The notes under the pieces: model-generated
Seen by the model: only the letters and a program-made list of their open reading frames with translations
Databases searched by the model: none
What the model was told of the DNA's origin: nothing
Position numbers and translations under genes: made by a program
Shown: positions 1-64,000 of the stretch, in pieces
Numbering within the stretch: position 1 is the stretch's first letter
Layout of the letters: every line of letters begins with the position of its first letter
Source of the DNA: Squalus acanthias
Lineage: Eukaryota
NCBI GenBank assembly: GCA_030390025.1
Contig: CM059431.1
Coordinates: 130,450,001 to 130,514,000, forward strand
Length of the DNA stretch: 64,000 bases
Reading direction: 5' to 3'

Positions 1-676
1 CCCCTCCAACGACAGACAGGAGAGGGTCGGGGATGGTTAAAAATGAAAAAGCAGGGAACCCGACCACAACTACCACATACGCGCTCGTTGCCATTTTTAC
101 CACAGTGGGTTTCGTAGCATCCAAGTGTACCAGCATGGAGATGCGGGGAACTTCATTAACATATTTAAATTTGGCTCCCACAGTGCGATTAGGAGCCTTA
201 TTTAAATTTTACAGATGCCGCACGGGTTTCCCAGGGATCAGGAAACCTGGCAGTGAAAGGGAGGCAGGAGCTGCCGGCTCCACAAGGTAAGCAGTTTTTA
301 TGGGTCAGGGCTCCCCCTGGCACCTCAAGGAAGTCTTCAGTCTCCCCTCTTCTGATTGCGGCCTCTCTCTCCATCCAGCTGATCGCGGCCGATCTCACCT
401 CTGCCCAAACCCGTATGCCAACCTTCTCCCCTCACCAAATGCCGGGGACTGTCCCCAAAGGTCCCTGGCTGTGGCCTCCTGCTGCTGATTTTCCCTCCTG
501 CCCACTGGCCAGCCTGTCAAATTGGCTGTCTGCTGTGTGGGAAACTAAAGAAAAAAATGATAATGAGGTCCTGCCGTTAAATTATACATGACCTCCCATT
601 CCCAGGCTTTGCCGGGTTCTTTGGCTGTTTTTGTTCTCATCTGCACCCACCCTGCATCCCCGTAAATATCGGAGCC
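1..676. mobile_element. Right part of a non-autonomous Harbinger-type element (degenerate)
   Basis: GC-rich motifs and an end (...cccgtaaatatcggagcc) resemble the termini of other Harbinger derivatives in the window. The left end lies outside the window. Confidence 0.4.
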
Positions 677-702
677 AGTCTCTTACCTCATTGTAATTTT
701 TA

Positions 703-910
703 AACAAACAATGCTTCTTTGAGGGAAACAGATAGGAAGAGAGTGGAGGAGGGAACAAACAATGCTTCTTTGAGGGAAACAGATAGGAAGAGAGTGGAGG
801 AGGAAACAAACAATGCTTCTTTGAGGGAAACAGATAGGAAGAGAGTGGAGGAGGGAACAAACAATGCTTCTTTGAGGGAAACAGATAGGAAGAGAGTGGA
901 GGAGAGAAAC
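703..910. repeat. Minisatellite, 4 x 51 bp
   Basis: Unit aacaaacaatgcttctttgagggaaacagataggaagagagtggaggagg(g/a) starts at 703, 754, 805 and 856. Confidence 0.95.
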
Positions 911-1436
911 AGGTTGAGGGTGAAAGAGCCTCTGGTCTCTTGTCCTCCATACTTGGGGGGGAGCAATTGGGATTGGAGAAGAGTGGATGGAGACTTAAAG
1001 GTGAGCTGAGTGACAGTGGACAGAGAAGATACAAGGATTGAGTGGGAAGTTCAAAAGGGAAGAGGTAGGGATAGTAATAGGAATGAGGATGTGGTAGGAG
1101 AGTGAGGTGATAGTGGGATGGTGAATGGGTAGGGGATGCAAGGGGAGATGGACTGAGGAGAAGCATGGTTGGGGGAGGGGATGGGAAGGTAGCTGCTGAG
1201 GGCCATATTTCCCTGTAACCATATCTAAAATGCAGCCTGTAGTTATTGGTAGCTCCTTTCTCCACCATACCCTCCTGTCCACCACCTCCACTTGAAAGGG
1301 AAGAAGAAAAAGGTAGATAGAGAAGCAAAAGAACCAGACAGAAGCAGGAGATGTAAGCCAGAGAGAAACAACAAGAAAGACAACAGAGACAGGTGAACGA
1401 GAAAGAGAGCAGGAGAGACGATATTCTCTGACTTAC

Positions 1437-1608
1437 CATGTGCAACGTCAGGGGAGTTCAACGAGCAGGTAGAAAACAGAACGCCCATGGATATAAAAAG
1501 AACACAATGACCATAGGTTACAAATATACAGGGCACCTCTTGGTAAAAATAAAGTAGACCACTCATACATAAAAACACACACAAAAGGTTAAAAAGAATT
1601 TTGAACAT
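1437..1608 (-). other. Candidate coding exon of an unidentified host gene (possible alternative first exon)
   Basis: ATG-initiated frame MFKILFN...SPDVAH ends at a consensus donor ATG|GTAAGT (phase 1). Non-repetitive sequence; no homology recognised. Confidence 0.25.
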
Positions 1609-1785
1609 CCATATGTTAAAAACAATCAGGATTCCGAAAACATTAGATGATCATGGGTAAGAAAAACATAGCATTGACGATGCGTCATATAATCAAGATA
1701 CCCTTAGGTAAACAAAATGAAACATCCATGTTACAAACTTCAGACTCGTACAGTAAAATTGACTATCTACTTGTTTCTCACTTAC

Positions 1786-2191
1786 CATTTTGGCTATCTG
1801 CTGCTCTGCGTTCTCTGATTTCTATGTTCAATTGGTGCTGTCCTCTTTCTAGCTTGGTATAGTCTGCTGCTATTAAACCACAGCGAACCTCCTGTGCAAT
1901 CTTTTCTGTCATGCACTCTCTGAAGTTACTGGCTGGCAATTTCCTCACAGGTGCTCGCTCTCCGCTGCCTGAACTTTGCCTGGCTTCTAACACACTTTCA
2001 GTGAAATTATGTAAGCCGAACGGGAGCAGCTCTGAGGAAATTCCTGGCTCTTTTCCTTTTGTTTGAAGCGATTTGAGCTTTACAAGCACAATTGTATTAG
2101 TAACAGCAGCTCCCTTATTAATGGAAAAAGTCTGCTTCCTCACTGCTCTTAATCCACCAGAAAGAAAGTGGTATTTTACAATCCTCCAGGT
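1786..2191 (-). other. Candidate exon of an unidentified host gene
   Basis: Acceptor TTCTGACCTTTGCAG| and donor AATG|GTAAGT bound a 406-nt stretch open in one frame (...MTEKIAQEVRCG...AADSQN). No homology recognised. Confidence 0.35.
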
Positions 2192-2504
2192 CTGCAAAGG
2201 TCAGAATATGAACAAGAGTAGAAACTTGTAAGCAAGTGTGCAAATATATTTAAAAGTGGGCATGGTCTTTGCATACCAGATAACAAGAGTTCATCATGGT
2301 TTTCAACAGTATCTCAGAGTGTGCTCGAAAGATACAGAAACCAGGGAAAAGTCACTCTCTGTATACAGTTAAGGCTGATCACCTTTTACTGTGTATCAAT
2401 AAAGTCTGTTCCGTATACTCCACTACGAAGTCTCGCGCTTACTCAAAACATGTTGTTGTGAACCAGAGGAGAAAGGAGGTTGACTGCTAACAGAGTGCTG
2501 TATT

Positions 2505-2720
2505 CAATTCTTGGTGCCATGCTACAATTAGGACATACCTGCACTGAAGAAAGTACAGAGAAGAACAGCAAGAATGATCCCAAGTGTAAAGTGGTTGAGC
2601 TATGCGAAAAAATTAGAGAAGAGAGAGAGAGATGATTGATTAATTCAAGATGTAGTTGGATGTTAAGCTTGGAGAGTTAGGGAACTAGAGGGAAGAGTTT
2701 CAGTATGCCGAATTGCCTTT
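2505..2720 (+). mobile_element. Highly decayed CR1 LINE 3' fragment
   Basis: ttcaattcttggtgccat...ctgaagaaagtacagagaagaacagcaagaatgatccca resembles the CR1 ORF2 C-terminus (QFW.P...LEKVQRRATRMIP). Confidence 0.55.
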
Positions 2721-3619
2721 TCTCACCCTCAACTTCATGATTTTATTTAAAAGTAGAATACTCATTACAGTATGTGATGCAAAAATAGGTGACATCCATT
2801 AAAACAAACATCTCAGGTGAAATTTCGAATGTGTGGTCATTTTATATGTAATTTTATTCGCCGCAGTCTCCCCAAAGATTTCGTACATACAAAAGAATAT
2901 ATTTCCTTAATTTTATTTAAGTTTGTGTTAATACATAGTCAGTTACTTTCATAGTTTGTATTATTCATTAATTCAGGTCAATCAGAGTTCAATTGTCTGG
3001 CGAGGGAACTACAGAATATTCAATCAGAGTTTAATCGGTCTTCAGGCTGTAAGTCACAACTCAGGGTGAAGTGTCTGGCTTTCTTTTTTTTCTAAAATGT
3101 GATTGTTATGTGATTCCTGTGTCAATAGGGTATTTTCTATTTGTGGGGAGTTTCCAATTATATTCTAAATGACTGGCTTTCTTTCCCTTTTTAAAGATTG
3201 TTGGAAGAAATTTGCACGAGCTAATGATCTGGAAGAATTTTGCCGAGAATAAATTTTACTACAGTTAAGAGTGACACAGAAAGTGTGACAAGATGGGCAT
3301 GAAAGTGCGCATATGTGCAATTTTTATTTTAAGGTAGATACTAAATATTTTGCATAGTTCGTTACGAAGCTACGTTGAATAGAATTCTGTGTAACTTACT
3401 ATGCTTGCTGCACAATTGAAAGAAAACATTAATGTGTGAGGTTTAAAAAAAATATTTCTACAAAAATTGCAGAATACTTATGTCTTCTTCAGAAACTTTT
3501 TACATATTTAATTTTCTTTACACTATCTAAAACCATAAACACATTTTCCATCATTCAATATGCAAATAACTGGCAAACAGATGAAATACAGTCAAAAGCT
3601 GTAAATTTATCTGATACAA

Positions 3620-3995
3620 CTTAAATTCTGCTGCCTGTATTCTAACTCGCACCAAGTCCCTTTCACCCATCACCACTGTGGTCGCTGACCTACATTGGCT
3701 CCCGGTCCAGGAACACCTCGATTTTAAAAGCCTCATCCTTGTTTTCGAATCCTTTCATGGCCTCGCCCCTCCCTATCTATGTAACCTCCTTCAGCCCTAC
3801 AACACTCCGAGATCTCTGCACTCCTCCAATTATAGCCTCTTGCGAATCCCCAATTATCATCGCTCCACCATTGGTGACCATGCCTTCAGCTGTCGAGGCC
3901 CTAAGCTCTGGAATTCCCTCCCTAAACCTCTCTGCCTCTCCTTTAAAACGCTTCATAAATCCTACCTCTATGACCAAGCTTTTGGTCACCTGTCC
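3620..3995 (+). mobile_element. L2 LINE 3' fragment
   Basis: Encodes LHWLPV...APPYL...GPKLWNSLP, typical of the L2 ORF2 C-terminus; the same sequence recurs at 11730, 25220 and 34013. Confidence 0.85.
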
Positions 3996-4387
3996 ACAAT
4001 AGAGATACCTCAATAGCCAAAGAATTTCAATAACTGAACACTTTAAAAAAGAAACTACCTACAATTTTTATATGGTGATATTGTTCAAAATACAGGAAAC
4101 TTTCGTTTATCCGGCATCGACGGGACCGGCGTGGTGCCGGTTTATCGAAAGTACCGGATAACGGAGAGTTATATCTACCGAGGCTATTTTTAACCTAAAA
4201 AAATCAAGAAATGTGCAGTATACAGTATTTGGGTACTCACCTACAGAATGTTGTGTTAAATGGATAGTGGACGATGCTTGATTAAGTACAGTACTGCCAA
4301 TTGAGGGTAATCCATAACTCTTTAATTACTTAACAGTAAAACAAAACTTATAAACGACTGTCTACAGTACTGTAGTTGACTGTACAC

Positions 4388-6145
4388 TTATTCCGAGTCA
4401 TCTGGTTCATCAGAAATATCCGTGCCAGCTGGGTCATCAGGATCACGCAGTTCCACCGATTCTTCAGGCACTTCCGCTGCTGCGACTCTTTTGGAAGCTT
4501 TCTTAAACATGTTGCGGATGTCGGTTTGCTTAGTGGACTCTTGCCTTTTCTGTAGAAAGGTGGAATGCAGAATATGGAGTTGCATAACTTCTTGTGCAGT
4601 GTAGCAATTCTGCCTTTCAGCAAATTTGAGGATTGTAGAAAATCCTTCTGCAGCTTTAGCCCAAGAAATCTTCTCTTCTTCAGAAATCTCATCCTCTTCA
4701 CTTTCCATCTCGCTTTCCTTTTCTTTCTTTGGATTCAAAACATTCTGAATTATTTCATCATCACTTAGCATATGCACAACACCAACTTCTCTATCTGCAT
4801 CAACCCACTGCTCGATATCACTTTCACTGAGGTGACGTAGAGGGTTTGCTGGGCCTGCATTTTTCACCATTCCAGCCATTTCCATTATTGTACTCTTCTT
4901 GGGACGAACACTGAACCCATGAAATTCCTCCTCTGAAGAAGAACCTTCAGCAAACATTACAGAAGGCCACAATTTGCGCCAGGCTTGCCTCAGAGTGTGA
5001 CCTTTCACCAATTTCCAGGAACATGCAACATTATAGATGGCATCTTTAATATTGTATTCCTTCTGCAAATCTTGAATATTCTCATCTTGGCTTAGCAGTT
5101 TACGTAGGAAGTCTTTCTTGTAATGACACTTCAGATTTTGGATAACGCCCTGGTCCATGGGTTGGATGAGAGAAGTTACATTTGGTGGCAAATAAATGGT
5201 GAAAATATTTCCCGAAACCAACTGGGATTCATGCGGATGGGCTCTGCAATTATCAAGCAATAAAATGCATTTGCTATCTTCAGGTTTCCCTATTCTGCGG
5301 AAATGTTCCTTCACAGATGGAACAAAAATATGATGGAACCAATCGGAGAAGATTTCCTTATCCATCCAAGCATTTTTTTGAGCTTTGTACTCAACAGGTA
5401 AGTGCCTCACATTTTTAAATGCACGGGGATTTTTATACTTCCCGATAACAAGAAGTTTAACCCGGTGTGATCCAGCGGCGTTCGCACATGTTAGCACGGT
5501 TACACGATCTTTATTTTTCTTGTAACCTGAAGCATTAGCCTCACTAGCCCCAGCAAGCGTTGATTCTGGCAAAAACCTCCAAAACAAGCCAGTTTCATCG
5601 GCATTGTAGATCTGTGCTGGCGACAAATCATGTTGCTGCACAATCCGATTGAAATAATCGCAGTATTCTTCTGCGGCTTCGTGATCAGCTGATTTCTTCT
5701 CCCCGGAAATATCGAGTCGTCGTATCCCGTGCCGTAACTTGAAGCACGTTAGCCATCCATCGGAGAAAGCACACTTGTCAGTGAGCTCCATCCTATCGTA
5801 GAATTCCTTCGCTTTCTCGATGAGCATGGGTCCGGAAAGTGGAAGACCCTCTGAACGCTTAAGAGAAAACCATTCATAAAGCACGGTATCCAGCTCTTCA
5901 AGCTTAGGCTTACGAAGCGTACGCCGTTTCTCTACACTCTTAGATGTCTCCGAGCTTGAATAAAACTTGAGCAGCTTATCCTTCTGCGATTTGATGTCGT
6001 AGATTGTTGACGAACCGATTTTGAATTCATTCATAATGTTGATACGCTTCTCTCCCCTTTCTAGTCGTTGGCATATCTCGATTTTCTGTTTTAAAGTTAA
6101 GACCACTCTCTTCCTTTTGCTTGGACCAGCTTTTGGGAATTCCAT
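4388..6145 (-). CDS. Tigger/pogo transposase, 585 aa (CENP-B-type HTH domains plus DDE_1 domain; jerky/TIGD-like)
   Basis: First ATG at 6145 ([24 protein letters not shown]). HTH motifs LYEWF and FSDGWL..FK.RHGI; catalytic NADETG, LLLDN, QPMDQG (DD32D); uninterrupted. Confidence 0.94.
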
Positions 6146-6185
6146 AATGCAAGATGGAGGAGATAATTGCCGATGAAGATGGAAA

Positions 6186-6617
6186 GACACACAGAACAAT
6201 GGTGGCTAGGAAGAGACTACCAGCAGCGTGGCAGACACACAGCAAAATGGTGGATCAGAAGAGACTACAGTACCAGCAGCGTGGGAGACACCCAGCAAAA
6301 TGGTGGATCAGAAGAGACTACCAGCATCATGGGAGACACCCAGCAAAATGGCCGATCCGAAGAGACTCCAGGCAGCGCGGGAGAATCTACTCATGCTACT
6401 GCAATGTTTCGGACTTGCGACAGCGCCAGGAGGCCGAGTAGTGGCACTTTTGAAAAGTACCCCTACTGACTAAATCGGCGTTCGCGGACTCGGACTCGGA
6501 CTCGGGATCGGCAACATTGCCGGTTATTTGAGAGGAGTTTTCGGAGCACTCGGCGTTCGCGGAGACTCGACTGCGACTCGGCAACATTGCCGGTTATTTG
6601 AGAGGAGTTTTCGGAGG
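6186..6617. repeat. Internal repeats in the Tigger upstream region
   Basis: About four ~42-47-bp units (agacacccagcaaaatggtggatcagaagagactaccagcagcgtggg) at 6186-6385, and two ~74-bp units (cggcgttcgcgga...cattgccggttatttgagaggagttttcggag) at 6477-6617. Confidence 0.85.
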
Positions 6618-6709
6618 ATGATTTTTGCCGGTTAAGCGAGAATTCCGGTTATTTGGGTGCCGGATAAACGAAAGTTTCCTGTAATCAATGGGACTGAAAT
6701 AAAGAACAT

Positions 6710-7570
6710 GGCCCATGAAATTAAAGTGGTTTGCGTCACCTGTTAGCACCATGAAATAGCGAAAAAATGGCGGACGGCGCTCTTCCGCCAGCTGGTGGTG
6801 GGTACCGCAGCGGCCGCCATTTTTGGCAGGTCGTCTGTGGTGCCGTTAACTGCTATCGGCGAGAGTATTTTAATGAGGTGGAGCATGACATCAATTGGCA
6901 TGCAACGCCAAGTTGACGCCAGCTCATCCATTTTGGAGTTCTCCGCTTGCATTCCCGCTTACGCTAATTCACGCCAGGATTTGCTGCCACTAACAGGTCT
7001 TTCAGCGGTATTAATGGCCATAAGGAGTCTGGCAGGACTTATGAGGATAAACGCCGGAACTTCAAATGCCTCCTTTTCCAAGGTTCTTCTTTTAAACTTT
7101 CATTTTTTGCTCATCAGTGGTGAGGGGTGTTGCATTTACTGGCGGCTTTCCGGGAGACCTACTATTTTTGTGGGTCAATCAATCAATGGGTGAGCTCCAT
7201 TGCAACAATTGAAATGATCTGTGATAAAAAAAAAATCTCTTTTATCTGCATTCGTGTCCTAAACAAACAAAAAAAATCGATAAACATCGGGTGGCAGCTA
7301 ATATTTTTGGAGCAGGTATGGCAACTGGTCGGGTTGTTCTTTTCTTGCCTGCTCCCCTACACTGCGAGCCGGAGACCGAGGCGACCTTTGGCCTCCTTCC
7401 GACATTAGCGCTGCAGAGAGCACATTGCACTCGTAAATCACCGTCACGCTTATGATAATGAGCAGGCAGTACCAAAATGCTGGTACTGCCTGCGCTGTCT
7501 TAGCCGGCGGTCATTATCCTTGGCCACCAATGTTACTGGCAGGTTTCCAGCGTTCCCACATTTCTAGGCC
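6710..7570. mobile_element. Degenerate non-autonomous Harbinger-type element
   Basis: Imperfect termini ggcccatgaaatt ... atttctaggcc; CpG-rich subterminal regions around an AT-rich core, like the other MITEs here. Confidence 0.5.
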
Positions 7571-8179
7571 ATAGTCTTGAAGTGAGACTCATTATTGGAG
7601 AAAGGCTATGAGAGGTGGTGAGAGACACACTAACCCTCTACAATGTGCAAAATCTAACCCATCATATTTTAGACACTGCAAATAAATAATATATTGTAAT
7701 CCTGAAGATTAAATTGCAGCATCTTTGCCATCATTCATAACCTTTCGAATAACCCATCACCACCCTAATAGCTAAACAATGATAAGAAAAAATGGTAATC
7801 TATAGTGTGACATGGTCTTAAATCAGCACGAGCTGATTAATTCCCATTTTTATGTTCAGATTCTAACTCAAGTTGACTAAATCAATCAAAACCCTATTAC
7901 CTTCATACATGCAAGCATTGCTTTTCAAATCAATAAAATTCCATTTTGTTTTCAAAACATTGCCAATAAATAAATCCAAATTATTCTGTTAACGATTTGC
8001 CATGTAGGTTTTATTTGTAACATTGTGCATGTTAATTGCACTACTCCCACATTTTTCTTTATTCAGACCTCCTAAATTGGGTTTATAGTAGAGTGGCAGC
8101 ATTGCTATGGGATTTATCTGAAAGAAACAACAGATGAATTTTAATGTGGTTAAATGTAAGGTAATGGTAATGGAAACAT

Positions 8180-8735
8180 GGGAGTAGAAACTTGTTATGA
8201 CCCATTTTCGGGCACGTAACTGATGACACGCTTCCAGCATGCGCCCCATCCGGAAGGCCTGAGGCGCAATAGGCATTGAGCTTCGGGGCCTCATTGTAAT
8301 AATTGGCAGCACGCCCGTGTGGCCGGATTGAATTAGTGCCGTTTACCTCACGGGCAGCAGCCCTTGGGTAAGTCCTAAGAGAGAGCGGAGAACAGGATGT
8401 GGGGGGGGGGGGGCGGCAATCGGAGGCCATCGGAGGCCTACAGTAGTCCTGTGGAGCAGGAAGAACACTGCTTCACCCTCCATCCTCCACCCCGGGGTCC
8501 AGAGAATCGGACCTGGACAATGCTCCCGCTAATCGGTGCTGCGACATTTTACTTCAATACAGGGGCAGTCCCGCGCTGACTACTGCCCTGTAGCAGCAAC
8601 ACAGTGGGAGGAGCCGACTGGCCAGAAGATGCACAGGTAACTTTTAAAACTTTGCCCCTCTCTGAAGTCCCTGTGGGCCAGGAGGAGCAGGAATTCTCCT
8701 CCATGCCTCCCAGCCCCAGGCTCCCCCCTCCTGGT
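8180..8735. mobile_element. Fragment of a Harbinger-type MITE
   Basis: Starts gggagtagaaact; shares the tgtgggccaggaggagcaggaa block with 20560-20836. Confidence 0.45.
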
Positions 8736-9059
8736 CACAGTAAAATACTGAACTGTTTTATTTCTGAGACAGCAAGTGAACACCCAGAACAACAGTTACG
8801 ATCAAACTCTTTCAATCAGCATAACTTATCTTTATGTAATAATATAAAAGCATACTATGCTTTCCATATCAGTAGGTCATCTTGCTTGACATAAATAAAA
8901 TAACATCTATCTACCCTTGTACATACTAACCTTCTGAGTCTGGGTGAATGCCTGATCTAGCAGCTTCTTGTTTATAAAGCAAACTGCCATTGGTGATATC
9001 TTGGTGGGTGCTGCCAATCAGGCAATAGTAGCTCTTGATCACCTTCTTGGAAAGCATAA

Positions 9060-9526
9060 CATATTGAAGTCAGTGGCAATCAGGGGAACAACACTCCACT
9101 GGCTGGAGTCATACCTAGCACAAAGGAAGATGGTCACAGTTGTTGGAGGCCAATCATCTCAGCCCCAGGACATCGCTGTAGGAGTTCCTAGAGTAGCATC
9201 CTAGGCCCAACCGTCTTCAGCTGCTTCATCAAAGATCTTCCCTCAATCATAAGGTCAGAAGTGAGGATGTTTGCTGATGATTGTATAGTGTTCAGTTCCA
9301 ATCGCAACTTCTCCTATCATGAAGCAGTCCACGCCCGCATGCAGCAAGACCTGGACAACATTCAGGCTTGGGCTGATAAGTGGCAAGAAACATTTGCGCC
9401 ACACAAGTGCCAAACAATGACCATCTCCAACAAGACAGAGTCAAGCCACCTCCCCTTGACATTTAGTGGCATTTCCATAGTCGAATCCCCCACCATCAAC
9501 ATCCTTGGGTCACCATTGACTAGAAA
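9060..9526 (+). mobile_element. LINE RT fragment (CR1/L2-group, Crack/Daphne-like)
   Basis: TLHWLESYL..RK and MFADD motifs; paralogous to 9633-10748. Confidence 0.85.
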
Positions 9527-9632
9527 CTGCCTAGGCCCTAAGCTCTGGAACTCCCTCCCTAAACCTCTCCTCCTCTCTACCTCCCTTTCCTCCTTTAAGA
9601 CACTCCTTAAAACCTACCTCTTTGACCAAGTA

Positions 9633-10748
9633 TAACTGAAGTCAATGGAAATCAGGGGTAAAACTCTCCACTGGCTGGAGTTATACCTAACACAAAGGAA
9701 GATAGTTGTGGTGGTTGGAGGTCAATCATCTCAGCCCCAGGATATCGCTGCAGGTGTTCTTCAGGGCAGTGTCCTAGGCCCAACCATCTTCAGCTGCTTC
9801 AGCAATGACTTTCCCTCCACCATAAGGTCAGAAGTGGGGATGTTCGCTGATGACTGCACAGTGTTCAGTGCCATTCGCAACTCCTCAGATAATGAAGCAG
9901 TCCTTGCCCGCATGCAGCAAAACCTGGATGATATTCAGGCTTGGGCTGATAAATGGCAAGTAACATTCGCGCCACACAAGTGCCAGGCAATGACTATCTC
10001 CAACAAGAGAGCGTCTAACCACCGCCCCTTGACATTCAACGGCATTACCACCGCCGAATCCCCCACTATCAACATCCTGGGGGGGTCACCATTGACCAGA
10101 AACTTAACTGGACTAGCCACATAAATACTGTGGCAACAAGAGCAGGTCAGAGGCTGGGTATTCTGCAGCGAATGTCTCACCTCCTGACTCTCCAAAGCCT
10201 TTCCACCATCTACAAGGCAGAAGTCAGGAGAGTGATGAAATGCTTTGCACTTGTCTGGATGAGTGCAGCTCCAACAACACTCAAGAAGCTCGACACCATC
10301 CAGAACAAAGCAGCCGTTAGATTGGCACCCCATCCACCACCTTAAACATTCACTCCCTCTGCCACCTGCGGAAAGTGGCTGCAGTGTGTACCATCTACAA
10401 GATGTACTGCAGCAAGTCGCCATGTCTTCTCTGACAGCACCTCCCAAACCCACGACCTCTACCACCTAGAAGGACAAGGGCAGCGCATGGGAACACCACC
10501 ACCTCCAAATTCCCCTCCAAGTCACACACCATCCTGACTTGGAAATATATCGCCGTTCCTTCATCGTCGCTGGGACAATATCCTGGAACTCCCTCCCTAA
10601 CAGCACTGTGGGAGTACCTTCACCACACGGACTGCCGCGCTTCAAGAAGACTGCTCACCACAACTGTCTCGAGGGCCATTAGGGATGGGCAATAAATGCT
10701 GGCCTTGCCAGTGACGCCCACATCCCATGAACGAATAAAAAAAAAAAA
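9633..10748 (+). mobile_element. 5'-truncated LINE (CR1/L2-group, Crack/Daphne-like) with poly(A) end
   Basis: QGSVLGP and MFADD RT motifs; 3' end gcccacatcccatgaacgaataaaaaaaaaa. Preceded by an L2 3' piece (9527-9632). Confidence 0.9.
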
Positions 10749-10829
10749 TTAAATACTGTGATTACGGTGCTTCTGAGGAAGATGCAAACATTACCATTTG
10801 TCAGGCATTCACATATTTTAGAGATGCCA

Positions 10830-11060
10830 ATGGGGTTCTGCTATTGCAGCTTTCTTAAGGAAGAGGAGCCTCCACCAACTATCGAGCACTAACTTTCGCT
10901 GAAGTGGGATATTTTTATCTCTCTCTGCAGATGTGGGTGTGCGGGTACTGGTGGGTGGGCACAGAGCATCTTTCGTCCAGCTGACTCTGTAGGTCTTCCT
11001 CTTCTTCCAAACATTTTGGATAGGAGATTACCACTGTGAAACCCGTTGATGGCAGTAGTG
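10830..11060 (-). pseudogene. Ancient Harbinger transposase N-terminal relic
   Basis: Translates ...LEEEEDL...QYPHTHICRER*KY/HFSES*C...RLLFLKKAAIAE, aligning by eye to YPPRVYREQLSYIHMSEELCLRRLRFSKEVVTE of the intact copy. Confidence 0.5.
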
Positions 11061-12015
11061 GTGTGTGGGCAACATGGGGAATAAATAATTTATATTAATT
11101 GGCATGAGAACCCAAGCGCCTACAGGAAAAGAGTAAGAAAAATGTTTAAGAAATGCTCTTGCCTTTGCATTACGATATTTTTTTCATAATCTCCAGAACA
11201 CATATCGTTGCCCAGCATTAACCCTTCAGTTTAAAAACAAGTAAGATGCAATTTGATTGTGCATATGGAAAAGAAAAAGAATATAATTACTTCTGTCCTG
11301 TGGTTGATAGATTTCATCATCCGTTTTAGATTAAGTCTTTCTGAACATTGATTTTTGAATCAGCCTTTGCTGCTCTGACTCCAACATCCTCTGTGGCTGC
11401 CTCTCTGGTTCAATCTGATGGAGCATTCTTTCTATTCGCAGTATGTACAATCTAATTGTATCTCGCCTGGTTTTAGACATTTTTTGTTTACACGAAGAGA
11501 GCTATATAAATACATGTTGTCAACCTCCCACTGTTATTTTTACAATTTACCAGTATGTCTTGGACATTGAAAAGCCTGCAGCAATAGGTACATATATCTC
11601 TGGAACAAGTACATCAACTCTATATTATTTTGATTAAGATCACATGATAAAGAACACAACTGAGTTCTGTACAGTGGGCACCAACTCAGTTGTGACTTGG
11701 TGAAGTAGCTCTGCTATTTATAAGATTATCCCGGTTAAGCAACGCCTCAATTTCAAAATTCTCATCCTTGTTTTCAAATCCCTCCATGGCCTCACCCCTC
11801 CCTATCTCTGTAATCTCCTTCAGCTCCCCCCCCACCCCCCCGAGATATTTGTGCTCCTGAAATTCTGCCCTCTTGAGCAGCACTGATTATAATCGCTCAA
11901 CCATCGGTGGCCGTGCCTTCAGCTGCCTAGGCCCCAAGCTCTGGAACTCCCTCCTTAAACCTCTCCTCACTTTCCTCCTTTAAAACGCTCCTTAAAGCCT
12001 ACCACTTTGACCAAG

Positions 12016-13879
12016 TAAAACTGAAGTCAATGGAAAACTCTCCACTGGCTGGAGTTATACCTAACACAAAGGAAGATGGTTGTGGTGGTTGGAGGTCAAT
12101 CATCTCACCCCCAGGACATCACTGCAGGAGTTCCTCAGGGCAGTGTCCTAGGCCGAACCATCTTCAGCAATGACTTTCCCTGAATCATAAGGTCAGAAGT
12201 GGGGATGTTCGCTGATGACTGCACAGTGTTCAGTGCCATTCGCAACTCCTCAGATGGGCCAGAAATTCGGCTTTCCGGCTTCCTGCGGGTGCAAGCATCG
12301 CGCGTGTACTTGCCTACCGCGCCTGCAGTTGTGCTTTGGGCCCACGAGGACTTCGGGTCCTGGGCCTCCTCCAGCTGCCGGCGCGCAGTGCTTGCGTATC
12401 CCAGGGGCACAGTTATTTCGAAGCATCCCCTGGGATCACGTGGGCCATGGAGAGCCAATCCTAGCAGGGCATTTTCATTCATGGATTTGACAGGAAGACC
12501 TGTCAAATCTATGAATAGAGATCGGCCCCAAAACCACACTTAAACTTCAAATACATTTTTTTTTTAAATCACATTTTTAAAATAACTATAAGTTAAATAA
12601 ATTAACTACTTTAAACAAAAATTAAAATTAAAAAAAAAATTAATTATACTTTGTAACGGTGCTAAAAATAAACTTACCTTTCTTTAAAGTATCTAAAAAA
12701 GATAAACCTGTTGAAAAATTTTTAAAATTGTAATTAATTAACCACTTACCTTGTTAAAAACAGGCCTTGCACCTCCTTTTTAAAAGTGCAGCTTCTTCAT
12801 ACTTACCTTCCCGGAGAAACCTGAAAAAAAAACCTAAGTTCGCTGCGTGCGCGCAGCCTTTCCCGCACACGCGTTCGACTTCTGAACCCCTCCCTTCAGG
12901 GGAACAGAAGTTCCGGTTTCCCGCACATGCGCAGTGCATGCAGGAAACCGGCACTTCAGGTGGCCTTACGGGTGAGTACACAGCGCGTACTCACCCGACA
13001 ACAGCCGAATTTCTGGCCCAATGAAACCGTCCATGCCCGCATGCAGCAAGACCTGGACAACATTCAGGCTTGGGCTGATAAGTGGCAGGTAACATTCGCA
13101 CCACACAAGTGCCAGGCAATGACTATCTCCAACAAGACAGCGTATAACCACCGCCCCTTGATATTCAACGGCATTACTATCGCCGAATCCCCCACAAACA
13201 ACATCCTGGGGGTGTCACCATTGACCAGAAACTTAACTGGACCAGCCACATAAATACTGTAGCCACAAGAGTAGGTCAGAGGCTGGGTATTCTGCGGTGA
13301 GTGTCTCAGCTCCTGACTCCACAAAGCCTTTCAACCATCTACAAGGCAGAAGTCAGGAGTGTGATGGAATACTCTCCATTTGCCTGAATGAGTACAGCTC
13401 CAACAACACTCAAGAAGCTCAACACCATCCAGGACAAAGCAGCCTGCTTGATCAGCACCCCCTCCACCACCTTAAACATTCACTCTCTCCACCACCGGCG
13501 TACCGTGGCTGCAGAGTGTACCATCTACAAGATGCACTGCAGCAACTCGCCAAGGCTTCTTCAGCAGCACCTCCCAAACCCGCAACCTCTACCACCTAGA
13601 AGGACAAGGGCAGCAGGCGCATGGGAACACCACCACCTCCAAGTTACCCTCCAAGTCACACACCATCCTGACTTGGAAGTATATCACCGTTCCTTCATCG
13701 TCGCTGGGTCAAAATCCTGGAACTCCCTCCCAAACAGCACTGTGGGAGTACCTTCAGCACACGGACTGCAGCGGTTCAAGAAGGCGGCTCACCACCACCT
13801 TCTCAAGGGCAACTCGGGTTGGGCAATAAATGCTGGCCTTGCCAGCGACGCCCACATCCCATGAATGAATAAAAAAAAA
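12016..13879 (+). mobile_element. 5'-truncated LINE (Crack/Daphne-like), same family as 9633-10748
   Basis: RT C-terminal motifs and the same 3' end gcccacatcccatgaatgaataaaaaaaaa. Confidence 0.9.
12256..13019 (+). mobile_element. Harbinger-type MITE family A, copy 1 (764 bp)
   Basis: 17-bp TIR GGGCCAGAAATTCGGCT; interrupts the LINE at cagat|aatgaa; near-identical to 41221-41985. Confidence 0.92.
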
Positions 13880-13964
13880 GCTTTTGGTCATCGCCCAAAT
13901 ATCTTATGTGGCTCGGTGTCAATTTTTGTATTATAACACTCCTGTGAAATTCATTGCTAAAGCA

Positions 13965-15706
13965 GCTGGGGCTGAGATGATTGGCTTCCAACAACCACAA
14001 CCATCTTTGTGTTATGTATGACTCCAGCCAGTGGAAAGTTTTCCCACTGATTCCCATTGACTTCACTTTTACGAGGGCTCCTTGATACCACAGTCGGTCA
14101 ATTGCTGCCTTGATATCAAGGGCAGTCACTCTCGCCTCACCTCTGGAATTCAACTCTATTGTCCATGTTTGGACTAAGACTGTAATGAGGTCTGGAGCCG
14201 AGTGGGCCTCATGGAAACCAAACTGAGCATCGGTGAGCAGGTTATTGGTGAGTAAGTGCCGCTTGATAGCACTGTCGACGACACCTTCCATCACTTTGCT
14301 GATGATTGAGAGTAGGCTGATGAGGCGGTAATTGGCCAGATTGGATTTGTCCTGCATTTTGTGGACAGGACATAGCTGGGTAGTTTTCCACATTGTCGGG
14401 TAGATGCCAGTGTTGTAGCTGTACTGGAACTGCTTGGCTGGAGGCGCAGCTAGTTCTGAAGCACAAGTCTTCAGCACGATAGCCGGGATGTTGTCGGGGC
14501 TCGTAGAATTTGCTGTATCCAATGTGCTCTGCCGTTTCTTGATGTCATGTGGAGTGAATCGAATTGGCTGAAGATTGGCTTCTGCGATGATGGGCACCTC
14601 AGGAGGAGGCCGAGATGGATCATCCACTCGGCACTTCTGGCTGAAGATGGTTGCAAACGCTTCAGCCTTGTCTTTTGCACTCGCGTGCTGGGCTCCGCCA
14701 TCATTGAGGATGGGGATATTCATGGAGCCTCCTCCTCCCGTTAGTTGTTTAATTGTCCACCACCTTTCACGACTGGATGTGGCAGGACTGCAGAGCTTTG
14801 ATCTGATCTGTTGATTGTGGGATCGCTTAGCTCTGTCTATAACATGCTGCTTCTGCTATTTAGCATGCATGTAGTCATGTGTTGCAGCTTCCCCAGGTTG
14901 GCACCTCATTTATAGGTCTGCCTGGTGCTGCTCCTGGCATGCTCTTCTGCACTCCTCATTGAACCAGGGTTGGTCACCTAGCTTGCTGGTTATGGTAGAG
15001 TGAGGGATATGCCGGGCCATGAGGTTACAGATTGTGGTGGAGTACAATTCTGCTGCTGCTGATGGCCCACAGCGCCTCGTGGATGCCCAGTTTTGAGCTG
15101 CTAGATCTGTTCTGAATCTATCCCATTTAGCACAGTGGTAGTGCCACACAACACGATGGAGGGTGTTCTCAGTGTGAAGACAGGTCTTTGTCTCCACAAG
15201 GACTGTGCGGTGGTCACTGCTACCAATGTTGTCATCGACAGATACATCTGCGACAGGCAGTTTGGTGAGGGCGAGGTCAAGTAGGTTTTTCCCTCGTGTT
15301 GATTCTCTCACCACCTGCTGCAGGCCCAGTCTGGCAGGTATGTTCTTTAGGGCTCGGCCAGCTCGGTCAGTAGTGGTGCTACCGAGCCACTCTTGGTGAT
15401 GGACATTGAAGTCCCCTACCCAGAGTACAATCTGTGCCCTTGCTACCTTCAGTGCTTCTTCCAAGTGGTGTTCAACATGGAGGAGTACTGATTCATCAGC
15501 TGAAAGAGGGCTGTAGGTGGTAATCAGTGGGAGGTTTCCTTGCCCATGCTTGACCGGAAGCCATGAGACTTCATGGAGTCCAGAGTCAATGTTGAGGACT
15601 CCCAGGTCCACTCCCTCCAGACTGTATACCACTGTGCCACCACCTCTGGTGGGTCTGTCCTGCCAGTGGACAGGACATACCCAGGGATGGTGATATTGGC
15701 TGACTG
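13965..15706 (-). mobile_element. LINE ORF2 5' half (APE endonuclease plus RT start), Crack/Daphne-like, frameshifted
   Basis: GGG..VY, VGDFNVHH, LLDL, SSDH (EN); NYR.ISLLS..SKVME, QFGF, ALDIK..D (RT). Confidence 0.9.
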
Positions 15707-15709
15707 ATG

Positions 15710-16412
15710 GCTTGTTTGCCAGGGCCGGCAATTATTTACACTTTTCATGTGAAGACACCAGTCAGAATGAACGGGCGCTCAGGTTTCCAGCTCTGGCTTG
15801 CTTCCCACAGGTGCAGAGCTGCACGCATGTGGCCATTAAGGCACCCCCAGATCAGCAAGAGCTATTCATCAAATGGAAGAGCTTCCACTCCATCAATGTA
15901 CAACTGGTGTGCAACCGCAAAAAGATATTTATGCGGGTGCGCAAGATTCCCGGGCAGCTGCCATGATGCTTTTGTCCTGCGGCAGTCCACCCTCCCTGAT
16001 CTCTTTTCACCTCAAAGCAGACTTACCGGCTGGCTGCTGGGAGACAAGGGATACCCACTTAAAATGTGACTGATGACACCCGTGAGGAACCCAACAAATG
16101 AAGCCGAGGAGTGATACAATGAAAGCCATGTGACAACCAGATGTGTCATTGAGCATGCTGAAGATGTGCTTCAGGTGCCTGGACAGATCTGGAGGCACCC
16201 TTCAGTACGCACTCCTCAAGAATGGTCGTGGTGTGCTGCGCTCTGTACAACATTGCACAGCAGCGAGGTTTAGACCTGGAAGAGGAACAAGGCTCAGAGC
16301 CTCTTCAGATGATTCCGAAGAGGAGGAGGAGGGGGAATGTGATGCGGCCAATGCACCAGAAGTGGCGCTCATTGATGCCCGGGCTACCCTCATTATTGCA
16401 AGGTTCACTTAG
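15710..16412 (+). pseudogene. Harbinger transposase relic (3' part)
   Basis: [32 protein letters not shown] and LK.CFRCLDRSGG motifs across frameshifts. Confidence 0.88.
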
Positions 16413-16834
16413 GTTACACTAGTCAACCCATCTGACAACCACATGCAAAAGCCATTTTTCTCCCCCCCACCCCCACCCTGCCCCCAAACCCACCTCAATG
16501 ACACTAGCACAAAGCAGTCCTGCAAACAAGCATCCCTTTCAAAGCCCCCCCACTGCTTGGCATCAATTCTTGTCTTACCATTCCTCACAAGTAAAAAGGC
16601 CACAAGTGAAAAGGCAGCAACCGAAAATGGGTAAGACGGGAAAGTGGTGGAAAGAAAATATATTTATGTGGCTCAAAAATAAAACAAAAACTTACTACCT
16701 GGTGACAGAATTAAATATCACACAGCCACATGGCATACAACAGTCTCTCATGTTGACAATGTCAGCAGCCAGTGAAATATGATCATGTGCATAATGGTAA
16801 CTTAAAACATTATCATAACAGTTCTAATTCAGGT

Positions 16835-17105
16835 TGATTTGGCTATGATAAATTGACCCTTAGTGTTAGGGGGGGATTAAATATGTGGGGTTGTGGGGAT
16901 AGGATGGGATATGTTAGGGGGAATTAAATACGTGGGGTTACGGGGATAGGGTGGGATATGTGTACTGTGGGGATTAAAGTAGGGACAGGGTACTGGATTT
17001 GGATGATCAGCCATGATCGTATTGAATGGTGGAGCAGGCTCGACGGGCCGAATGGCCTACTCCTGCTCCTAGATTCTATGTTTCTATGTTTCTATGTTTC
17101 TATGT
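16835..17105 (+). mobile_element. HE1-type SINE piece fused to a CR1 3' tail
   Basis: 16835-16960 matches the reverse complement of 43425-43505; ends gggccgaatggcctactcctgctcc plus a (tatgtttc)n tail. Confidence 0.75.
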
Positions 17106-17119
17106 CTTTACTCTCCCAC

Positions 17120-20100
17120 AGGCCCATCAAGTGTTCCCCCCACCCACCCCCGCCCCCCCAACTGTCCAGCCAGAGGAAGTCGCGGACTCTGAGGGTGCAC
17201 CGTCACACGACCCGTGCACACTCAGCATCAGCGCATATACACACACGTCGGTGTGTCCACTAAGTCAGAAAGTAGTGTTGTCACCTGGTGTCTCACAGAT
17301 CACGTGAGCAAGAGCAGATGGTGGAGACAGGGGCAGCAGTGAAGAGTCCTCAACGGAGGGCGCAGGACGCTCCAAGCGGTGCCCAGCTGGACGAAGATGC
17401 TGAACCTCGGGGGCTGTCGATGAAGCGGTGATTCTTGAGGAGCAACAGAAAGTGTGGGAGACTATGGCAGCTTTTCCAGCTGCGATGTGTTCAATTGTAG
17501 GGAGAATGGAGGTGTCAATCTCTAGCATGATGTTGCAAGCCTTGGCTATGATGTGTTTGTCCATGGAAAGGGTGGCCACCCGAATGGAGCATCAAATGCG
17601 CCAGTCAAATGAGTGCATGCTTGCTGTGAACACCAGCTTGCAGACTCTGAGTGCAGCCATATCTAGGATGGATAGAATCCTAGAGCTGGCCATTCATCCC
17701 CCCACTGATGTGTGGCAAAGTGCTCTCCAGCTCCTTATTAGCAGGGAAGTGCAGGTGGGCCATGAGAGGGATGATGGTGAGAGGGGACATGGAAGTGGAG
17801 ACTCTGCTAAAAGCGCTCCCACTTCTCCGTTGCTCCCCACCTCCTCCCCCCCCCCACCCCCCCTGTCAGAGCCCCACATGCTGCCGCGTATCCCGATGGC
17901 TGAGTCTGCTCCTGCACAGTTGCAGGTGGAGCAGTCTTTGGCGGGGCCTTCACAGGCTCCAAAAACCCAGAGGACGTCTGCCAAAAGTATCTAAACAGTC
18001 GGAGCAGGTATGTGAGCTGCCTGCCTCTATCTCTGCTGAAGCCACAGGGGTTGCAGTGTGTAGGAGTTGTAGGAAGAGAAAGATGAAACAATTTTGGATG
18101 CACATGGGTGTGTTATAAAAAGTTAGATGGTTAAGTTTCTGTTGAATTTTTGAGCCACATAAAATTATTTCTTTGCACCACTTTCCCATCTTGTCTGCTG
18201 CCTAGCAAATGGCCTTGTCACTTCAAGCGAATGGTACGACATTACTTAACCTCGAGCAATGGGTGTGTGTGACAGGAATGGTTTGGTCATTTTAGGACTG
18301 CTTCGTGGTGGTGGGGAAGTTGGTTCAGCATCTAGGTGCCATACGGGTGCACTGGTGCAACCTACCTAAATCGTGCCATTATGGGGTCATCCCGGGCAGC
18401 AATGTGCGCCGCTACTGTGCAGTGTCCACTTCAGGTTCCTCCTCCTCCTCGTGTTCCTCCTGCTCCTCCAAAGAGGCTCTGCGCCTTGCTCCTCTTGCAG
18501 CTCCAATCCTCACTGCGGCGCTGTGTTGTGCAGAGTGCAGTATACCACGATCATTCTGGAGACCCCGACTGCTGCGTATTGCAGGGCTCCTCCAGATCTG
18601 TCCAGGCATCTGAAGCGCACCTTCAGCATCCCGATTGCTTACGCTATTACACATCTCGTCGTTATTTGGCTTTGATTGTAGCGCTCTTCGGCCTCATTGC
18701 TTGGCCTCCTCAAGGGGGTCATCAGCTACATCTTCAGTGGATAGCCTTTGTCTCCAAGCAGCCAGCCAGTTGAACCATGACAGCTCCCTGGGAATCTGGC
18801 ACACACATGCATGATGATCTTTGTGGTTGCAGACAAGTTGCACATTGATGGAGTGGAAGCCCTTACGGTTCACAATCACTCTTGGGTGATCTGGGGGTGC
18901 CTTAATGGCCACATGTGTGTAGTCGATGATGCCCTGCACCTGTGGGAAGCCAGCCAGAGCTGCAAAACCGAGCGTACGCTCAGTCCAACTGACTTCATCA
19001 GTGGCAAAGTGGCAAACTCTTGTCAAACATAGCATCAGTCACCTGGGTGATGTATTTGTGGGTGGCCAACTGCAAGATCTTGCAAATGTCTCCTGTAGAT
19101 CCCTGGAAGGACCCTGAGGCGAAGAAGTTGAGGGCGGTGGTGACTTTGATCCACTGGTAACGCATGTCCACCAGGTCCATTTAGCAGCAGGTCTTCTTCC
19201 AGCAGGCTACAAATGTCTGCCACGACCTGACACGATAGACTGAGCCTCCTGAGGCACTGGTGTTCAGTCATGTCCAGGAAGCTGATCCTCTCCCTATACA
19301 CCGTGTTGGGGGTATCGCCTCCTGCGAGCTGCACCTCTCTGCTCATCCCCTCTCTCCTGTGGAGCGGCTGGTCAGTGAGGAGAAGGCTGCTGCTGCTCCT
19401 GCTGGTGTTGTTGCTGCTGGTGCTCATCTTGGTCCTCATCTGAGGTCCAAGGTGAAACAGCATAAGCAGCACCCATGCTGATCTATTACATGACAGGGGT
19501 AAAGTGGAGATCAGAGGCACAATCCTCCAATGCAGTGAGAGTGACTTCCAAAGTTGTAGAAATCACCTGCAAACTCCTGAAAGCAAACTCTCAGCACAAG
19601 TGGTGTCAGCAAGAGCCTTTCCCTTAGGCAAGGAAGCAGGTGCGAGTATTTCTGTGTTTTTTTTAAACTTGCCTTCACTGGCTAGGTTCAGCAAGCCGGG
19701 AATCCCATGGACAGCCAGTAAAACCTGCAACATCAGGTAAAAAAAGGCTGTTAATAGCCTCTTAACGATCTCTGAACTGCTTTAATCAGGTCACCCGCCT
19801 CTCAAAAAGGGGGTCTCTTGCGCGCTGACTAACACGTCCAAGTTAACGGGTTGAAGCCGGCAGGTTGAAGCCAGCTTCCTGAGGCCTGAGAAACCCGACC
19901 AGCCAGAGTTAAATTTGTAATGGTGGTTAAATCTGAGGCATGCCAGCCTCATTATAATATTTAAATGAGCGACCCACCTCCTGGGAGCGAATTGGCTGCC
20001 CGCCCCCTGTCCCGCCTCCGTTTAAAACCGGAAGTGGGCGGGTTGGGGTCGGGATTCAGTTTTTTAACACTTTAACCTCCTGCCCGACCCCAACCCTGTT

Positions 20101-20122
20101 TTTTAGGGTTAAAATTCCCCCC
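17120..20122 (-). mobile_element. Decayed two-gene Harbinger element (transposase minus at ~18340-19476; ORF2 last-exon relic plus at ~17121-18100)
   Basis: [42 protein letters not shown] and [11 protein letters not shown] on minus; convergent ORF2-like exon after acceptor ctcccacag; terminus ggttaaaattcccccc at 20122. Confidence 0.85.
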
Positions 20123-20559
20123 TATGATTAACAATGCTTATTTTTTTGTGATAAACCCATTTTCAGCTGTATTCATAAAACTGCACCAGGCTATAACTCT
20201 TAAGTGTAACAAAGAATATTTTTTAATGCAAAAATTAGCTTTCTTAATTACATTATAAAACGCTGCCTGATTGCACTGGTTCATGGAAGATTTTACTTTC
20301 AGCAATATGCAAATATGAGTTTGAGCGAAAACTTAAACAAACAAAACACTTTTGAAAAGTTGTGCAATTTTGAGTGCAATTTGCACCTGGATCGCCGATT
20401 GCGCAGAAAGCGGAAACTCTCAGCCCAGATTTCTACCTCTAACCGGTGCACGTTGCATACGATCTTACTGTGTATAGTCAGTTTTAAAAATGGTAAAGGT
20501 TAAAAATTAAATGCAGAGGCAAAGAAAGATATGCATAAAATAAAGGCCACTAATTTATA

Positions 20560-20836
20560 GGGGGTAATTTTAACCTGAAAAAAACCGGGTGGGTTGGGGT
20601 CGGGGATCCCGGGCCTCGGCATTCCCGGTAGCTGCAGCGAGGCAAGGTCAGCCTCAGGGAGCAATCCTTGTGGGCCGGGAGGAGCAGGAATGGCCCCCCA
20701 AGCTCACCTACCACCAGTCCGCCCCATACAAACACCCCTGCCCCCCCCCTCCCACCCCACCGCCAGACCTCCGGGTTTCCCGTAGTCCACTAGGCCCCTC
20801 TGCTCCCAGTGGGTCAGAAACTTCAAAATTCCGTCC
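20560..20836. mobile_element. Short Harbinger-type MITE
   Basis: Starts gggggtaattttaacc (same TIR class as 20122 and 35648) and ends aaaattccgtcc. Confidence 0.6.
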
Positions 20837-22124
20837 ATAGTTTTCTTGGAATAATAGACAGAGCTGTGGAATTAAATCCCAAAGGGCCAGTAAAAATCTT
20901 AGAATACCTTTTAATGAAAATGGAGTTTGACTTATTCAGTCACTATAAATCTGTGGCCTGGATGTTATGCTGTACACAGCATAAATATCGCTCATTATAA
21001 AATGGTGCATTCTCTAGCTCACAATGAACAATATCATGGGAGCTCTATATTATAGCTAATACAGTAATATGACAAATATAAGGCTACTCCAAATATCTAA
21101 GAGATTCTTGAGAGTTATACTGTTTGACGTGAAATCTTGAAAAAAATTAAAATGGCCTCCTCTGGGATTACAGAGATCCTGGCACGATGAGGTTGAACTC
21201 AGCTGCTCTAACATGTTATATGTTGTTCCTAATTTGAAGAACTAGAAGGAAAAATTGATTAAACCTCATTGATGGTTTTCTAAAATACGCTATAGAAGTG
21301 AGTCATATAACTTTCAACACTCGTACGTTCTACAAAAGGAAACATACATTTATCAGTACTGAAACCCACATGCAGAGGTTGTCAGCATGATTTCTCACAA
21401 AAATCTTCAATTCTCCAACAAGAAAGACATCTGAACAAAATGACTGCACAATTCTATTGGCACTCAAATGTAGAAATTGCATTTGTTAGGAAGTGTGAGG
21501 TTTTCTATTTTTATTTTGCAAGTGAGCAAATTTATAGATTCATAAATGAATTGGTCTTAAATTCATTTAAATCTGTCAGTTCACACAGATGAAAATCATC
21601 AAGCAATAAAAGCTAGTCGAGCATTATATTAAACAGCTGAACTTGTCAAAATAATCAGTCTTTAGTTGGTCCCAATTCTAGAGCATGAAAATCTCATAGC
21701 CAGTGGCAGTCTTGTTTTTAATCTGCTATTCAAAAGTTAATTTAAGTTCCTGTGCAACAAAACTTCATCAAAAATGTCAACTTTGCATTCAGCTGTATGA
21801 AAGGTTTCCTGTACATACATTTTAAAATGACTTTCATAACATGTGCACTTGGCAGTTCAAAATTTAGAATGACCTAACTCGTATGTAAGCTCATTTAATG
21901 TTTGCATATTTTGATCTGATGATGGAAGCAGTGCAGTATGTGAGTGGAATATTTGTTGGAGATTGTTACACCTGAGAATAGTTCTGAATAAGTAACATGA
22001 TGCAAGTTGATGTGGCATAAAAAATGATGAACTACAAAACCACTACACATTAACTTGTATTTACTCTACTATCATTGAGAGTTCATCAGTTACAAATGTT
22101 TATAGAAGTGCTGCAGTACAGTTA

Positions 22125-22451
22125 CAGGTTGAGCGTCCCAAATCCGGAGATCCGGAATGTTCCGGAATCCGGACTCCGGGAAGATTGGTGGCAGGGGTCC
22201 GGAATCCGTAAAATGTTCCGGAATCCGGACACCCTGAGGGAGGCTTACCAAAAACCGGAAATAGCGCAACCTGGGCCCAGGCATTTCCGGACTCGGCACG
22301 TATTTCTGATGTCCGAAGTCCGGAAATATCGCAACCTGGGCTCGGGCGTTTCCGGACTTCGGACATCAGAAACACGTTCCGAAGTCCGGAAAAACCCGAA
22401 AACCGGCTCGGCCTCGGTCCTGAGGTTGCCGGATTCGGGACGCTCAGCCTG
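22125..22451. mobile_element. Tigger-derived MITE (327 bp)
   Basis: 23-bp TIRs CAGGTTGAGCGTCCCAAATCCGG / CCGGATTCGGGACGCTCAGCCTG (2 mismatches); TA left, TG right; many TCCGGA motifs. Confidence 0.88.
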
Positions 22452-22512
22452 TGCTGCCTTTCTCTTAGTTCTGAGTGCAAGTAGACCAGCTGGTGAGTGC
22501 AGGGAAGTAAGA

Positions 22513-24608
22513 GGGGGTGGAATTCAATAAGACCCGAAACTGGGAACGGGCACCACAATATGAGATATGCCCACATCCGTTTAGAAAGCGCAGGCGGTAC
22601 ATCAGTTTGGTGCTGTCTGCTACTTTACATGATAGGAGCGCACAGCCGAGCAACTATCGCAAGTTAGCTTCGCTGGAGCAAGATTGCCTTTCCTTAAAAC
22701 TAGGCTGTTCGTTTGCAAGGCAGTCTCTAGCCCTTAAAGTTGAAAATGAAAATCGTTCAGAACCAGGCAGTCTGCAGCTCTTAAGCTGAACTGCCTTCTG
22801 CACATAAAAATGCTTCAGCACTAACACAAATGGCTCAACGGGCCAGGGTAAGGGCACCCGCATTTTCAGACGCAGCACTCCAGCTTTGTGCAGGGGGTCA
22901 ACACTGGAAGAGAGGTCCTCTACTCACAGGGGGCCAGGAGGCCCTCAAGAAAGAATGATGTGGGACCAGATTGCCGAGGTGGTCACTGCCAGGAGTGTCG
23001 CCCCAGGACCTGGCTCCAGTGCCCAAAGAAGTTTCATGACCTCAGGCGAGTGGCCAAGGTCAGAGAATGCATCATCAAAAGCCGTCTCCTACCAGCTGCA
23101 CCACTAGCCTCACACACTGCTCAATGCATGTCCACTCCCATCACTCACCTACCAACAATCTCTACCAAACACAAGGCACACCTCACATTCCTAGCTTCAC
23201 CTCACCCCCTTGGAGGTGACGGTACTGGCCATTTTTGGCAGGGGCATGGCTGAGCCCTTGGCCAGTGGTGGGGCTGAAAGAATACAAGATGCTGGTATCC
23301 TCATACGTTATCCTCCTTCAACACATCCCCCTACCCCCTCATCCCACAATATCTTCTGATATACAAGCTGCACATAGTGTAAGCATGCACCTCTTGCTTT
23401 TCCGCCCTCCCCTCACCACAACCCTACCCTTGTGCCTTCCTCATTTCAGACATCCAGGAAATCTAGCCTCCCCAGCTAGTGGTTGACCAAGAAGAGGGCT
23501 AGGAGAGTGAAGAAGAAGAAAAAGAAACACCGTCACTCGGTTTCACACTCCCAGTTATCAGCTCCTTGAGGTTGTCCTGCAAGGCCATCTGCAATGTCCC
23601 CCATTGAAAATCAGCAGCCTTCCACCAGCCATGCTACAGCCACTGATGTAGCACTGTGTAACATCACTAGGACAGGCAAAGGCAGATGCAAGACAGTCAT
23701 TAAGGAAATCCACAAGGGTGATTAGTTGATTTTTTTGATGTAACATTGGATGCATATATGGATAAAGTTGGATTGGAAAGTTTGCTTCGTGGTGGCTTTT
23801 ATTTCAGCATTGTGGCCAAGAGGACGCTGTGATGGTCAGTTACAGAGGGAATGTAAGATGTGGGAAAAATATTGAAAGGGAATTGGGGTTGTGTTCACTG
23901 GTACTGCAGGCGGATGATTCAATCCCGGACATCCCGGCCAGAAAGGGGCTGTCTGGTTTGCCTCCTTCCTTCTGCTTCTTCCTCTTTTGCTTCCTCCTCT
24001 TCTGCTTCTTCTTCTTCCCTCTGTGAACAGCTTGTCCCCTTTGCTGCCTCTGCTTCATCTTCAAGTAATGTTGCAGCCCAAGGGGGACTGCAACTAGAGC
24101 CCCCAGGACTGTGAGCAAGTAGTGTTCTCAGAGGCCTTCCTTTAACATCCAAAGCTTTGCAGGCATCCTACAGCACTCCTTGTACACTAACTACTTCTAA
24201 AATGTATTGCACCAAGCCACTACTCCAATAAAATGTGAAAAAAAAGTCCAAAAGCTAAAATCTAAACTTATCTGAAAGATGTGTATGTCCCTTTAAGAAG
24301 CGCTGGCAGCATCTCTGTAGTACTGCTGCACGCACGTTCTTCTGTGCGTGGTTTGGAGAGGGCAGTATCCAGAGTGGCAACATCAAAAATCACAGTCGTG
24401 CTTCAATGCAGGCGTTGCACGCCAAGTGACGTCACAATTTGCATATTTACATGTGGGCAGTGAGCGCAGCCAACAGCAGCGCTACCGACCTTCCACAAAA
24501 TGCCATACGCCACGTTCTGCACCAGAAGCAGGTGGAAGGAAGGCGGCCGCCATTTTTTCAGTAAAACTGGCCTTAACGGCTGGCGCTAGACCTCCGAATT
24601 TTGCGTTC
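22513..24608. mobile_element. Decayed, internally deleted Harbinger element
   Basis: Myb exon-1 relic on plus (~22830-23060: MAQRARVRAPAFSD...RTWLQCPKKFHDLRRVAK|GT); transposase remnants on minus (~23890-24150); termini gggggtggaattc / gaattttgcgttc. Confidence 0.7.
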
Positions 24609-25219
24609 ATAATGTTTTACATTGAGCCATTTCCATACTCTCTTTTAGCCGATCTCCAATGGCATGTTGTGATGCGATAGCTGGTGAACATCAGAATGGA
24701 GTCCATGGCCATTAACAGATATTTCCAAGTGCTCTTCTGCTTTCTGATAAGACAGTGGACACTACCATTTTGATTGGTCAACGTCATCTTTGCTGCTTCC
24801 AAAGCTTTTGCCAGTTCCTCCTGTACCATTGACACCATCTTCTCTGCCAGATCCACCATTAGTATCTTTGTGTACTGAGAAGGCTAGGCATGTCCCTTCA
24901 CTGGAAGTTGCAGCTACAAGCTGCCCTCACTAATTTTAGCATATCAGACAGGTTAGTTGGTCAGGGTCTAGTCACTGCCACATACTAGAACTGCTTGGAG
25001 CTACTAAGGAGAGCTGGGTGCCAAAGAGAACCAAGACCAAAGATTCTACTTTACAGATTTCAGCTATCCATTATGCAGAAGAGCTAACTCATGAAAATTC
25101 TCCTTAATCTACAGAGAAAAATGTACGTGGTATACTGTGCTTTGCATATTATATAAAGCAGATACAGTTTACCAGATACATGCATCCACCCCGCATGCTG
25201 TTGAGCAAGTCAGTATCAA

Positions 25220-25557
25220 CAGAAACAACAACCTGCATTTATATAGCACCTGTAAATAGGAAAATGTCTCAAGGCGCTTCACAGGAGCGTTACAAACAAA
25301 ATTTGACAGCAAGCCACATTAAGAGATATTAGGACAGGGGAGAGGTAGGTTTTAAGGAGTGTCTTAAAGGAGAGAGAGGTAGAAAAGCGGAGAGGTTTAG
25401 AGAGGGAACTCCAGAGCTTGCAGCTGAAGGCATGGCTGCCAATGATGGGGCGATAGAAAACAGGGATGCAGAAGATGCCAGAATTCGAGGAGCGTAAAGA
25501 TCTCGGAGGATTGTAGGGCTGGAGGCTTTTATCAAGATAGGGAGGGGTGAGATTCAA
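25220..25557 (-). mobile_element. L2 3' end
   Basis: Reverse-strand copy of the 3620-3995 family, including the 3' UTR (gctatataaatgcaggttgttg). Confidence 0.85.
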
Positions 25558-25711
25558 GGTGTAAAATTAACACACATCTATCAACCCTTTGAAATGACCA
25601 GTTGTACCAAACCGCTTAAAGAAGTCTACTAACTGTTATGGCAGGGGTTAGATTTTAGTTAAGAAAGTTGCCACAGTGTGTATACTGTTCACAATGAGCC
25701 AAAATTCTTCA

Positions 25712-26947
25712 AAAAGAAGAAAAAGAAAGATATGCATTTATATAGCGCCTTTCACAACCACCGGACGTCCCAAAGCGCTTTACAGCCAATGAAGTAGTAT
25801 TTGAAGTACAGTCACTGTTGTAATGTAGGAAAGCGGCAGCCAATTTGCGCATACCAAGCTCCCACAAACTGCATTGCGATAATAACCAGATAATGGGCCA
25901 GAAATTCGGGTCTCCACGGGTGAGTACGCGCTGTGTACTCACCTGTAGACCCAATGAAAGTGCCGGTTTCGCGCATGCGCTGGAAACCGGAACTTCCGTT
26001 CCCTTGAAGGAAGGGGTTCGGAGGTCACACGCGTGCACCGGAGAGACAGCGCGCACGCATCGGACTTCCGTTTTTTTTTTCAGGTTTCTGTGTAAGGGTA
26101 AGTCCCCAGCAGCTGCGCGAGGAAAAAGCAGGCGCAAGGCCTGCTTTTAACAAGGTAAGTGGTGAATTAACTAAAATTTAAAAAATTTTTCCACAGGCTT
26201 ATTATTTTTAAATACTTTAAAGAAAGGTAAGTTTATTTTTAGCCCCATTAAAAACTGTAATTAATTTTTTCAAAAATTTAAATTATTGTTTAAAGTAGTT
26301 ATTTTGTGTAATTTATAGTTATTTTAAAAATGTGATTTAAAAAAAAATTATTTGAAGTTGTAGAGAGGTTTTGTGGCCGATCTCTATTCATAGATTTGAC
26401 TGGTCTTCCTGTCAAATCTATGAATGGAGATTCCCTGCTCCAATTGGCTCTCCATGGCCCACGTGATCCCAGGGGATGCTTCGAACTAACTGCGCCCCTG
26501 GGATACGCAAGCACTGTGCACCGGCAGCTGGAGAAGGCCCAGGATCGGAATTCCACGCGGGCCCAGAGCACAACGGCAGGCGCGCTAGGTAAGTGCAGGT
26601 TGGGGTGGGGGGCTTGCACCCGCGGGAAGCCTCCGACGCGAATTTCTGGCCCAATCTGGTTTTGTTATGTTGATTGAGGGATAAATATTGGCCAGGACAC
26701 CGGGGATTACTCCCTGCTCTTCTTCGAAATAGTGCCGTGGGATCTTTTACGTCCACCTGAGAGAGCAGATGGGGCCTCGGTTTAACGTCTCATCCGAAAG
26801 ATGGCACCTCCGACAGAGCAGCACTCCCTCAGTATGCACTGGAGTATCAGCCTAGATTTCTCTGTTCAAGTCTCTGGAGTGGGACTTGAATCCACAGCCT
26901 TCTGACTCAGAGGCGAGGGTGCTACCCACTGAGCCACAGCTGACACA
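25712..26947 (-). mobile_element. tRNA-derived Deu-domain SINE (SacSINE1-like), split by a MITE
   Basis: A/B-box head TGGCTCAGTGG...GGATTCAAGTCCC; central GGATGAGACGTTAAACCGAGGCCCC...GTAAAAGATCCC; L2-like tail GGCGCTATATAAATGCA(TCTT)n. Confidence 0.85.
25895..26652 (-). mobile_element. Harbinger-type MITE family A, copy 2 (inverted, more diverged)
   Basis: TIR GGGCCAGAAATTCG; exact AAT TSD (25892-94, 26653-55). Confidence 0.92.
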
Positions 26948-27607
26948 AACATCACTGATCAGCTATAATGAAAGGCAACTAATCATGAAATATGGACTAA
27001 CACCGGAAAGAATGACACCAGTGTAGGTAATTTACTTAGATTTTTAAAGTTTTCTTTTGATTCTATCCCAAACACAGAAAGTTCCGAAACTCAAACATAT
27101 TTTAGAATTCTTCTTCTATTAATTCCCTTAATTTTATTCATATGGAGATGTTATCAGTCTGATACAGGTACAAAGTCACTCTTTAAATACATTATTTAAG
27201 TATTTTTAAATCTTCTTACCTTAAATCAGTCTCATGGGTGAGTCCCAACTTCCCATTCGTTTAAGAGGGTATATTTTTGATTGAGGTAAACTTTCAGAAA
27301 TGGCCTGAAAAAATGACCAGCAAACCCTGTGCGGTAATTGCTTTTAGATACTGACTATCTTATGCCTCCATTAGGTTTTGCTTCAGTCTTCAAAAGTAGT
27401 CAAAAGTAGCAGAGCATCACACTAGACCTTGTTTAAAGTTTGAAATATAAAGCAAGCTTATTAAATAAATAATGAACATGTGTATTATCTAAGTGAACTA
27501 ATAATTATATATTTACAGTAAAGTCTTTTTTATCTAACTCATTGAGCAGACAAAATAATCAAACGATCACAACTCTAGAGAAACAATCTAATCATTTATA
27601 AATGACT

Positions 27608-30600
27608 TATAGAATCATAGAATGGTTACAGCACAGGAGGCCACCATTCGGCCCGTCGAGCCCGTGCCAGCTCTCTGCAAGAGCAATTCAGCTAGTCCCA
27701 CTCCCCTGCCCTTTCCCCTTGCCCTGCAATTTTTTTTCCTTCAGATACTTATCCAATTCCCTTTTAAAAGCCACAATTGAATCTGCCTCCACCACCCTCT
27801 CAGGCAGTGCATTCCAGATCATAACCACTCGCTGCGTAAAAATGTTTTTCCTCAGGTCGCCTTTGGTTCTTTTGCCAATCACCTTAAATCTGTGTCCTCT
27901 GGTTCTCGATCCTTCCGCCAATGGGAACAGTTTCTCTCTATCTACTCTGTCTAGACCCCTCATGATTTTGAACACCTCTATCAAATCTCCTCTCAACCTT
28001 CTCTGCTCTAAGGAGAGCAACCCCAACTTCTCCTATCTATCCATGTAACTGAAGTCCCTCATCCCTGGAACCATTCTTGTAAATCTTTTCTGCACCTCTC
28101 TAAGACCTTCACATCCTTCCTCAAGTGCGGTGCCCAGAATTGGACACAGTACTCCAGTTGAGGCCAGACAAATGTTTTATAAAGGTTCATCATAACTTCC
28201 TTGCTTTTGTACTCTATACCTCTATTTATGAAGCCCAGGATCCCATCTGCTTTTTCAACTGCTTTCTCAACCTGCCTTGCCACCTTCAACGATTTGTGCA
28301 CATATACCCCAAGTCTCTCTGTTCATGCACCCCCTTTAGAATTGTACCCTTTAGTTTATATTGCCTCTCCTCGTTCTTCCTACCAAAATGTATCACTTCG
28401 TACTTTTCTGCATTAAATTGCATCTGCCACGTGTCCGCCCATTCCACCAGTCTGTCTATGTCCTCTTGAAGTCTGTCGCTATCCTCCTCACTGTTCACTA
28501 TACTTCCAAATTTTGTGTCATCTGCAAATTCTGAAATAGTGCCCTGTACACCCAAGTCCAAAACATTAATAGATGAAATCAAGAAAAGCAGTGCTCCTAG
28601 TACCGACCCTTGGGGAACACCACTGTGTACCTTGCTCCAGTCCGAAAAACAACCGTTCACCGCTACACTCTGTTTCCTGTCACTTAGCGAATTTCGTATC
28701 CATGCTGCCACTGTCCTTTTTATTCCATGGGCTTCAACTTTGCTGGCAAGCCTATTCTGTGGCACTTTATCAAATGCCTTTTGGAAGTCCATGTACACCA
28801 CATCAACCACATTGCCCTCATCAACCCTCTCTGTTACCTCATCAAAAAACTCAATCAAGTTAGTTAAACACGATTTGCCTTTAACAAATCCGTGCTGGCT
28901 TTCCTTAATTAATCCACACTTGTCCAAGTGACTGTTAATTTTGTCCCGGATTATCGTTTCTAAAAGCTTCCCCACTACCGAGGTTAAACTGACTCGTCTG
29001 TCGTTGCTGCGTTTATCCTTACACCCTTTTTTGAACAAGGGTGTAACATTTGCAATGCTCCAGTCCTCTGGCACCACCCCCGTATCTAAGGAGGATTGGA
29101 AGATTATGGCCAGTACCTCCGCAATTTCCACCTTTACTTCCCTCAGCATCCAAGGATACATCCTATCCAGTCCTGGTGACTTTCTAGTACTTCCTCTTTA
29201 TCAATTTTTATCCCATCCAGTATCTCAACTACCTTCTCTTTCACTATGACTTTGGCAGCATCTTCTTCCTTGGTAAAGACAGATGCAAAGTACTCATTTA
29301 GTACCTTAGCCATGCCCAATGCCTCCATGCTTAGGTCTCTTTTTTGGTCCCTAGTTGGCCCCACCCCTCCTCTTACTACCCGTTTACTATTTATATGCCT
29401 ATAGAAGACTTTTGGGTTCCCTTTTATGTTAGCTGGCAATCTATTCTCATACTCTCTCTTTGCCCCTCTTATTTTCTTTTTCACTTCCCCTCTGAACTTT
29501 CTATATTCAGCTGTATTCTCAACCTGACATCTGTCATACGCACCCTTTTTCTGCTTCATCTTACTCTTGATCTCTTTTGTCATCCAGGGAGCTCTGACTT
29601 TGGCTGCCCTACCTTTCCCCCTTGTGGGAATGTACCTCGACTGTACCCAAACCATCTCTTTAAAGGCAGCCCATTGTTCAATTACAGTTTTGCCTGCCAA
29701 TCTTTGATTCCAATTTACCCGGGCCAGATCCATTCTCAACCCAGTGAAATTGGCCTTCCTCCAATTAAAGTATTTTTACTCTAGATTACTCTCTGTCCTT
29801 TTCTATAACTAGTCTAAACCTTATGATACTGTGATTACTGTTCCCTAAATGTTCCCCTACTGACAGTTGCTCCACTTGACCCACCTCATTCCCCAGAACC
29901 AGATCCAGCAATGCCTCCTTCCTCATTGGACCGGAAACATACTGATCAAGAAAGTTCTCCTGAAGTCACTTCAGAAATTCTTCCCCCTCTCTGACCTTTA
30001 CACTATTACTATCCCAGTCTATATTAGGTTAGTTGAAGTACGCCATTATCACTACTCTATAGTTCTTGCACCTCTCTGTAATTTCCCTGCAAATTTGCTC
30101 CTCTATTTCCTTCCCAGTACTTGGTTACCTATAGAATACACCTAGTAGTGTAATGGCACCTCTATTGTTTCTCAACTCTAACCAAATAGATCCTGTCTTG
30201 ACCCCTCGAGGACATCCTCTCTCTCCAGCACTGTAATATTCTCCTTAATACCGCCACCCCACCTCCTTTCTTTCCTTCCCTATCTTTCCGGAACACCTTA
30301 TATCCAGGAATATTTAAAACCCAATCCTGCCCGTTTTTGAGCCAGGTCTCCGTTGTCGCCACAACATCATATTCCCATGTGACTATTTGCACCTGCAGCT
30401 CACCAACCTTATTTACCACACTTCGTGCGTTTACACACATGCACTGTAAACCTATCTTAGACCTTCTTGTATTTTCTCTGAGTCTGACCCCAACTTAATA
30501 CCTCACTATCTTTTACTCCAGTGCTATCTGTGTCTCCCAATCCTTTGTGCGCCTTGTTTCTCGTTTCTGGTGCCCATCCCCCTGCCAAATTAGTTAAAAC
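27608..30600 (-). mobile_element. CR1 LINE, near-complete ORF2 with frameshifts
   Basis: EN: VNARS, TETWL, RKDR..KKGGGV. RT: PLFKKG, QHGF, DFQKAFDKV, VPQGSVLG, FADD. 3' tail (attctatg)n. Confidence 0.95.
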
Positions 30601-31012
30601 TGCCACATTAGTTCTCAATACTCCCAGTGTTTCTTCTTTATCCAAGAATTCCCAACTGCCTACTGTGTTGCTTCTCAGACATTTTTTAGAATTTTCTCTT
30701 CTCGCTGCCAAATGGCTTTTGTGAAGTGAACTTTCAAATAGCCTGACTCAAGCAAAACTGCTTCAGTCAGTTAAATATAAAATGAAAAACTCTTGAAGTA
30801 TATTTGAAAATAGTGAATTACTCTTCCTCTGAAACCTGTTACCAGGGAGACTATAACAACAAATTTTGCAATATTATATTGGGATAGCTTAGTATAAGAT
30901 TTCTGGCCTTAGTTGACTGCTAAACTCACTTTGCATAATGGCTGAGTTTTAAAATGACAGCCATCAAAGAATCATTAAACAAAAATACATTATTATTGTC
31001 ACACCGGCACAA

Positions 31013-31235
31013 TCATGATGGAGATGTGAGAAGTCGCACAACACCAGGTTATAGTCCAACAGCTTTATTTGAAATCACAAGCTTTCGGAGCGCTGCTCCT
31101 TCATCAGGTGAAGTGAAGAGATGCATATAGGCACAGCATATATAGTCAGAGAACACTGCCAGATGATTACAGTTAATCTTTCTAACTGCCCTTTATCACA
31201 CCTCGGCAGAGAGATAATCACGGCAATCACAGGTG
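31013..31235 (-). mobile_element. Penelope-like element 3' pLTR fragment
   Basis: Homologous to 62786-62915 (gagaagtcgcacaacaccaggttatagtccaacag); carries a hammerhead motif. Confidence 0.8.
31075..31111 (-). ncRNA. Minimal type-I hammerhead ribozyme motif
   Basis: UCAC-CUGAUGA-A-GGAGC(agc)GCUCC-GAAA-GC-UU-GUGA: stem I UCAC/GUGA, 5-bp stem II, palindromic stem III (AAGCUU). Confidence 0.85.
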
Positions 31236-31482
31236 TGGGAAGGAGCCCTCGGATCCCAGCAGCGCTGCAGTGGTCATTGTGCAGCGCTGCACCTCTACCG
31301 CCCTCCCTGCTTAGTTTAGCGCTCCAGAAGGGAAGTGGTAGCGCTTGATTTGGCGCTCCAATTCCTTCCTGGCGCGCTAACACTGAATTTACCGAAAGCT
31401 GAGAATGATTAGCGCCTGCTGCTAATTTTTCCAGCTTTCAAAATTTACCACCCCAAACGGGGCGATACCGAATTTCTCCCCC
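31236..31482. mobile_element. Terminal fragment of a Harbinger element related to 45184-49374
   Basis: End ccccaaacggggcgataccgaatttctcccc resembles 49343-49374 (ccccaaatggggcgcgacctaatttctacccc); TTAGCGCC motifs. Confidence 0.65.
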
Positions 31483-31549
31483 TTGGTCTAAGAGGTAACC
31501 TTGTAGATGTAGCTACTCATCTAGCTCTCCCAAATCTAGGGAGAAAGTG

Positions 31550-34012
31550 CACATGGGTTTTATAAGAATAAAGAAATATTGATGAATTTATACAAAACAT
31601 TGGTTTAGCCACAGTTAGAGTACTGTGTGTAATTTTTGGCACCCCATTATTGAAAGGACATTAATGCCATAGATTCTAGAATGATGCCAAGTATAGGAAA
31701 TTGTAGTTATTAAAAGATATTGAGATGCAGGGGATATTTCCACAGGAGATGGGAAAGATAAAAGGAGATTTTGTGAAAGTTTAAAAAAATTATGAAGACT
31801 TTTGATAGAGTGAATAGGGAGACACTTGGGGGAATTTTTCGGGGTGTCAACAGGTGCCTTTGGTGGCGGGTTGTGTGGGAATTTTTTTTTATTGACAGCG
31901 GGTAGGGAACCCGCTGTCAACCCACCGCCACGCTAATTTCCCAGATGTCGGGTGTGTTAGCGCTGAACAGACCTGATACCAAGCGGCGGGGAAGGCAATT
32001 TAGGTGATTAAGAGCTTGTTAACAGCCTGTTAAAGAGAATTTTGAGCTCACTTTAACATTTTATGAGGTCATCCACAGGTTCCACGCTGCTCGGGGATCA
32101 CGTCAGGTAAGGAGGTCAGGAGTTGTGTCACCATGAAATGATCTCTTTACTTGACAGCAGCAAATGTGGTATAAAAGCTCCCATCTCACAGCTGTTCACT
32201 TTCCAAGCTCAGAAGCTGTTGCTTACTGCATTTGCAAAAACAGATTGAGCTTTATGCAGGTTGGAAGCGTTTGGAGTAAACTCTGTATCCAGTGTCACCT
32301 CATTTGAACAACCTCTCTCACCATTGACAGATCGCTTCCATCATCTCAAGTTCAACTGCCATCTATTATATCGGCATCAGTGCCCTTGAAACTATCTCAC
32401 CTTGGTCCTCAGAATCCCACCACGATCAGCCCCAACACCAGCAGCACCAGGCACACCAGCAGCACCAACAACAACACCAACCTTCTCCGCAAATAAACAA
32501 TGCTGCACAGGACAGAGGGAATCAGCACCCGACCACATTGCTGCCTGGGACGCCGGGGAGGGCCTCACCATGGCCAGATTTACTTCACCTGGCTGCCACA
32601 TGATGCGCCAGGTTGGCACCACCCCACAGCAACACCAGAAAGCATTCCTTTCACACTCATCACCATTGCGGGGGGTACCGTTATGTCTCACCATTCACTG
32701 CAACTCACTAAGCCACTTCCAAAGGTGCACACAAATCTGTCCAAGAACACACAGTTTTGAAAATAAAGATTTCAATGTTTGACAGCACATCAATAGAAAC
32801 TTCACATGAACATTGGCTAAAACACCCAAGTGCCTACCCTTGTGTGTTGTTGGTTGGTATGTTTGGACTAGGATGAGGGTGAGTGTGAGGGGTGGCTAGT
32901 GAGATGTGGAAGTGATAATGTAGTTAGAGAGGGATGGGTGGAGATGCAAGGTAAGTTGGTGTGAGTAAAGATGACGTCATCAGACCCGCTTCCTTCAATT
33001 GGCCGGCAAATGCGCTGGGCGGAATTAACAATCCCAATCAACGTAAAATGACTTTGGACAGCGGGTTGGAGACAGCAGCGAGGTCGGGACCTGCCACCAA
33101 CCCCGGCTGCACCGGACCCGCCGAGGTCGGGAAATTGCGGCCCAAATTTCTTCTGGTTGGGGTGTCAGTGATAAGTTGTCATCAATTTATAATTATTACT
33201 AATAGAGTGAGGAGAAAGGTTAGGAGAAATGTCTTTACAGTGAGGGTTATTGGACAATTGAATACTTTGCTACAGGGAGTGTTTGAGATAGAGACCATAG
33301 TATCTTTTAAAGGAAACTTGGATAATATCTGAAGCAGAGGAAGATGCATGACTATTTTGAGAGTATAGGGAAGTGGAAATAGTTTTAGATTGCTCTAGCA
33401 ATCTAGACAAGTTGGGCACAATGCCCTCCTTCGGTGCTGTAAGCATTTATGGTATACTGTGGATTCAGGAAATACATTAAAGACTGTTTTTGAAGTCAGT
33501 ATGCTGCAAGTCCTAATAAAGAAGGGTGCAGCTAGTAGATCTAGTTCCGAACTAGGCCAACTGAGGGACCTGAAAGTAGGATTACATTTAGTGATCATAA
33601 GATAGTTAGTGTTTAGTCAGATGGTAAGAAAAAGGATTCAAAAAGCTGCTGGGACTGGAAAAGAGGAAATTCTAGAGGGATGAAAGGGACCAAGTTCAAA
33701 TTAAGTGAATGGAAAAATTGACAGATAAAAGCAGATCAGCAGTGGGAAATATTTAATTGCAAGTTAGATAGGGTACAAACTAAATAACTTCCTGACCAAT
33801 AGTAAAGGTGTTGCATCAAAATCCATTGTTCCATTGATTAATAAGGAGATCAAGTCTAATATGAAGTCTAAGATGGAGGCTTACGATAAAGTTAATGTTA
33901 GAGAGAAAAACAGGAGCAGTACTAGAAGCAGAGAAGAAAAAGAGAGATTAGAGAGAGGGTGAAAATAGTCTGGTGGTCAGCATAAATGGTAACAGAGGTT
34001 TTTATAAGCACA
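31550..34012 (+). mobile_element. Old CR1 fragments (31550-31827, 33144-33450, 33480-34012), split by a Harbinger derivative
   Basis: LYKTLV.PQLEYCV.FWHP and RRNVFTVRV motifs; decayed. Confidence 0.65.
31828..33143 (+). mobile_element. Internally deleted Harbinger derivative
   Basis: Termini gggggaattttt / gaaattgcggccc; the internal part (32390-32960) is the reverse complement of 59540-60180. Confidence 0.7.
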
Positions 34013-34574
34013 TCAACAACAACAACTTGTATAGCGCCTTTAGCGTAGTAAAACGTCCCAAGGTGCTTCACAGGAGCCTTATCAAACAAAATTTGACACG
34101 GAGCCACACGAGGAGATATTAGGGTAGATGACCAAAAGCTTGGTCAAAGAGGTAGGTATTAAGGAGTGTCTTAAAGGAGGAAAGAGAGGTCGAGAAGTGG
34201 AGAGGTTTAGGGAGGGAATTCCAGAGCTTAGGGCTTTGGCAGCTGAAGGCATGACCACCAATGGTTGAGCGATTAAAATTGGGGATGCTCAAGAGGCCAT
34301 AATTTCAGGAGCGCAGATATCTCAGGGGGTTGTGGGGCTGGAGGCGATTACAGAGACAGGGAGGGGCGAGGCCACGGAGGGATTTATAAAACAAGGAGGA
34401 GAATTTTAAAAATCAAGGCGTTGCTTAACCAGGAGCCAATGTAGGTCAGCGAGCACAGAGGTGATGGGTGAACAGGACTTGGTGCGAGTTTGGACACGGG
34501 CATCAGAGTTTTGGGTGAACTCAAGTTTATGGAGGGTAGAATGTGGGAGGCCAGCCAGGAGTGGGAGAATGTGG

Positions 34575-35648
34575 GAGGCCAGCCAGATGGTAAGGCTGGC
34601 TGGCTGTGGGCGGGAGGGCCTGCGCCACTAGGCCGCACAGAGCAGGGAGAGAGGGATTGGGTGGGGACTGGTGTCTCACTCCTGAGGATCGGGTGGGAAA
34701 AGCACGAGATCAGGGCCGTCAAGGGACTGCGGTGGGGGGGGGGCGGCGGGGGCGTTTGGAGGTGGAGGGAAACAAACAAGAGGTTGGCCGTCGAGGGACC
34801 GGGGGCGGGGGCCGTCGAGGGACCGGGGCGTAGGGGGAGGCAAGAGATCGGGGACATCGAGGGACCCGGGGGTAGGGGGAGGCAAGAGATCGGGGACATC
34901 GAGGGACCAGGGGGTAGGGGGAGGCAAGAGATCGGGGACATCGAGGGACTGGGGGGGGGGCAGGGGGAGGGAAGCAAGAGAACTGGGCCATCGAGGGACC
35001 GGGGATGGGGGCAGGAAGCAGGAGATTGGGGCCGTTGGGGGAGGGGGGTTGGGCAGGGATAGGGAAGAGATCGGGGCCATCGATGGACCAGAGGGGGGAG
35101 GCAAGAGATTGGGGCCATCGAGGGAGTGGGGGGGGGGGGAGGCATATCATCAGGGATGGTGAGAGACCGGGGGTGGGGGCAGCGAAGCAAGAGATCGGGG
35201 CCGTCGAGGGACAGGGCGGGGGAGGCAAGAGATTGGGGCCAGCCACCAGAAGATCAGGCCGACCTCAGGATCATCGGTGGTGGGGGGTGGAGGCATCTGG
35301 GAAGGTGATCGGAGGCCTCGTGAGGGGGTGTGTTAGGTAGTGACCCTGGATCCAGGAGGCAACTTAGCTGCTGGATACAGCAGTCCCTGCCTTGCTGTAA
35401 CTGCCGAGTTTTACAAAGTGTGTAAAACCGAACCAGATGCAGTTGAAAACAAAATGGAGGCTAAAGAAGAGGCGTCCAGCCTCATTAGAATAATGAAATT
35501 GATATCCTGCCTCGTGGGAGCGGGTTGGCTGCCTGCCCCCGTCAAATCCGGAAGTGGGGGGGTGGAGGCAGGTTCAATTTGGGAATCTGATTTTTAACAA
35601 TTTAACTACCTCCACGCTCCAATCCCACCCTTTTATTAGGTTAAAATG
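34575..35648. mobile_element. Harbinger-type MITE remnant containing a G-rich minisatellite
   Basis: End 35480-35648 matches 19945-20116 (ccggaagtggg...ggttaaaat). Confidence 0.6.
34790..35240 (+). repeat. G-rich minisatellite, ~42-bp unit
   Basis: tcgagggacc(n)ggggtagggggaggcaagagatcggggaca at 34815, 34857, 34899 and 34941, then degenerate copies. Confidence 0.88.
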
Positions 35649-37392
35649 CATAGAATCATAGAAAGTTACAGCACGGAAGGAGGCCAATTCGGCCCATCGT
35701 GTCCGCGCCGGCCAACAAAGAGCTATCCAGCCTAATCCCATTTCCCAGCTCTTGGTCCATAGCCCTGCAGGTTAGAGCATCCCAAGTGCACATCCATGTA
35801 CTTTTTAAATGTGGTTAGAGTTCCTGCCTCTACCACCCTTTCAGGCAATGAGTTCCAGACCCCCACAACCCTCTGTGTGAAGAAATTTCCCCTCAAATCC
35901 CCTCTAAACCTTCCCCCAATTACTTTAAATCTGTGCCCCCTGGTTTTTGACCCCTCTGCTAGGGGAAATAGGTCCTTTCTATCCACTTTATCCATGCCCA
36001 TCATAATTTTATACACCTCAATAAGGTCTCCCCTCAGCCTCCTCTGTTCCAAGGAAAACAGACCCAACCTATCCAGTCTTTCCTCATAGCTAAGATTCTC
36101 TACTCCTGGCAACATCCTTGTAAATCTCCTCTGTTCCCTCTCAAGTGCAATCACATCTTTCCTGTAATGTGGTGTCTAGAACTGCCGCAGTACTCTAGCT
36201 GAGGCCGAACTAGTGTTTTATACAGTTGAAGCATAACCCCACTGCTCTTGTATTCTATGCTACGGCTAATAAAGGCAAGCATTCCGTATGCCTTCTTAAC
36301 TACCTTATCTACTTGGCCTGCTACCTTCAGGGATCTGTGGACATGTACTCCAAGGTCCCTTTGTTCCTCTACACTACTCAGTGTCCTACCATTTAATTCC
36401 TTGTTAGCCCTCCCTAAATGCATTACCTCACACTTCTCCAGATTGAATTCCATTTGCCACTGTTCTGCACACCTGACCAATTTATTAATATCTTCCTGCA
36501 GTCTACAGCTTCCTTCTTCAGTATCTACCACACAGCCGATTTTAGTATCATCTGCAAACTTCTTAATCATACCCTCTATATTCAAGTCAAGATCGTTGAT
36601 ATACACCACAAAAAGCAAGGGACCTTATACTGAGCCCTGCGGAACCCCACTGGAAACAGCCTTCCAGTCACAAAAACACCCATCATCCATTACCCTTTGC
36701 TTCCTGTCTCCGAGGCAGTTTTGAATCCAACTTGACACTTTGCGCTGGATCCCCATGGGCTTTTAACTTCGTGACCAGTCTGCCATGTGGAACCTTATCA
36801 ACAGCCTTGCTAAAGTCCATATACACTACATCAAACGCACTACCCTCATCTACCCTCGTTACCTCCTCAAAAAATTCAATCAAGTTTGTCAGACACGACC
36901 TTCCCTTAACAAATCCGTGCTGACTATCCTTGATTAATCCGTGTCTTTCTAAATGAAGATTTATCCTGTCCTTCAGAATTCTTTCCAATAATTTTCCCAC
37001 CACCGAGGTTAGGCTGACTGGCCTATAATTACTCGGTCTATCCTTTTCTCCCTTTTTAAACAAGGGTACCACATTAGCAGTCCTCCAGTCCTCCGGCACC
37101 ACACCTGAGGCCAGAGAGGATTGAAAAATGATGGTCAGGGCCTCTGCTATTTCCTCTTTTGCTTCGCTTAACAGCCTGGGATACATTTCATCCGGACCTG
37201 GGGATTTATCCACTTTTAAAGCTGCTAAACCCCTTAATACTTCCTCTCTCACTATGTTTATTTCATCTAATATTTCACACTCCTCCCCCCCCGATAGCAA
37301 TGTCTGCTTCGCCCCTCTCCTTTGTGAAAACAGACGCAAAATATTCATTAAGAACCCTACCGACGTCTCCCGCCTCCACACACAGATTACAC
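35649..37392 (-). mobile_element. CR1 LINE, 5'-truncated
   Basis: KSPGPD, NYRPVSLTSVVGK, KFADDTK and RRLRGDLIEVYK motifs; (attctatg) tail. Confidence 0.95.
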
Positions 37393-38799
37393 TAGAGACT
37401 TTGGTCTTTCCAATATTTAGTTGGAGGAAATTTCTGTTCATCCAGTACTGGACAAGCTGTCTGACAAGTTAAAGACAGTGGAGGAGGTCGCGAGAAGTGT
37501 TGGTGAAGTAGAGCTGTGTGTCGTCAGCGTACATGTGGAAACTGACGCTGTGTTTTCGGATGTTGTCGCTGAGGGGCAGCATGTAGATGAGAAATATGAG
37601 GGGGCCAAGGATAGATCCTTGGGGGACACCAGAGGTAATAATGTGGGAGCGGGTAGAGAAGCCGTTGCAGGTGATTCTTTGACTACGATTAGACAGATTA
37701 AGAATGGAACCAGGTGAGTGCAGTCCCACCCAGCTGGACGACGGTGGGAAGGCTTTGGAGAAGGATGGAGTGGTCAACCATGTCAAAGGCTGCAGACAGG
37801 TCGAGAAGGAAGAGGAGGGATGATTTACCTTTGTCACAGTCACATCGGATGTCATTTGTGACTTTGATGAGAACCATTTCGGTACTGTGGAAGGGGCGGA
37901 AACCTGATGGAGGGATTCAAACATGGAGTTACGGGAGAGATGGTACGGATTTGGGAGACGACAACACGTTCAAAGATTTTGGAAAGCAAAGGGAGATTGG
38001 AGGTGAGGCAGTTTGCAAGGACGGAGGGTCAAGGGTTGGTTTTTTGAGGAGAGGGTGATGACGGCATATTTGAATGAGAGGGGGGGACAGTACTTGAGGA
38101 GAGAGAACCAGTAACAGCGTCCGCTACATGGGAGCTAGAAAAGGAAGTTGGGTGGTCAGCAGTTTAGTGGGAATAGGGTCGAGGGAGCAGGAGGTGGGTC
38201 TCATGGACAAGATGTGCTTGGAGAGGGCGTGAGGGGAGATTGGAGAGAAACTGGAGAAAGATGCGAGTTAAAGACTAGGTCAGGGAGGAACCTTAGAGGA
38301 AGTTTGGCCCAGTGGGCTAGGGGAAGGAAGGGAAGTGGCAGAGGCAGCTGATCGAATGGTCTCAATCTTAGAGACAAAGAAGTCCAGGAGCTCCTCGCAC
38401 TTGTTGTTGGAGACAGGGGATAGGGGTTTAAGAAGACGGTTTGCAGTAGAGAAAAGAAGCCGGGGGTTATCTTTGCATGCTAGAATGATCCTGGAATAGT
38501 GAGCAGTTTTGGCAGACGAGAGCAGGACCCGATAGTGCTTTATGTGATCCAGCCAGATCTGGCGGTGAATAACTAAACCAGTTATCTGCCATATCTGTTC
38601 AAGTGTGCATCCCTTGGACTTAAGGGAACGGAAGTGAGGGCCGTCCCAGGGGAACAGCCAGGGTGAGAGAGAGAGAGAGTAATTGTTTTAATGGGGACTA
38701 GGGCATCAAAGGTGGTGGTGAGAGTGTGGTTAAGCAGAAAAGTTGTGGTGAATGGAGGGCAAAAGGCTAGACAGTTGGGATTTTTAAAGTGCACATCTT

Positions 38800-39352
38800 C
38801 ACTGCTCTGAGGAAAACAAGCCCAGCTTCTCTAGTCTCTCCACTTAACTGAAGTGCCGCATCTCCGGTACCATCCTCTGCACCCTTTCTAAGGCCTTGAC
38901 TTCCTTCCTAAAGTGTGGTGCCCAGAATTGGCCACAATACACCAGCTGGGGCCTAACCAGTGATTTATAAAGGTTTAGCATAACTTTCTTGCTTTTGTAC
39001 TCAATGCCTCTAATAATAAAACCAAGGATCCCATATACTTTTATAACAGCCTTCTCAACTTGTCCTGCCACCTTCAAAGATTTGTGTACGTCTCTCTGTT
39101 CCTGCACCCCCTTTAAAATTGTACCATTTTGTTTATACTGCCTCTCCTCATTCTTTCTACCAAAATGCATCACTTCACAATTCTGTGTTAAATTTTATCT
39201 GCCATGTGTCTGGCCATTTCACCAGTCTGTCTATGTCCTCCTGAAGTCTGTTACTATACTCCTCACTGTTTTACTACATTTCTGAGTGTTGTGTCATCTG
39301 CAAACTTTAAAATAATGCCCTGTATATCCAAGTCCAGGTCATTAATATATAT
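38800..39352 (-). mobile_element. CR1 fragment
   Basis: YINDLD..KFADD and LVRPQL.YC.QFWAP motifs. Confidence 0.88.
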
Positions 39353-40719
39353 TGCTGGAGTGTTCCTTGCACACCAGCTTGCATTACAAAATTTAGTGAG
39401 GTCAGTTTTTGCTGCCACAGGCAATCGCTTCGCCGATTTTGCTGGACTTGCAAAGTCAGGGTTCCCATTTTCAAGCATACATGCTGACTTTTAATTAAGC
39501 TGCAACCTTTGTGTTTAAAACTGGTATTGAACACTAAGTGAAAGTGAGAGAAACAATAAACAAAAATGTAATTTTGGTCAGACTGAACTCGCAGCATAGA
39601 TAAACAGAAATAAAAATAGGGATGACTACTTTTGAGCTGAAATATCAAATATTATGAAATTAGTTCTTATATTAATGAATACCATTGTGCTTTTAATTTT
39701 AAAATAAATTTTCTGTGTCTTTATATCCTTTGCCTTTCACTGAGTCACACAGATCAAATTTGAAGAAACCACTGATTCCAGTAGTGTATATTCTGTACAC
39801 ACTAAGAAATACAGCGTACCAAGTAATCCAAAAACACAAAGTAAATAGTTTATTTAAAAAAGCAGTCTTATAATTATGTTCCGATGCCAATATTTGATAT
39901 TTGATGTCATTTGCCCTTCAATTTTTTTGAATTGAAAGACCAACACTGTCTTCTCACCTGTGTAGCCTACAATTACGATGGTCCATGTATTTACTGCATT
40001 TCAAAAAAGTATAAAATGTGAAGACAGATATGTTCATATTCCACAATTAACCTTTATAAAGTCTTAGCAATTATCCTTTATTTTGTTTTCAGAGACAACC
40101 AATGCCTTTTGGCTTTGTTCTCTGAAATTTAAATATATTAATTATTTGTCTATATCATAGTTTGTGTATTCTGATTTCAGAAAGCAGTGTCAGTTTTTTT
40201 CCTTGTAAGTGGAAAATTAGGAGATGTTATTTTAACTACTGCATAATAACAGATGGTGCAGTCAGTTTTGACATTTCTAAAATGCTGCTTCAATCAAAAG
40301 TAACGCATATACTTTCTATGCCAGCAGCTGCTCTGGCATGATCTGTAAGCATGCAATAAACTATGGTACATAAAATTACCCTCTAAAAAAAAGCCATTTT
40401 TCAAATTGACATTGGGCCCAATTTTCAATTCATAATTCAGTACTGATTGTAGCACTGTATGCATTAGGACAAACCACCTGTGTGCCCCTGCCCAGTACGT
40501 GAGCTTCCAGTCGGAGGTCAGCCCTCCAGGAGTGATGACAAGAACAAGTTAGGTGTTTTTCCAGAGAGATGAAGGAAAGATTACATAATGAAGAAAAAAT
40601 AAGTAAATAAATGGAGGATCTCTTTCTTTCACCACCCGTTTTAGTTCTTTTCCCTGAAGCGCATATGCATGCTCAGCATTTAAATTGCTCATGCGCATAA
40701 CACTGCACTTTTCTAAGTT

Positions 40720-41220
40720 AAGTGTCATTTGTCAGTCACAGACCAAATCCCCCAATGCATTTAAATCTGCTTGTAGTAGTTAAGTATTCTGTACAGTTCT
40801 GACTCTTGCACAAATCTTGGTATCATCTGCAAACTTGCAGATCACTCCCCAACCCCCCAACACCTACATCTAGATCATTAATGAAAATAGTAAATAGCAA
40901 TGGAACTAACATCAATCCCTGCAGGACGAGTCTCCAAGCAGATCCAAATTCATCTACAAGCACTTTCAACATCAGTTTTCAATCCAGTGCAGTAGATTAC
41001 CATTAATTCCAGAAGATTCAATCTTGTAGAGAAGTCTCTTTTGCGGTACCATATCAAAATCTTTCTGAAAGTTCAGGTAGACAATATATACCGGGTTTCC
41101 CTTATTAACTACCTGGTGACTTCTTCAAAAAAATACAGTCAATTTGGTAAAACAGAACCTTCTTTTTTGGAAACCATGTTGTGTGTCCCTGATATGGCCT
41201 TCTCTGTCTAAGTAGTCAAT
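40720..41220 (-). mobile_element. Old CR1 RT fragment
   Basis: QHGFQK.RFC.T.L, YLNFQKDFD and KFADDTK motifs; decayed. Confidence 0.7.
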
Positions 41221-41985
41221 GGGCCAGAAATTCGGCTTTCTGGCTTCCTGCGGGTGCAAGCATCGCGCGCGTACTTGCCTATCGCGCCTGCAGTTGTGCT
41301 TTGGGCCCACGAGGACTTCGGGTCCTGGGCCTCCTGCAGCTGCCGGCGCGCAGTGCTTGTGTATCCCAGGGGCGCAGTTAGTTCAAAGCGTCCCCTGGGA
41401 TCACGTGGGCCATGGAGAGCCAATCCTAGCAGGGCATTTTCATTCATAGATTTGACAGGACGACTTGTCAAATCTATGAATAGAGATCGGCCCCAAAACC
41501 ACACTTAAACTTCAAATAGATTTTTAAAATAACATCACATTTTTAAAATAACTATAAGTTACATAAATTAACTACTTTAAACAAAAATTAAAATTTTTGA
41601 AAAAATTAATTATACTTTTTAACGGTGCTAAAAATAAACTTACCTTTCTTTAAAGTATCTAAAAAAGATAAACCTGTTGAAATTTTTTTTAAATTGTAAT
41701 TAATTAACCACTTACCTTGTTAAAAACAGGCCTTGCGCCTCCTTTTTAAAAGTGCAGCTTCTTCATACTTACTTTCCCGGTGAAACCTGAAAAAAAACCT
41801 GAAGTTCGCTGCGTGCGCGCAGCCTCTCCCGCGCACGCGTTCAACTTCTGAACCCCTCCCTTCAGGGGAACGGAAGTTCCGGTTTCCCGCGCATGCGCAG
41901 TGCATGCAGGAAACCGGCACTTCAGATGGCCTTACGGGTGAGTACACGGCGCGTACTCACCCGACAACAGTCGAATTTCTGGCCC
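41221..41985 (+). mobile_element. Harbinger-type MITE family A, copy 3 (765 bp)
   Basis: TIR GGGCCAGAAATTCG; flanks AAT/ATT; near-identical to 12256-13019. Confidence 0.92.
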
Positions 41986-42536
41986 ATTATCTAAACATGA
42001 GGATGATAATCTTAAATTTGAGACATTAGGGGTTCAGGAGCCAATGTAGGTCAGCACGGACAGGGGTAATGGGTGAGCAGGACTTGGTGCAGTGTAGGAT
42101 ATGGGCAGCATAATTTTGTATGAGCTGAAGTTTACAGAGGGTGGAGGACTGGAAGCCGACCAGGAGAGCCTTTGAATAGTTAGGTCTGGAGGTGACAAAG
42201 GCATGGAGGAGGGTTTCAGCAGCAGATGAGCTGAGTTAGATGGGGAGGTAGGTGATGTTACGGAAGTGGAAGTAGGCAGTCTTTGTGATGGAGAGGATAT
42301 TATGTTTAAAACTTAGGGTTGAATATAATGCTGAGTCTGCGAACAGTCTGTTCAGTGGCTGGGGAGGAGGATGGAATCCGTGGCAAGGGTATGGAATTTA
42401 TGGTGGGTGCCTAAAACGATAGCTTTGGTCTTACCAATCTTTAGCTGGAAAAAATTATGGCTCATCCAAGATTGGATGTCAGATAAGTAGTCTGACAACG
42501 CAGTCAGTTGAGTGGTTGAGAGAGGTAGATCTGGGT

Positions 42537-43296
42537 TAACAACAGAAAATGCTGGAAACACTCAGCAGGCCAGGCAGCATCCGTGGAGAGAGAAACAGAG
42601 TTAACGTTTCAGGTCTGGGACCCTTCATCAGAACTGGAAAAAGCTGGAGATGTATCAGATATTAAGCAGGTGCAGAGACGGTGGGTGGGGTGGGGGGGTG
42701 GGGGGGGCTGGGGGAGGGGAGGAAGGAATTGAAGGAATATACTGTGCTTTTGTAAGAGGCAGGAAAGATAAAATGTTGCAAATGGGGATGGCAAAATCAT
42801 ACAGCATGAAAAATGGGGGCAGGGGTTATAGTTTGAAATTGTTGAACTCAATGTTGAGTCCAGAAGGCTGTAAAGTGCCTAATCGAAAGATGAGGTGCTG
42901 TTCCTCGAGCTTACATTGAGCTTCATTAGAACAATGTAATAGGCGGAGGACAGAGAGATCAAAGTGGGAATGAAGCGGTGAATTAAAGTGACAGGCGACC
43001 GGAAGCTCAGGGTCACCCTTACGGACTGAACGGAGGTGTTCCGCAAAGCGGTCGCCCAATCTGCGTTTGGTCTCCCCAATATAGAGGAGACCGCATCGTA
43101 AGCAGCGAATACAGTATACTAAATTGTAAGTACAAGTAAATCACTGTTTCACCTGGAAGAGGTGTTTGGGACCCTGGACAGTGGGAAGGGAGGAGGTAAA
43201 AGGGCATGTGTTGCATCTCCTGTGCTTGCACGGGAAGGTGCAAGGGCTGTTAGGGGTGATTGAAGAGTGGACCAGGGTGTCGCAGAGGGAGTGGTC
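42537..43296 (-). mobile_element. 5'-truncated Penelope-like element (GIY-YIG endonuclease, Neptune-like Cys motif)
   Basis: FPCK.RRCNTC...NLVYCIRC..CGLLYIGETKRRLGDRFAEH...EQHLIFRLGTLQPSGLN; CTGGGT TSD (42531-36, 43297-302). Confidence 0.9.
42599..42635 (-). ncRNA. Minimal type-I hammerhead ribozyme motif
   Basis: AGUU-CUGAUGA-A-GGGUC(cca)GACCU-GAAA-CG-UU-AACU; palindromic stem III AACGUU. Confidence 0.8.
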
Positions 43297-43364
43297 CTGG
43301 GTGTTGTCAGCATATATGTGGAAGCTAATCCAAGTCCATAGATAATGTCGCCAGGAGGCAGCAT

Positions 43365-43676
43365 ATCACAGAATCACAACAGTGCAGATAGAGGCCATTT
43401 CGGCCCATCGAGCCTGCACCGACACATATCCCACCCTATCCCCATAACCCCACGTATTTAATCCCCCTAACACTAAGGGTCAATTTATCATAGCCAAATC
43501 AACCTAACCCGCACATCTTTGGACTGTGGGAGGAAAACGGAGCACCCGGAGGAAACCCACGCAGACACGGGGAGAATGTGCAAACTCCACACAGACAGTC
43601 ACCCGAGGCCGGATTCGAACCCGGGTCCCTGGCGCTGTGAGGCAACAGTGCTAACCACTATGCCACCGTGTTGCCC
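43365..43676 (-). mobile_element. HE1-type V-SINE (tRNA-derived, CR1-like tail)
   Basis: Head GGGCAACACGGTGGCATAGTGG...GGTTCGAATCC; V-domain TGTGGAGTTTGCACATTCTCCCCGTG...CCCACAGTCCAAAG; tail GATGGGCCGAAATGGCCTC. Confidence 0.9.
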
Positions 43677-45695
43677 TTTATAGACAAGGAAGAAGAGGGG
43701 GACCAAGGATAGATCTTTTGGGTGACCCCCGGAGGTAAAAGTGTGGGAACAGAAGCCATTGCTGGAGGTACTCTGGCTATGAACGGGCAGGTAAAAACCA
43801 AGTTAGGGTAGTCCTACTGAGCTGGACAAGGAAGGAGAGGTGTTGGATATTGTGGTTGACTCTGTCAAAGGTTGCAGATACTCCACCACTGATACCACAA
43901 CATCAGGTTATAGATGCATTGCCAAAAGCAAAGCCATCCTGTTCAGCTCTTGCCTGAAATTTTGCACTTTAGCCCCTGATTCCATTCTCTTTCATAGCTG
44001 CTCACTCATGGTGCATGATCTTGACCCAGCTTGCACCTCTGATCTATTGTGTGTCCCCCTCTCTCCTTCTGCTCCGCAATTAGTGGCAGAGTCTTCAGTC
44101 ATTCTCACAAGCACTCTTGAATTCTCTTCTTAAACCTCTTGGCATTGCTACACCTCTCCAAATTCAAATGCAGCTGTAAGACTCCCTAATTCTATTCCTT
44201 GTTCATTCTTGTTGTGTGGCATAAGGAGATCCGAGAAAGTGAAAAGGAGTACTTCAAAAAGAGGAAGATTCCAAGTCAGTGGTGGAGCCCTTAGCATTCT
44301 CAGGATAGGGAAAGCCATGGTTCCTGTTCCGGATCACTATCCAGCAACCTGTGTTGAAAAAGTGTGTGCATGTGGACCCAGAGAACAGCGTTTGCTCAAT
44401 TGTAATGGCTCCAGTGTCAAGCAGTCTGCTGACCCTCATTCTCCAGGCTCACGTATAAAAATCGGCTTCTTGGACAAATGTTCACTGTTCCTGAAGAATG
44501 GTACTTCTGCATGAATCTTGGGAAGCGGAAGTGCTGGGGAGAAATATTAGAGGAGGAAATAAAAGGGAGAATCTCATTCATTGTAAACAAAAAAAAAGTC
44601 ATTTCATAGAATTATAGAATAGTCCAGCACAGAAGGTGACCATTTGGCTCATCGAGTCCGTATCAGCTCTTGTAAAGAGCAATCCAGTTAGTCCCACTCG
44701 TCCACTTTTTCCCCATATCCCTGCAATTTTTCTCCAAGTATTTATCCAATTCCCTTTTGAAGGTTACGATAGAATCTGCCTCCACCACCCTATCAGGCAC
44801 TGCATTCCAAATCCTAACCACTCGTTGCATAAAAAAGTTTTTCCTCATGTTGCCTCTGGTTCTTTTGCCAATCACCTGAAATCTGTGCCATCTGGTTATT
44901 GACCCTTCAACCATTGGAAACAGTTTCACTATCTAAACCCTTCATGATTTTAAAAACCTCTATCAAATCTCCTCTTAGCCTTCTATGCACTAAGGAGAAC
45001 AACCCCAGCTTCTCCAGTCTATCCACATAACTGTGACCCCTTATCCCTCGAACCATTCTAGTTAATCTCTTCTGTACCCTCTCCAAAGCCTTCATGTCCT
45101 TCCTAAAGTGCGGTGCCCAGAATTGGACACAATACTCCAGCTGGGGGCGAACTAGTAATTTATGTAGGGTTTTTGTACTCTATGGGGTAAAAATTCACTT
45201 GGTTGCGCCTCCCGTTAGCGCCTTAAGAGGGCGCTAATGGGGCGTTAAGCCGCTAACGCCCGGGCGCAGCGCTGTTTGCGCCGCTCGAGAACTTAACTTG
45301 AGATTGTGCGGCGGCGCTAAAACTTACCGCTGCGACCACCTGCGCGCGCAGATTGTGACGTCATTCCATGGTGCAACGCCCTTGGGGCGCCCCGGAGCGG
45401 AAATTGAGTGGCGCCCCCTGCCTTACCGCCTGGCGCTTCCAACGACCGGAAGACTGGAACGGTATCAATCGGTGTGGGGCTGGGGGGGGCGCTATTTAAA
45501 GGGGGCCTCTTCCTGTCTTTTTCTGTGGTCGACATTTATGCACCACTCGTTCTGAGAGAGAGAGAGAGATTCGGAGAGAGAGAGAGAGAGACTTCTACAT
45601 TGACTCAACGCTTTGTGAGGTAGTTTTGCCTAGTTCATCCTAACTTTGTTGCTACTTTAGTTGCTGTACCTCATTACTTTTCTGGCAAAGAGAAT

Positions 45696-46847
45696 ATGGG
45701 GGCTGCAATGATTGGGGGCGTCGTCCTGCTCCAGCTGAATCGGAGGATACTGAGACGCAGACAGAGAGTGGCAATGATGGCCAGACGGAGGAGGGCCATC
45801 AGGCGCATGTACAGGAGAGCTTACCCTCCCAGGGTATATCGTGAACAGCTCTCCTACATCCATATGTCCGAGGAGCTGTGTTTGCGAAGGCTGCGATTCA
45901 GCAAGGAGGTGGTCACTGAGCTCTGCCACCTGCTGCAGCCAGATCTGCAGCCTCAGCTGAGGTCCAGGACGTCTCTGTCGGTGGCAGTGAAGGTCACAGT
46001 GGCTTTGAACTTCTACGCCACTGGCTCATTCCAAGCTGCTGTTGGGGACCTCGCCAATATCTCCCAGTTTGCGGTGCATCGCTGCATCCGGCAGGTCACC
46101 AATGCCCTCTTCAGAAGGAGACGAGACTTCATCTCTTTCCCTATGACCCCAGACAAGCAGCGTGACCGTGCTCTGGGCTTTGCGAGGGTAGCGGGCTTCC
46201 CCATGGTGCAGGGCGCCATTGACTGCACGCATGTGGCTTTGCGTGCTCCGCGAGAGAATGCAGAGGAATTCAGGAACAGAAAGGGGTTCCATTCCTTGAA
46301 TGTGCAGTTGGTCTGTGACCACAGACAGGTGATACTCGCTGTCAATGCCCACTATCCGGGCAGCTGCCACGATGCTTTCATCCTGCGCCAGACTACTGTG
46401 GCAGAAGTTTTCGAGGCACCGCATCAGCCAGTTGGTTGGCTTCTGGGGGACAAGGGGTACGCATTGAGCACCTGGCTGATGACACCGCTCCGTACGCCAA
46501 ACACCCCTGCTGAGCTGCGGTACAATGAAAGCCATCAAGCAACCAGGAACATTATTGAGCGCACAATCGGCGTGCTGAAACAACGGTTCCGCTGTCTGGA
46601 CCATTCCGGAGGAGCCCTGCAGTACTCGCCTGAGCAAGTTTCGAACTTCGTAGTCGTGTGCTGCATGTTGCACAACATGGCAATCCTCAGGACCCAGCCA
46701 ATGCCACCAGGCCTTGTAGCACCACCAGAGGAGGAGGAGGAAGAGGACGAGGACGATGATCATCAGCAGCACCAAGGCAGGAGGGCGGCCCACAATGGTC
46801 AAACTGCAAGGGCCGTCCGTCAACGACTAATAGCAAGCCGCTTCTAG
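45696..46847 (+). CDS. Harbinger DDE transposase (HARBI1-like, DDE_Tnp_4), 383 aa, intact
   Basis: GAIDCTH, NRKGFHSLNVQ, GSCHDAF, LGDKGY and IERTIGVLKQRF motifs, uninterrupted. TATA-like gctatttaaagg at ~45491. Confidence 0.95.
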   Translation: MGAAMIGGVVLLQLNRRILRRRQRVAMMARRRRAIRRMYRRAYPPRVYREQLSYIHMSEELCLRRLRFSKEVVTELCHLLQPDLQPQLRSRTSLSVAVKVTVALNFYATGSFQAAVGDLANISQFAVHRCIRQVTNALFRRRRDFISFPMTPDKQRDRALGFARVAGFPMVQGAIDCTHVALRAPRENAEEFRNRKGFHSLNVQLVCDHRQVILAVNAHYPGSCHDAFILRQTTVAEVFEAPHQPVGWLLGDKGYALSTWLMTPLRTPNTPAELRYNESHQATRNIIERTIGVLKQRFRCLDHSGGALQYSPEQVSNFVVVCCMLHNMAILRTQPMPPGLVAPPEEEEEEDEDDDHQQHQGRRAAHNGQTARAVRQRLIASRF

Positions 46848-47141
46848 GGCCCCTGCCATTGCTACAAACACTAATCAACCCAGCACGCAACCCCTAAGCC
46901 GGCCAAGGCACCAATAATTCCAACCACCAGCCATGTATATTTTGAATACAGAAACTTATTTATTTTACAAACTCTGTGTGTGTCAATTCCTCATGACAAA
47001 CTCATAGAAATAAACACAAAAAAACAGTCAATAACATAACTGGTTCTCACAACCTGGAGATAATGTCCAAAACACTAAACAAAAGTTGGACCATGAACCT
47101 CGGCCTTTAATAAAAAAATGACTAGCATTTTGGCACACCTC

Positions 47142-49017
47142 CTACTTTTTGCCCTTCGAGGGTGATCTCCTTCCCTTGCGCACTTCCCCCCTTCTAACCC
47201 TACTGCTCCTCCGTAATGGGACCTCAGTGGCTGCAGCAAGGCTGGTGGAAGGCTGCTGCTCGTCAGACCCTGACACTGCAGATGCCCCTGAAGGACGGCC
47301 TCGACCACTTCTGGGCCTGGAGGGCCCGGCTGCAGACTGCACCAACTCTGCATGGGCGGCAGCAGTCTGTCCTACAGGCGGTGGCAAGTGCAGTGGAGAA
47401 GTGACAGTGTTGGCAGCAGGAATGCTGTCATCGTGAGAGAGGCCAGCAACTCCCTGCTCGCCCGACACACTGGCACTCCCACGGGGCAGCACTTCAGCAT
47501 CCGGAGCAATTTGCCGGAGAACAGATTGCTGGCCTGCTGCGGCGCGGTGACAGCCCCGGGGACATGTGCACGAACCATCGAGGTTGGCAGCAGTCTGTGC
47601 TCGCGTGGCCTCCATCTGAGTCTGTATGAGAGCAGTCAGAGGTGGGATCACGGCAGCCAGTGACTGAATTGCAGCACTAAGCGTTAGTGTGGCATCCGCC
47701 TGTGCTACAGCGAAGTGCTCCACACTCCTTGCCAGTGACTCAATGCAATCGGGCACCCTTCCCACTGCACCCATGAGCTCAGTGTGCATGCCCACCGCCT
47801 GGGTGTTCATTTCTGCAATCAGCCGCTCCTCCTCTGCGTCCATTGCAGTAGGAGTGTCTGGCATACTCTCCCTCTGGGGAGAAGGCCCCCGTTCTTCCCT
47901 ACCCCCCCATGGCGTTGCTGCAGCCCGCTGGGTCCTGGAGGTTCACCATCATCAGCCCCTTCCCCCCTGCTCCCCTCCGGGGAAGGCGTGTTCCCAGTGT
48001 GGGCATGGGCTTCCTCGGGAGAGGGTGGCACTGATGCTCCGGCTTCCTCTTCCTCCTCAGCTGCAGCATCACTCCCAGTGGCAGCTTCAGGGCCCGTCTC
48101 CTCAGCTGGTGAATCACCATCTGAAAGCAGGGAGGTACAAGAGTGGCTTTAGCGTGAGGACAGGGTGGCAGTAAGGGAGGAATAAGTGCAGCGAGTTAGC
48201 AAGTTGGATTGAAAGTGTCAAAGGCTGGTATTGTGAGGGACAAGTGGAAGGACAGAGGACAAAAAGGTGATGACCTTACCATTGCTGTCCACAACGGGGT
48301 CGGCGTCTCCAGTGGCGACGGGACCGATCACCCGGCTTGCCACAATCCTGTGGACGCGCTCCTCCAGATCGCTGAGGGGTTGCAGCTGAAGCCGCCCTCC
48401 ACCCGTCCGTTGCTGCTGTCTCCGATTATGAGCCAGCTTAGCCTGCAAGAAAAAGGACAGCATCTGAGTAAATATACAGCCATGGTCTTGCCTGATGTGC
48501 CTCCCATAGATGAATAGCCCTTACAATATACAGCCATGGTCTTGCCTGATGTGCCTCCCATAGGTGAATAGCCCTTACAATATACAGCCATGGTCTTGCC
48601 TGATGTGCCTCCCATAGGTGAATAGCCCTTACTGTATGCAAAGTGTGGAATGTGTGTGTGTGTTTGATGAAAGGGCCATAGGTGTTGGATGAGTGTTGTG
48701 CATTGGGGTTTTAAGACCCTCTGGCCATAGAGTGAGGTTGAGATGGAGGGATGGAGAGGTATTGAGAAAAAGCCACTCACCCTGACGACCCGAGTGAGGT
48801 CGTTGAACTTTTTGCGGCATTGAACATGGGTCCTGGGCACCATGCTCCTGGAGGAGACGCTCTGAGCCACCTCCCTCCACACTCTTCTGAACTCGCGTGG
48901 CAAAGGCCTCCTGCCACTCTCCGGGAACAGCATGCATCGTCTGCGCTCCACTGCGTCAACCAGAGCATCCAAGGCCCGCTCGGTGAAGCGATGAGCGCGT
49001 TCTCTCACCCTCTCCAT
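47142..49017 (-). CDS. Harbinger Myb/SANT-like DNA-binding protein, 3 exons (49017-48781, 48442-48280, 48120-47142), one frameshift in exon 3
   Basis: Exon 1 encodes RFTERALDALV...WREVA...RT..QCRKKFNDL. GT-AG sites have compatible phases (0, 1). The frame shifts near the G7 run at 47902-47908 into MPDTP...KGKK*. Confidence 0.85.
48471..48632. repeat. 3 x 54-bp tandem repeat in Myb intron 1
   Basis: aatatacagccatggtcttgcctgatgtgcctcccatag(a/g)tgaatagcccttac at 48471, 48525 and 48579. Confidence 0.95.
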
Positions 49018-50635
49018 GCTTGGCAGCAAAATGGATTACAGGTCTCTCCAGGCTGAGATTCAAGGCTGCAATGAGCAGGGTGTGGCTGGGGAGCAAGTGG
49101 CCCCCCCCGCTTTAAGAAGTGTCCGGCGCCAGTGTGTCTGTGTTCCCTCGCTAACTGGCAGCAGCTGCGCTGCGCTCGTGCGCTGAGTTAGCGCCTCACT
49201 CCTTGGCCTTTGCGCCTTAAGAGAGGTGTGCAGCGCCTGCTTTAGCGCTCCACTCACCTCCCGGGGCGGTAAAAGTGAAGTTTCCTGTCAGTGCTGATAA
49301 TTAGCGCCAGGCGCTAATATTTGCGTCCGGACGATATTTGCGCCCCAAATGGGGCGCGACCTAATTTCTACCCCTATGGCTCTATTTATAAAGCCTAGGA
49401 TCCCACATGCTTTATTATCTGCTTTGTTCACCTGTCCTGCCAACTTCAAAGATTTGTGCACAAACACCCCCAGGTCTCTCTCTTCTTGCACCCCCTTTAA
49501 CATTGTACCATTTAGCATGTATTGTCTCTCCTCATTCTTCGTACCAAAAGGTATCACCTCACACTTTTCTGTGTCGAATTCCATCTGCCATGTGTCCGCC
49601 CATTCCAGCAGCCTGCCCATGTCCTCCTGGAGTTTATTACTATCTTCCTCAGTGTTTACTACACTTCCAAGAAATTGTGCCCTGTACCCCAAGTCCAAGT
49701 CATTAATGTATTTCAAAAACAGCAGTGGTCCAAGTACTGAACCTTGGGGAGCTCCACTGTATACCTCCCTCCAGTCCAAAAAACAGCCATTCACCCCAAC
49801 CCTCTGTTTTACACAAAAGCCTGTTTAAATTTCTAGCTTCATGCATCATGAGGAGTGGTCATGAATTTTGGAAAAATAATTTCCAAAAATTATTTGGAGA
49901 AGAATGTCCCATGTTACTACTGCTTACCATTGAGGCTGTGTTTTTTTTAAAAATCTTTGCAGTGAGTCAGCACAATAAATTTAAACTAATACGTGGCAAT
50001 TGTTGGAATAGTTTTCTGAGTTGTAAGTCTGTGGTAATGGAAAGAATAAAGGGAATAGTAGGAAAGGAATCCTAGACCTTGAAGAGTAATAAATTACATC
50101 ATTGAGAAGCTGTTTGAATGTTGAATAACATCAATTTATTCAACAGTCCATTTGTACATCTCCCCACCACATGCATTTAATTTAAAATATTCTGCGCATA
50201 AATGTCAGGTCCCAAATATGAAAAAGTAACGTTCACCACAACAGTCAGAGGAGCTGATCGCGATAAGCACACTCAGCGAGAGTACAATAAAATTCTCACA
50301 ATCTGACAACATCCTCGTTAAATTGTACTGGAAGTTTCAGCAGTTCATTCTGATGAATTAATCACACCGCTGCCTCTCTCTCTTCTCGCGTTCCTGCTCC
50401 GCCCTCCCTCTCGTTTTCGTCCCCAGTCTCTTTGTCTAGCGCTCCTCCCTCTATCCCTCCACATTGTCTCTGCGCTCTTCCGCTCCGCACCCCCCCGGCC
50501 CCCCCGCCCTGGCCCGCAATCGTGGTGAGTCAGACCCCACCCACTTGCTGCTCCGGATGACCCTGGCCCCCACACGATTCTTCCCTCCCTCCTTTGTGTG
50601 GCTCAATGCCGCAGGTCACCCGCCCGAAGCCAGAC

Positions 50636-51078
50636 AGAAACATAGAAAAATAGGAGCAGGAGTAGGCCATTCGGCCCTTCGAGCCTGCTCCACCATTCAA
50701 TATGATCCTGACTGATCCTCTATCTCAATACTATATTCCCACTTTCTCCCCATACCCCTTGATGCCTTTTGTGTCTAGAAATCTTTCTATCTCCTTCTTA
50801 AATATATTCAGTGACTTGGCCTCCACAGCCTTCCGTGGTAGAGAATTCCACAGGTTCACCACCCTCTGAGTGAAGAAATTTCTCCTCATCTCAGTCCTAA
50901 ATGTCTTACCCCGTATCCTGAGACTGTGACCCCTCGTTCTAGACCCCCTAGCCAGGGGAAACATCCTCCCTGCATCCAGTCTATCTAGCCCAGTCAGAAT
51001 TTTATACGTTTCAATGAGATCCCCTCTCATTCTTCTAAACTCTACCCAGTCGACCCAATCTCTCCTCATACAACAGTC
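50636..51078 (-). mobile_element. CR1 3' end inserted in a MITE remnant (~50480-51244)
   Basis: RRMRGDLIETYK..RRNFFTQRVVNLWNSLP; tail (tatgtttc); MITE-like end taaaattcagcac. Confidence 0.85.
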
Positions 51079-51699
51079 CTGCCACCTGACAATCTGGCTG
51101 GCTGCGGGTGGGGAATAGAGGCCTCGCATGGAAATCAGGCCCTGCCGTTAAAGTTGGCAGGGCCTGTGGGAAACTCGTTCTCCCAGGTTTCCCGCCCACC
51201 TCGGAGCCTGCCCCCAACCCGCCTTCCCCACTAAAATTCAGCACGAAGTGTCTAATCTAGAACATGTTAGTTTAAAATGTGTGATTGACAGTATTTTCCT
51301 ATTTCCTGTAGGACTAATTATACACATTTTGGAGTTATTGGACAAATTAGATGCAATGCATAGTACTTGCTAATCAAACATGGCACCATTTATTAATTTT
51401 CAATACCACCTGGAGAAAGCTGGCAAAAGCAAGCGGCACAGCAGATAAAAATTGGATAAAGACAAGGATGCATACAGAAACGTCTACCAGCAGTGGATTC
51501 AGGTCTAGCAATTTGTAACATACAGTAAATGGAAAATTATGAAGTTTAGCAAAAATAAAATGGTGTTAAGTATGGCACATGCTCATTGGCAGCATTTATA
51601 CATCGTGTCTACATCTGGTTGTAAGTGAGTTGAAAGAGTGTTTTTTCTGGGGCGGACACAGAAAGAAGTGGGGTTGGGAGGGGGAAGTGGGTGTGGGTG

Positions 51700-52003
51700 G
51701 AGAGGGATACAAGGATAAGAGATGGCCTCACCTGTGATTGACACAGTGGGAGTAGCAATGCCACGTGAGATGGCGAGGTTGAGGGTGTAGTCGTGAATAT
51801 GGGTAGGGGAGTTAATATAGGAGGAAGAAATTTAGGGAGAATAGGAGGGCAGTGAACTCAGAGGAGAGAGAGCATGATGAATTGAGATGGTGATTGAAAC
51901 CACCGAGGATTAGAAGAAGTCGCTCAGTGCAGAGGTTGAGGGAGGAAAGCAGTGAAGATATCTCATTGAGAAACTTGGCAGGGTACTTGGGTGGGCGGTA
52001 GAG
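51700..52003 (-). mobile_element. L2 endonuclease fragment
   Basis: YRPPKY, ILGGFN and PTHIH..TLNL motifs. Confidence 0.65.
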
Positions 52004-52004
52004 A

Positions 52005-52613
52005 ACAAGGGGCCCCTAGCTTTGAGAAGCTGTCAAACACTGACAATCTCTGTTCTAAGGTGAGCCCTTTCACAGAAGGCTCACCAAAACCTCTCTCCTC
52101 AGCAGAAATCAGATGGCTGCTGCATCTGAAAATGCAGCAGCATTCTATCATCTCTGCCGTTGAGATGAGGCACCTCCGGATCCCCAAGGGTTGAAGCCTG
52201 CAGGAAGAAGCAAAGGTAAGTAAATTTTTTCTAACACTTTACACTCACCTCTCATACATACCTCTCCACACTTGCACCCATCACTCACCTCTACAGCGGA
52301 CTTTTCGACCTCTCTCACCCCCGCAGACCCACTGCTCACCTTGCTGACCCTGGTGAGGTTCGCAGTCGTTGGGAAGCCCGCACTTGCAGGGGTAAAATGG
52401 GGATAAGCCTCAAAACTGCCTGTTAACTACCTGTTAACAGGCAGTTAATTGGTTCTAATCCCTTTCCCGCCTCGAGGAGATGGGTCCCTGCCTCCCAGGA
52501 AGATGGCACGGAGGCGGGTTGGGAGCGGGGTCAGTACCCGCTCCCAATTTCTGCCATTTTCCCGGCAGTCCCGCCTCCATACCCACCTCCCCAGGACTGT
52601 GAAAATTCCCCCC
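52005..52613. mobile_element. Harbinger terminal fragment
   Basis: Ends gtgaaaattccccc; GC-rich subterminal motifs as in other copies. Confidence 0.55.
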
Positions 52614-53474
52614 GAAGTGTCAACAGAGAAAAAATGTAGGAAAATCAGCCAGAAATTATTCAAAAACTGTTGAATAAATCTTGCTAGCCCTTCATCCGTT
52701 TACATGGACCGTAATTCAAAGTGGCTGTGGCCTGTGTAATCAGACGAATATGACATGGAAGGTGTTATTGTGTCACTTCCACACCATTTCCATCCAACTT
52801 GCAGGTTTCCACTTGTAAATTGGTCAGTGAATCAACGCTAGGGTCTCTACCCTTTTTCCTGTGCTATTGCAACCTGGGAACTGGGGCTTACAGCACAGTC
52901 ATAGCAGGAAAATCACACCATTTGCAAACAGGCCTGTAATTTATGCTGATGCACATTCCTTCATATTTGGTATGTGGAAGCCTGAAAGGGAAAACAACTT
53001 TTGGAGGCACAAGATTTAGATTTGAAGGGAGTGCCAAGGGGCCTACCCACTTCCACAGTAAAGTTTGATTTTTTGACAATTTGGCCCTGAATTTCACCAT
53101 TTTTTGGCATTTCTGGGGTGCTATTTCAGTGTACCTGCCCTTTGTGAGGTGCATTCTTGGGTCAGACCCACTATGGCAGCAATTGAATTTGCAACCAGAT
53201 GGTGCAATTTGAGATCGGCATTGAAGCCTCTCCATAATCTTCCTACCAATTCTCTGCTGTGGTCTTTTAAGTGAGCATCTATAGTGTTGGCGTTCTGAAA
53301 AATAACATGCGTAATGCACCAGGGGTAGTTTAGAATTATTTAAATTGGGTGTACCTGTTGCCAGTAGCAACTGATACAAAAATTATTTTGTTTGGAGTCT
53401 GAAGACTGAAGAAACTTAAAGCGCTGAATACTGAAGCCAGAACAGAAATTTTGCAGCATTTTTTTTCTTTACAT

Positions 53475-55505
53475 AGCATTACATAGTTATTCCATAGTAT
53501 TTAAAGCACAGAAACAGGCCATTCGACCCAACAGGTCCATGCTTGTGTTTATGCTCCACACAAGCGTCCTCCCACCCTTCTTCATCTAACCCCATCAACA
53601 TATCTTTCTATTCCTTTCTCCCTCATGTGTTTATCTAGATTCCCCTTAAATGCATCTATGCTCGTCGCCTCAACTACTCCTTGTGGTAGCGAGTTCCACA
53701 TTTTAACCATTCTCCGGGTAAAGAAGTTTCTCCTGAATTCCCTATCGGATTTATTAGTGACTATCTTATATTTATGGCCCCTAGTTCTGGTCTCCCCCGC
53801 AATTGGAAACATCTTCTCTATGTCTCCCTGTCAAACCTTTACATAATCTTAAAGACCTCTATCAGGTCACCCTTCAGTCTTCTCTTTTCTAAAGAAACTA
53901 GCCTCAGTCTGTTCAATCTTTCATCATCATATAACTTCTCAGTTCTGGTATCATTCTAGTCCTTTTTATAAAATGGAGACCAGAACTGTTCACAGAACTC
54001 CAAGTGTGGTCTTACCAAGGTTCGAACAAGTTTAACATAACTTCTCGGCTTTTCAATTCTATCCCTCTAGAAATGAACCCCAGTGCTTTGATTGCTTTTT
54101 TTTATGGCCTTATTAACCTGTGTCACAATTTTTAGTGATTTGTGTATCTTTACCCCCAGATCCCCCTGCTCCTCTACCCCATTTAGACACTTATTTTCCA
54201 AGCAGTATGTGGCTCCTTATACTTCCTACCAAAATGTACCCCCTCACACTTCTCTATATTGAAGTTAATTTGCCAATTACACACACCCATTTAGCAAGTT
54301 TATTAATGTCTTCCTGTATTTTGTCGCAGTGCTCCTCTGTATTAACTACACCCCCCAATTTGATGTCATCCGTAAATTTTGAAATTATACTTCCAATTCC
54401 CGATCGTTTACATAAATGGTTAACAACAGTGGTCCCAGCACCGATCCTTGTGGAACAACACTTCCCACCTTTTGCTAGTCTGAGTAACTACCTTTTACTC
54501 CTACTCTCTCTTTTCTGTTTTGTAGCCAGCTTGTTATCCATTCTGCTGCTTGTCGGCTGACTCCACATGTTCTCATCTTAGTCATGAGTCTACTACGTGG
54601 TACCTTATCGAAGGCCATTTGAAAATCCAAAAATATTACGTCTACTGCATTACACTTATCTACCCTTTCTGTTACTTCTTCAAAGAATTCAATAAGGTTG
54701 GCCAAGCATGACCTTCCCTTTTGAAAATTTGCTGACGACTCTATTATATTTTCAGTTTCTAGAAGTTTTTCCATTACATCTTTGAGTAAGGATTCCATTA
54801 TCTTTATTACCACCGACATTAAGCTAATTGGTCTATAGTTGCCTGGACCTGTTCTATCTCCCTTTTTAAATATAGGAATTGCATTAGCTGTCTGCCAATC
54901 CTCTGGCACTATAACATTTTCTAATTAATTGTCATATAAATACTAATGTCTCTTCCCTAGCTTCTTTTGAGTATGCATGGAGGCATTCCATCCGGACCAG
55001 GGGTTTTATCCTCTCTAAGTTTGATTAGTTTATCAATTATCTCCCCCCTTTCTATCTTAAATGTCATTATATCTTTTTTGATCTCTTCTCATGTCACGTA
55101 CACCATGTTAGTCTCCTGGTAAATACCAAGGCAAAGTAATGATTTAATATTTCTGCCATTTCACTGTTATTACCTGCGAGTTTATCATGCGGATCCCTTA
55201 GTGGTCCTATCCCTATCCCGATTTTTCTTTTGCTATTTATGAGTCTATCGAATACGTTACTATTTGTTTTTATATTCCTTGATAATTTAATTTTGTAGTT
55301 TCTCTTTGCCTTCCTAATTGTTTCTTTAACTTCTTTCCTAATTCTTTCGTATTCCCTTTTGTCATCCTCCTTTGTTGTCTATTTACTTCTTGTATGCCTT
55401 TTTCTTTAGTTTCAATGTTTCCCTTATTTCTTTATTCATCTATGGTGTGTCATTACTGGCTAGTTTGTTCTTGCTTTTTAGTGGGATATATTTCTCCTGG
55501 ACTTG
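53475..55505 (-). mobile_element. Older CR1 LINE
   Basis: PEDW..AN..PIFKKG, DFQ.AFDKVP and RRNFFT.R motifs; many stops and frameshifts. Confidence 0.9.
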
Positions 55506-55599
55506 CATCTGACAGCCTGTGGGCCCATGAGATCACAGGGATATTTTTACCAAGTCATAGTAAGAGGTTATAAGTGCCAGGTATGGGATTCCCAACAAA

Positions 55600-56470
55600 A
55601 ATGTCCTTGTACAGAATTATAATGAAGGAGGATGAGGAGCGGTGCAGGATGGAGGAAGGAAGAATGAGGCAGCATTTGAGCAGTGTCATACATGATTTTA
55701 CACTCCCCCCACAGAATTTACAGGCCACGCAGATGCTGTGAAGACTTTAGTGAGGAGCACTGTATTAGAAGAGAACTCTTCACCAAAGATGCAAGAAGGG
55801 AGCTGTGCCAGCAACTACATGAAGATCTGCCCAGATAGCTCTGCTTGTGGCTGTGAAAGTGACTATCACGCTCAATGTTTATGCCACCGGCTCATTTCAA
55901 GCAGCCACTGGGGATCTGTGTAATATCACCCAGGGTGTTGGCGGGCTTGCATTTGCCAGGTAGTTGACACTTTTCAAGGGAGCTGGAGACTTCAGTAGCA
56001 TGATAGGGCCATCCAGTATAATCATGTTGCTGGGTACGTGGTGTGCAATGCATGGCACCTACATTGCATGTCATAATAGAAAGTGCTACCACTTACTAAG
56101 CATCCAGATTGTGCGTGAAAACATGCAAAAAATCCTCCATGGCGGTATCAGATTTGCTGGAAGTTGTCATAATGCCTTTGTCTTCGGTAATTCGGCAACC
56201 TGACCTTTTCAAGGAAGATAGTCAAATAAATGGATGGCTTGGGGTGACAAGATGTACCCCTCTCAGAATTCCATGAACAGCAGCTGAGGAGTACGACATC
56301 AAGGCACATGCCTCTACCAGAGTTACAATAGAGAAGTATTGCAGTCTTAATGGGGAGCCTTTGCAGCTTTGGCAGATATGGGGTCTTTGAAATATGTTTC
56401 AGGTGGTGTATCCTATATAGTTATGGTTTGCTGTACTTTACACAACTTTGCCATCCAGCAGAAGACCTAC
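55600..56470 (+). pseudogene. Heavily decayed Harbinger transposase
   Basis: ALLVAVKVTITLNVYATGSFQAA, GSCHNAFV and CCTLHNFAI remnants. Confidence 0.7.
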
Positions 56471-56509
56471 TACTGAGAAAAAAAGTTTTAATTAAAAAAA
56501 AAACACAAT

Positions 56510-56981
56510 AGGAACAAAAGCAAAATACTGCAGATGCTGGAAATCTGAAATTTAAACAGAAAATGCTGGAAATACTCAGCAGGTCAGGCAGCATCTATGG
56601 AGAGAGAAACGGAGTTAACATTTCAGATCGATGACCTTTCGTCAGAACTGGAAGAAGTTAGAGATGTAACAGTTTTTAAGCAAGTACAGAGGCAGGGAAA
56701 GGGGTGGGGAGAGGAGGAGGGCAGGAAAGAACAAAAGGGAAGGTCTGTGATAGGGTGGAAGGCAGGAGTGATTAAATGACAAAAGGAAGATGGTGCAAGG
56801 CAAAAGGGTGGTAATGGAACAAGTAAAGAAACAAAAGATGGGTCTAGAGGAGCTGCAAAACCTGTTGTCCAAAAAAATAGGAGCAGTGGTTATGATCTGA
56901 AGTTATTGAAATCAATGTTGTGTCCGGAAGGTTGTAAAGTGCCTAATCGAAAGATGAGGTGCTGTTCCTCGAGCTTGCGTT
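56510..56981 (-). mobile_element. Penelope-like element 3' fragment (family of 42537-43296)
   Basis: KLEEQHLIFRLGTLQPSG.N tail and the shared pLTR sequence. Confidence 0.88.
56613..56649 (-). ncRNA. Minimal hammerhead ribozyme motif (slightly decayed)
   Basis: AGUU-CUGACGA-A-AGGUC(auc)GAUCU-GAAA-UG-UU-AACU. Confidence 0.7.
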
Positions 56982-56989
56982 AGGACTCT

Positions 56990-58200
56990 GAAGCAGGTTG
57001 CTCACACGATTGATTTGAAACAAAACATCGTCCCGGGCAACAAGACGTGCTAGGAAGGACCCTGAAGAGATCTCTCATGTAAGACTTGTTCCTCTCAGGC
57101 ATTCGCACTGACCTTTTTCTGAACTGTGATCTACTATGCTTCAAGGGCATCGTGCACTTCATTACGTTGATATCGAAGCACCTTAATGCTTTCAGTAGAG
57201 CGCTCACAGTATCTGACAATTGTTTGACTGTATGTTAGGTAACGTACTGTTTGAGTATGGACCCGCATTGAGTAGAACTGAAGCTAGTGAAGATACGCTG
57301 TAACACACCATAAATGTCACGGACAACACTGATGATTTAGCAGCATCCAAAATGACCAAATTCAGGCTGTGATTACTACAGGGCATGAACAGTGCTTTTT
57401 TGTTAATGTTTAGCTCTCTTTGTTCAGCCTTTTGCCCTTCATATGACTTCTATTGTCATCCCTGTCCTCTGCAATTATTAATATTCACTCGAGGTGGCCC
57501 ATAAGGTAACGCACATGACCTCACTGGTAGTCGCCTCAACAACAAGAAATCCAGTAAAACGTTCCGAAATTGAAGCACCAACTGATAATTCGCAATGAAA
57601 AATCCGCGGTGTAATTGCAGTGTGGGGCTGATGTCTGGTGTGTGTCCAGGATCATACTAAAATATTTTGCGGAACGAATCTGTTCAACAGTAGCCTGAAG
57701 GATTTGCTTTCCCATTCGGACAATCAATTCATTTTGAATATTTTTACTGAGGTAATGATCAATAATTTATCTTATCTTAATTCACCCCAGGTGTTGGCTC
57801 ATTTTAATACAAGTCCTTCCTATTATGGGGTAAAACTTTGCCAGCAGTCCAAATTTTCATTTCAACGATCATAAAGTTTTTCTGTAGTTCCACAAAACGA
57901 CAGATTCCGTTCTGCCAAATGACAAACAATGCAAACGAGTCTTGTTAGAACAGATCTCCACTTCCTCTCTTCCTTGGCAAGTGACTTCATGTTGACATTG
58001 TCGATAGTTTTATTGTCGATAGTTTTATTGCCGCAGATCCTTACTTTCATGTTCCGCCATGCGTCCACATTGCGCATGTGTGCTGGTGAATGTTCATGCT
58101 CTTTCAGAATAGATGAAAGGCGCTTCGATTATTGTTGGAGACCTCTTTATGTGAGTTCACATCTTTGCGTGAGTTGTCATTCTGGTCATAATGCTGGATT
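56990..58200 (-). pseudogene. Decayed hAT-family (ZMYM1-like/DUF4371) transposase
   Basis: LAERNLSFCG, AKYFSMILD and PCSNHSLNLV..DA motifs across frameshifts. Confidence 0.75.
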
Positions 58201-59005
58201 ATCAGACAATACCTGAACGACCTCTGCAAGCTCTCCTTGTGATTCAGGATCCTCTGATTAGGTTTGCACATTTTCCACTGTTTCACCCAGCATTTCTCCA
58301 AATCTCCTACCTCACAAGTTGAAGCCAATATCCGAGTGAAAGAAGCAGTTTGATCCACAGAGGTGGAACTTTCATAATTTTCTGCCTCTTGCAATGCAAA
58401 GAATGTGGTTAATTTAGGCAATGTCACCAACCATTTGGCTTTTTCCTGTGAAATTCATCATTTTGGAGCACCGCTGAAATACGAACATCAGCCACAGATG
58501 AACTGACAAGTGATGCGTAGGTAGCGATTATATAGTCGGGGACAATCGGACACCGGTTGATTGATGAGCTATTCTTGTTACCTCTATGAGTGACATTATC
58601 AATTTGTAGAGCTCCATTGATGTCTGAGTTGGCTGATCTCGCCTTTGGTGAATGAGGCTGTAATTGATTAGGGTGTATGTGGCGAGCCAAGGGAAAAATG
58701 AGCATGGGCTCCTCCTCCTGATCACTGTCGAGTGACTGTTGCTATAAAATAAGCACCTGTTGACTTTGGGGCAAGGTTCAGCTCATAATTATGGTACATA
58801 ATTCAGTACCCTGCCAATACTGACTGCTTAGCCTCAAATACAAAGAATGGCTTCTTGGGCAAAGTACTAGATGGATGCTAGTGCCAGTGGAACTCTTTAA
58901 CCAGTATGAATCACCACTGCCAGGTGATGGGAGTTCAAATCAGCTTTTATCATTCATAGTTTTGTGCTGTATACTGTTCACTTACAATTACTAACTTAAG
59001 ATAAA

Positions 59006-60707
59006 GGCCAGAATTTTCTATACCTTGGCGGGTACGATGCAGGCGGTGACCATGTCGGGTTCTGACCCCGCTGCTGCCTCTATCCGCTGTTGAAAATGAA
59101 CTTACCTTAATGGAGCCTATTAAGCCCGCCCAGCGCATTACCTGGCCCAATGAGTTGGAGCGGGTCTGGTGACGTCATTCATGACGCATTTTGAGCCAGG
59201 ATCTTTAAAGGGACCATGGCCACATTACATTTGCAGTTTTATCTAACATAGTGCTGTCAGTGCACTACAGCATTGGAGTGCTGCAAACACTGACAATGAC
59301 TGCACAGAGGCAGAGGGCTGCACCCATGTTCTCCGATGACTCCCTCCATATGCGATGGGCGGAAGAGACCTCGCCAGGAGACCAAGACAGCCTGGTTGCA
59401 GATTGCAGAGGAGGTCACAAGCAGGGATGTGGTCAGGAGGACCTGGGTGCAGTGGCACAAACCTTTCAATTATCTCATTAGATCAGGAAACATTAGTACA
59501 AAGCCACACTCAACTGCATCCTGCTGTGCCTCTCATCACATCCACATCACTCTGCCTTCCCTACCCTACTCCTGCACATCCTTCCTCACACCAACATACC
59601 TTGCACCTCCACCCATCCCTCTCTCTCTGTCTACATTATCACATCCCCATCTCACTAGCCATCCCTCACACATGCCCTGATCCCAGTGTAATCATACCAA
59701 CTAACAACACACAAGGGTAGCCACTTGGGTTTTTTATTCAATGTTGATGTAAAGTTTCTGTTAATTACATGTCAAACATAAAAATCATTATTTTCAACAT
59801 TGGACAGATTGGTGTATACCTTTGGAAGTGGCTTAGTGAGTTGCAGTGAATGGTGAAACATAACGGTACCCCCGCAATAGTGATGAGTGTGAAAGGAATG
59901 GCTTGGTCATTGTAGGGATGCTTTATGGTGTTAGTGTGGGGTGATGCCAACCTGGTGCATCATGTGGCAGCCATATGGGTGTACAGTGTAAAGTTTACTA
60001 AATCTGGCCATGATGAGGCCATCCCTCGCCTCCCGGGCAGCAATGTGCTCGGGTGCTGATGCCTTGTGTCCTGTGCAGCATCAGGTGATTGCGGAGAAAG
60101 TTGTTGTTGTTGTTGGTGCTGTTGATGCTGAGGCTCATCGTGGTCCGATTCTGAGGATCAAGGTGAGACAGTATGAACGGCGCCCATGCTGATGGAATAG
60201 ATGGCAGGGGAAGTACAGATGACAGAAGCATTCTGTCAATGGTGAGAGAGTTCTTCCAATGAGGTGACACTGGATGGAGACTTTGCTGGAAACACTTGCA
60301 GCCTGCAGAATCTGTGCTGGAAATGGACTGAGCAACAGCTTCTGCCTGAGGAAAGTGATCATTTGCCAGGTGGGAACTTTTACTGTACATTTCATGCTGT
60401 CAAGTAATCAGCTGGAGCAATGACCACTGAACTCCCGCCTCAGGTTGACAGACGTGGTTCCCGAGCTGCGTGAATCCTGTGGCCATGCAGGGAAATTTAA
60501 AAAGTAAGTGGAAACTACCTGATAATCATTTCAATTGGGTCCCCCGCCGCTGCTGGTCGGGTTGGCTTCGCGATGACAGACGCGCCTGGGGGGAAAGAGC
60601 ATGGGAGCGAGGTGACAGCTGGTTCCTGATTCGCTGTCAAAAATGACACACTTTTCCACCTGACCTGCCACCGATCGCACCTGCTACCACCCCAGAAAAT
60701 TCTGGCC
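59006..60707. mobile_element. Internally deleted Harbinger derivative
   Basis: Perfect 14-bp TIR GGCCAGAATTTTCT with AAA on both flanks; Myb exon-1 relic on plus (~59296-59490); transposase 5' relic on minus (~59990-60190). Confidence 0.82.
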
Positions 60708-62878
60708 AAACTGTCTGTTGGTTTGGAGCCTGAATATAGGGTGTATGTTCAATCCATCTTTTCAAGAGAGGAGAATCAGATGATGGCATATCATACATTC
60801 CAGTAAATTGGCATGCAGTGCAAAGGTTGTCCATTTGATTCCTGGGTCTTATTATCATTTGCCTAGATAGTGGGCAGGGAAAGACTCAGTTGGAATTTAG
60901 GGGATGTGAAGACTACTTATTGGACTGGTTGATGACACTGAACCTAAGAAACTATCTGGTGTAAAAGCCCAAAAGCATGATGTATCTATATTATGACCTG
61001 ATCAGATGTTTTTCACATGAGGGCACTTTAGAACAAGAAGCTTCATTCTTATTTTTATTTGGAATCTAATAGTTTCTTGGTAGCTGTTTCTGCTTCTTTC
61101 CTTTGAATGGAGGATCAGTTGGTGGAAGAGGAGCAGTAGCAACAGCAACTGCCTCAGCAACCAGGAAAGCAGCAAGTGGGCCTATTATAAGAGTGCGGGT
61201 GAGGGGAGATGCATGTAGACGACCTTATTCAGCTGATAGGGTCCATAGGCCAAGAGTTAATATCTTGGTTATCTTTGAGGAGCAGTGCACGAGGAGGCTG
61301 TGCTTCACCAGGCAGGCTGTTGCTGAACTATGTAGCCTATTGCAGCAGGACCAGAGGGGCATGCTTTGCCAGTGGCTTTCAAAGTCACCACCACCCTTAA
61401 CTTTGTCACCACAGACTCCTTCCAGGCTGCTATGAGTGACATCACCTGCATCTCCCAGTCTGCAGCAAGCAGGTCACCAATGCCCTCCTTGCCAGAGCAA
61501 ACCAGTATATTACATTTGCAGTGAACAGGAACAGCCAGACTGAGAAAGCTCTGAGATTTGCAGCAGTGGCTGGCTTCCCTCGTGTCCAGGGCATAATAGA
61601 TTGCACTCATGTAGCTATAAGGGGACCAGAAGATGAACCAGCAGCTTATGTGAACAGGAAGGGCTTCCACTCCATCAATGTACAACTGGTGTGTGATCAC
61701 TGCAGAAGGATAATGCAAGTCTATGCTAGTTTCGCTGGCAACTACCACAATTCTTTCATTCTGTGATACTCATCCACCCCCCCCCCCCCCCACTTTTTCA
61801 CCCATCCAAGACCATCAAAGGAGGGCTGCTAGGGGACAAGGGATACTGATCTGCAAGAGAACAGACGACAGAAGATTAGTGACACCATCAAAGCTCCTAT
61901 CAATTTGTTCCCGCAATCTTACCAAGGTGGATGGCTGTCTTTCCAAGGTGGAGCACAAGTTTGAGCCCAGAGCCTGCATGACAGCCATTTGAGCTTCCAC
62001 CAAATCTGCAAAGGCTGGTGACATTGACTTCTGTTGTGAGAGCCTGGCTTCAGTGACACTGGAGATGGCTACGCTCTCCAAGGTAGACTGCAGAATGTTG
62101 ATCCCCTGGTAGATGACACCACACGGGCTGGAAGCGGACTCCTTCACACTTTCAACCTTTGTGGTGAAAGTCCTTGGTAGGCCTTCCAATACCTGATATA
62201 ACTGCTTGCGCGAAGCAAGCAGTTTTGTTCACATCTCTGTCCTTCTCCACAGAACTGGAAGAGGACCTCGCCCTCTGGCAAGCTCTCTCATGGACTGTCT
62301 CTGCTACCAATACCTGCTGTTGCTCACTACTGCTGAGTGCATTACCACATACAGATCTCTCTAATTCTCTAACTCATCTGGGGTTGCCAATCCCTGTACT
62401 GGTGCCTCCTCACAAGGATTCTTCTTCTCTGAGTTGCCTTCTTCTGCCAGCTGCAGAAGTTGAGAAGGACCTAGAGGAAAGAGAAAAGGAACAAAAGTTA
62501 GCATGGCAATGAGAGATTAGATAGTGGCAGATGACAAGCATCACAATGCAACAATGTAGTCAAGTTGCTTGATAATGCATTTTTCAGAGGTTTATGGCAG
62601 GGTGCAAGTAATCAGAGATCCTGTTCAGAGAAGTCTCTGGCTTCAAAATCTCCTATCCTGACAGTCAGGAGGGGCCACTAATTTCCAGCATTTGCTGCTC
62701 CAGTTCAAAGAGGTTCATGCTGTTTCTGGTGCTCCCCTAGTCTTAATCTTCTCCCTTGTGTTGTGCGCTGTCTTGTCCTACAGAGGTCATGATGTAGAGA
62801 TGCCGGCGTTGGACTGGGGTGGACAAAAATGAGAAGTCGCACAACACCAGGTTATAGTCCAACAGATTTATTTAAAAT

Positions 62879-62914
62879 TACAAGCTTTCGGAGCTGTCGC
62901 TCCTTCTTCAGGTA
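62879..62914 (-). ncRNA. Minimal hammerhead ribozyme motif
   Basis: UAC-CUGAAGA-A-GGAGC(gaca)GCUCC-GAAA-GC-UU-GUA. Confidence 0.8.
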
Positions 62915-63291
62915 GGGTAGCTGTGAGAGAATCTCCCAGAATTCACAATATAAACACAGAAAAAATGTATTCCAATCTTTCCCTACATCAAAGACACACT
63001 AAGAGCACAGCCAAGACAATGAGATGTGTCCCAGGGGGTCCAACGTGTCAAAACACCTGCTGGCCGCATATCCTCTCCATTTGGGTTTGGTTCTTGTGTT
63101 AGTTTTTTTTTTAAAAGCTGGAAAGACCGGCCATGATGTCAAGTCACGTTCTGTATCGTGACATGAACCCGATATCGCGATTGAGGCCATCCTCATGAGT
63201 GCGGAACTTGGCTATCAGTTTCTGCTCTATGATTTTGCGTTGTCGTGTATCCCGAAGGCCGCCTTTCTGGGAGATTCTCTCACAGCTACCC

Positions 63292-63327
63292 TACCTGAAG
63301 AAGGAGCGACAGCTCCGAAAGCTTGTA
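63292..63327 (+). ncRNA. Minimal hammerhead ribozyme motif (mirror copy)
   Basis: tac ctgaaga a ggagc gaca gctcc gaaa gc tt gta, read directly on the plus strand. Confidence 0.8.
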
Positions 63328-64000
63328 ATTTTAAATAAATCTGTTGGACTATAACCTGGTGTTGTGCGACTTCTCATTTTTGTCCTACAGAGAGAGAGGG
63401 CAAGAGTTAGTGAGTGTCTTCTACAAAGGAGAGTACAAATGTGTGGGGGTTTTGCATGCTGTGTAGATGTTGAGAGGGAGAAGAAGCAAGCTGGAATCAG
63501 AATGGGGAGGTGTTGAATGAAAAGCATGAGTGTGAAATGTGAATTGAGGAAGGAGCCATGAAGGGAGCAAAGATGAGGTGAGTGTCTGTTTGTAATGAAA
63601 ATGGCAGATGGCATTGTGTGTCCTTGTGCTGGGTGATGAAGGATGTGATGAAGTGGAGGGAATTGTTGAGAGTGGTATAGTATGAGGGAAGGTCTGTTGC
63701 TGTGTCTTGTTGAAAGAACTAGAGAAATGAAGAGTTGTACTCACGCTTGCTACTCTTGTGAGGTCATTGAGCTGCTTCCTGCACTGCATCCAGGTCCTGA
63801 AGCTGACAATCTCAGCATTCATTTTCCATCCCTCCTCCCATTGACTGGGAAGAGAACATCCCTCCTCTCCCTGACCTCTTCCAGCAGGACTTCCAGGGAG
63901 GCTTCAAACAACCTGGGAACTTGCCTCTGACTCATTGAAGCAGTTTCTTCTGCCACCACTCCAAAGCGAAATCTTGCAGTGCACGAGGAGGCTGTGCTTC

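Follow-up and report, generated by a model that had tools for sequence, protein, structure and literature searches.

Results

The window, that is, the whole 64-kb stretch of shark DNA analyzed, contains a Harbinger-type (PHIS superfamily) two-gene cut-and-paste transposon of 4,191 bp at positions 45184-49374, as established by its terminal inverted repeats (TIRs), its target-site duplication (TSD) and the continuity of the empty site. The TSD is the triplet TAT at 45181-45183 on the left and at 49375-49377 on the right, recognized by the identity of the flanking triplets and by the rejoining of the CR1 LINE in which the element is inserted. When the end windows were scanned, 45184/49374 was the sole register with matching starts and identical flanking triplets, and such an end pair occurred once in the real +/-50-nt windows and in none of 300 random window pairs, which confirmed the two termini and the exact TAT duplication proposed in a preliminary description of this DNA. 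Since the element occupies 45184-49374 with TAT at either side, the limits given there (45181-49377) take in both TSD copies. Contigs from other insertions join or stop exactly at 45184. The 12-bp TIRs are short and imperfect, with 11 of 12 bases alike: the left one (45184-45195, plus strand) has the end sequence GGGGTAAAAATT, and the right one (49363-49374, reverse complement GGGGTAGAAATT) closes the right subterminal region. Both element ends begin with GGGG. The left subterminal region (45184-45500) is rich in GC and CpG (CpG o/e 1.15) and has TTAGCGCC/GGCGCTAA motifs at 45215, 45230 and 45313; the same motifs are found at 49188, 49301 and 49310 in the right subterminal region (49100-49374, CpG o/e 0.93). 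The Myb-like protein may bind at these motifs.

The host CR1 LINE lies on the minus strand, with its downstream part, a decayed ORF2 end, at 44660-45180 and its upstream part, a reverse transcriptase fragment, at 49378-49824 (bounds approximate); the latter matched PF00078 in a profile search with an E-value of 3.5e-6, under the curated cut-off. After rejoining across the empty site the CR1 frame reads ...GILGFINRA/IEYK..., and of four further CR1 matches in the window, three pass colinearly across the site with a single triplet (TAT, AAT and TAT), the fourth stopping short of the junction. With three paralogues spanning it, the earlier statement that the host CR1 rejoins at the empty site was borne out. 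About 12-15 nt to the left of the TSD, 17 nt are missing from the host CR1, and therefore its frame is broken just beyond the junction. Empty-site joints (45143>49380 and similar) were considered as insertion polymorphism and rejected because their sequence is that of CR1 paralogues. The flanks of the insertion site are ACTC-TAT-GGCT, and one further left flank of the family, seen in contigs from other insertions, ends in AAA.

The transposase gene (45696-46847, plus strand) is an open frame of 383 aa without a stop, and its product matched DDE_Tnp_4 (PF13359) in a profile search with an E-value of 2.5e-39, in agreement with the earlier report of an intact DDE transposase. Residues D176, D226, D252 and E288 are all present, each being the majority residue among the 120 homologues listed, and the catalytic set is presumably drawn from these four. 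Just 54 of those 120 proteins keep all three acidic residues (D, D and E) in the columns that were checked. The closest relatives among the matches listed are shark and ray proteins (61-66% identity at best), and the transposase sits among shark and ray proteins in a homologue tree that holds neither Repbase reference elements nor a verified HARBI1 orthologue. The predicted structural model has a pLDDT of 85.9. Foldseek with this model returned nothing at E<=0.001, its top rows being DDE integrases and transposases with E-values of 5e-3 to 1e-2, and a sequence search of solved structures gave a single chance match (E 0.2). A complex prediction, carried out without alignments for transposase residues 25-345 and the helical portion of the C-terminal Myb frame, scored 0.00, which speaks neither for binding nor against it. 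The 294-nt spacer between the convergent stops (46848-47141) includes AATAAA on the plus strand at 47009 and 47109 and on the minus strand at 46959, which are candidate polyadenylation-type signals on both strands.

The second gene, convergent to the transposase on the minus strand, encodes a Myb-like protein in three exons. Exon 1 (48781-49017, 79 codons) includes the Myb/SANT domain (PF13873, E 1.3e-9); used as a query for longer proteins, it gave one match among 158 candidates. Intron 1 (48443-48780, 338 nt, GT-AG, phase 0), whose junction was placed by protein homology alone, contains a 54-nt unit that is repeated in tandem three times (48471-48640). Exon 2 (48280-48442, 163 nt) was assigned by homologue match, and the peptide that it adds directly after the Myb domain is also present in the homologues P0124, P0128 and P0009, the first two of which are colinear with the gene. 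Intron 2 (48121-48279, 159 nt, GT-AG, phase 1) is followed by exon 3 (47142-48120), which is frameshifted and is matched by homologues in both frames in order. The element was compared with contigs of the public sequencing runs X1, X11, X16 and X19, of which X16 and X19 were guessed to be RNA. The joint of intron 2 was exact in both RNA-like runs and absent from the X1 and X11 contigs; these spliced joints come from one contig in each run and reach 18 and 29 nt on their short sides. The joint of intron 1 was not found among the 15 of 77 joints listed, and the exon 1/intron 1 edge was crossed unspliced by contigs of X16 and X19. Of the two spliced junctions anticipated, 48280/48120 was therefore recovered and 48781/48442 was not among the joints listed, while the convergent spliced arrangement with phase-compatible GT-AG introns proved correct, the predicted junction positions coinciding with the exon edges. 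These results indicated that the Myb-like gene with three exons is real. A 31-residue gap in exon 3 relative to the homologues is unlikely to be private damage, as an X19 contig (47328-47766) crosses it gap-free.

The frameshift in exon 3 is found at a run of seven G (47902-47909, minus strand), where the copy has two bases beyond the contigs of other copies and runs into an early stop at 47821. The two bases at 47902 were lacking in contigs of all four runs; the 2-nt gap accounted for all of the summed depth in X16, X19 and X11 and for 14% in X1. The longer G run may be common to a group of copies, or the gap may have been missed by the short X1 contigs. Five of the 11 homologues tested, with matches on both sides of the break, switch frame at 47903-47906. 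Because of the two extra bases, the spliced frame ends at 233 aa; with both removed it reaches 458 aa, close to the approximately 460 aa foreseen after frameshift repair. The break thus costs about half of the protein, and the C-terminal half lost would be required for function. Other gaps relative to the contigs, at 45633 (1 nt) and 49037 (minor), lie outside the frames, and both genes are otherwise free of indels. In other copies the Myb frame is open at 47902, as judged from contigs none of which spans the whole gene. An extra intron that would bypass the break was rejected because the homologues are continuous across the region; the three candidates are weak, and none appeared among the joints listed. 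If the break is not due to the assembly, this copy does not have both ORFs intact, as a potentially active element would by the definition in PMC4482050; its Myb frame stops at 233 aa, and with that frame broken it is probably non-autonomous. The term near-intact used before conceals this loss.

The family is very abundant in the shark genome. A total of 48,277 X1 contigs align to the stretch (CR1 flanks included), and summed X1 depth, which is not equivalent to copy number, reaches 1e5-1e6 inside the element, whereas several long contigs taken singly have about 30-70. Flanks of other insertions are found among the contigs, as are forms with internal deletions (45205>49241, 45521>49241), and four further transposase remnants lie within the window. 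The contigs of other copies and the open Myb frame at the break agree with the initial view of a multi-copy, two-component Harbinger nested in a CR1. This copy differs by about 0-2% from consensus-like contigs, with no differences in several contigs of 150-250 nt, and by 0.9-2.3% from the nearer contigs of X11, X16 and X19. Many X1 copies are 4-10% off, and the eight X1 contigs listed show 4-11 differences in 97-126 bases. At 45975-46218 two variants are found next to each other, one with 0 and the other with 15 differences. CpG o/e is 0.59 in the transposase; the host CR1 has 0.16-0.29, and three decayed remnants give 0.08-0.42. On this evidence the copy appears relatively young, and the host CR1 older and decayed. 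Between 50 and 91% of the 31-mers of the element were found in 20 of 24 listed runs, from 13 studies and nine organism codes. For organism A, the share of sampled words recovered was 83-91% in the best five runs; it was rejected as a sign that the insertion is absent there, because contigs lose rare variants.

Discussion

The locus probably holds a single full-length and relatively young member of a shark Harbinger-type family that is very abundant, inserted in an older, decayed CR1 and with its helper frame broken. If the element works as rice Ping/Pong and Harbinger3_DR of zebrafish do, the Myb-like protein would bind the element ends and bring the transposase there, and the DDE transposase would excise the element and insert it at a 3-nt target, which would be duplicated. 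The two bases could have been gained in the G run after insertion or added by the assembly. The helper made by this copy would have at most 233 aa, keeping the Myb domain and losing the C-terminal half, so that the copy would be immobile by itself; sister copies could move it, and it could lend its transposase to them. In its choice of targets the family may be guided less by the triplet than by the bases around it (ACTC-TAT-GGCT at this site).

The run of seven G in which the break sits raises the question of whether the assembly, by a homopolymer error, added two bases to a copy that is in fact intact and autonomous. The uniform lack of two bases in the contigs of three runs agrees with such an error, as does the share of 83-91% of words in organism A's five best runs, which errors in the window would give. 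However, missing words are expected anyway when contigs lose rare variants, neither gene frame has another indel, and G runs slip in vivo too, so that an intact copy is unlikely. A different matter is whether the family is long dead, the fresh look of this copy being due to the slow mutation of sharks, an idea compatible with its anatomy, to which we give somewhat less than an even chance. With 7e-10 mutations per base and generation, a pedigree-based rate from another shark species (PMC10587355), 1% divergence corresponds to more than 10 million generations, and the 0.9-2.3% that separates this copy from the nearer X11, X16 and X19 contigs to 13-33 million. The differences in the eight X1 contigs point the same way, and near-identical sequence under nine organism codes would fit a burst before the species split. 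On the other hand, part of the difference lies between subfamilies (the 45975-46218 variants) and several stretches are identical, CpG is well preserved at the ends, some RNA-like contigs are spliced and keep an open frame, and the mutation rate was taken from another species. The recent activity suggested in the preliminary description found no support, as many copies are 4-10% off and each 1% represents over 10 million generations.

The occurrence of the 31-mers under nine organism codes could also reflect recent horizontal spread among several animals, and transfer of a marine Harbinger is described in the available part of PMC8437027. We did not accept the organism codes as proof of transfer, since X11, the one run compared outside organisms A and B, brings along host-type CR1 with the same variants. 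CR1 and element are both about ten thousand times lower in X11 than in X1, a pattern that looks like trace shark-type DNA or the library of a related shark and not like a lone element, and the transposase clusters with shark and ray proteins; horizontal spread is therefore very improbable. Domestication as a transposase/Myb pair like HARBI1/NAIF1 is harder still to credit and can be practically dismissed. Databases label the homologues 'putative nuclease HARBI1' and both genes may be transcribed, but these names are automatic, the ends and TSD are kept, the copy sits in a LINE and belongs to a very abundant family, its Myb frame is broken, and the multiple insertion flanks largely refute the idea. 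Domesticated genes of this kind (HARBI1/NAIF1/MSANTD; PMC9392472, in the part available) are single copies without ends in a conserved place, whereas ends, TSD, many copies and several flanks are found here, in support of the original judgment that the pair is not domesticated.

The locus is best taken as a young, ordinary member of a shark family whose transposon type is already known. It is possible, if rather doubtful, that the family is still mobile in living sharks, with intact two-gene copies that are transcribed and spliced and with insertion differences between individuals, as a natural Harbinger with a palindromic flank target (A-N-N-Y...R-N-N-T; one site here, with a full fit in one of the three MITEs of the window) and a free triplet. 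If still moving, it would be a working vertebrate Harbinger from a cartilaginous fish, usable without reconstruction; if active, a two-component system taken from nature, with a bias in its target sequence, that could serve tool screens and structural work; and if the flank-set target is true, an element outside the subgroup scheme sorted by duplication. This copy, once proposed as a tool, is a poor candidate, given its broken helper gene and the existence of open copies. The rarity of such copies had also been overstated, in view of the remnants in the window, the Harbingers reported in whale shark and grey reef shark genomes (PMC8455134, PMC12498223), the 269 intact Harbinger-Snek copies in one sea krait species (PMC8437027, from an excerpt) and the reconstructed zebrafish Harbinger3_DR, active in human cells (as cited in the parts of PMC2836001 and PMC3016246 at hand). 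In 2022, Harbingers were not found in elephant shark and other cartilaginous fish were still to be examined (PMC9179366). With the superfamily already listed for whale and grey reef shark, the locus adds family-level detail on that point and a clean annotated example of two-gene Harbingers abundant in a shark. The family may be uncharacterised, as first suggested: the literature searched gave no account of any two-gene Harbinger family in sharks (Repbase and Dfam lay outside the search). The shark and ray 'putative nuclease HARBI1' proteins, many of them from Pristiophorus japonicus, share the domain at 61-66% identity at best among the matches listed, and the same literature held no description of them as a transposon family.

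The Harbinger/IS5-type DDE transposase, the separate Myb/SANT gene, the TIRs and the 3-bp TSD place the element in the PHIS superfamily. Its 12-bp TIRs fall within the range of 5-1042 bp given for the superfamily in the accessible part of PMC4482050 and below the 25-50 bp usual for Harbingers (PMC9179366). According to the same part of PMC4482050, the TSDs are TWA in PIF/Harbinger, CWG in NuwaI and ANT in Pangu; TAT (ATA on the other strand) is none of these on either strand, and the duplication lies outside all published subgroup rules, the TWA of the strict PIF/Harbinger group and the CWG of NuwaI included. Like NuwaI and PIF/Harbinger as described there, the element has two ORFs (DDE and Myb/SANT), a size in the range of 4.1-4.5 kb and short TIRs, and its ends start with GGG as in NuwaI, whose hosts named in that part of the source include no cartilaginous fish. 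It resembles Harbinger3_DR in its transposase, Myb-like gene and 3-nt duplication (excerpts of PMC2836001, PMC3016246 and PMC9392472), and both proteins are needed for Harbinger transposition (PMC2836001, PMC9392472, likewise). Its flanks ACTC..GGCT agree in three of four bases on each side with the inner flanks ACAC..GTCT of the palindromic Harbinger3_DR target; in this comparison, made from published descriptions, the TSD is CWG there and TAT here. As with Harbinger-Snek of sea kraits in the portion of PMC8437027 consulted, this is a very abundant two-gene Harbinger of a marine vertebrate, and it comes with derivatives formed by deletion and, presumably in this case, with transcribed copies; unlike Harbinger-Snek, which was horizontally acquired, its nearest relatives are the elements of other sharks.

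Results

The element had been described in preliminary form as a two-component Harbinger transposon nested in a CR1 at 45181-49377. The element is real, but the element proper is narrower (45184-49374, 4,191 bp), and its termini, GGGGTAAAAATT on the left and GGGGTAGAAATT on the right (reverse-complemented), match at 11 of 12 positions. The claimed target-site duplication (TSD) was borne out. TAT flanks both ends, the minus-strand CR1 frame is continuous across the junction once the element and one TAT are deleted, and three of the four other CR1 matches in the window cross the insertion point with a single triplet. End pairs with identical flanking triplets occurred once in the real end windows and in none of 300 random window pairs. 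The host CR1 is old, since it is 66-77% alike to its paralogues in the window and carries a 17-nt deletion immediately left of the insertion. The insertion flanks, ACTC-TAT-GGCT, match the pattern A-N-N-Y...R-N-N-T, a fit with a chance of about 1 in 64 at one site; the full pattern is present at one of the three MITEs of the window. Repeated TTAGCGCC motifs close to both ends are candidate binding sites for the Myb-like protein.

The transposase, previously called an intact DDE enzyme, was confirmed as such: the plus-strand frame at 45696-46847 encodes 383 amino acids without a stop and matches DDE_Tnp_4 (E 2.5e-39). The homologue search returned 404 proteins at E<=1e-20, 120 of which were listed, and the best matches among those listed were shark and ray proteins (61-66%), which suggests that the host is a shark. 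D176, D226, D252 and E288 are all present; D176, D252 and E288 are jointly kept in 54 of the 120 listed homologues. The predicted structure is confident (pLDDT 85.9), and its fold matches are weak, with other DDE enzymes on top. In a tree of 48 of 121 proteins, hand-picked for species coverage and built without a verified HARBI1 or a Repbase element, the window transposase groups with sequences from Pristiophorus (10 rows, support 92/89), and this group is nested in a supported clade of shark and ray proteins. The same tree contains five supported clades of proteins named HARBI1 (database homologues P0040/41; P0025/26/68; P0012/13; P0008 with P0017/18/22/24/30/110; P0005/6), in each of which short branches join sharks or rays of more than one genus; catalytic residues are missing in most members. 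Judged from sequence, these clades may be Harbinger transposases that were domesticated specifically in sharks and rays; no mention of them was found in the accessible part of PMC9392472.

The Myb-like gene model lies on the minus strand (exons 49017-48781, 48442-48280 and 48120-47142), with GT-AG introns of 338 and 159 nt. Exon 1 is the Myb/SANT domain, and its junction with exon 2 is supported because in database proteins P0009, P0124 and P0128 the Myb domain runs directly into the exon-2 peptide. Ten proteins are related to the distal frame of exon 3 at E<=0.001, and two of these also carry a Myb domain at their N-terminus. Intron 1 includes a 54-nt unit present three times in tandem (48471-48640). 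As assembled, the spliced frame stops after 233 amino acids, about 206 of them in the correct frame; with two bases removed the protein has 458. Five of the 11 proteins aligned back to the window match both sides of the break, changing frame at 47903-47906. One homologue, P0125, is an 801-aa RING/B-box/PML-coiled-coil protein whose C-terminal half corresponds to the family's Myb-like exons 2-3, either because a TRIM/PML-like gene captured these exons or because the gene prediction is chimeric.

In a 31-mer screen, 20 of the 24 listed public runs (13 studies, nine organism codes) contained 50-91% of the sampled 31-mers. Contigs were aligned from four: X1 (organism A, guessed to be DNA), X16 (A) and X19 (B), both guessed to be RNA, and X11 (F, kind unknown). 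The two-base gap at 47902 was seen in all four, making up the entire depth in X16, X19 and X11 and 14% of it in X1. Therefore, the family's common form is open at this position, and the break is either specific to the window copy, shared by a subgroup or introduced by the assembly. Intron 2 was exactly removed in one contig each of X16 and X19 (sides of 18 and 29 nt), and this removal was absent from X1 and X11. Thus the proposed 48280/48120 joint was recovered, but the 48781/48442 joint was absent among the 15 joints listed (62 more were unlisted); unspliced contigs cross the exon 1/intron 1 edge in both RNA-like runs. The earlier gene model holds in its GT-AG structure and repaired length, with its intron-1 junction supported by protein homology.

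From X1, 48,277 contigs aligned, CR1 flanks included (7,651 at >=99% identity, 15,781 at 95-99% and 24,845 at 90-95%), and summed depth inside the element was 1e5-1e6, which is not a copy number. These values show that the family is very abundant and heterogeneous. The aligned contigs include copies with different left flanks and forms with internal deletions.

The window also holds a pogo/Tigger-type element (4093-6681; label from Pfam CENP-B_N, HTH_Tnp_Tc5 and DDE_1) with TA on both sides, perfect 24-bp terminal repeats and an open minus-strand transposase frame (4388-6205, 585 aa, three motif aspartates). It looks fully intact and is structurally more complete than the Harbinger element. 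Four decayed Harbinger transposase remnants (15700-16270, 55746-56455 and 61277-61846 on the plus strand, 18519-19292 on the minus strand) bring the Harbinger-type transposase copies to five in 64 kb; Myb-like remnants lie at 22879-23076, 59354-59485 and 61845-63956. Three MITEs of about 760 bp (12256-13019, 25895-26652 and 41221-41985), 95% and 82% alike, have perfect GGGCCAGAAATT ends and flanking triplets GAT/AAT, AAT/AAT and AAT/ATT, and were probably mobilised by Harbinger. A lone right end at 31328-31482, 70% alike to that of the element, is followed by TTG GTCT; a motif scan found no left partner. Two similar Harbinger-like termini pointing outward (20121 and 20560-20561) are the ends of two adjacent elements, a right end near 20122 and a left end near 20560.

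Discussion

Compared with its neighbours, the window copy is young. Its CpG observed/expected ratio is 1.15 and 0.93 at the ends and 0.59 in the transposase, against 0.16-0.29 in the host CR1 and 0.08-0.42 in three decayed remnants. Inside the element it differs from the long contigs listed at 19/2,189 (X11), 19/1,621 (X16) and 33/1,458 (X19) bases, counts that omit five more diverged records (X11 15/244 and 13/235; X16 14/172 and 16/162; X19 7/141); hand sums with these added give about 1.8%, 2.5% and 2.5%. Several 150-250-nt contigs are identical to the window copy, and at 45975-46218 two variants occur together; part of the divergence therefore lies between subfamilies. At the epaulette shark rate of 7e-10 per base per generation (PMC10587355, in part), 0.9-2.3% corresponds, as a rough upper bound, to 13-33 million generations (6-164 million over the rate's stated interval). 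Hence, in sharks, "near-intact" does not have to imply "recent". We consider it rather unlikely that the family is active today.

The signal in X11 could represent a transferred element, traces of DNA of shark type or the library of a related shark. Depth in this single run (element 30-240, CR1 flanks 15-470) is about ten thousand times under X1, and the run shares its CR1 variants and loose ends with X1. Because of the low depth and the shared flank variants, trace DNA or a related library fits this run, which represents one of the nine organism codes, better than transfer.

This is a new two-gene element of an already known Harbinger-type kind. In the accessible literature a two-gene shark Harbinger family was not found described; one may be contained in Repbase, in Dfam, in the family tables of PMC4482050 or among the repeats tabulated for PMC8455134 and PMC12498223. 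As far as the partial sources go, Harbingers were not detected in the elephant shark (PMC9179366), are listed in the whale shark (PMC8455134) and are among the commonest DNA transposons of the grey reef shark (PMC12498223); intact vertebrate copies are known from sea kraits (PMC8437027). Rice Ping/Pong and zebrafish Harbinger3_DR need both proteins, the Myb-like one binding the ends and the transposase and carrying the latter into the nucleus (PMC2836001 and PMC9392472, in part). The window copy is probably non-autonomous; it would most likely be immobile alone and could be moved in trans. Its flanks resemble the Harbinger3_DR target (PMC3016246, in part). The element falls within the wide definition of Harbinger. 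Its TAT follows neither the TWA rule of strict PIF/Harbinger nor the CWG rule of NuwaI (PMC4482050, in part), and it is therefore placed in neither. Its way of working would be like that of both, and its TSD differs from each.

Follow-up and report, generated by a model that had tools for sequence, protein, structure and literature searches.

We conclude that a 607-bp insertion in the 64-kb stretch of Squalus acanthias DNA analysed here (64,000 nucleotides, hereafter the window) is, almost certainly, a 5'-truncated Penelope-like element (PLE) of the EN+ Neptune/Nematis type, in which a sense piece comprising the end of the ORF, the pLTR and the tail is joined to an inverted, tail-less copy of the pLTR, the entire unit being lodged in a decayed Harbinger host. 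The insertion is a recent, dead stub of 607 bases and a clean example of an ordinary structure. What makes it useful is that the target site, both ends and the central joint can be read at a single locus, such that the possible routes to an inverted pLTR can be weighed against each other.

For comparison, we used the public contigs of four of the 24 listed runs, namely X2 and X5, which are DNA runs of organism A, X15, which comes from another species (organism C), and X7, which we guess to be possibly RNA; X7 and X15 belong to the 19 of the 24 runs that hold less than 0.2 of the words.

Architecture of the insertion

The structure of the insertion, as known from the assembled sequence, is built around two arms of 121 nt each, 62821-62941 and 63265-63385, that are 100% complementary and are spaced by 323 nt; sequence comparison leaves no possibility of extending the arms beyond 121 nt. 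An initial annotation of this DNA had described, by eye, a 121-bp inverted repeat without mismatch around a 323-bp core, with a 35-bp extension on one arm only, and the computed complementarity bears out this description. The left arm (minus strand) is the 3' part of the sense, or direct, pLTR, and it alone is continued by a tail of 35 nt (62786-62820, minus strand), the 3' end of the element, at the outer end of which (62787-62789) family contigs begin matching. On the other side of the left arm, the same strand carries the 3' untranslated part of the element, from the ORF stop to the arm (62942-63143), with high-copy family coverage in runs X2, X5 and X7, and then the 5'-truncated end of the PLE ORF (63144-63265), which by protein homology consists of the last 39 codons of the GIY-YIG endonuclease and the stop. 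The truncation point is 63265, behind which the family ORF runs on in all four runs. This one nucleotide is common to the ORF end and the inverted, tail-less pLTR copy, that is, the right arm (63265-63385, plus strand, delineated by sequence comparison), and the central joint accordingly has an overlap of 1 nt, with no palindrome.

The whole unit is bracketed by a 13-mer, one copy of which (62773-62785) adjoins the tail while the other occupies 63380-63392. The 13-mer occurs exactly twice in the window, and no longer match is possible; the probability of finding such a direct repeat by chance within ±10 nt of both ends is ~8e-6. The right copy and the arm end share 6 nt (63380-63385), an overlap with a chance of ~2.6e-4 at a fixed end. 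Recomputation returned the coordinates of the initial annotation in every case, for the arms, the core, the tail, the 13-mer and the 6-nt overlap. The orientation of the pLTR, the 5' truncation and the tail of 30-40 bp at one end only are those of an EN+ PLE.

Identity of the element

The Penelope-like identity proposed in the initial annotation, along with the GIY-YIG C-terminus in the core, holds at the protein level. The last 119 nt of the core encode this C-terminus by homology, and the core end of ~40 aa matches 15 proteins among 19 candidates, those named coming from sharks. It shows 89% identity over 38 aa (E=8e-14) to the C-terminus of P0003, a shark protein of 643 aa that contains RVT_1 (E=5e-9), DKG and YIDD; another homologue, P0004, contains the Pfam GIY-YIG domain (E=2e-5). 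In the homologues, the family ORF combines the RT with a C-terminal GIY-YIG endonuclease, of which the 607-bp copy keeps only the end. The CCHH endonuclease motif is present in all five homologues examined of the 15 found and is truncated away in the insertion. The CX4CxxC linker is found in P0003 and P0007, one Cys is changed in P0012, and P0001 and P0004 are too short to include it; in both P0003 and P0007, the RT or its C-terminal part is followed by CX4CxxC, a GIY-YIG core with two Cys and then two His.

A CX2-5CxxC linker together with a CCHH endonuclease defines the Neptune and Nematis clades (PMC8557442), and thus CX4CxxC in the closest full proteins points to the Neptune/Nematis type, not to Poseidon; this assignment is motif-based, is read from the relatives and takes Neptune and Nematis together. 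Membership in the Penelope/Poseidon clade would call for a linker without CX2-5CxxC, the very motif that the closest full proteins possess. Other searches were negative: the 39-aa core piece alone was not recognised by Pfam, a search of the PDB with the core returned 0 entries, and JGI metagenomes and IMG/VR yielded 0 sequences with the exact 21-nt pLTR pattern. A protein-based scan yielded, from 226 candidates, one locus, L001, a distant relative (61% at the amino acid level).

Two other kinds of elements were considered and rejected. In a MITE or another DNA transposon with terminal inverted repeats (TIRs), symmetric TIRs abut the target site duplication (TSD) and a retroelement ORF is absent; the one-sided tail, the 5'-truncated PLE ORF and the varying arm lengths in other copies do not fit this description. 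Non-LTR retrozymes consist of tandem type I hammerhead units in the same orientation, and here the motifs lie on opposite strands and flank ORF-derived sequence.

The host site

The initial annotation had placed the insertion at a splice acceptor of a dead Harbinger Myb gene, and the comparison with a paralogue in the window (49017-48400; Myb_DNA-bind_5, E=1.3e-9) confirms this location. The intron of the Myb/SANT gene (63385-63744, minus strand; donor GT at 63744) occupies the same phase-0 position in the paralogue, which also has a similar exon start. Upstream of the intron lies a decayed coding exon (63745-63920, minus strand) with a frameshift, a stop and a deletion, for which tblastn gives alignments with the paralogue in two reading frames (E=1e-5 and 4e-4); on its own, this exon gives no Pfam match and, in BLASTP against the paralogue at 59372, no alignment. 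The start of the next exon (62715-62777, minus strand) resembles, by eye, the paralogue exon start and contains a stop at codon 21. The host element further includes a fragment of the Harbinger transposase (61440-61766, plus strand; DDE_Tnp_4, E=2.9e-9).

The original acceptor AG is located at 63386-63385 (minus strand), inside the right copy of the TSD, and hence has been duplicated with it. The original copy is now followed by the inverted arm, in which a stop would be met after 11 codons; the pyrimidine tract of the second copy is weaker (15/23 vs 19/23). Given the frameshift and the stops elsewhere in the gene, the duplication of the acceptor is without evident consequence, and the Myb gene was likely already dead before the insertion.

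The empty site and the age of the insertion

The 13-bp duplication is a true TSD and the insertion is real, because a site with a single 13-mer and no insert exists in another species. The first X15 record, a contig of organism C (1076 nt, depth 17.3), aligns with its letters 31-451 to 62350-62772 and with its letters 452-922 to 63380-63850, and accordingly has a single 13-mer and lacks the 607-base insert entirely. It differs from the flanks at 39 other letters of 894 (4.4%); the letter-by-letter identity of the 13-mer is not among the 40 rows of differences listed of 63. The match of a second X15 contig likewise starts at 63380. In organism A, the outermost flank bins show depths of 11-12 and 25-31 in the two DNA runs, as expected of single-copy sequence, and the insert-free contig is therefore probably the orthologue; a contig derived from a close paralogue would make the same point about the insertion. 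The search for an empty site suggested in the initial annotation thus succeeded, and the TSD that it postulated is established. The six bases shared by the TSD and the arm end are most likely target-derived. As for the filled site, no piece spanning the junctions is among the 32 listed of 32,000 from the four runs, organism A included, and the flank contigs of organism A (X2, X5) end at 62750/62488 and at 63390.

The annotation had also called the insertion young. There are 0 differences among 128 paired arm sites (95% bound 2.3%), compared with the 4.4% flank divergence from organism C (P=0.003 if both were equally old), whereas at 62973 the insertion carries a near-private substitution that differs from 99.7-100% of the family depth in three runs. 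The identity of the arms together with this private letter indicates that the insertion postdates the split from organism C, yet is not brand new: relative youth stands, extreme youth does not. Gene conversion is a possible source of the arm identity.

The family and its other joints

In sharks, this family is abundant and has been active recently; it is represented by 15,001 contigs in run X2 alone. Among the four PLE remnants in the window, one has an inverted arm. Similar structures recur among the contigs: 14 of the 15 joints listed, of 173 in all, have an antisense pLTR piece joined head to head to a sense piece, with breakpoints that differ from that of the focal insertion. Head-to-head joints were found in three of the four runs, and four of the 14 are present in both samples of organism A. 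At these other joints, the arms differ in length by -29 to +56 nt, 13 of the 14 have an overlap of 0-2 nt and the remaining one an overlap of 6 nt, and filler letters are frequent, being present in at least 12 rows (12 rows listed of 67). Several joints fall into an AT-rich near-palindrome at 62870-62881, although the placement of a joint inside a perfect inverted repeat is partly ambiguous.

Two further observations concern the arms. A recurrent family end at 62820 is shared by 26 contigs of run X5 with unrelated flanks (flank agreement 0.39), and the inverted arm ends at most 1 nt from this position; the loose ends listed include 62820 in X5 alone, with 62816 in X2 (24 of 1158 rows listed). 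Furthermore, the arms are identical at five sites that are polymorphic in the family, with a probability of ~0.04 by chance if the sites are independent, which, under that assumption, indicates that both arms come from one source element.

Hammerhead motifs and the hairpin

The hammerhead core CUGAAGA...GAAA that the initial annotation had reported in each arm was located at 63295 (plus strand) and 62911 (minus strand). It belongs to a minimal type I hammerhead motif at 62879-62914 (minus strand; C3 at 62911, H17, a U, at 62882) and to its mirror at 63292-63327 (plus strand; C3 at 63295, H17 at 63324). The motif consists of the core CUGAAGA plus GAAA with an extra A after A9, a helix I of 3 bp, a helix II of 5 bp, G10.1-C11.1, a palindromic AGCU in the place of helix III and U at position 17, and the cleavage triplet is CUU. 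This is the anatomy of the minimal hammerheads of metazoan PLEs (Cervera and de la Pena 2014, PMC4209133), in which there is an extra base between positions 9 and 10.1, G10.1-C11.1, a palindrome at 15.2-16.2, a short helix I and no helix III. The pairing on opposite strands is shared as well, and the 413 nt between the two H17 positions are inside the range of 100-700 bp given for such pairs (PMC4209133). Helix I, with its 3 bp, differs from those of Schistosoma (4-5 bp) and D. virilis (2 bp) in the same source. Identical anatomy is seen in the family copy at 31107 and in L001. Over three sequences, helices I and II show one compensatory pair each, which is not significant (64/500 shuffles). 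The Rfam check proposed along with the annotation was negative: up to E=10, no hammerhead family matched the 607-bp copy or the copy at 31050-31130.

On either strand, the transcript would contain one hammerhead copy, transcribed after its own antisense arm, and a duplex of 121 bp is predicted. In the minimum free energy (MFE) fold, the other arm engages all 38 of the 38 ribozyme nucleotides in base pairs, and 24 kcal/mol would be needed to release helix II; an isolated arm folds no better than shuffles (z 0.2). In co-folding, the AGCU palindrome is able to pair between two copies of the motif. In PMC4209133, single minimal hammerheads are reported not to cleave and dimers to cleave at a low level. 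With one dimer-dependent copy per strand and its own antisense transcribed first, activity of the hammerheads in place is unlikely; the folds suggest that they are passengers, most likely silent, and that antisense masking of the ribozyme is a predicted by-product. Thus, of the idea in the initial annotation that a ribozyme could be masked by double-stranded RNA, the masking itself is predicted, and the combination is not noteworthy for a dimer-dependent motif present once per strand.

It is, in our opinion, extremely improbable that the hairpin and the two-way ribozyme constitute a working RNA device at this locus, be it an antisense-masked ribozyme or a source of dsRNA. The predicted duplex on either strand, the intact hammerhead helices and their compensatory pairs are what such a device would have, but the host gene has decayed, organism C lacks the insertion, which is hence not conserved, and the cleavage data and the shuffles speak against it as well. 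Run X7 covers the element, with most of the unique flank bins being without depth, and has 5 A>G places vs 9 and 8 in the DNA runs, in contig data that by their nature cannot show expression or editing.

Formation of the inverted copy

So how could such a structure have been formed? We lean towards a scenario in which both ends of a staggered target cut primed separate cDNAs that were fused head to head. The GIY-YIG nuclease would cut the two strands 13 nt apart, and both target 3' ends would prime reverse transcription on the pLTR end of the RNA of one source element. The first cDNA would start at a distal site, the tail end (62786), and run for 480 nt; the second target end would pair with 6 nt of the RNA at a proximal site, the pLTR/tail border, and be extended by ~115 nt; and a head-to-head junction sharing 1 nt would link the two cDNAs. 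The outer end of the tail is assigned as the distal start because the family copy at 31020-31130 terminates at the identical CATCATGA. The empty site, the proximity of the arm end to 62820, the non-palindromic 1-nt centre and the head-to-head joints elsewhere in the family are all consistent with this scenario. There is also a biochemical precedent, given that the Poseidon protein, a predicted dimer, cuts and extends both strands in vitro, and its RT uses two internal RNA start sites that bound the tail, on uncleaved RNA, hammerhead cleavage being dispensable for insertion (PMC11167929). The Poseidon RT starts in vitro at a site without homology to the cut DNA (PMC11167929), so that pairing of the target with the RNA is not required. 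The initial annotation had attributed the 5' junction to microhomology; the 6-nt overlap is indeed improbable by chance, but with the arm end at most 1 nt from the recurrent end 62820, microhomology is not the sole possible determinant of where the arm ends.

Several points weigh on the other side of this scenario. The in vitro data were obtained with Poseidon, not Neptune, and a single locus cannot order events; the joints in the near-palindrome and the one other 6-nt overlap are what a self-priming model expects; the chance estimate for the five sites assumes independence, and later gene conversion could equalise the arms; and the junctions are known from the assembly, not from organism A reads.

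A less probable alternative, to which we nevertheless give serious weight, is a fold-back in which the first strand would stall at 63265, jump onto its own cDNA or self-prime on an antisense template, as proposed for PLE inversions (PMC3846280), and copy the pLTR back, after which the 6-nt microhomology would join the far target end. A single step would then yield both the identical arms and the overlap, in rotifer PLEs inverted junctions with palindromes and a 5' end joined through microhomology are on record (PMC3846280), and some joints in the present family map to the near-palindrome. The jump at this locus, however, would depend on pairing of 1 nt only, with 323 nt looped out, and would give no reason for the arm to end at the recurrent pLTR/tail border, when tail-less inverted pLTRs are the reported rule (PMC8557442, PMC3846280). 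Two-ended priming with a stagger of 7 nt and a start programmed to the end of the pLTR, in which case the overlap of 6 nt would be fortuitous, appears doubtful to us: homology is unnecessary in vitro (PMC11167929), the reported PLE TSDs are 8-10 bp long (PMC3846280), and in so abundant a family chance overlaps are expected in some copies, but the chance for any one copy is the same ~2.6e-4. Far less plausible still is that the inversion is an assembly artefact or the product of two separate insertions later homogenised. The lack of any organism A piece across the junctions, among those listed, and the trouble that inverted PLE structures cause in short-read assemblies (PMC8557442) would be in line with an artefact, which is contradicted by the single TSD around the whole unit, the clean empty site and the head-to-head joints of the family in three runs, four of them in two samples.

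Returning to priming from both target ends, a more general possibility can be tentatively put forward, one that we consider less probable than the scenario for this locus. Inverted pLTRs of PLEs might be footprints of double target-primed reverse transcription, where a dimeric RT-EN makes a staggered cut, two programmed RNA sites are set by a conserved tail-pLTR stem, target-RNA pairing aids the second priming, and end-joining connects the cDNAs head to head. No statement of this explanation was found in the literature searched, most subscription papers being outside its scope. If true, double priming would replace antisense self-priming, and the rule of two start sites would extend from Poseidon to Neptune.

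The stem that this proposal invokes is predicted in MFE folds of the sense RNA, where 9 bp formed by 62864-62856 with 62815-62807 (62807-62864, minus strand) fold the tail back onto the pLTR and enclose the pLTR/tail border. Its presence in the MFE of the 607-bp copy is not significant (z -1.2), and in L001 it comes with z -3.3 and 0/200 shuffles, in a folding window chosen by hand. Across the two sequences, eight of the nine pairs are invariant and one shows a one-sided change, U-A to U-G. With two sequences and no double change, this new detail, predicted in a distant relative too, is a lead only.

Comparison with known systems

The locus itself is of little weight, being a dead stub inside a dead transposon. 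Its value lies in a resolved integration record, with empty site, both ends and centre, which makes it a test case for PLE insertion; how PLEs form tandem and inverted repeats is still called unexplained (PMC8557442). The family being abundant and recently active, thousands of such records in sharks could separate two-ended priming from fold-back computationally.

Beyond PLEs, the obvious parallel is twin priming of L1, which Ostertag and Kazazian reportedly described in 2001: the second target end is said to pair with the RNA and to prime an inverted cDNA, and the two cDNAs meet head to head. In L1, a more upstream stretch of the same RNA gives rise to the inverted part, and the 3' end is not repeated. 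Here, by contrast, the same 121 nt were copied twice, which requires either two pLTR templates or a fold-back.

Among PLEs, the closest counterparts are Pen2a_Av and Pen2_Av of rotifers (Arkhipova et al. 2013, PMC3846280), where a 5'-truncated copy likewise adjoins an inverted 5'-truncated copy, with a one-sided tail of 30-40 bp (31 there, 35 here) and the unit inside a TSD. An inverted pLTR with a 31-bp tail and a 9-bp TSD is presented there as the typical structure, and the same inverted-pLTR scheme is given for PLEs in general (Craig et al. 2021, PMC8557442). Proof of the TSD by an empty site was used for the rotifer elements (PMC3846280) as it is here. The shark insertion differs in its TSD of 13 bp (or 7 plus the 6 overlapping), compared with 8-10 bp in rotifer PLEs, in the lack of a central palindrome, and in belonging to a Neptune-type family as opposed to Penelope (PMC3846280). 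The components of the architecture are already in print, namely the inverted pLTR, the tail and the TSD (PMC3846280, PMC8557442) and the minimal hammerheads on opposite strands (PMC4209133); the evidence permits a single step beyond the published record, namely the explanation of inverted pLTRs by double priming with the tail-pLTR stem.

The bearing of this step is best seen next to Poseidon of Anolis (PAc; Frangieh et al. 2024, PMC11167929), which represents a different clade. In PAc, a stem-loop contains the two RT start sites that delimit the tail, and both strands are cut and extended; reverse transcription starts there without homology to the target, in contrast to the 6-nt overlap at the shark locus, and inverted pLTRs are not a subject of its main text (PMC11167929). 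The tail-pLTR stem predicted here recalls that stem-loop, where reverse transcription starts (PMC11167929), and offers a concrete RNA element that can be mutated within the existing in vitro assay.

Penelope-like sequences in the window

A further copy of the focal Penelope-like element (PLE) family is located at 31020-31130 (minus strand) and has its 3' end in common with the focal tail. This copy possesses no inverted arm, its hammerhead core reads CUGAUGA with a helix I of 4 bp, and the pLTR end, together with most of the tail, has been lost through a 27-nt deletion. The focal copy itself carries a near-private substitution at 62973, another letter accounting for 99.7-100% of the family depth in the sequencing runs X2, X5 and X7. 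Two minus-strand remnants, at 43242-42540 (34% amino acid identity across 134 residues to P0003, the shark RT and GIY-YIG protein) and at 57020-56520, belong to the same PLE family, one other than the focal family; each contains a hammerhead-like core and neither has an inverted arm.

Harbinger surroundings

Harbinger remnants are dense across the 64-kb window, with further decayed Myb/SANT copies at 22850-23060 (plus strand), 49017-48100 (minus) and 59300-59500 (plus). At the extreme window edge, upstream of the Myb exon, positions 63976-64000 repeat, letter for letter, 25 nt from within the Harbinger transposase region (61282-61306) and may represent the beginning of a local duplication or rearrangement.

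Relatives in databases and metagenomes

The proteins P0002 and P0010, database isoforms of shark XRCC5 (isoform X2) and FAM204A (isoform X2), end in the focal-family GIY-YIG C-terminus; these ends may reflect predicted exonisation of PLE copies or may be annotation artefacts.

In L001 (945-1095), a distant PLE from a metagenome, TATA-like and Inr-like motifs are kept directly upstream of the hammerhead, and a 21-nt block behind the hammerhead differs from the shark PLE family at 1 position although protein identity is 61%.
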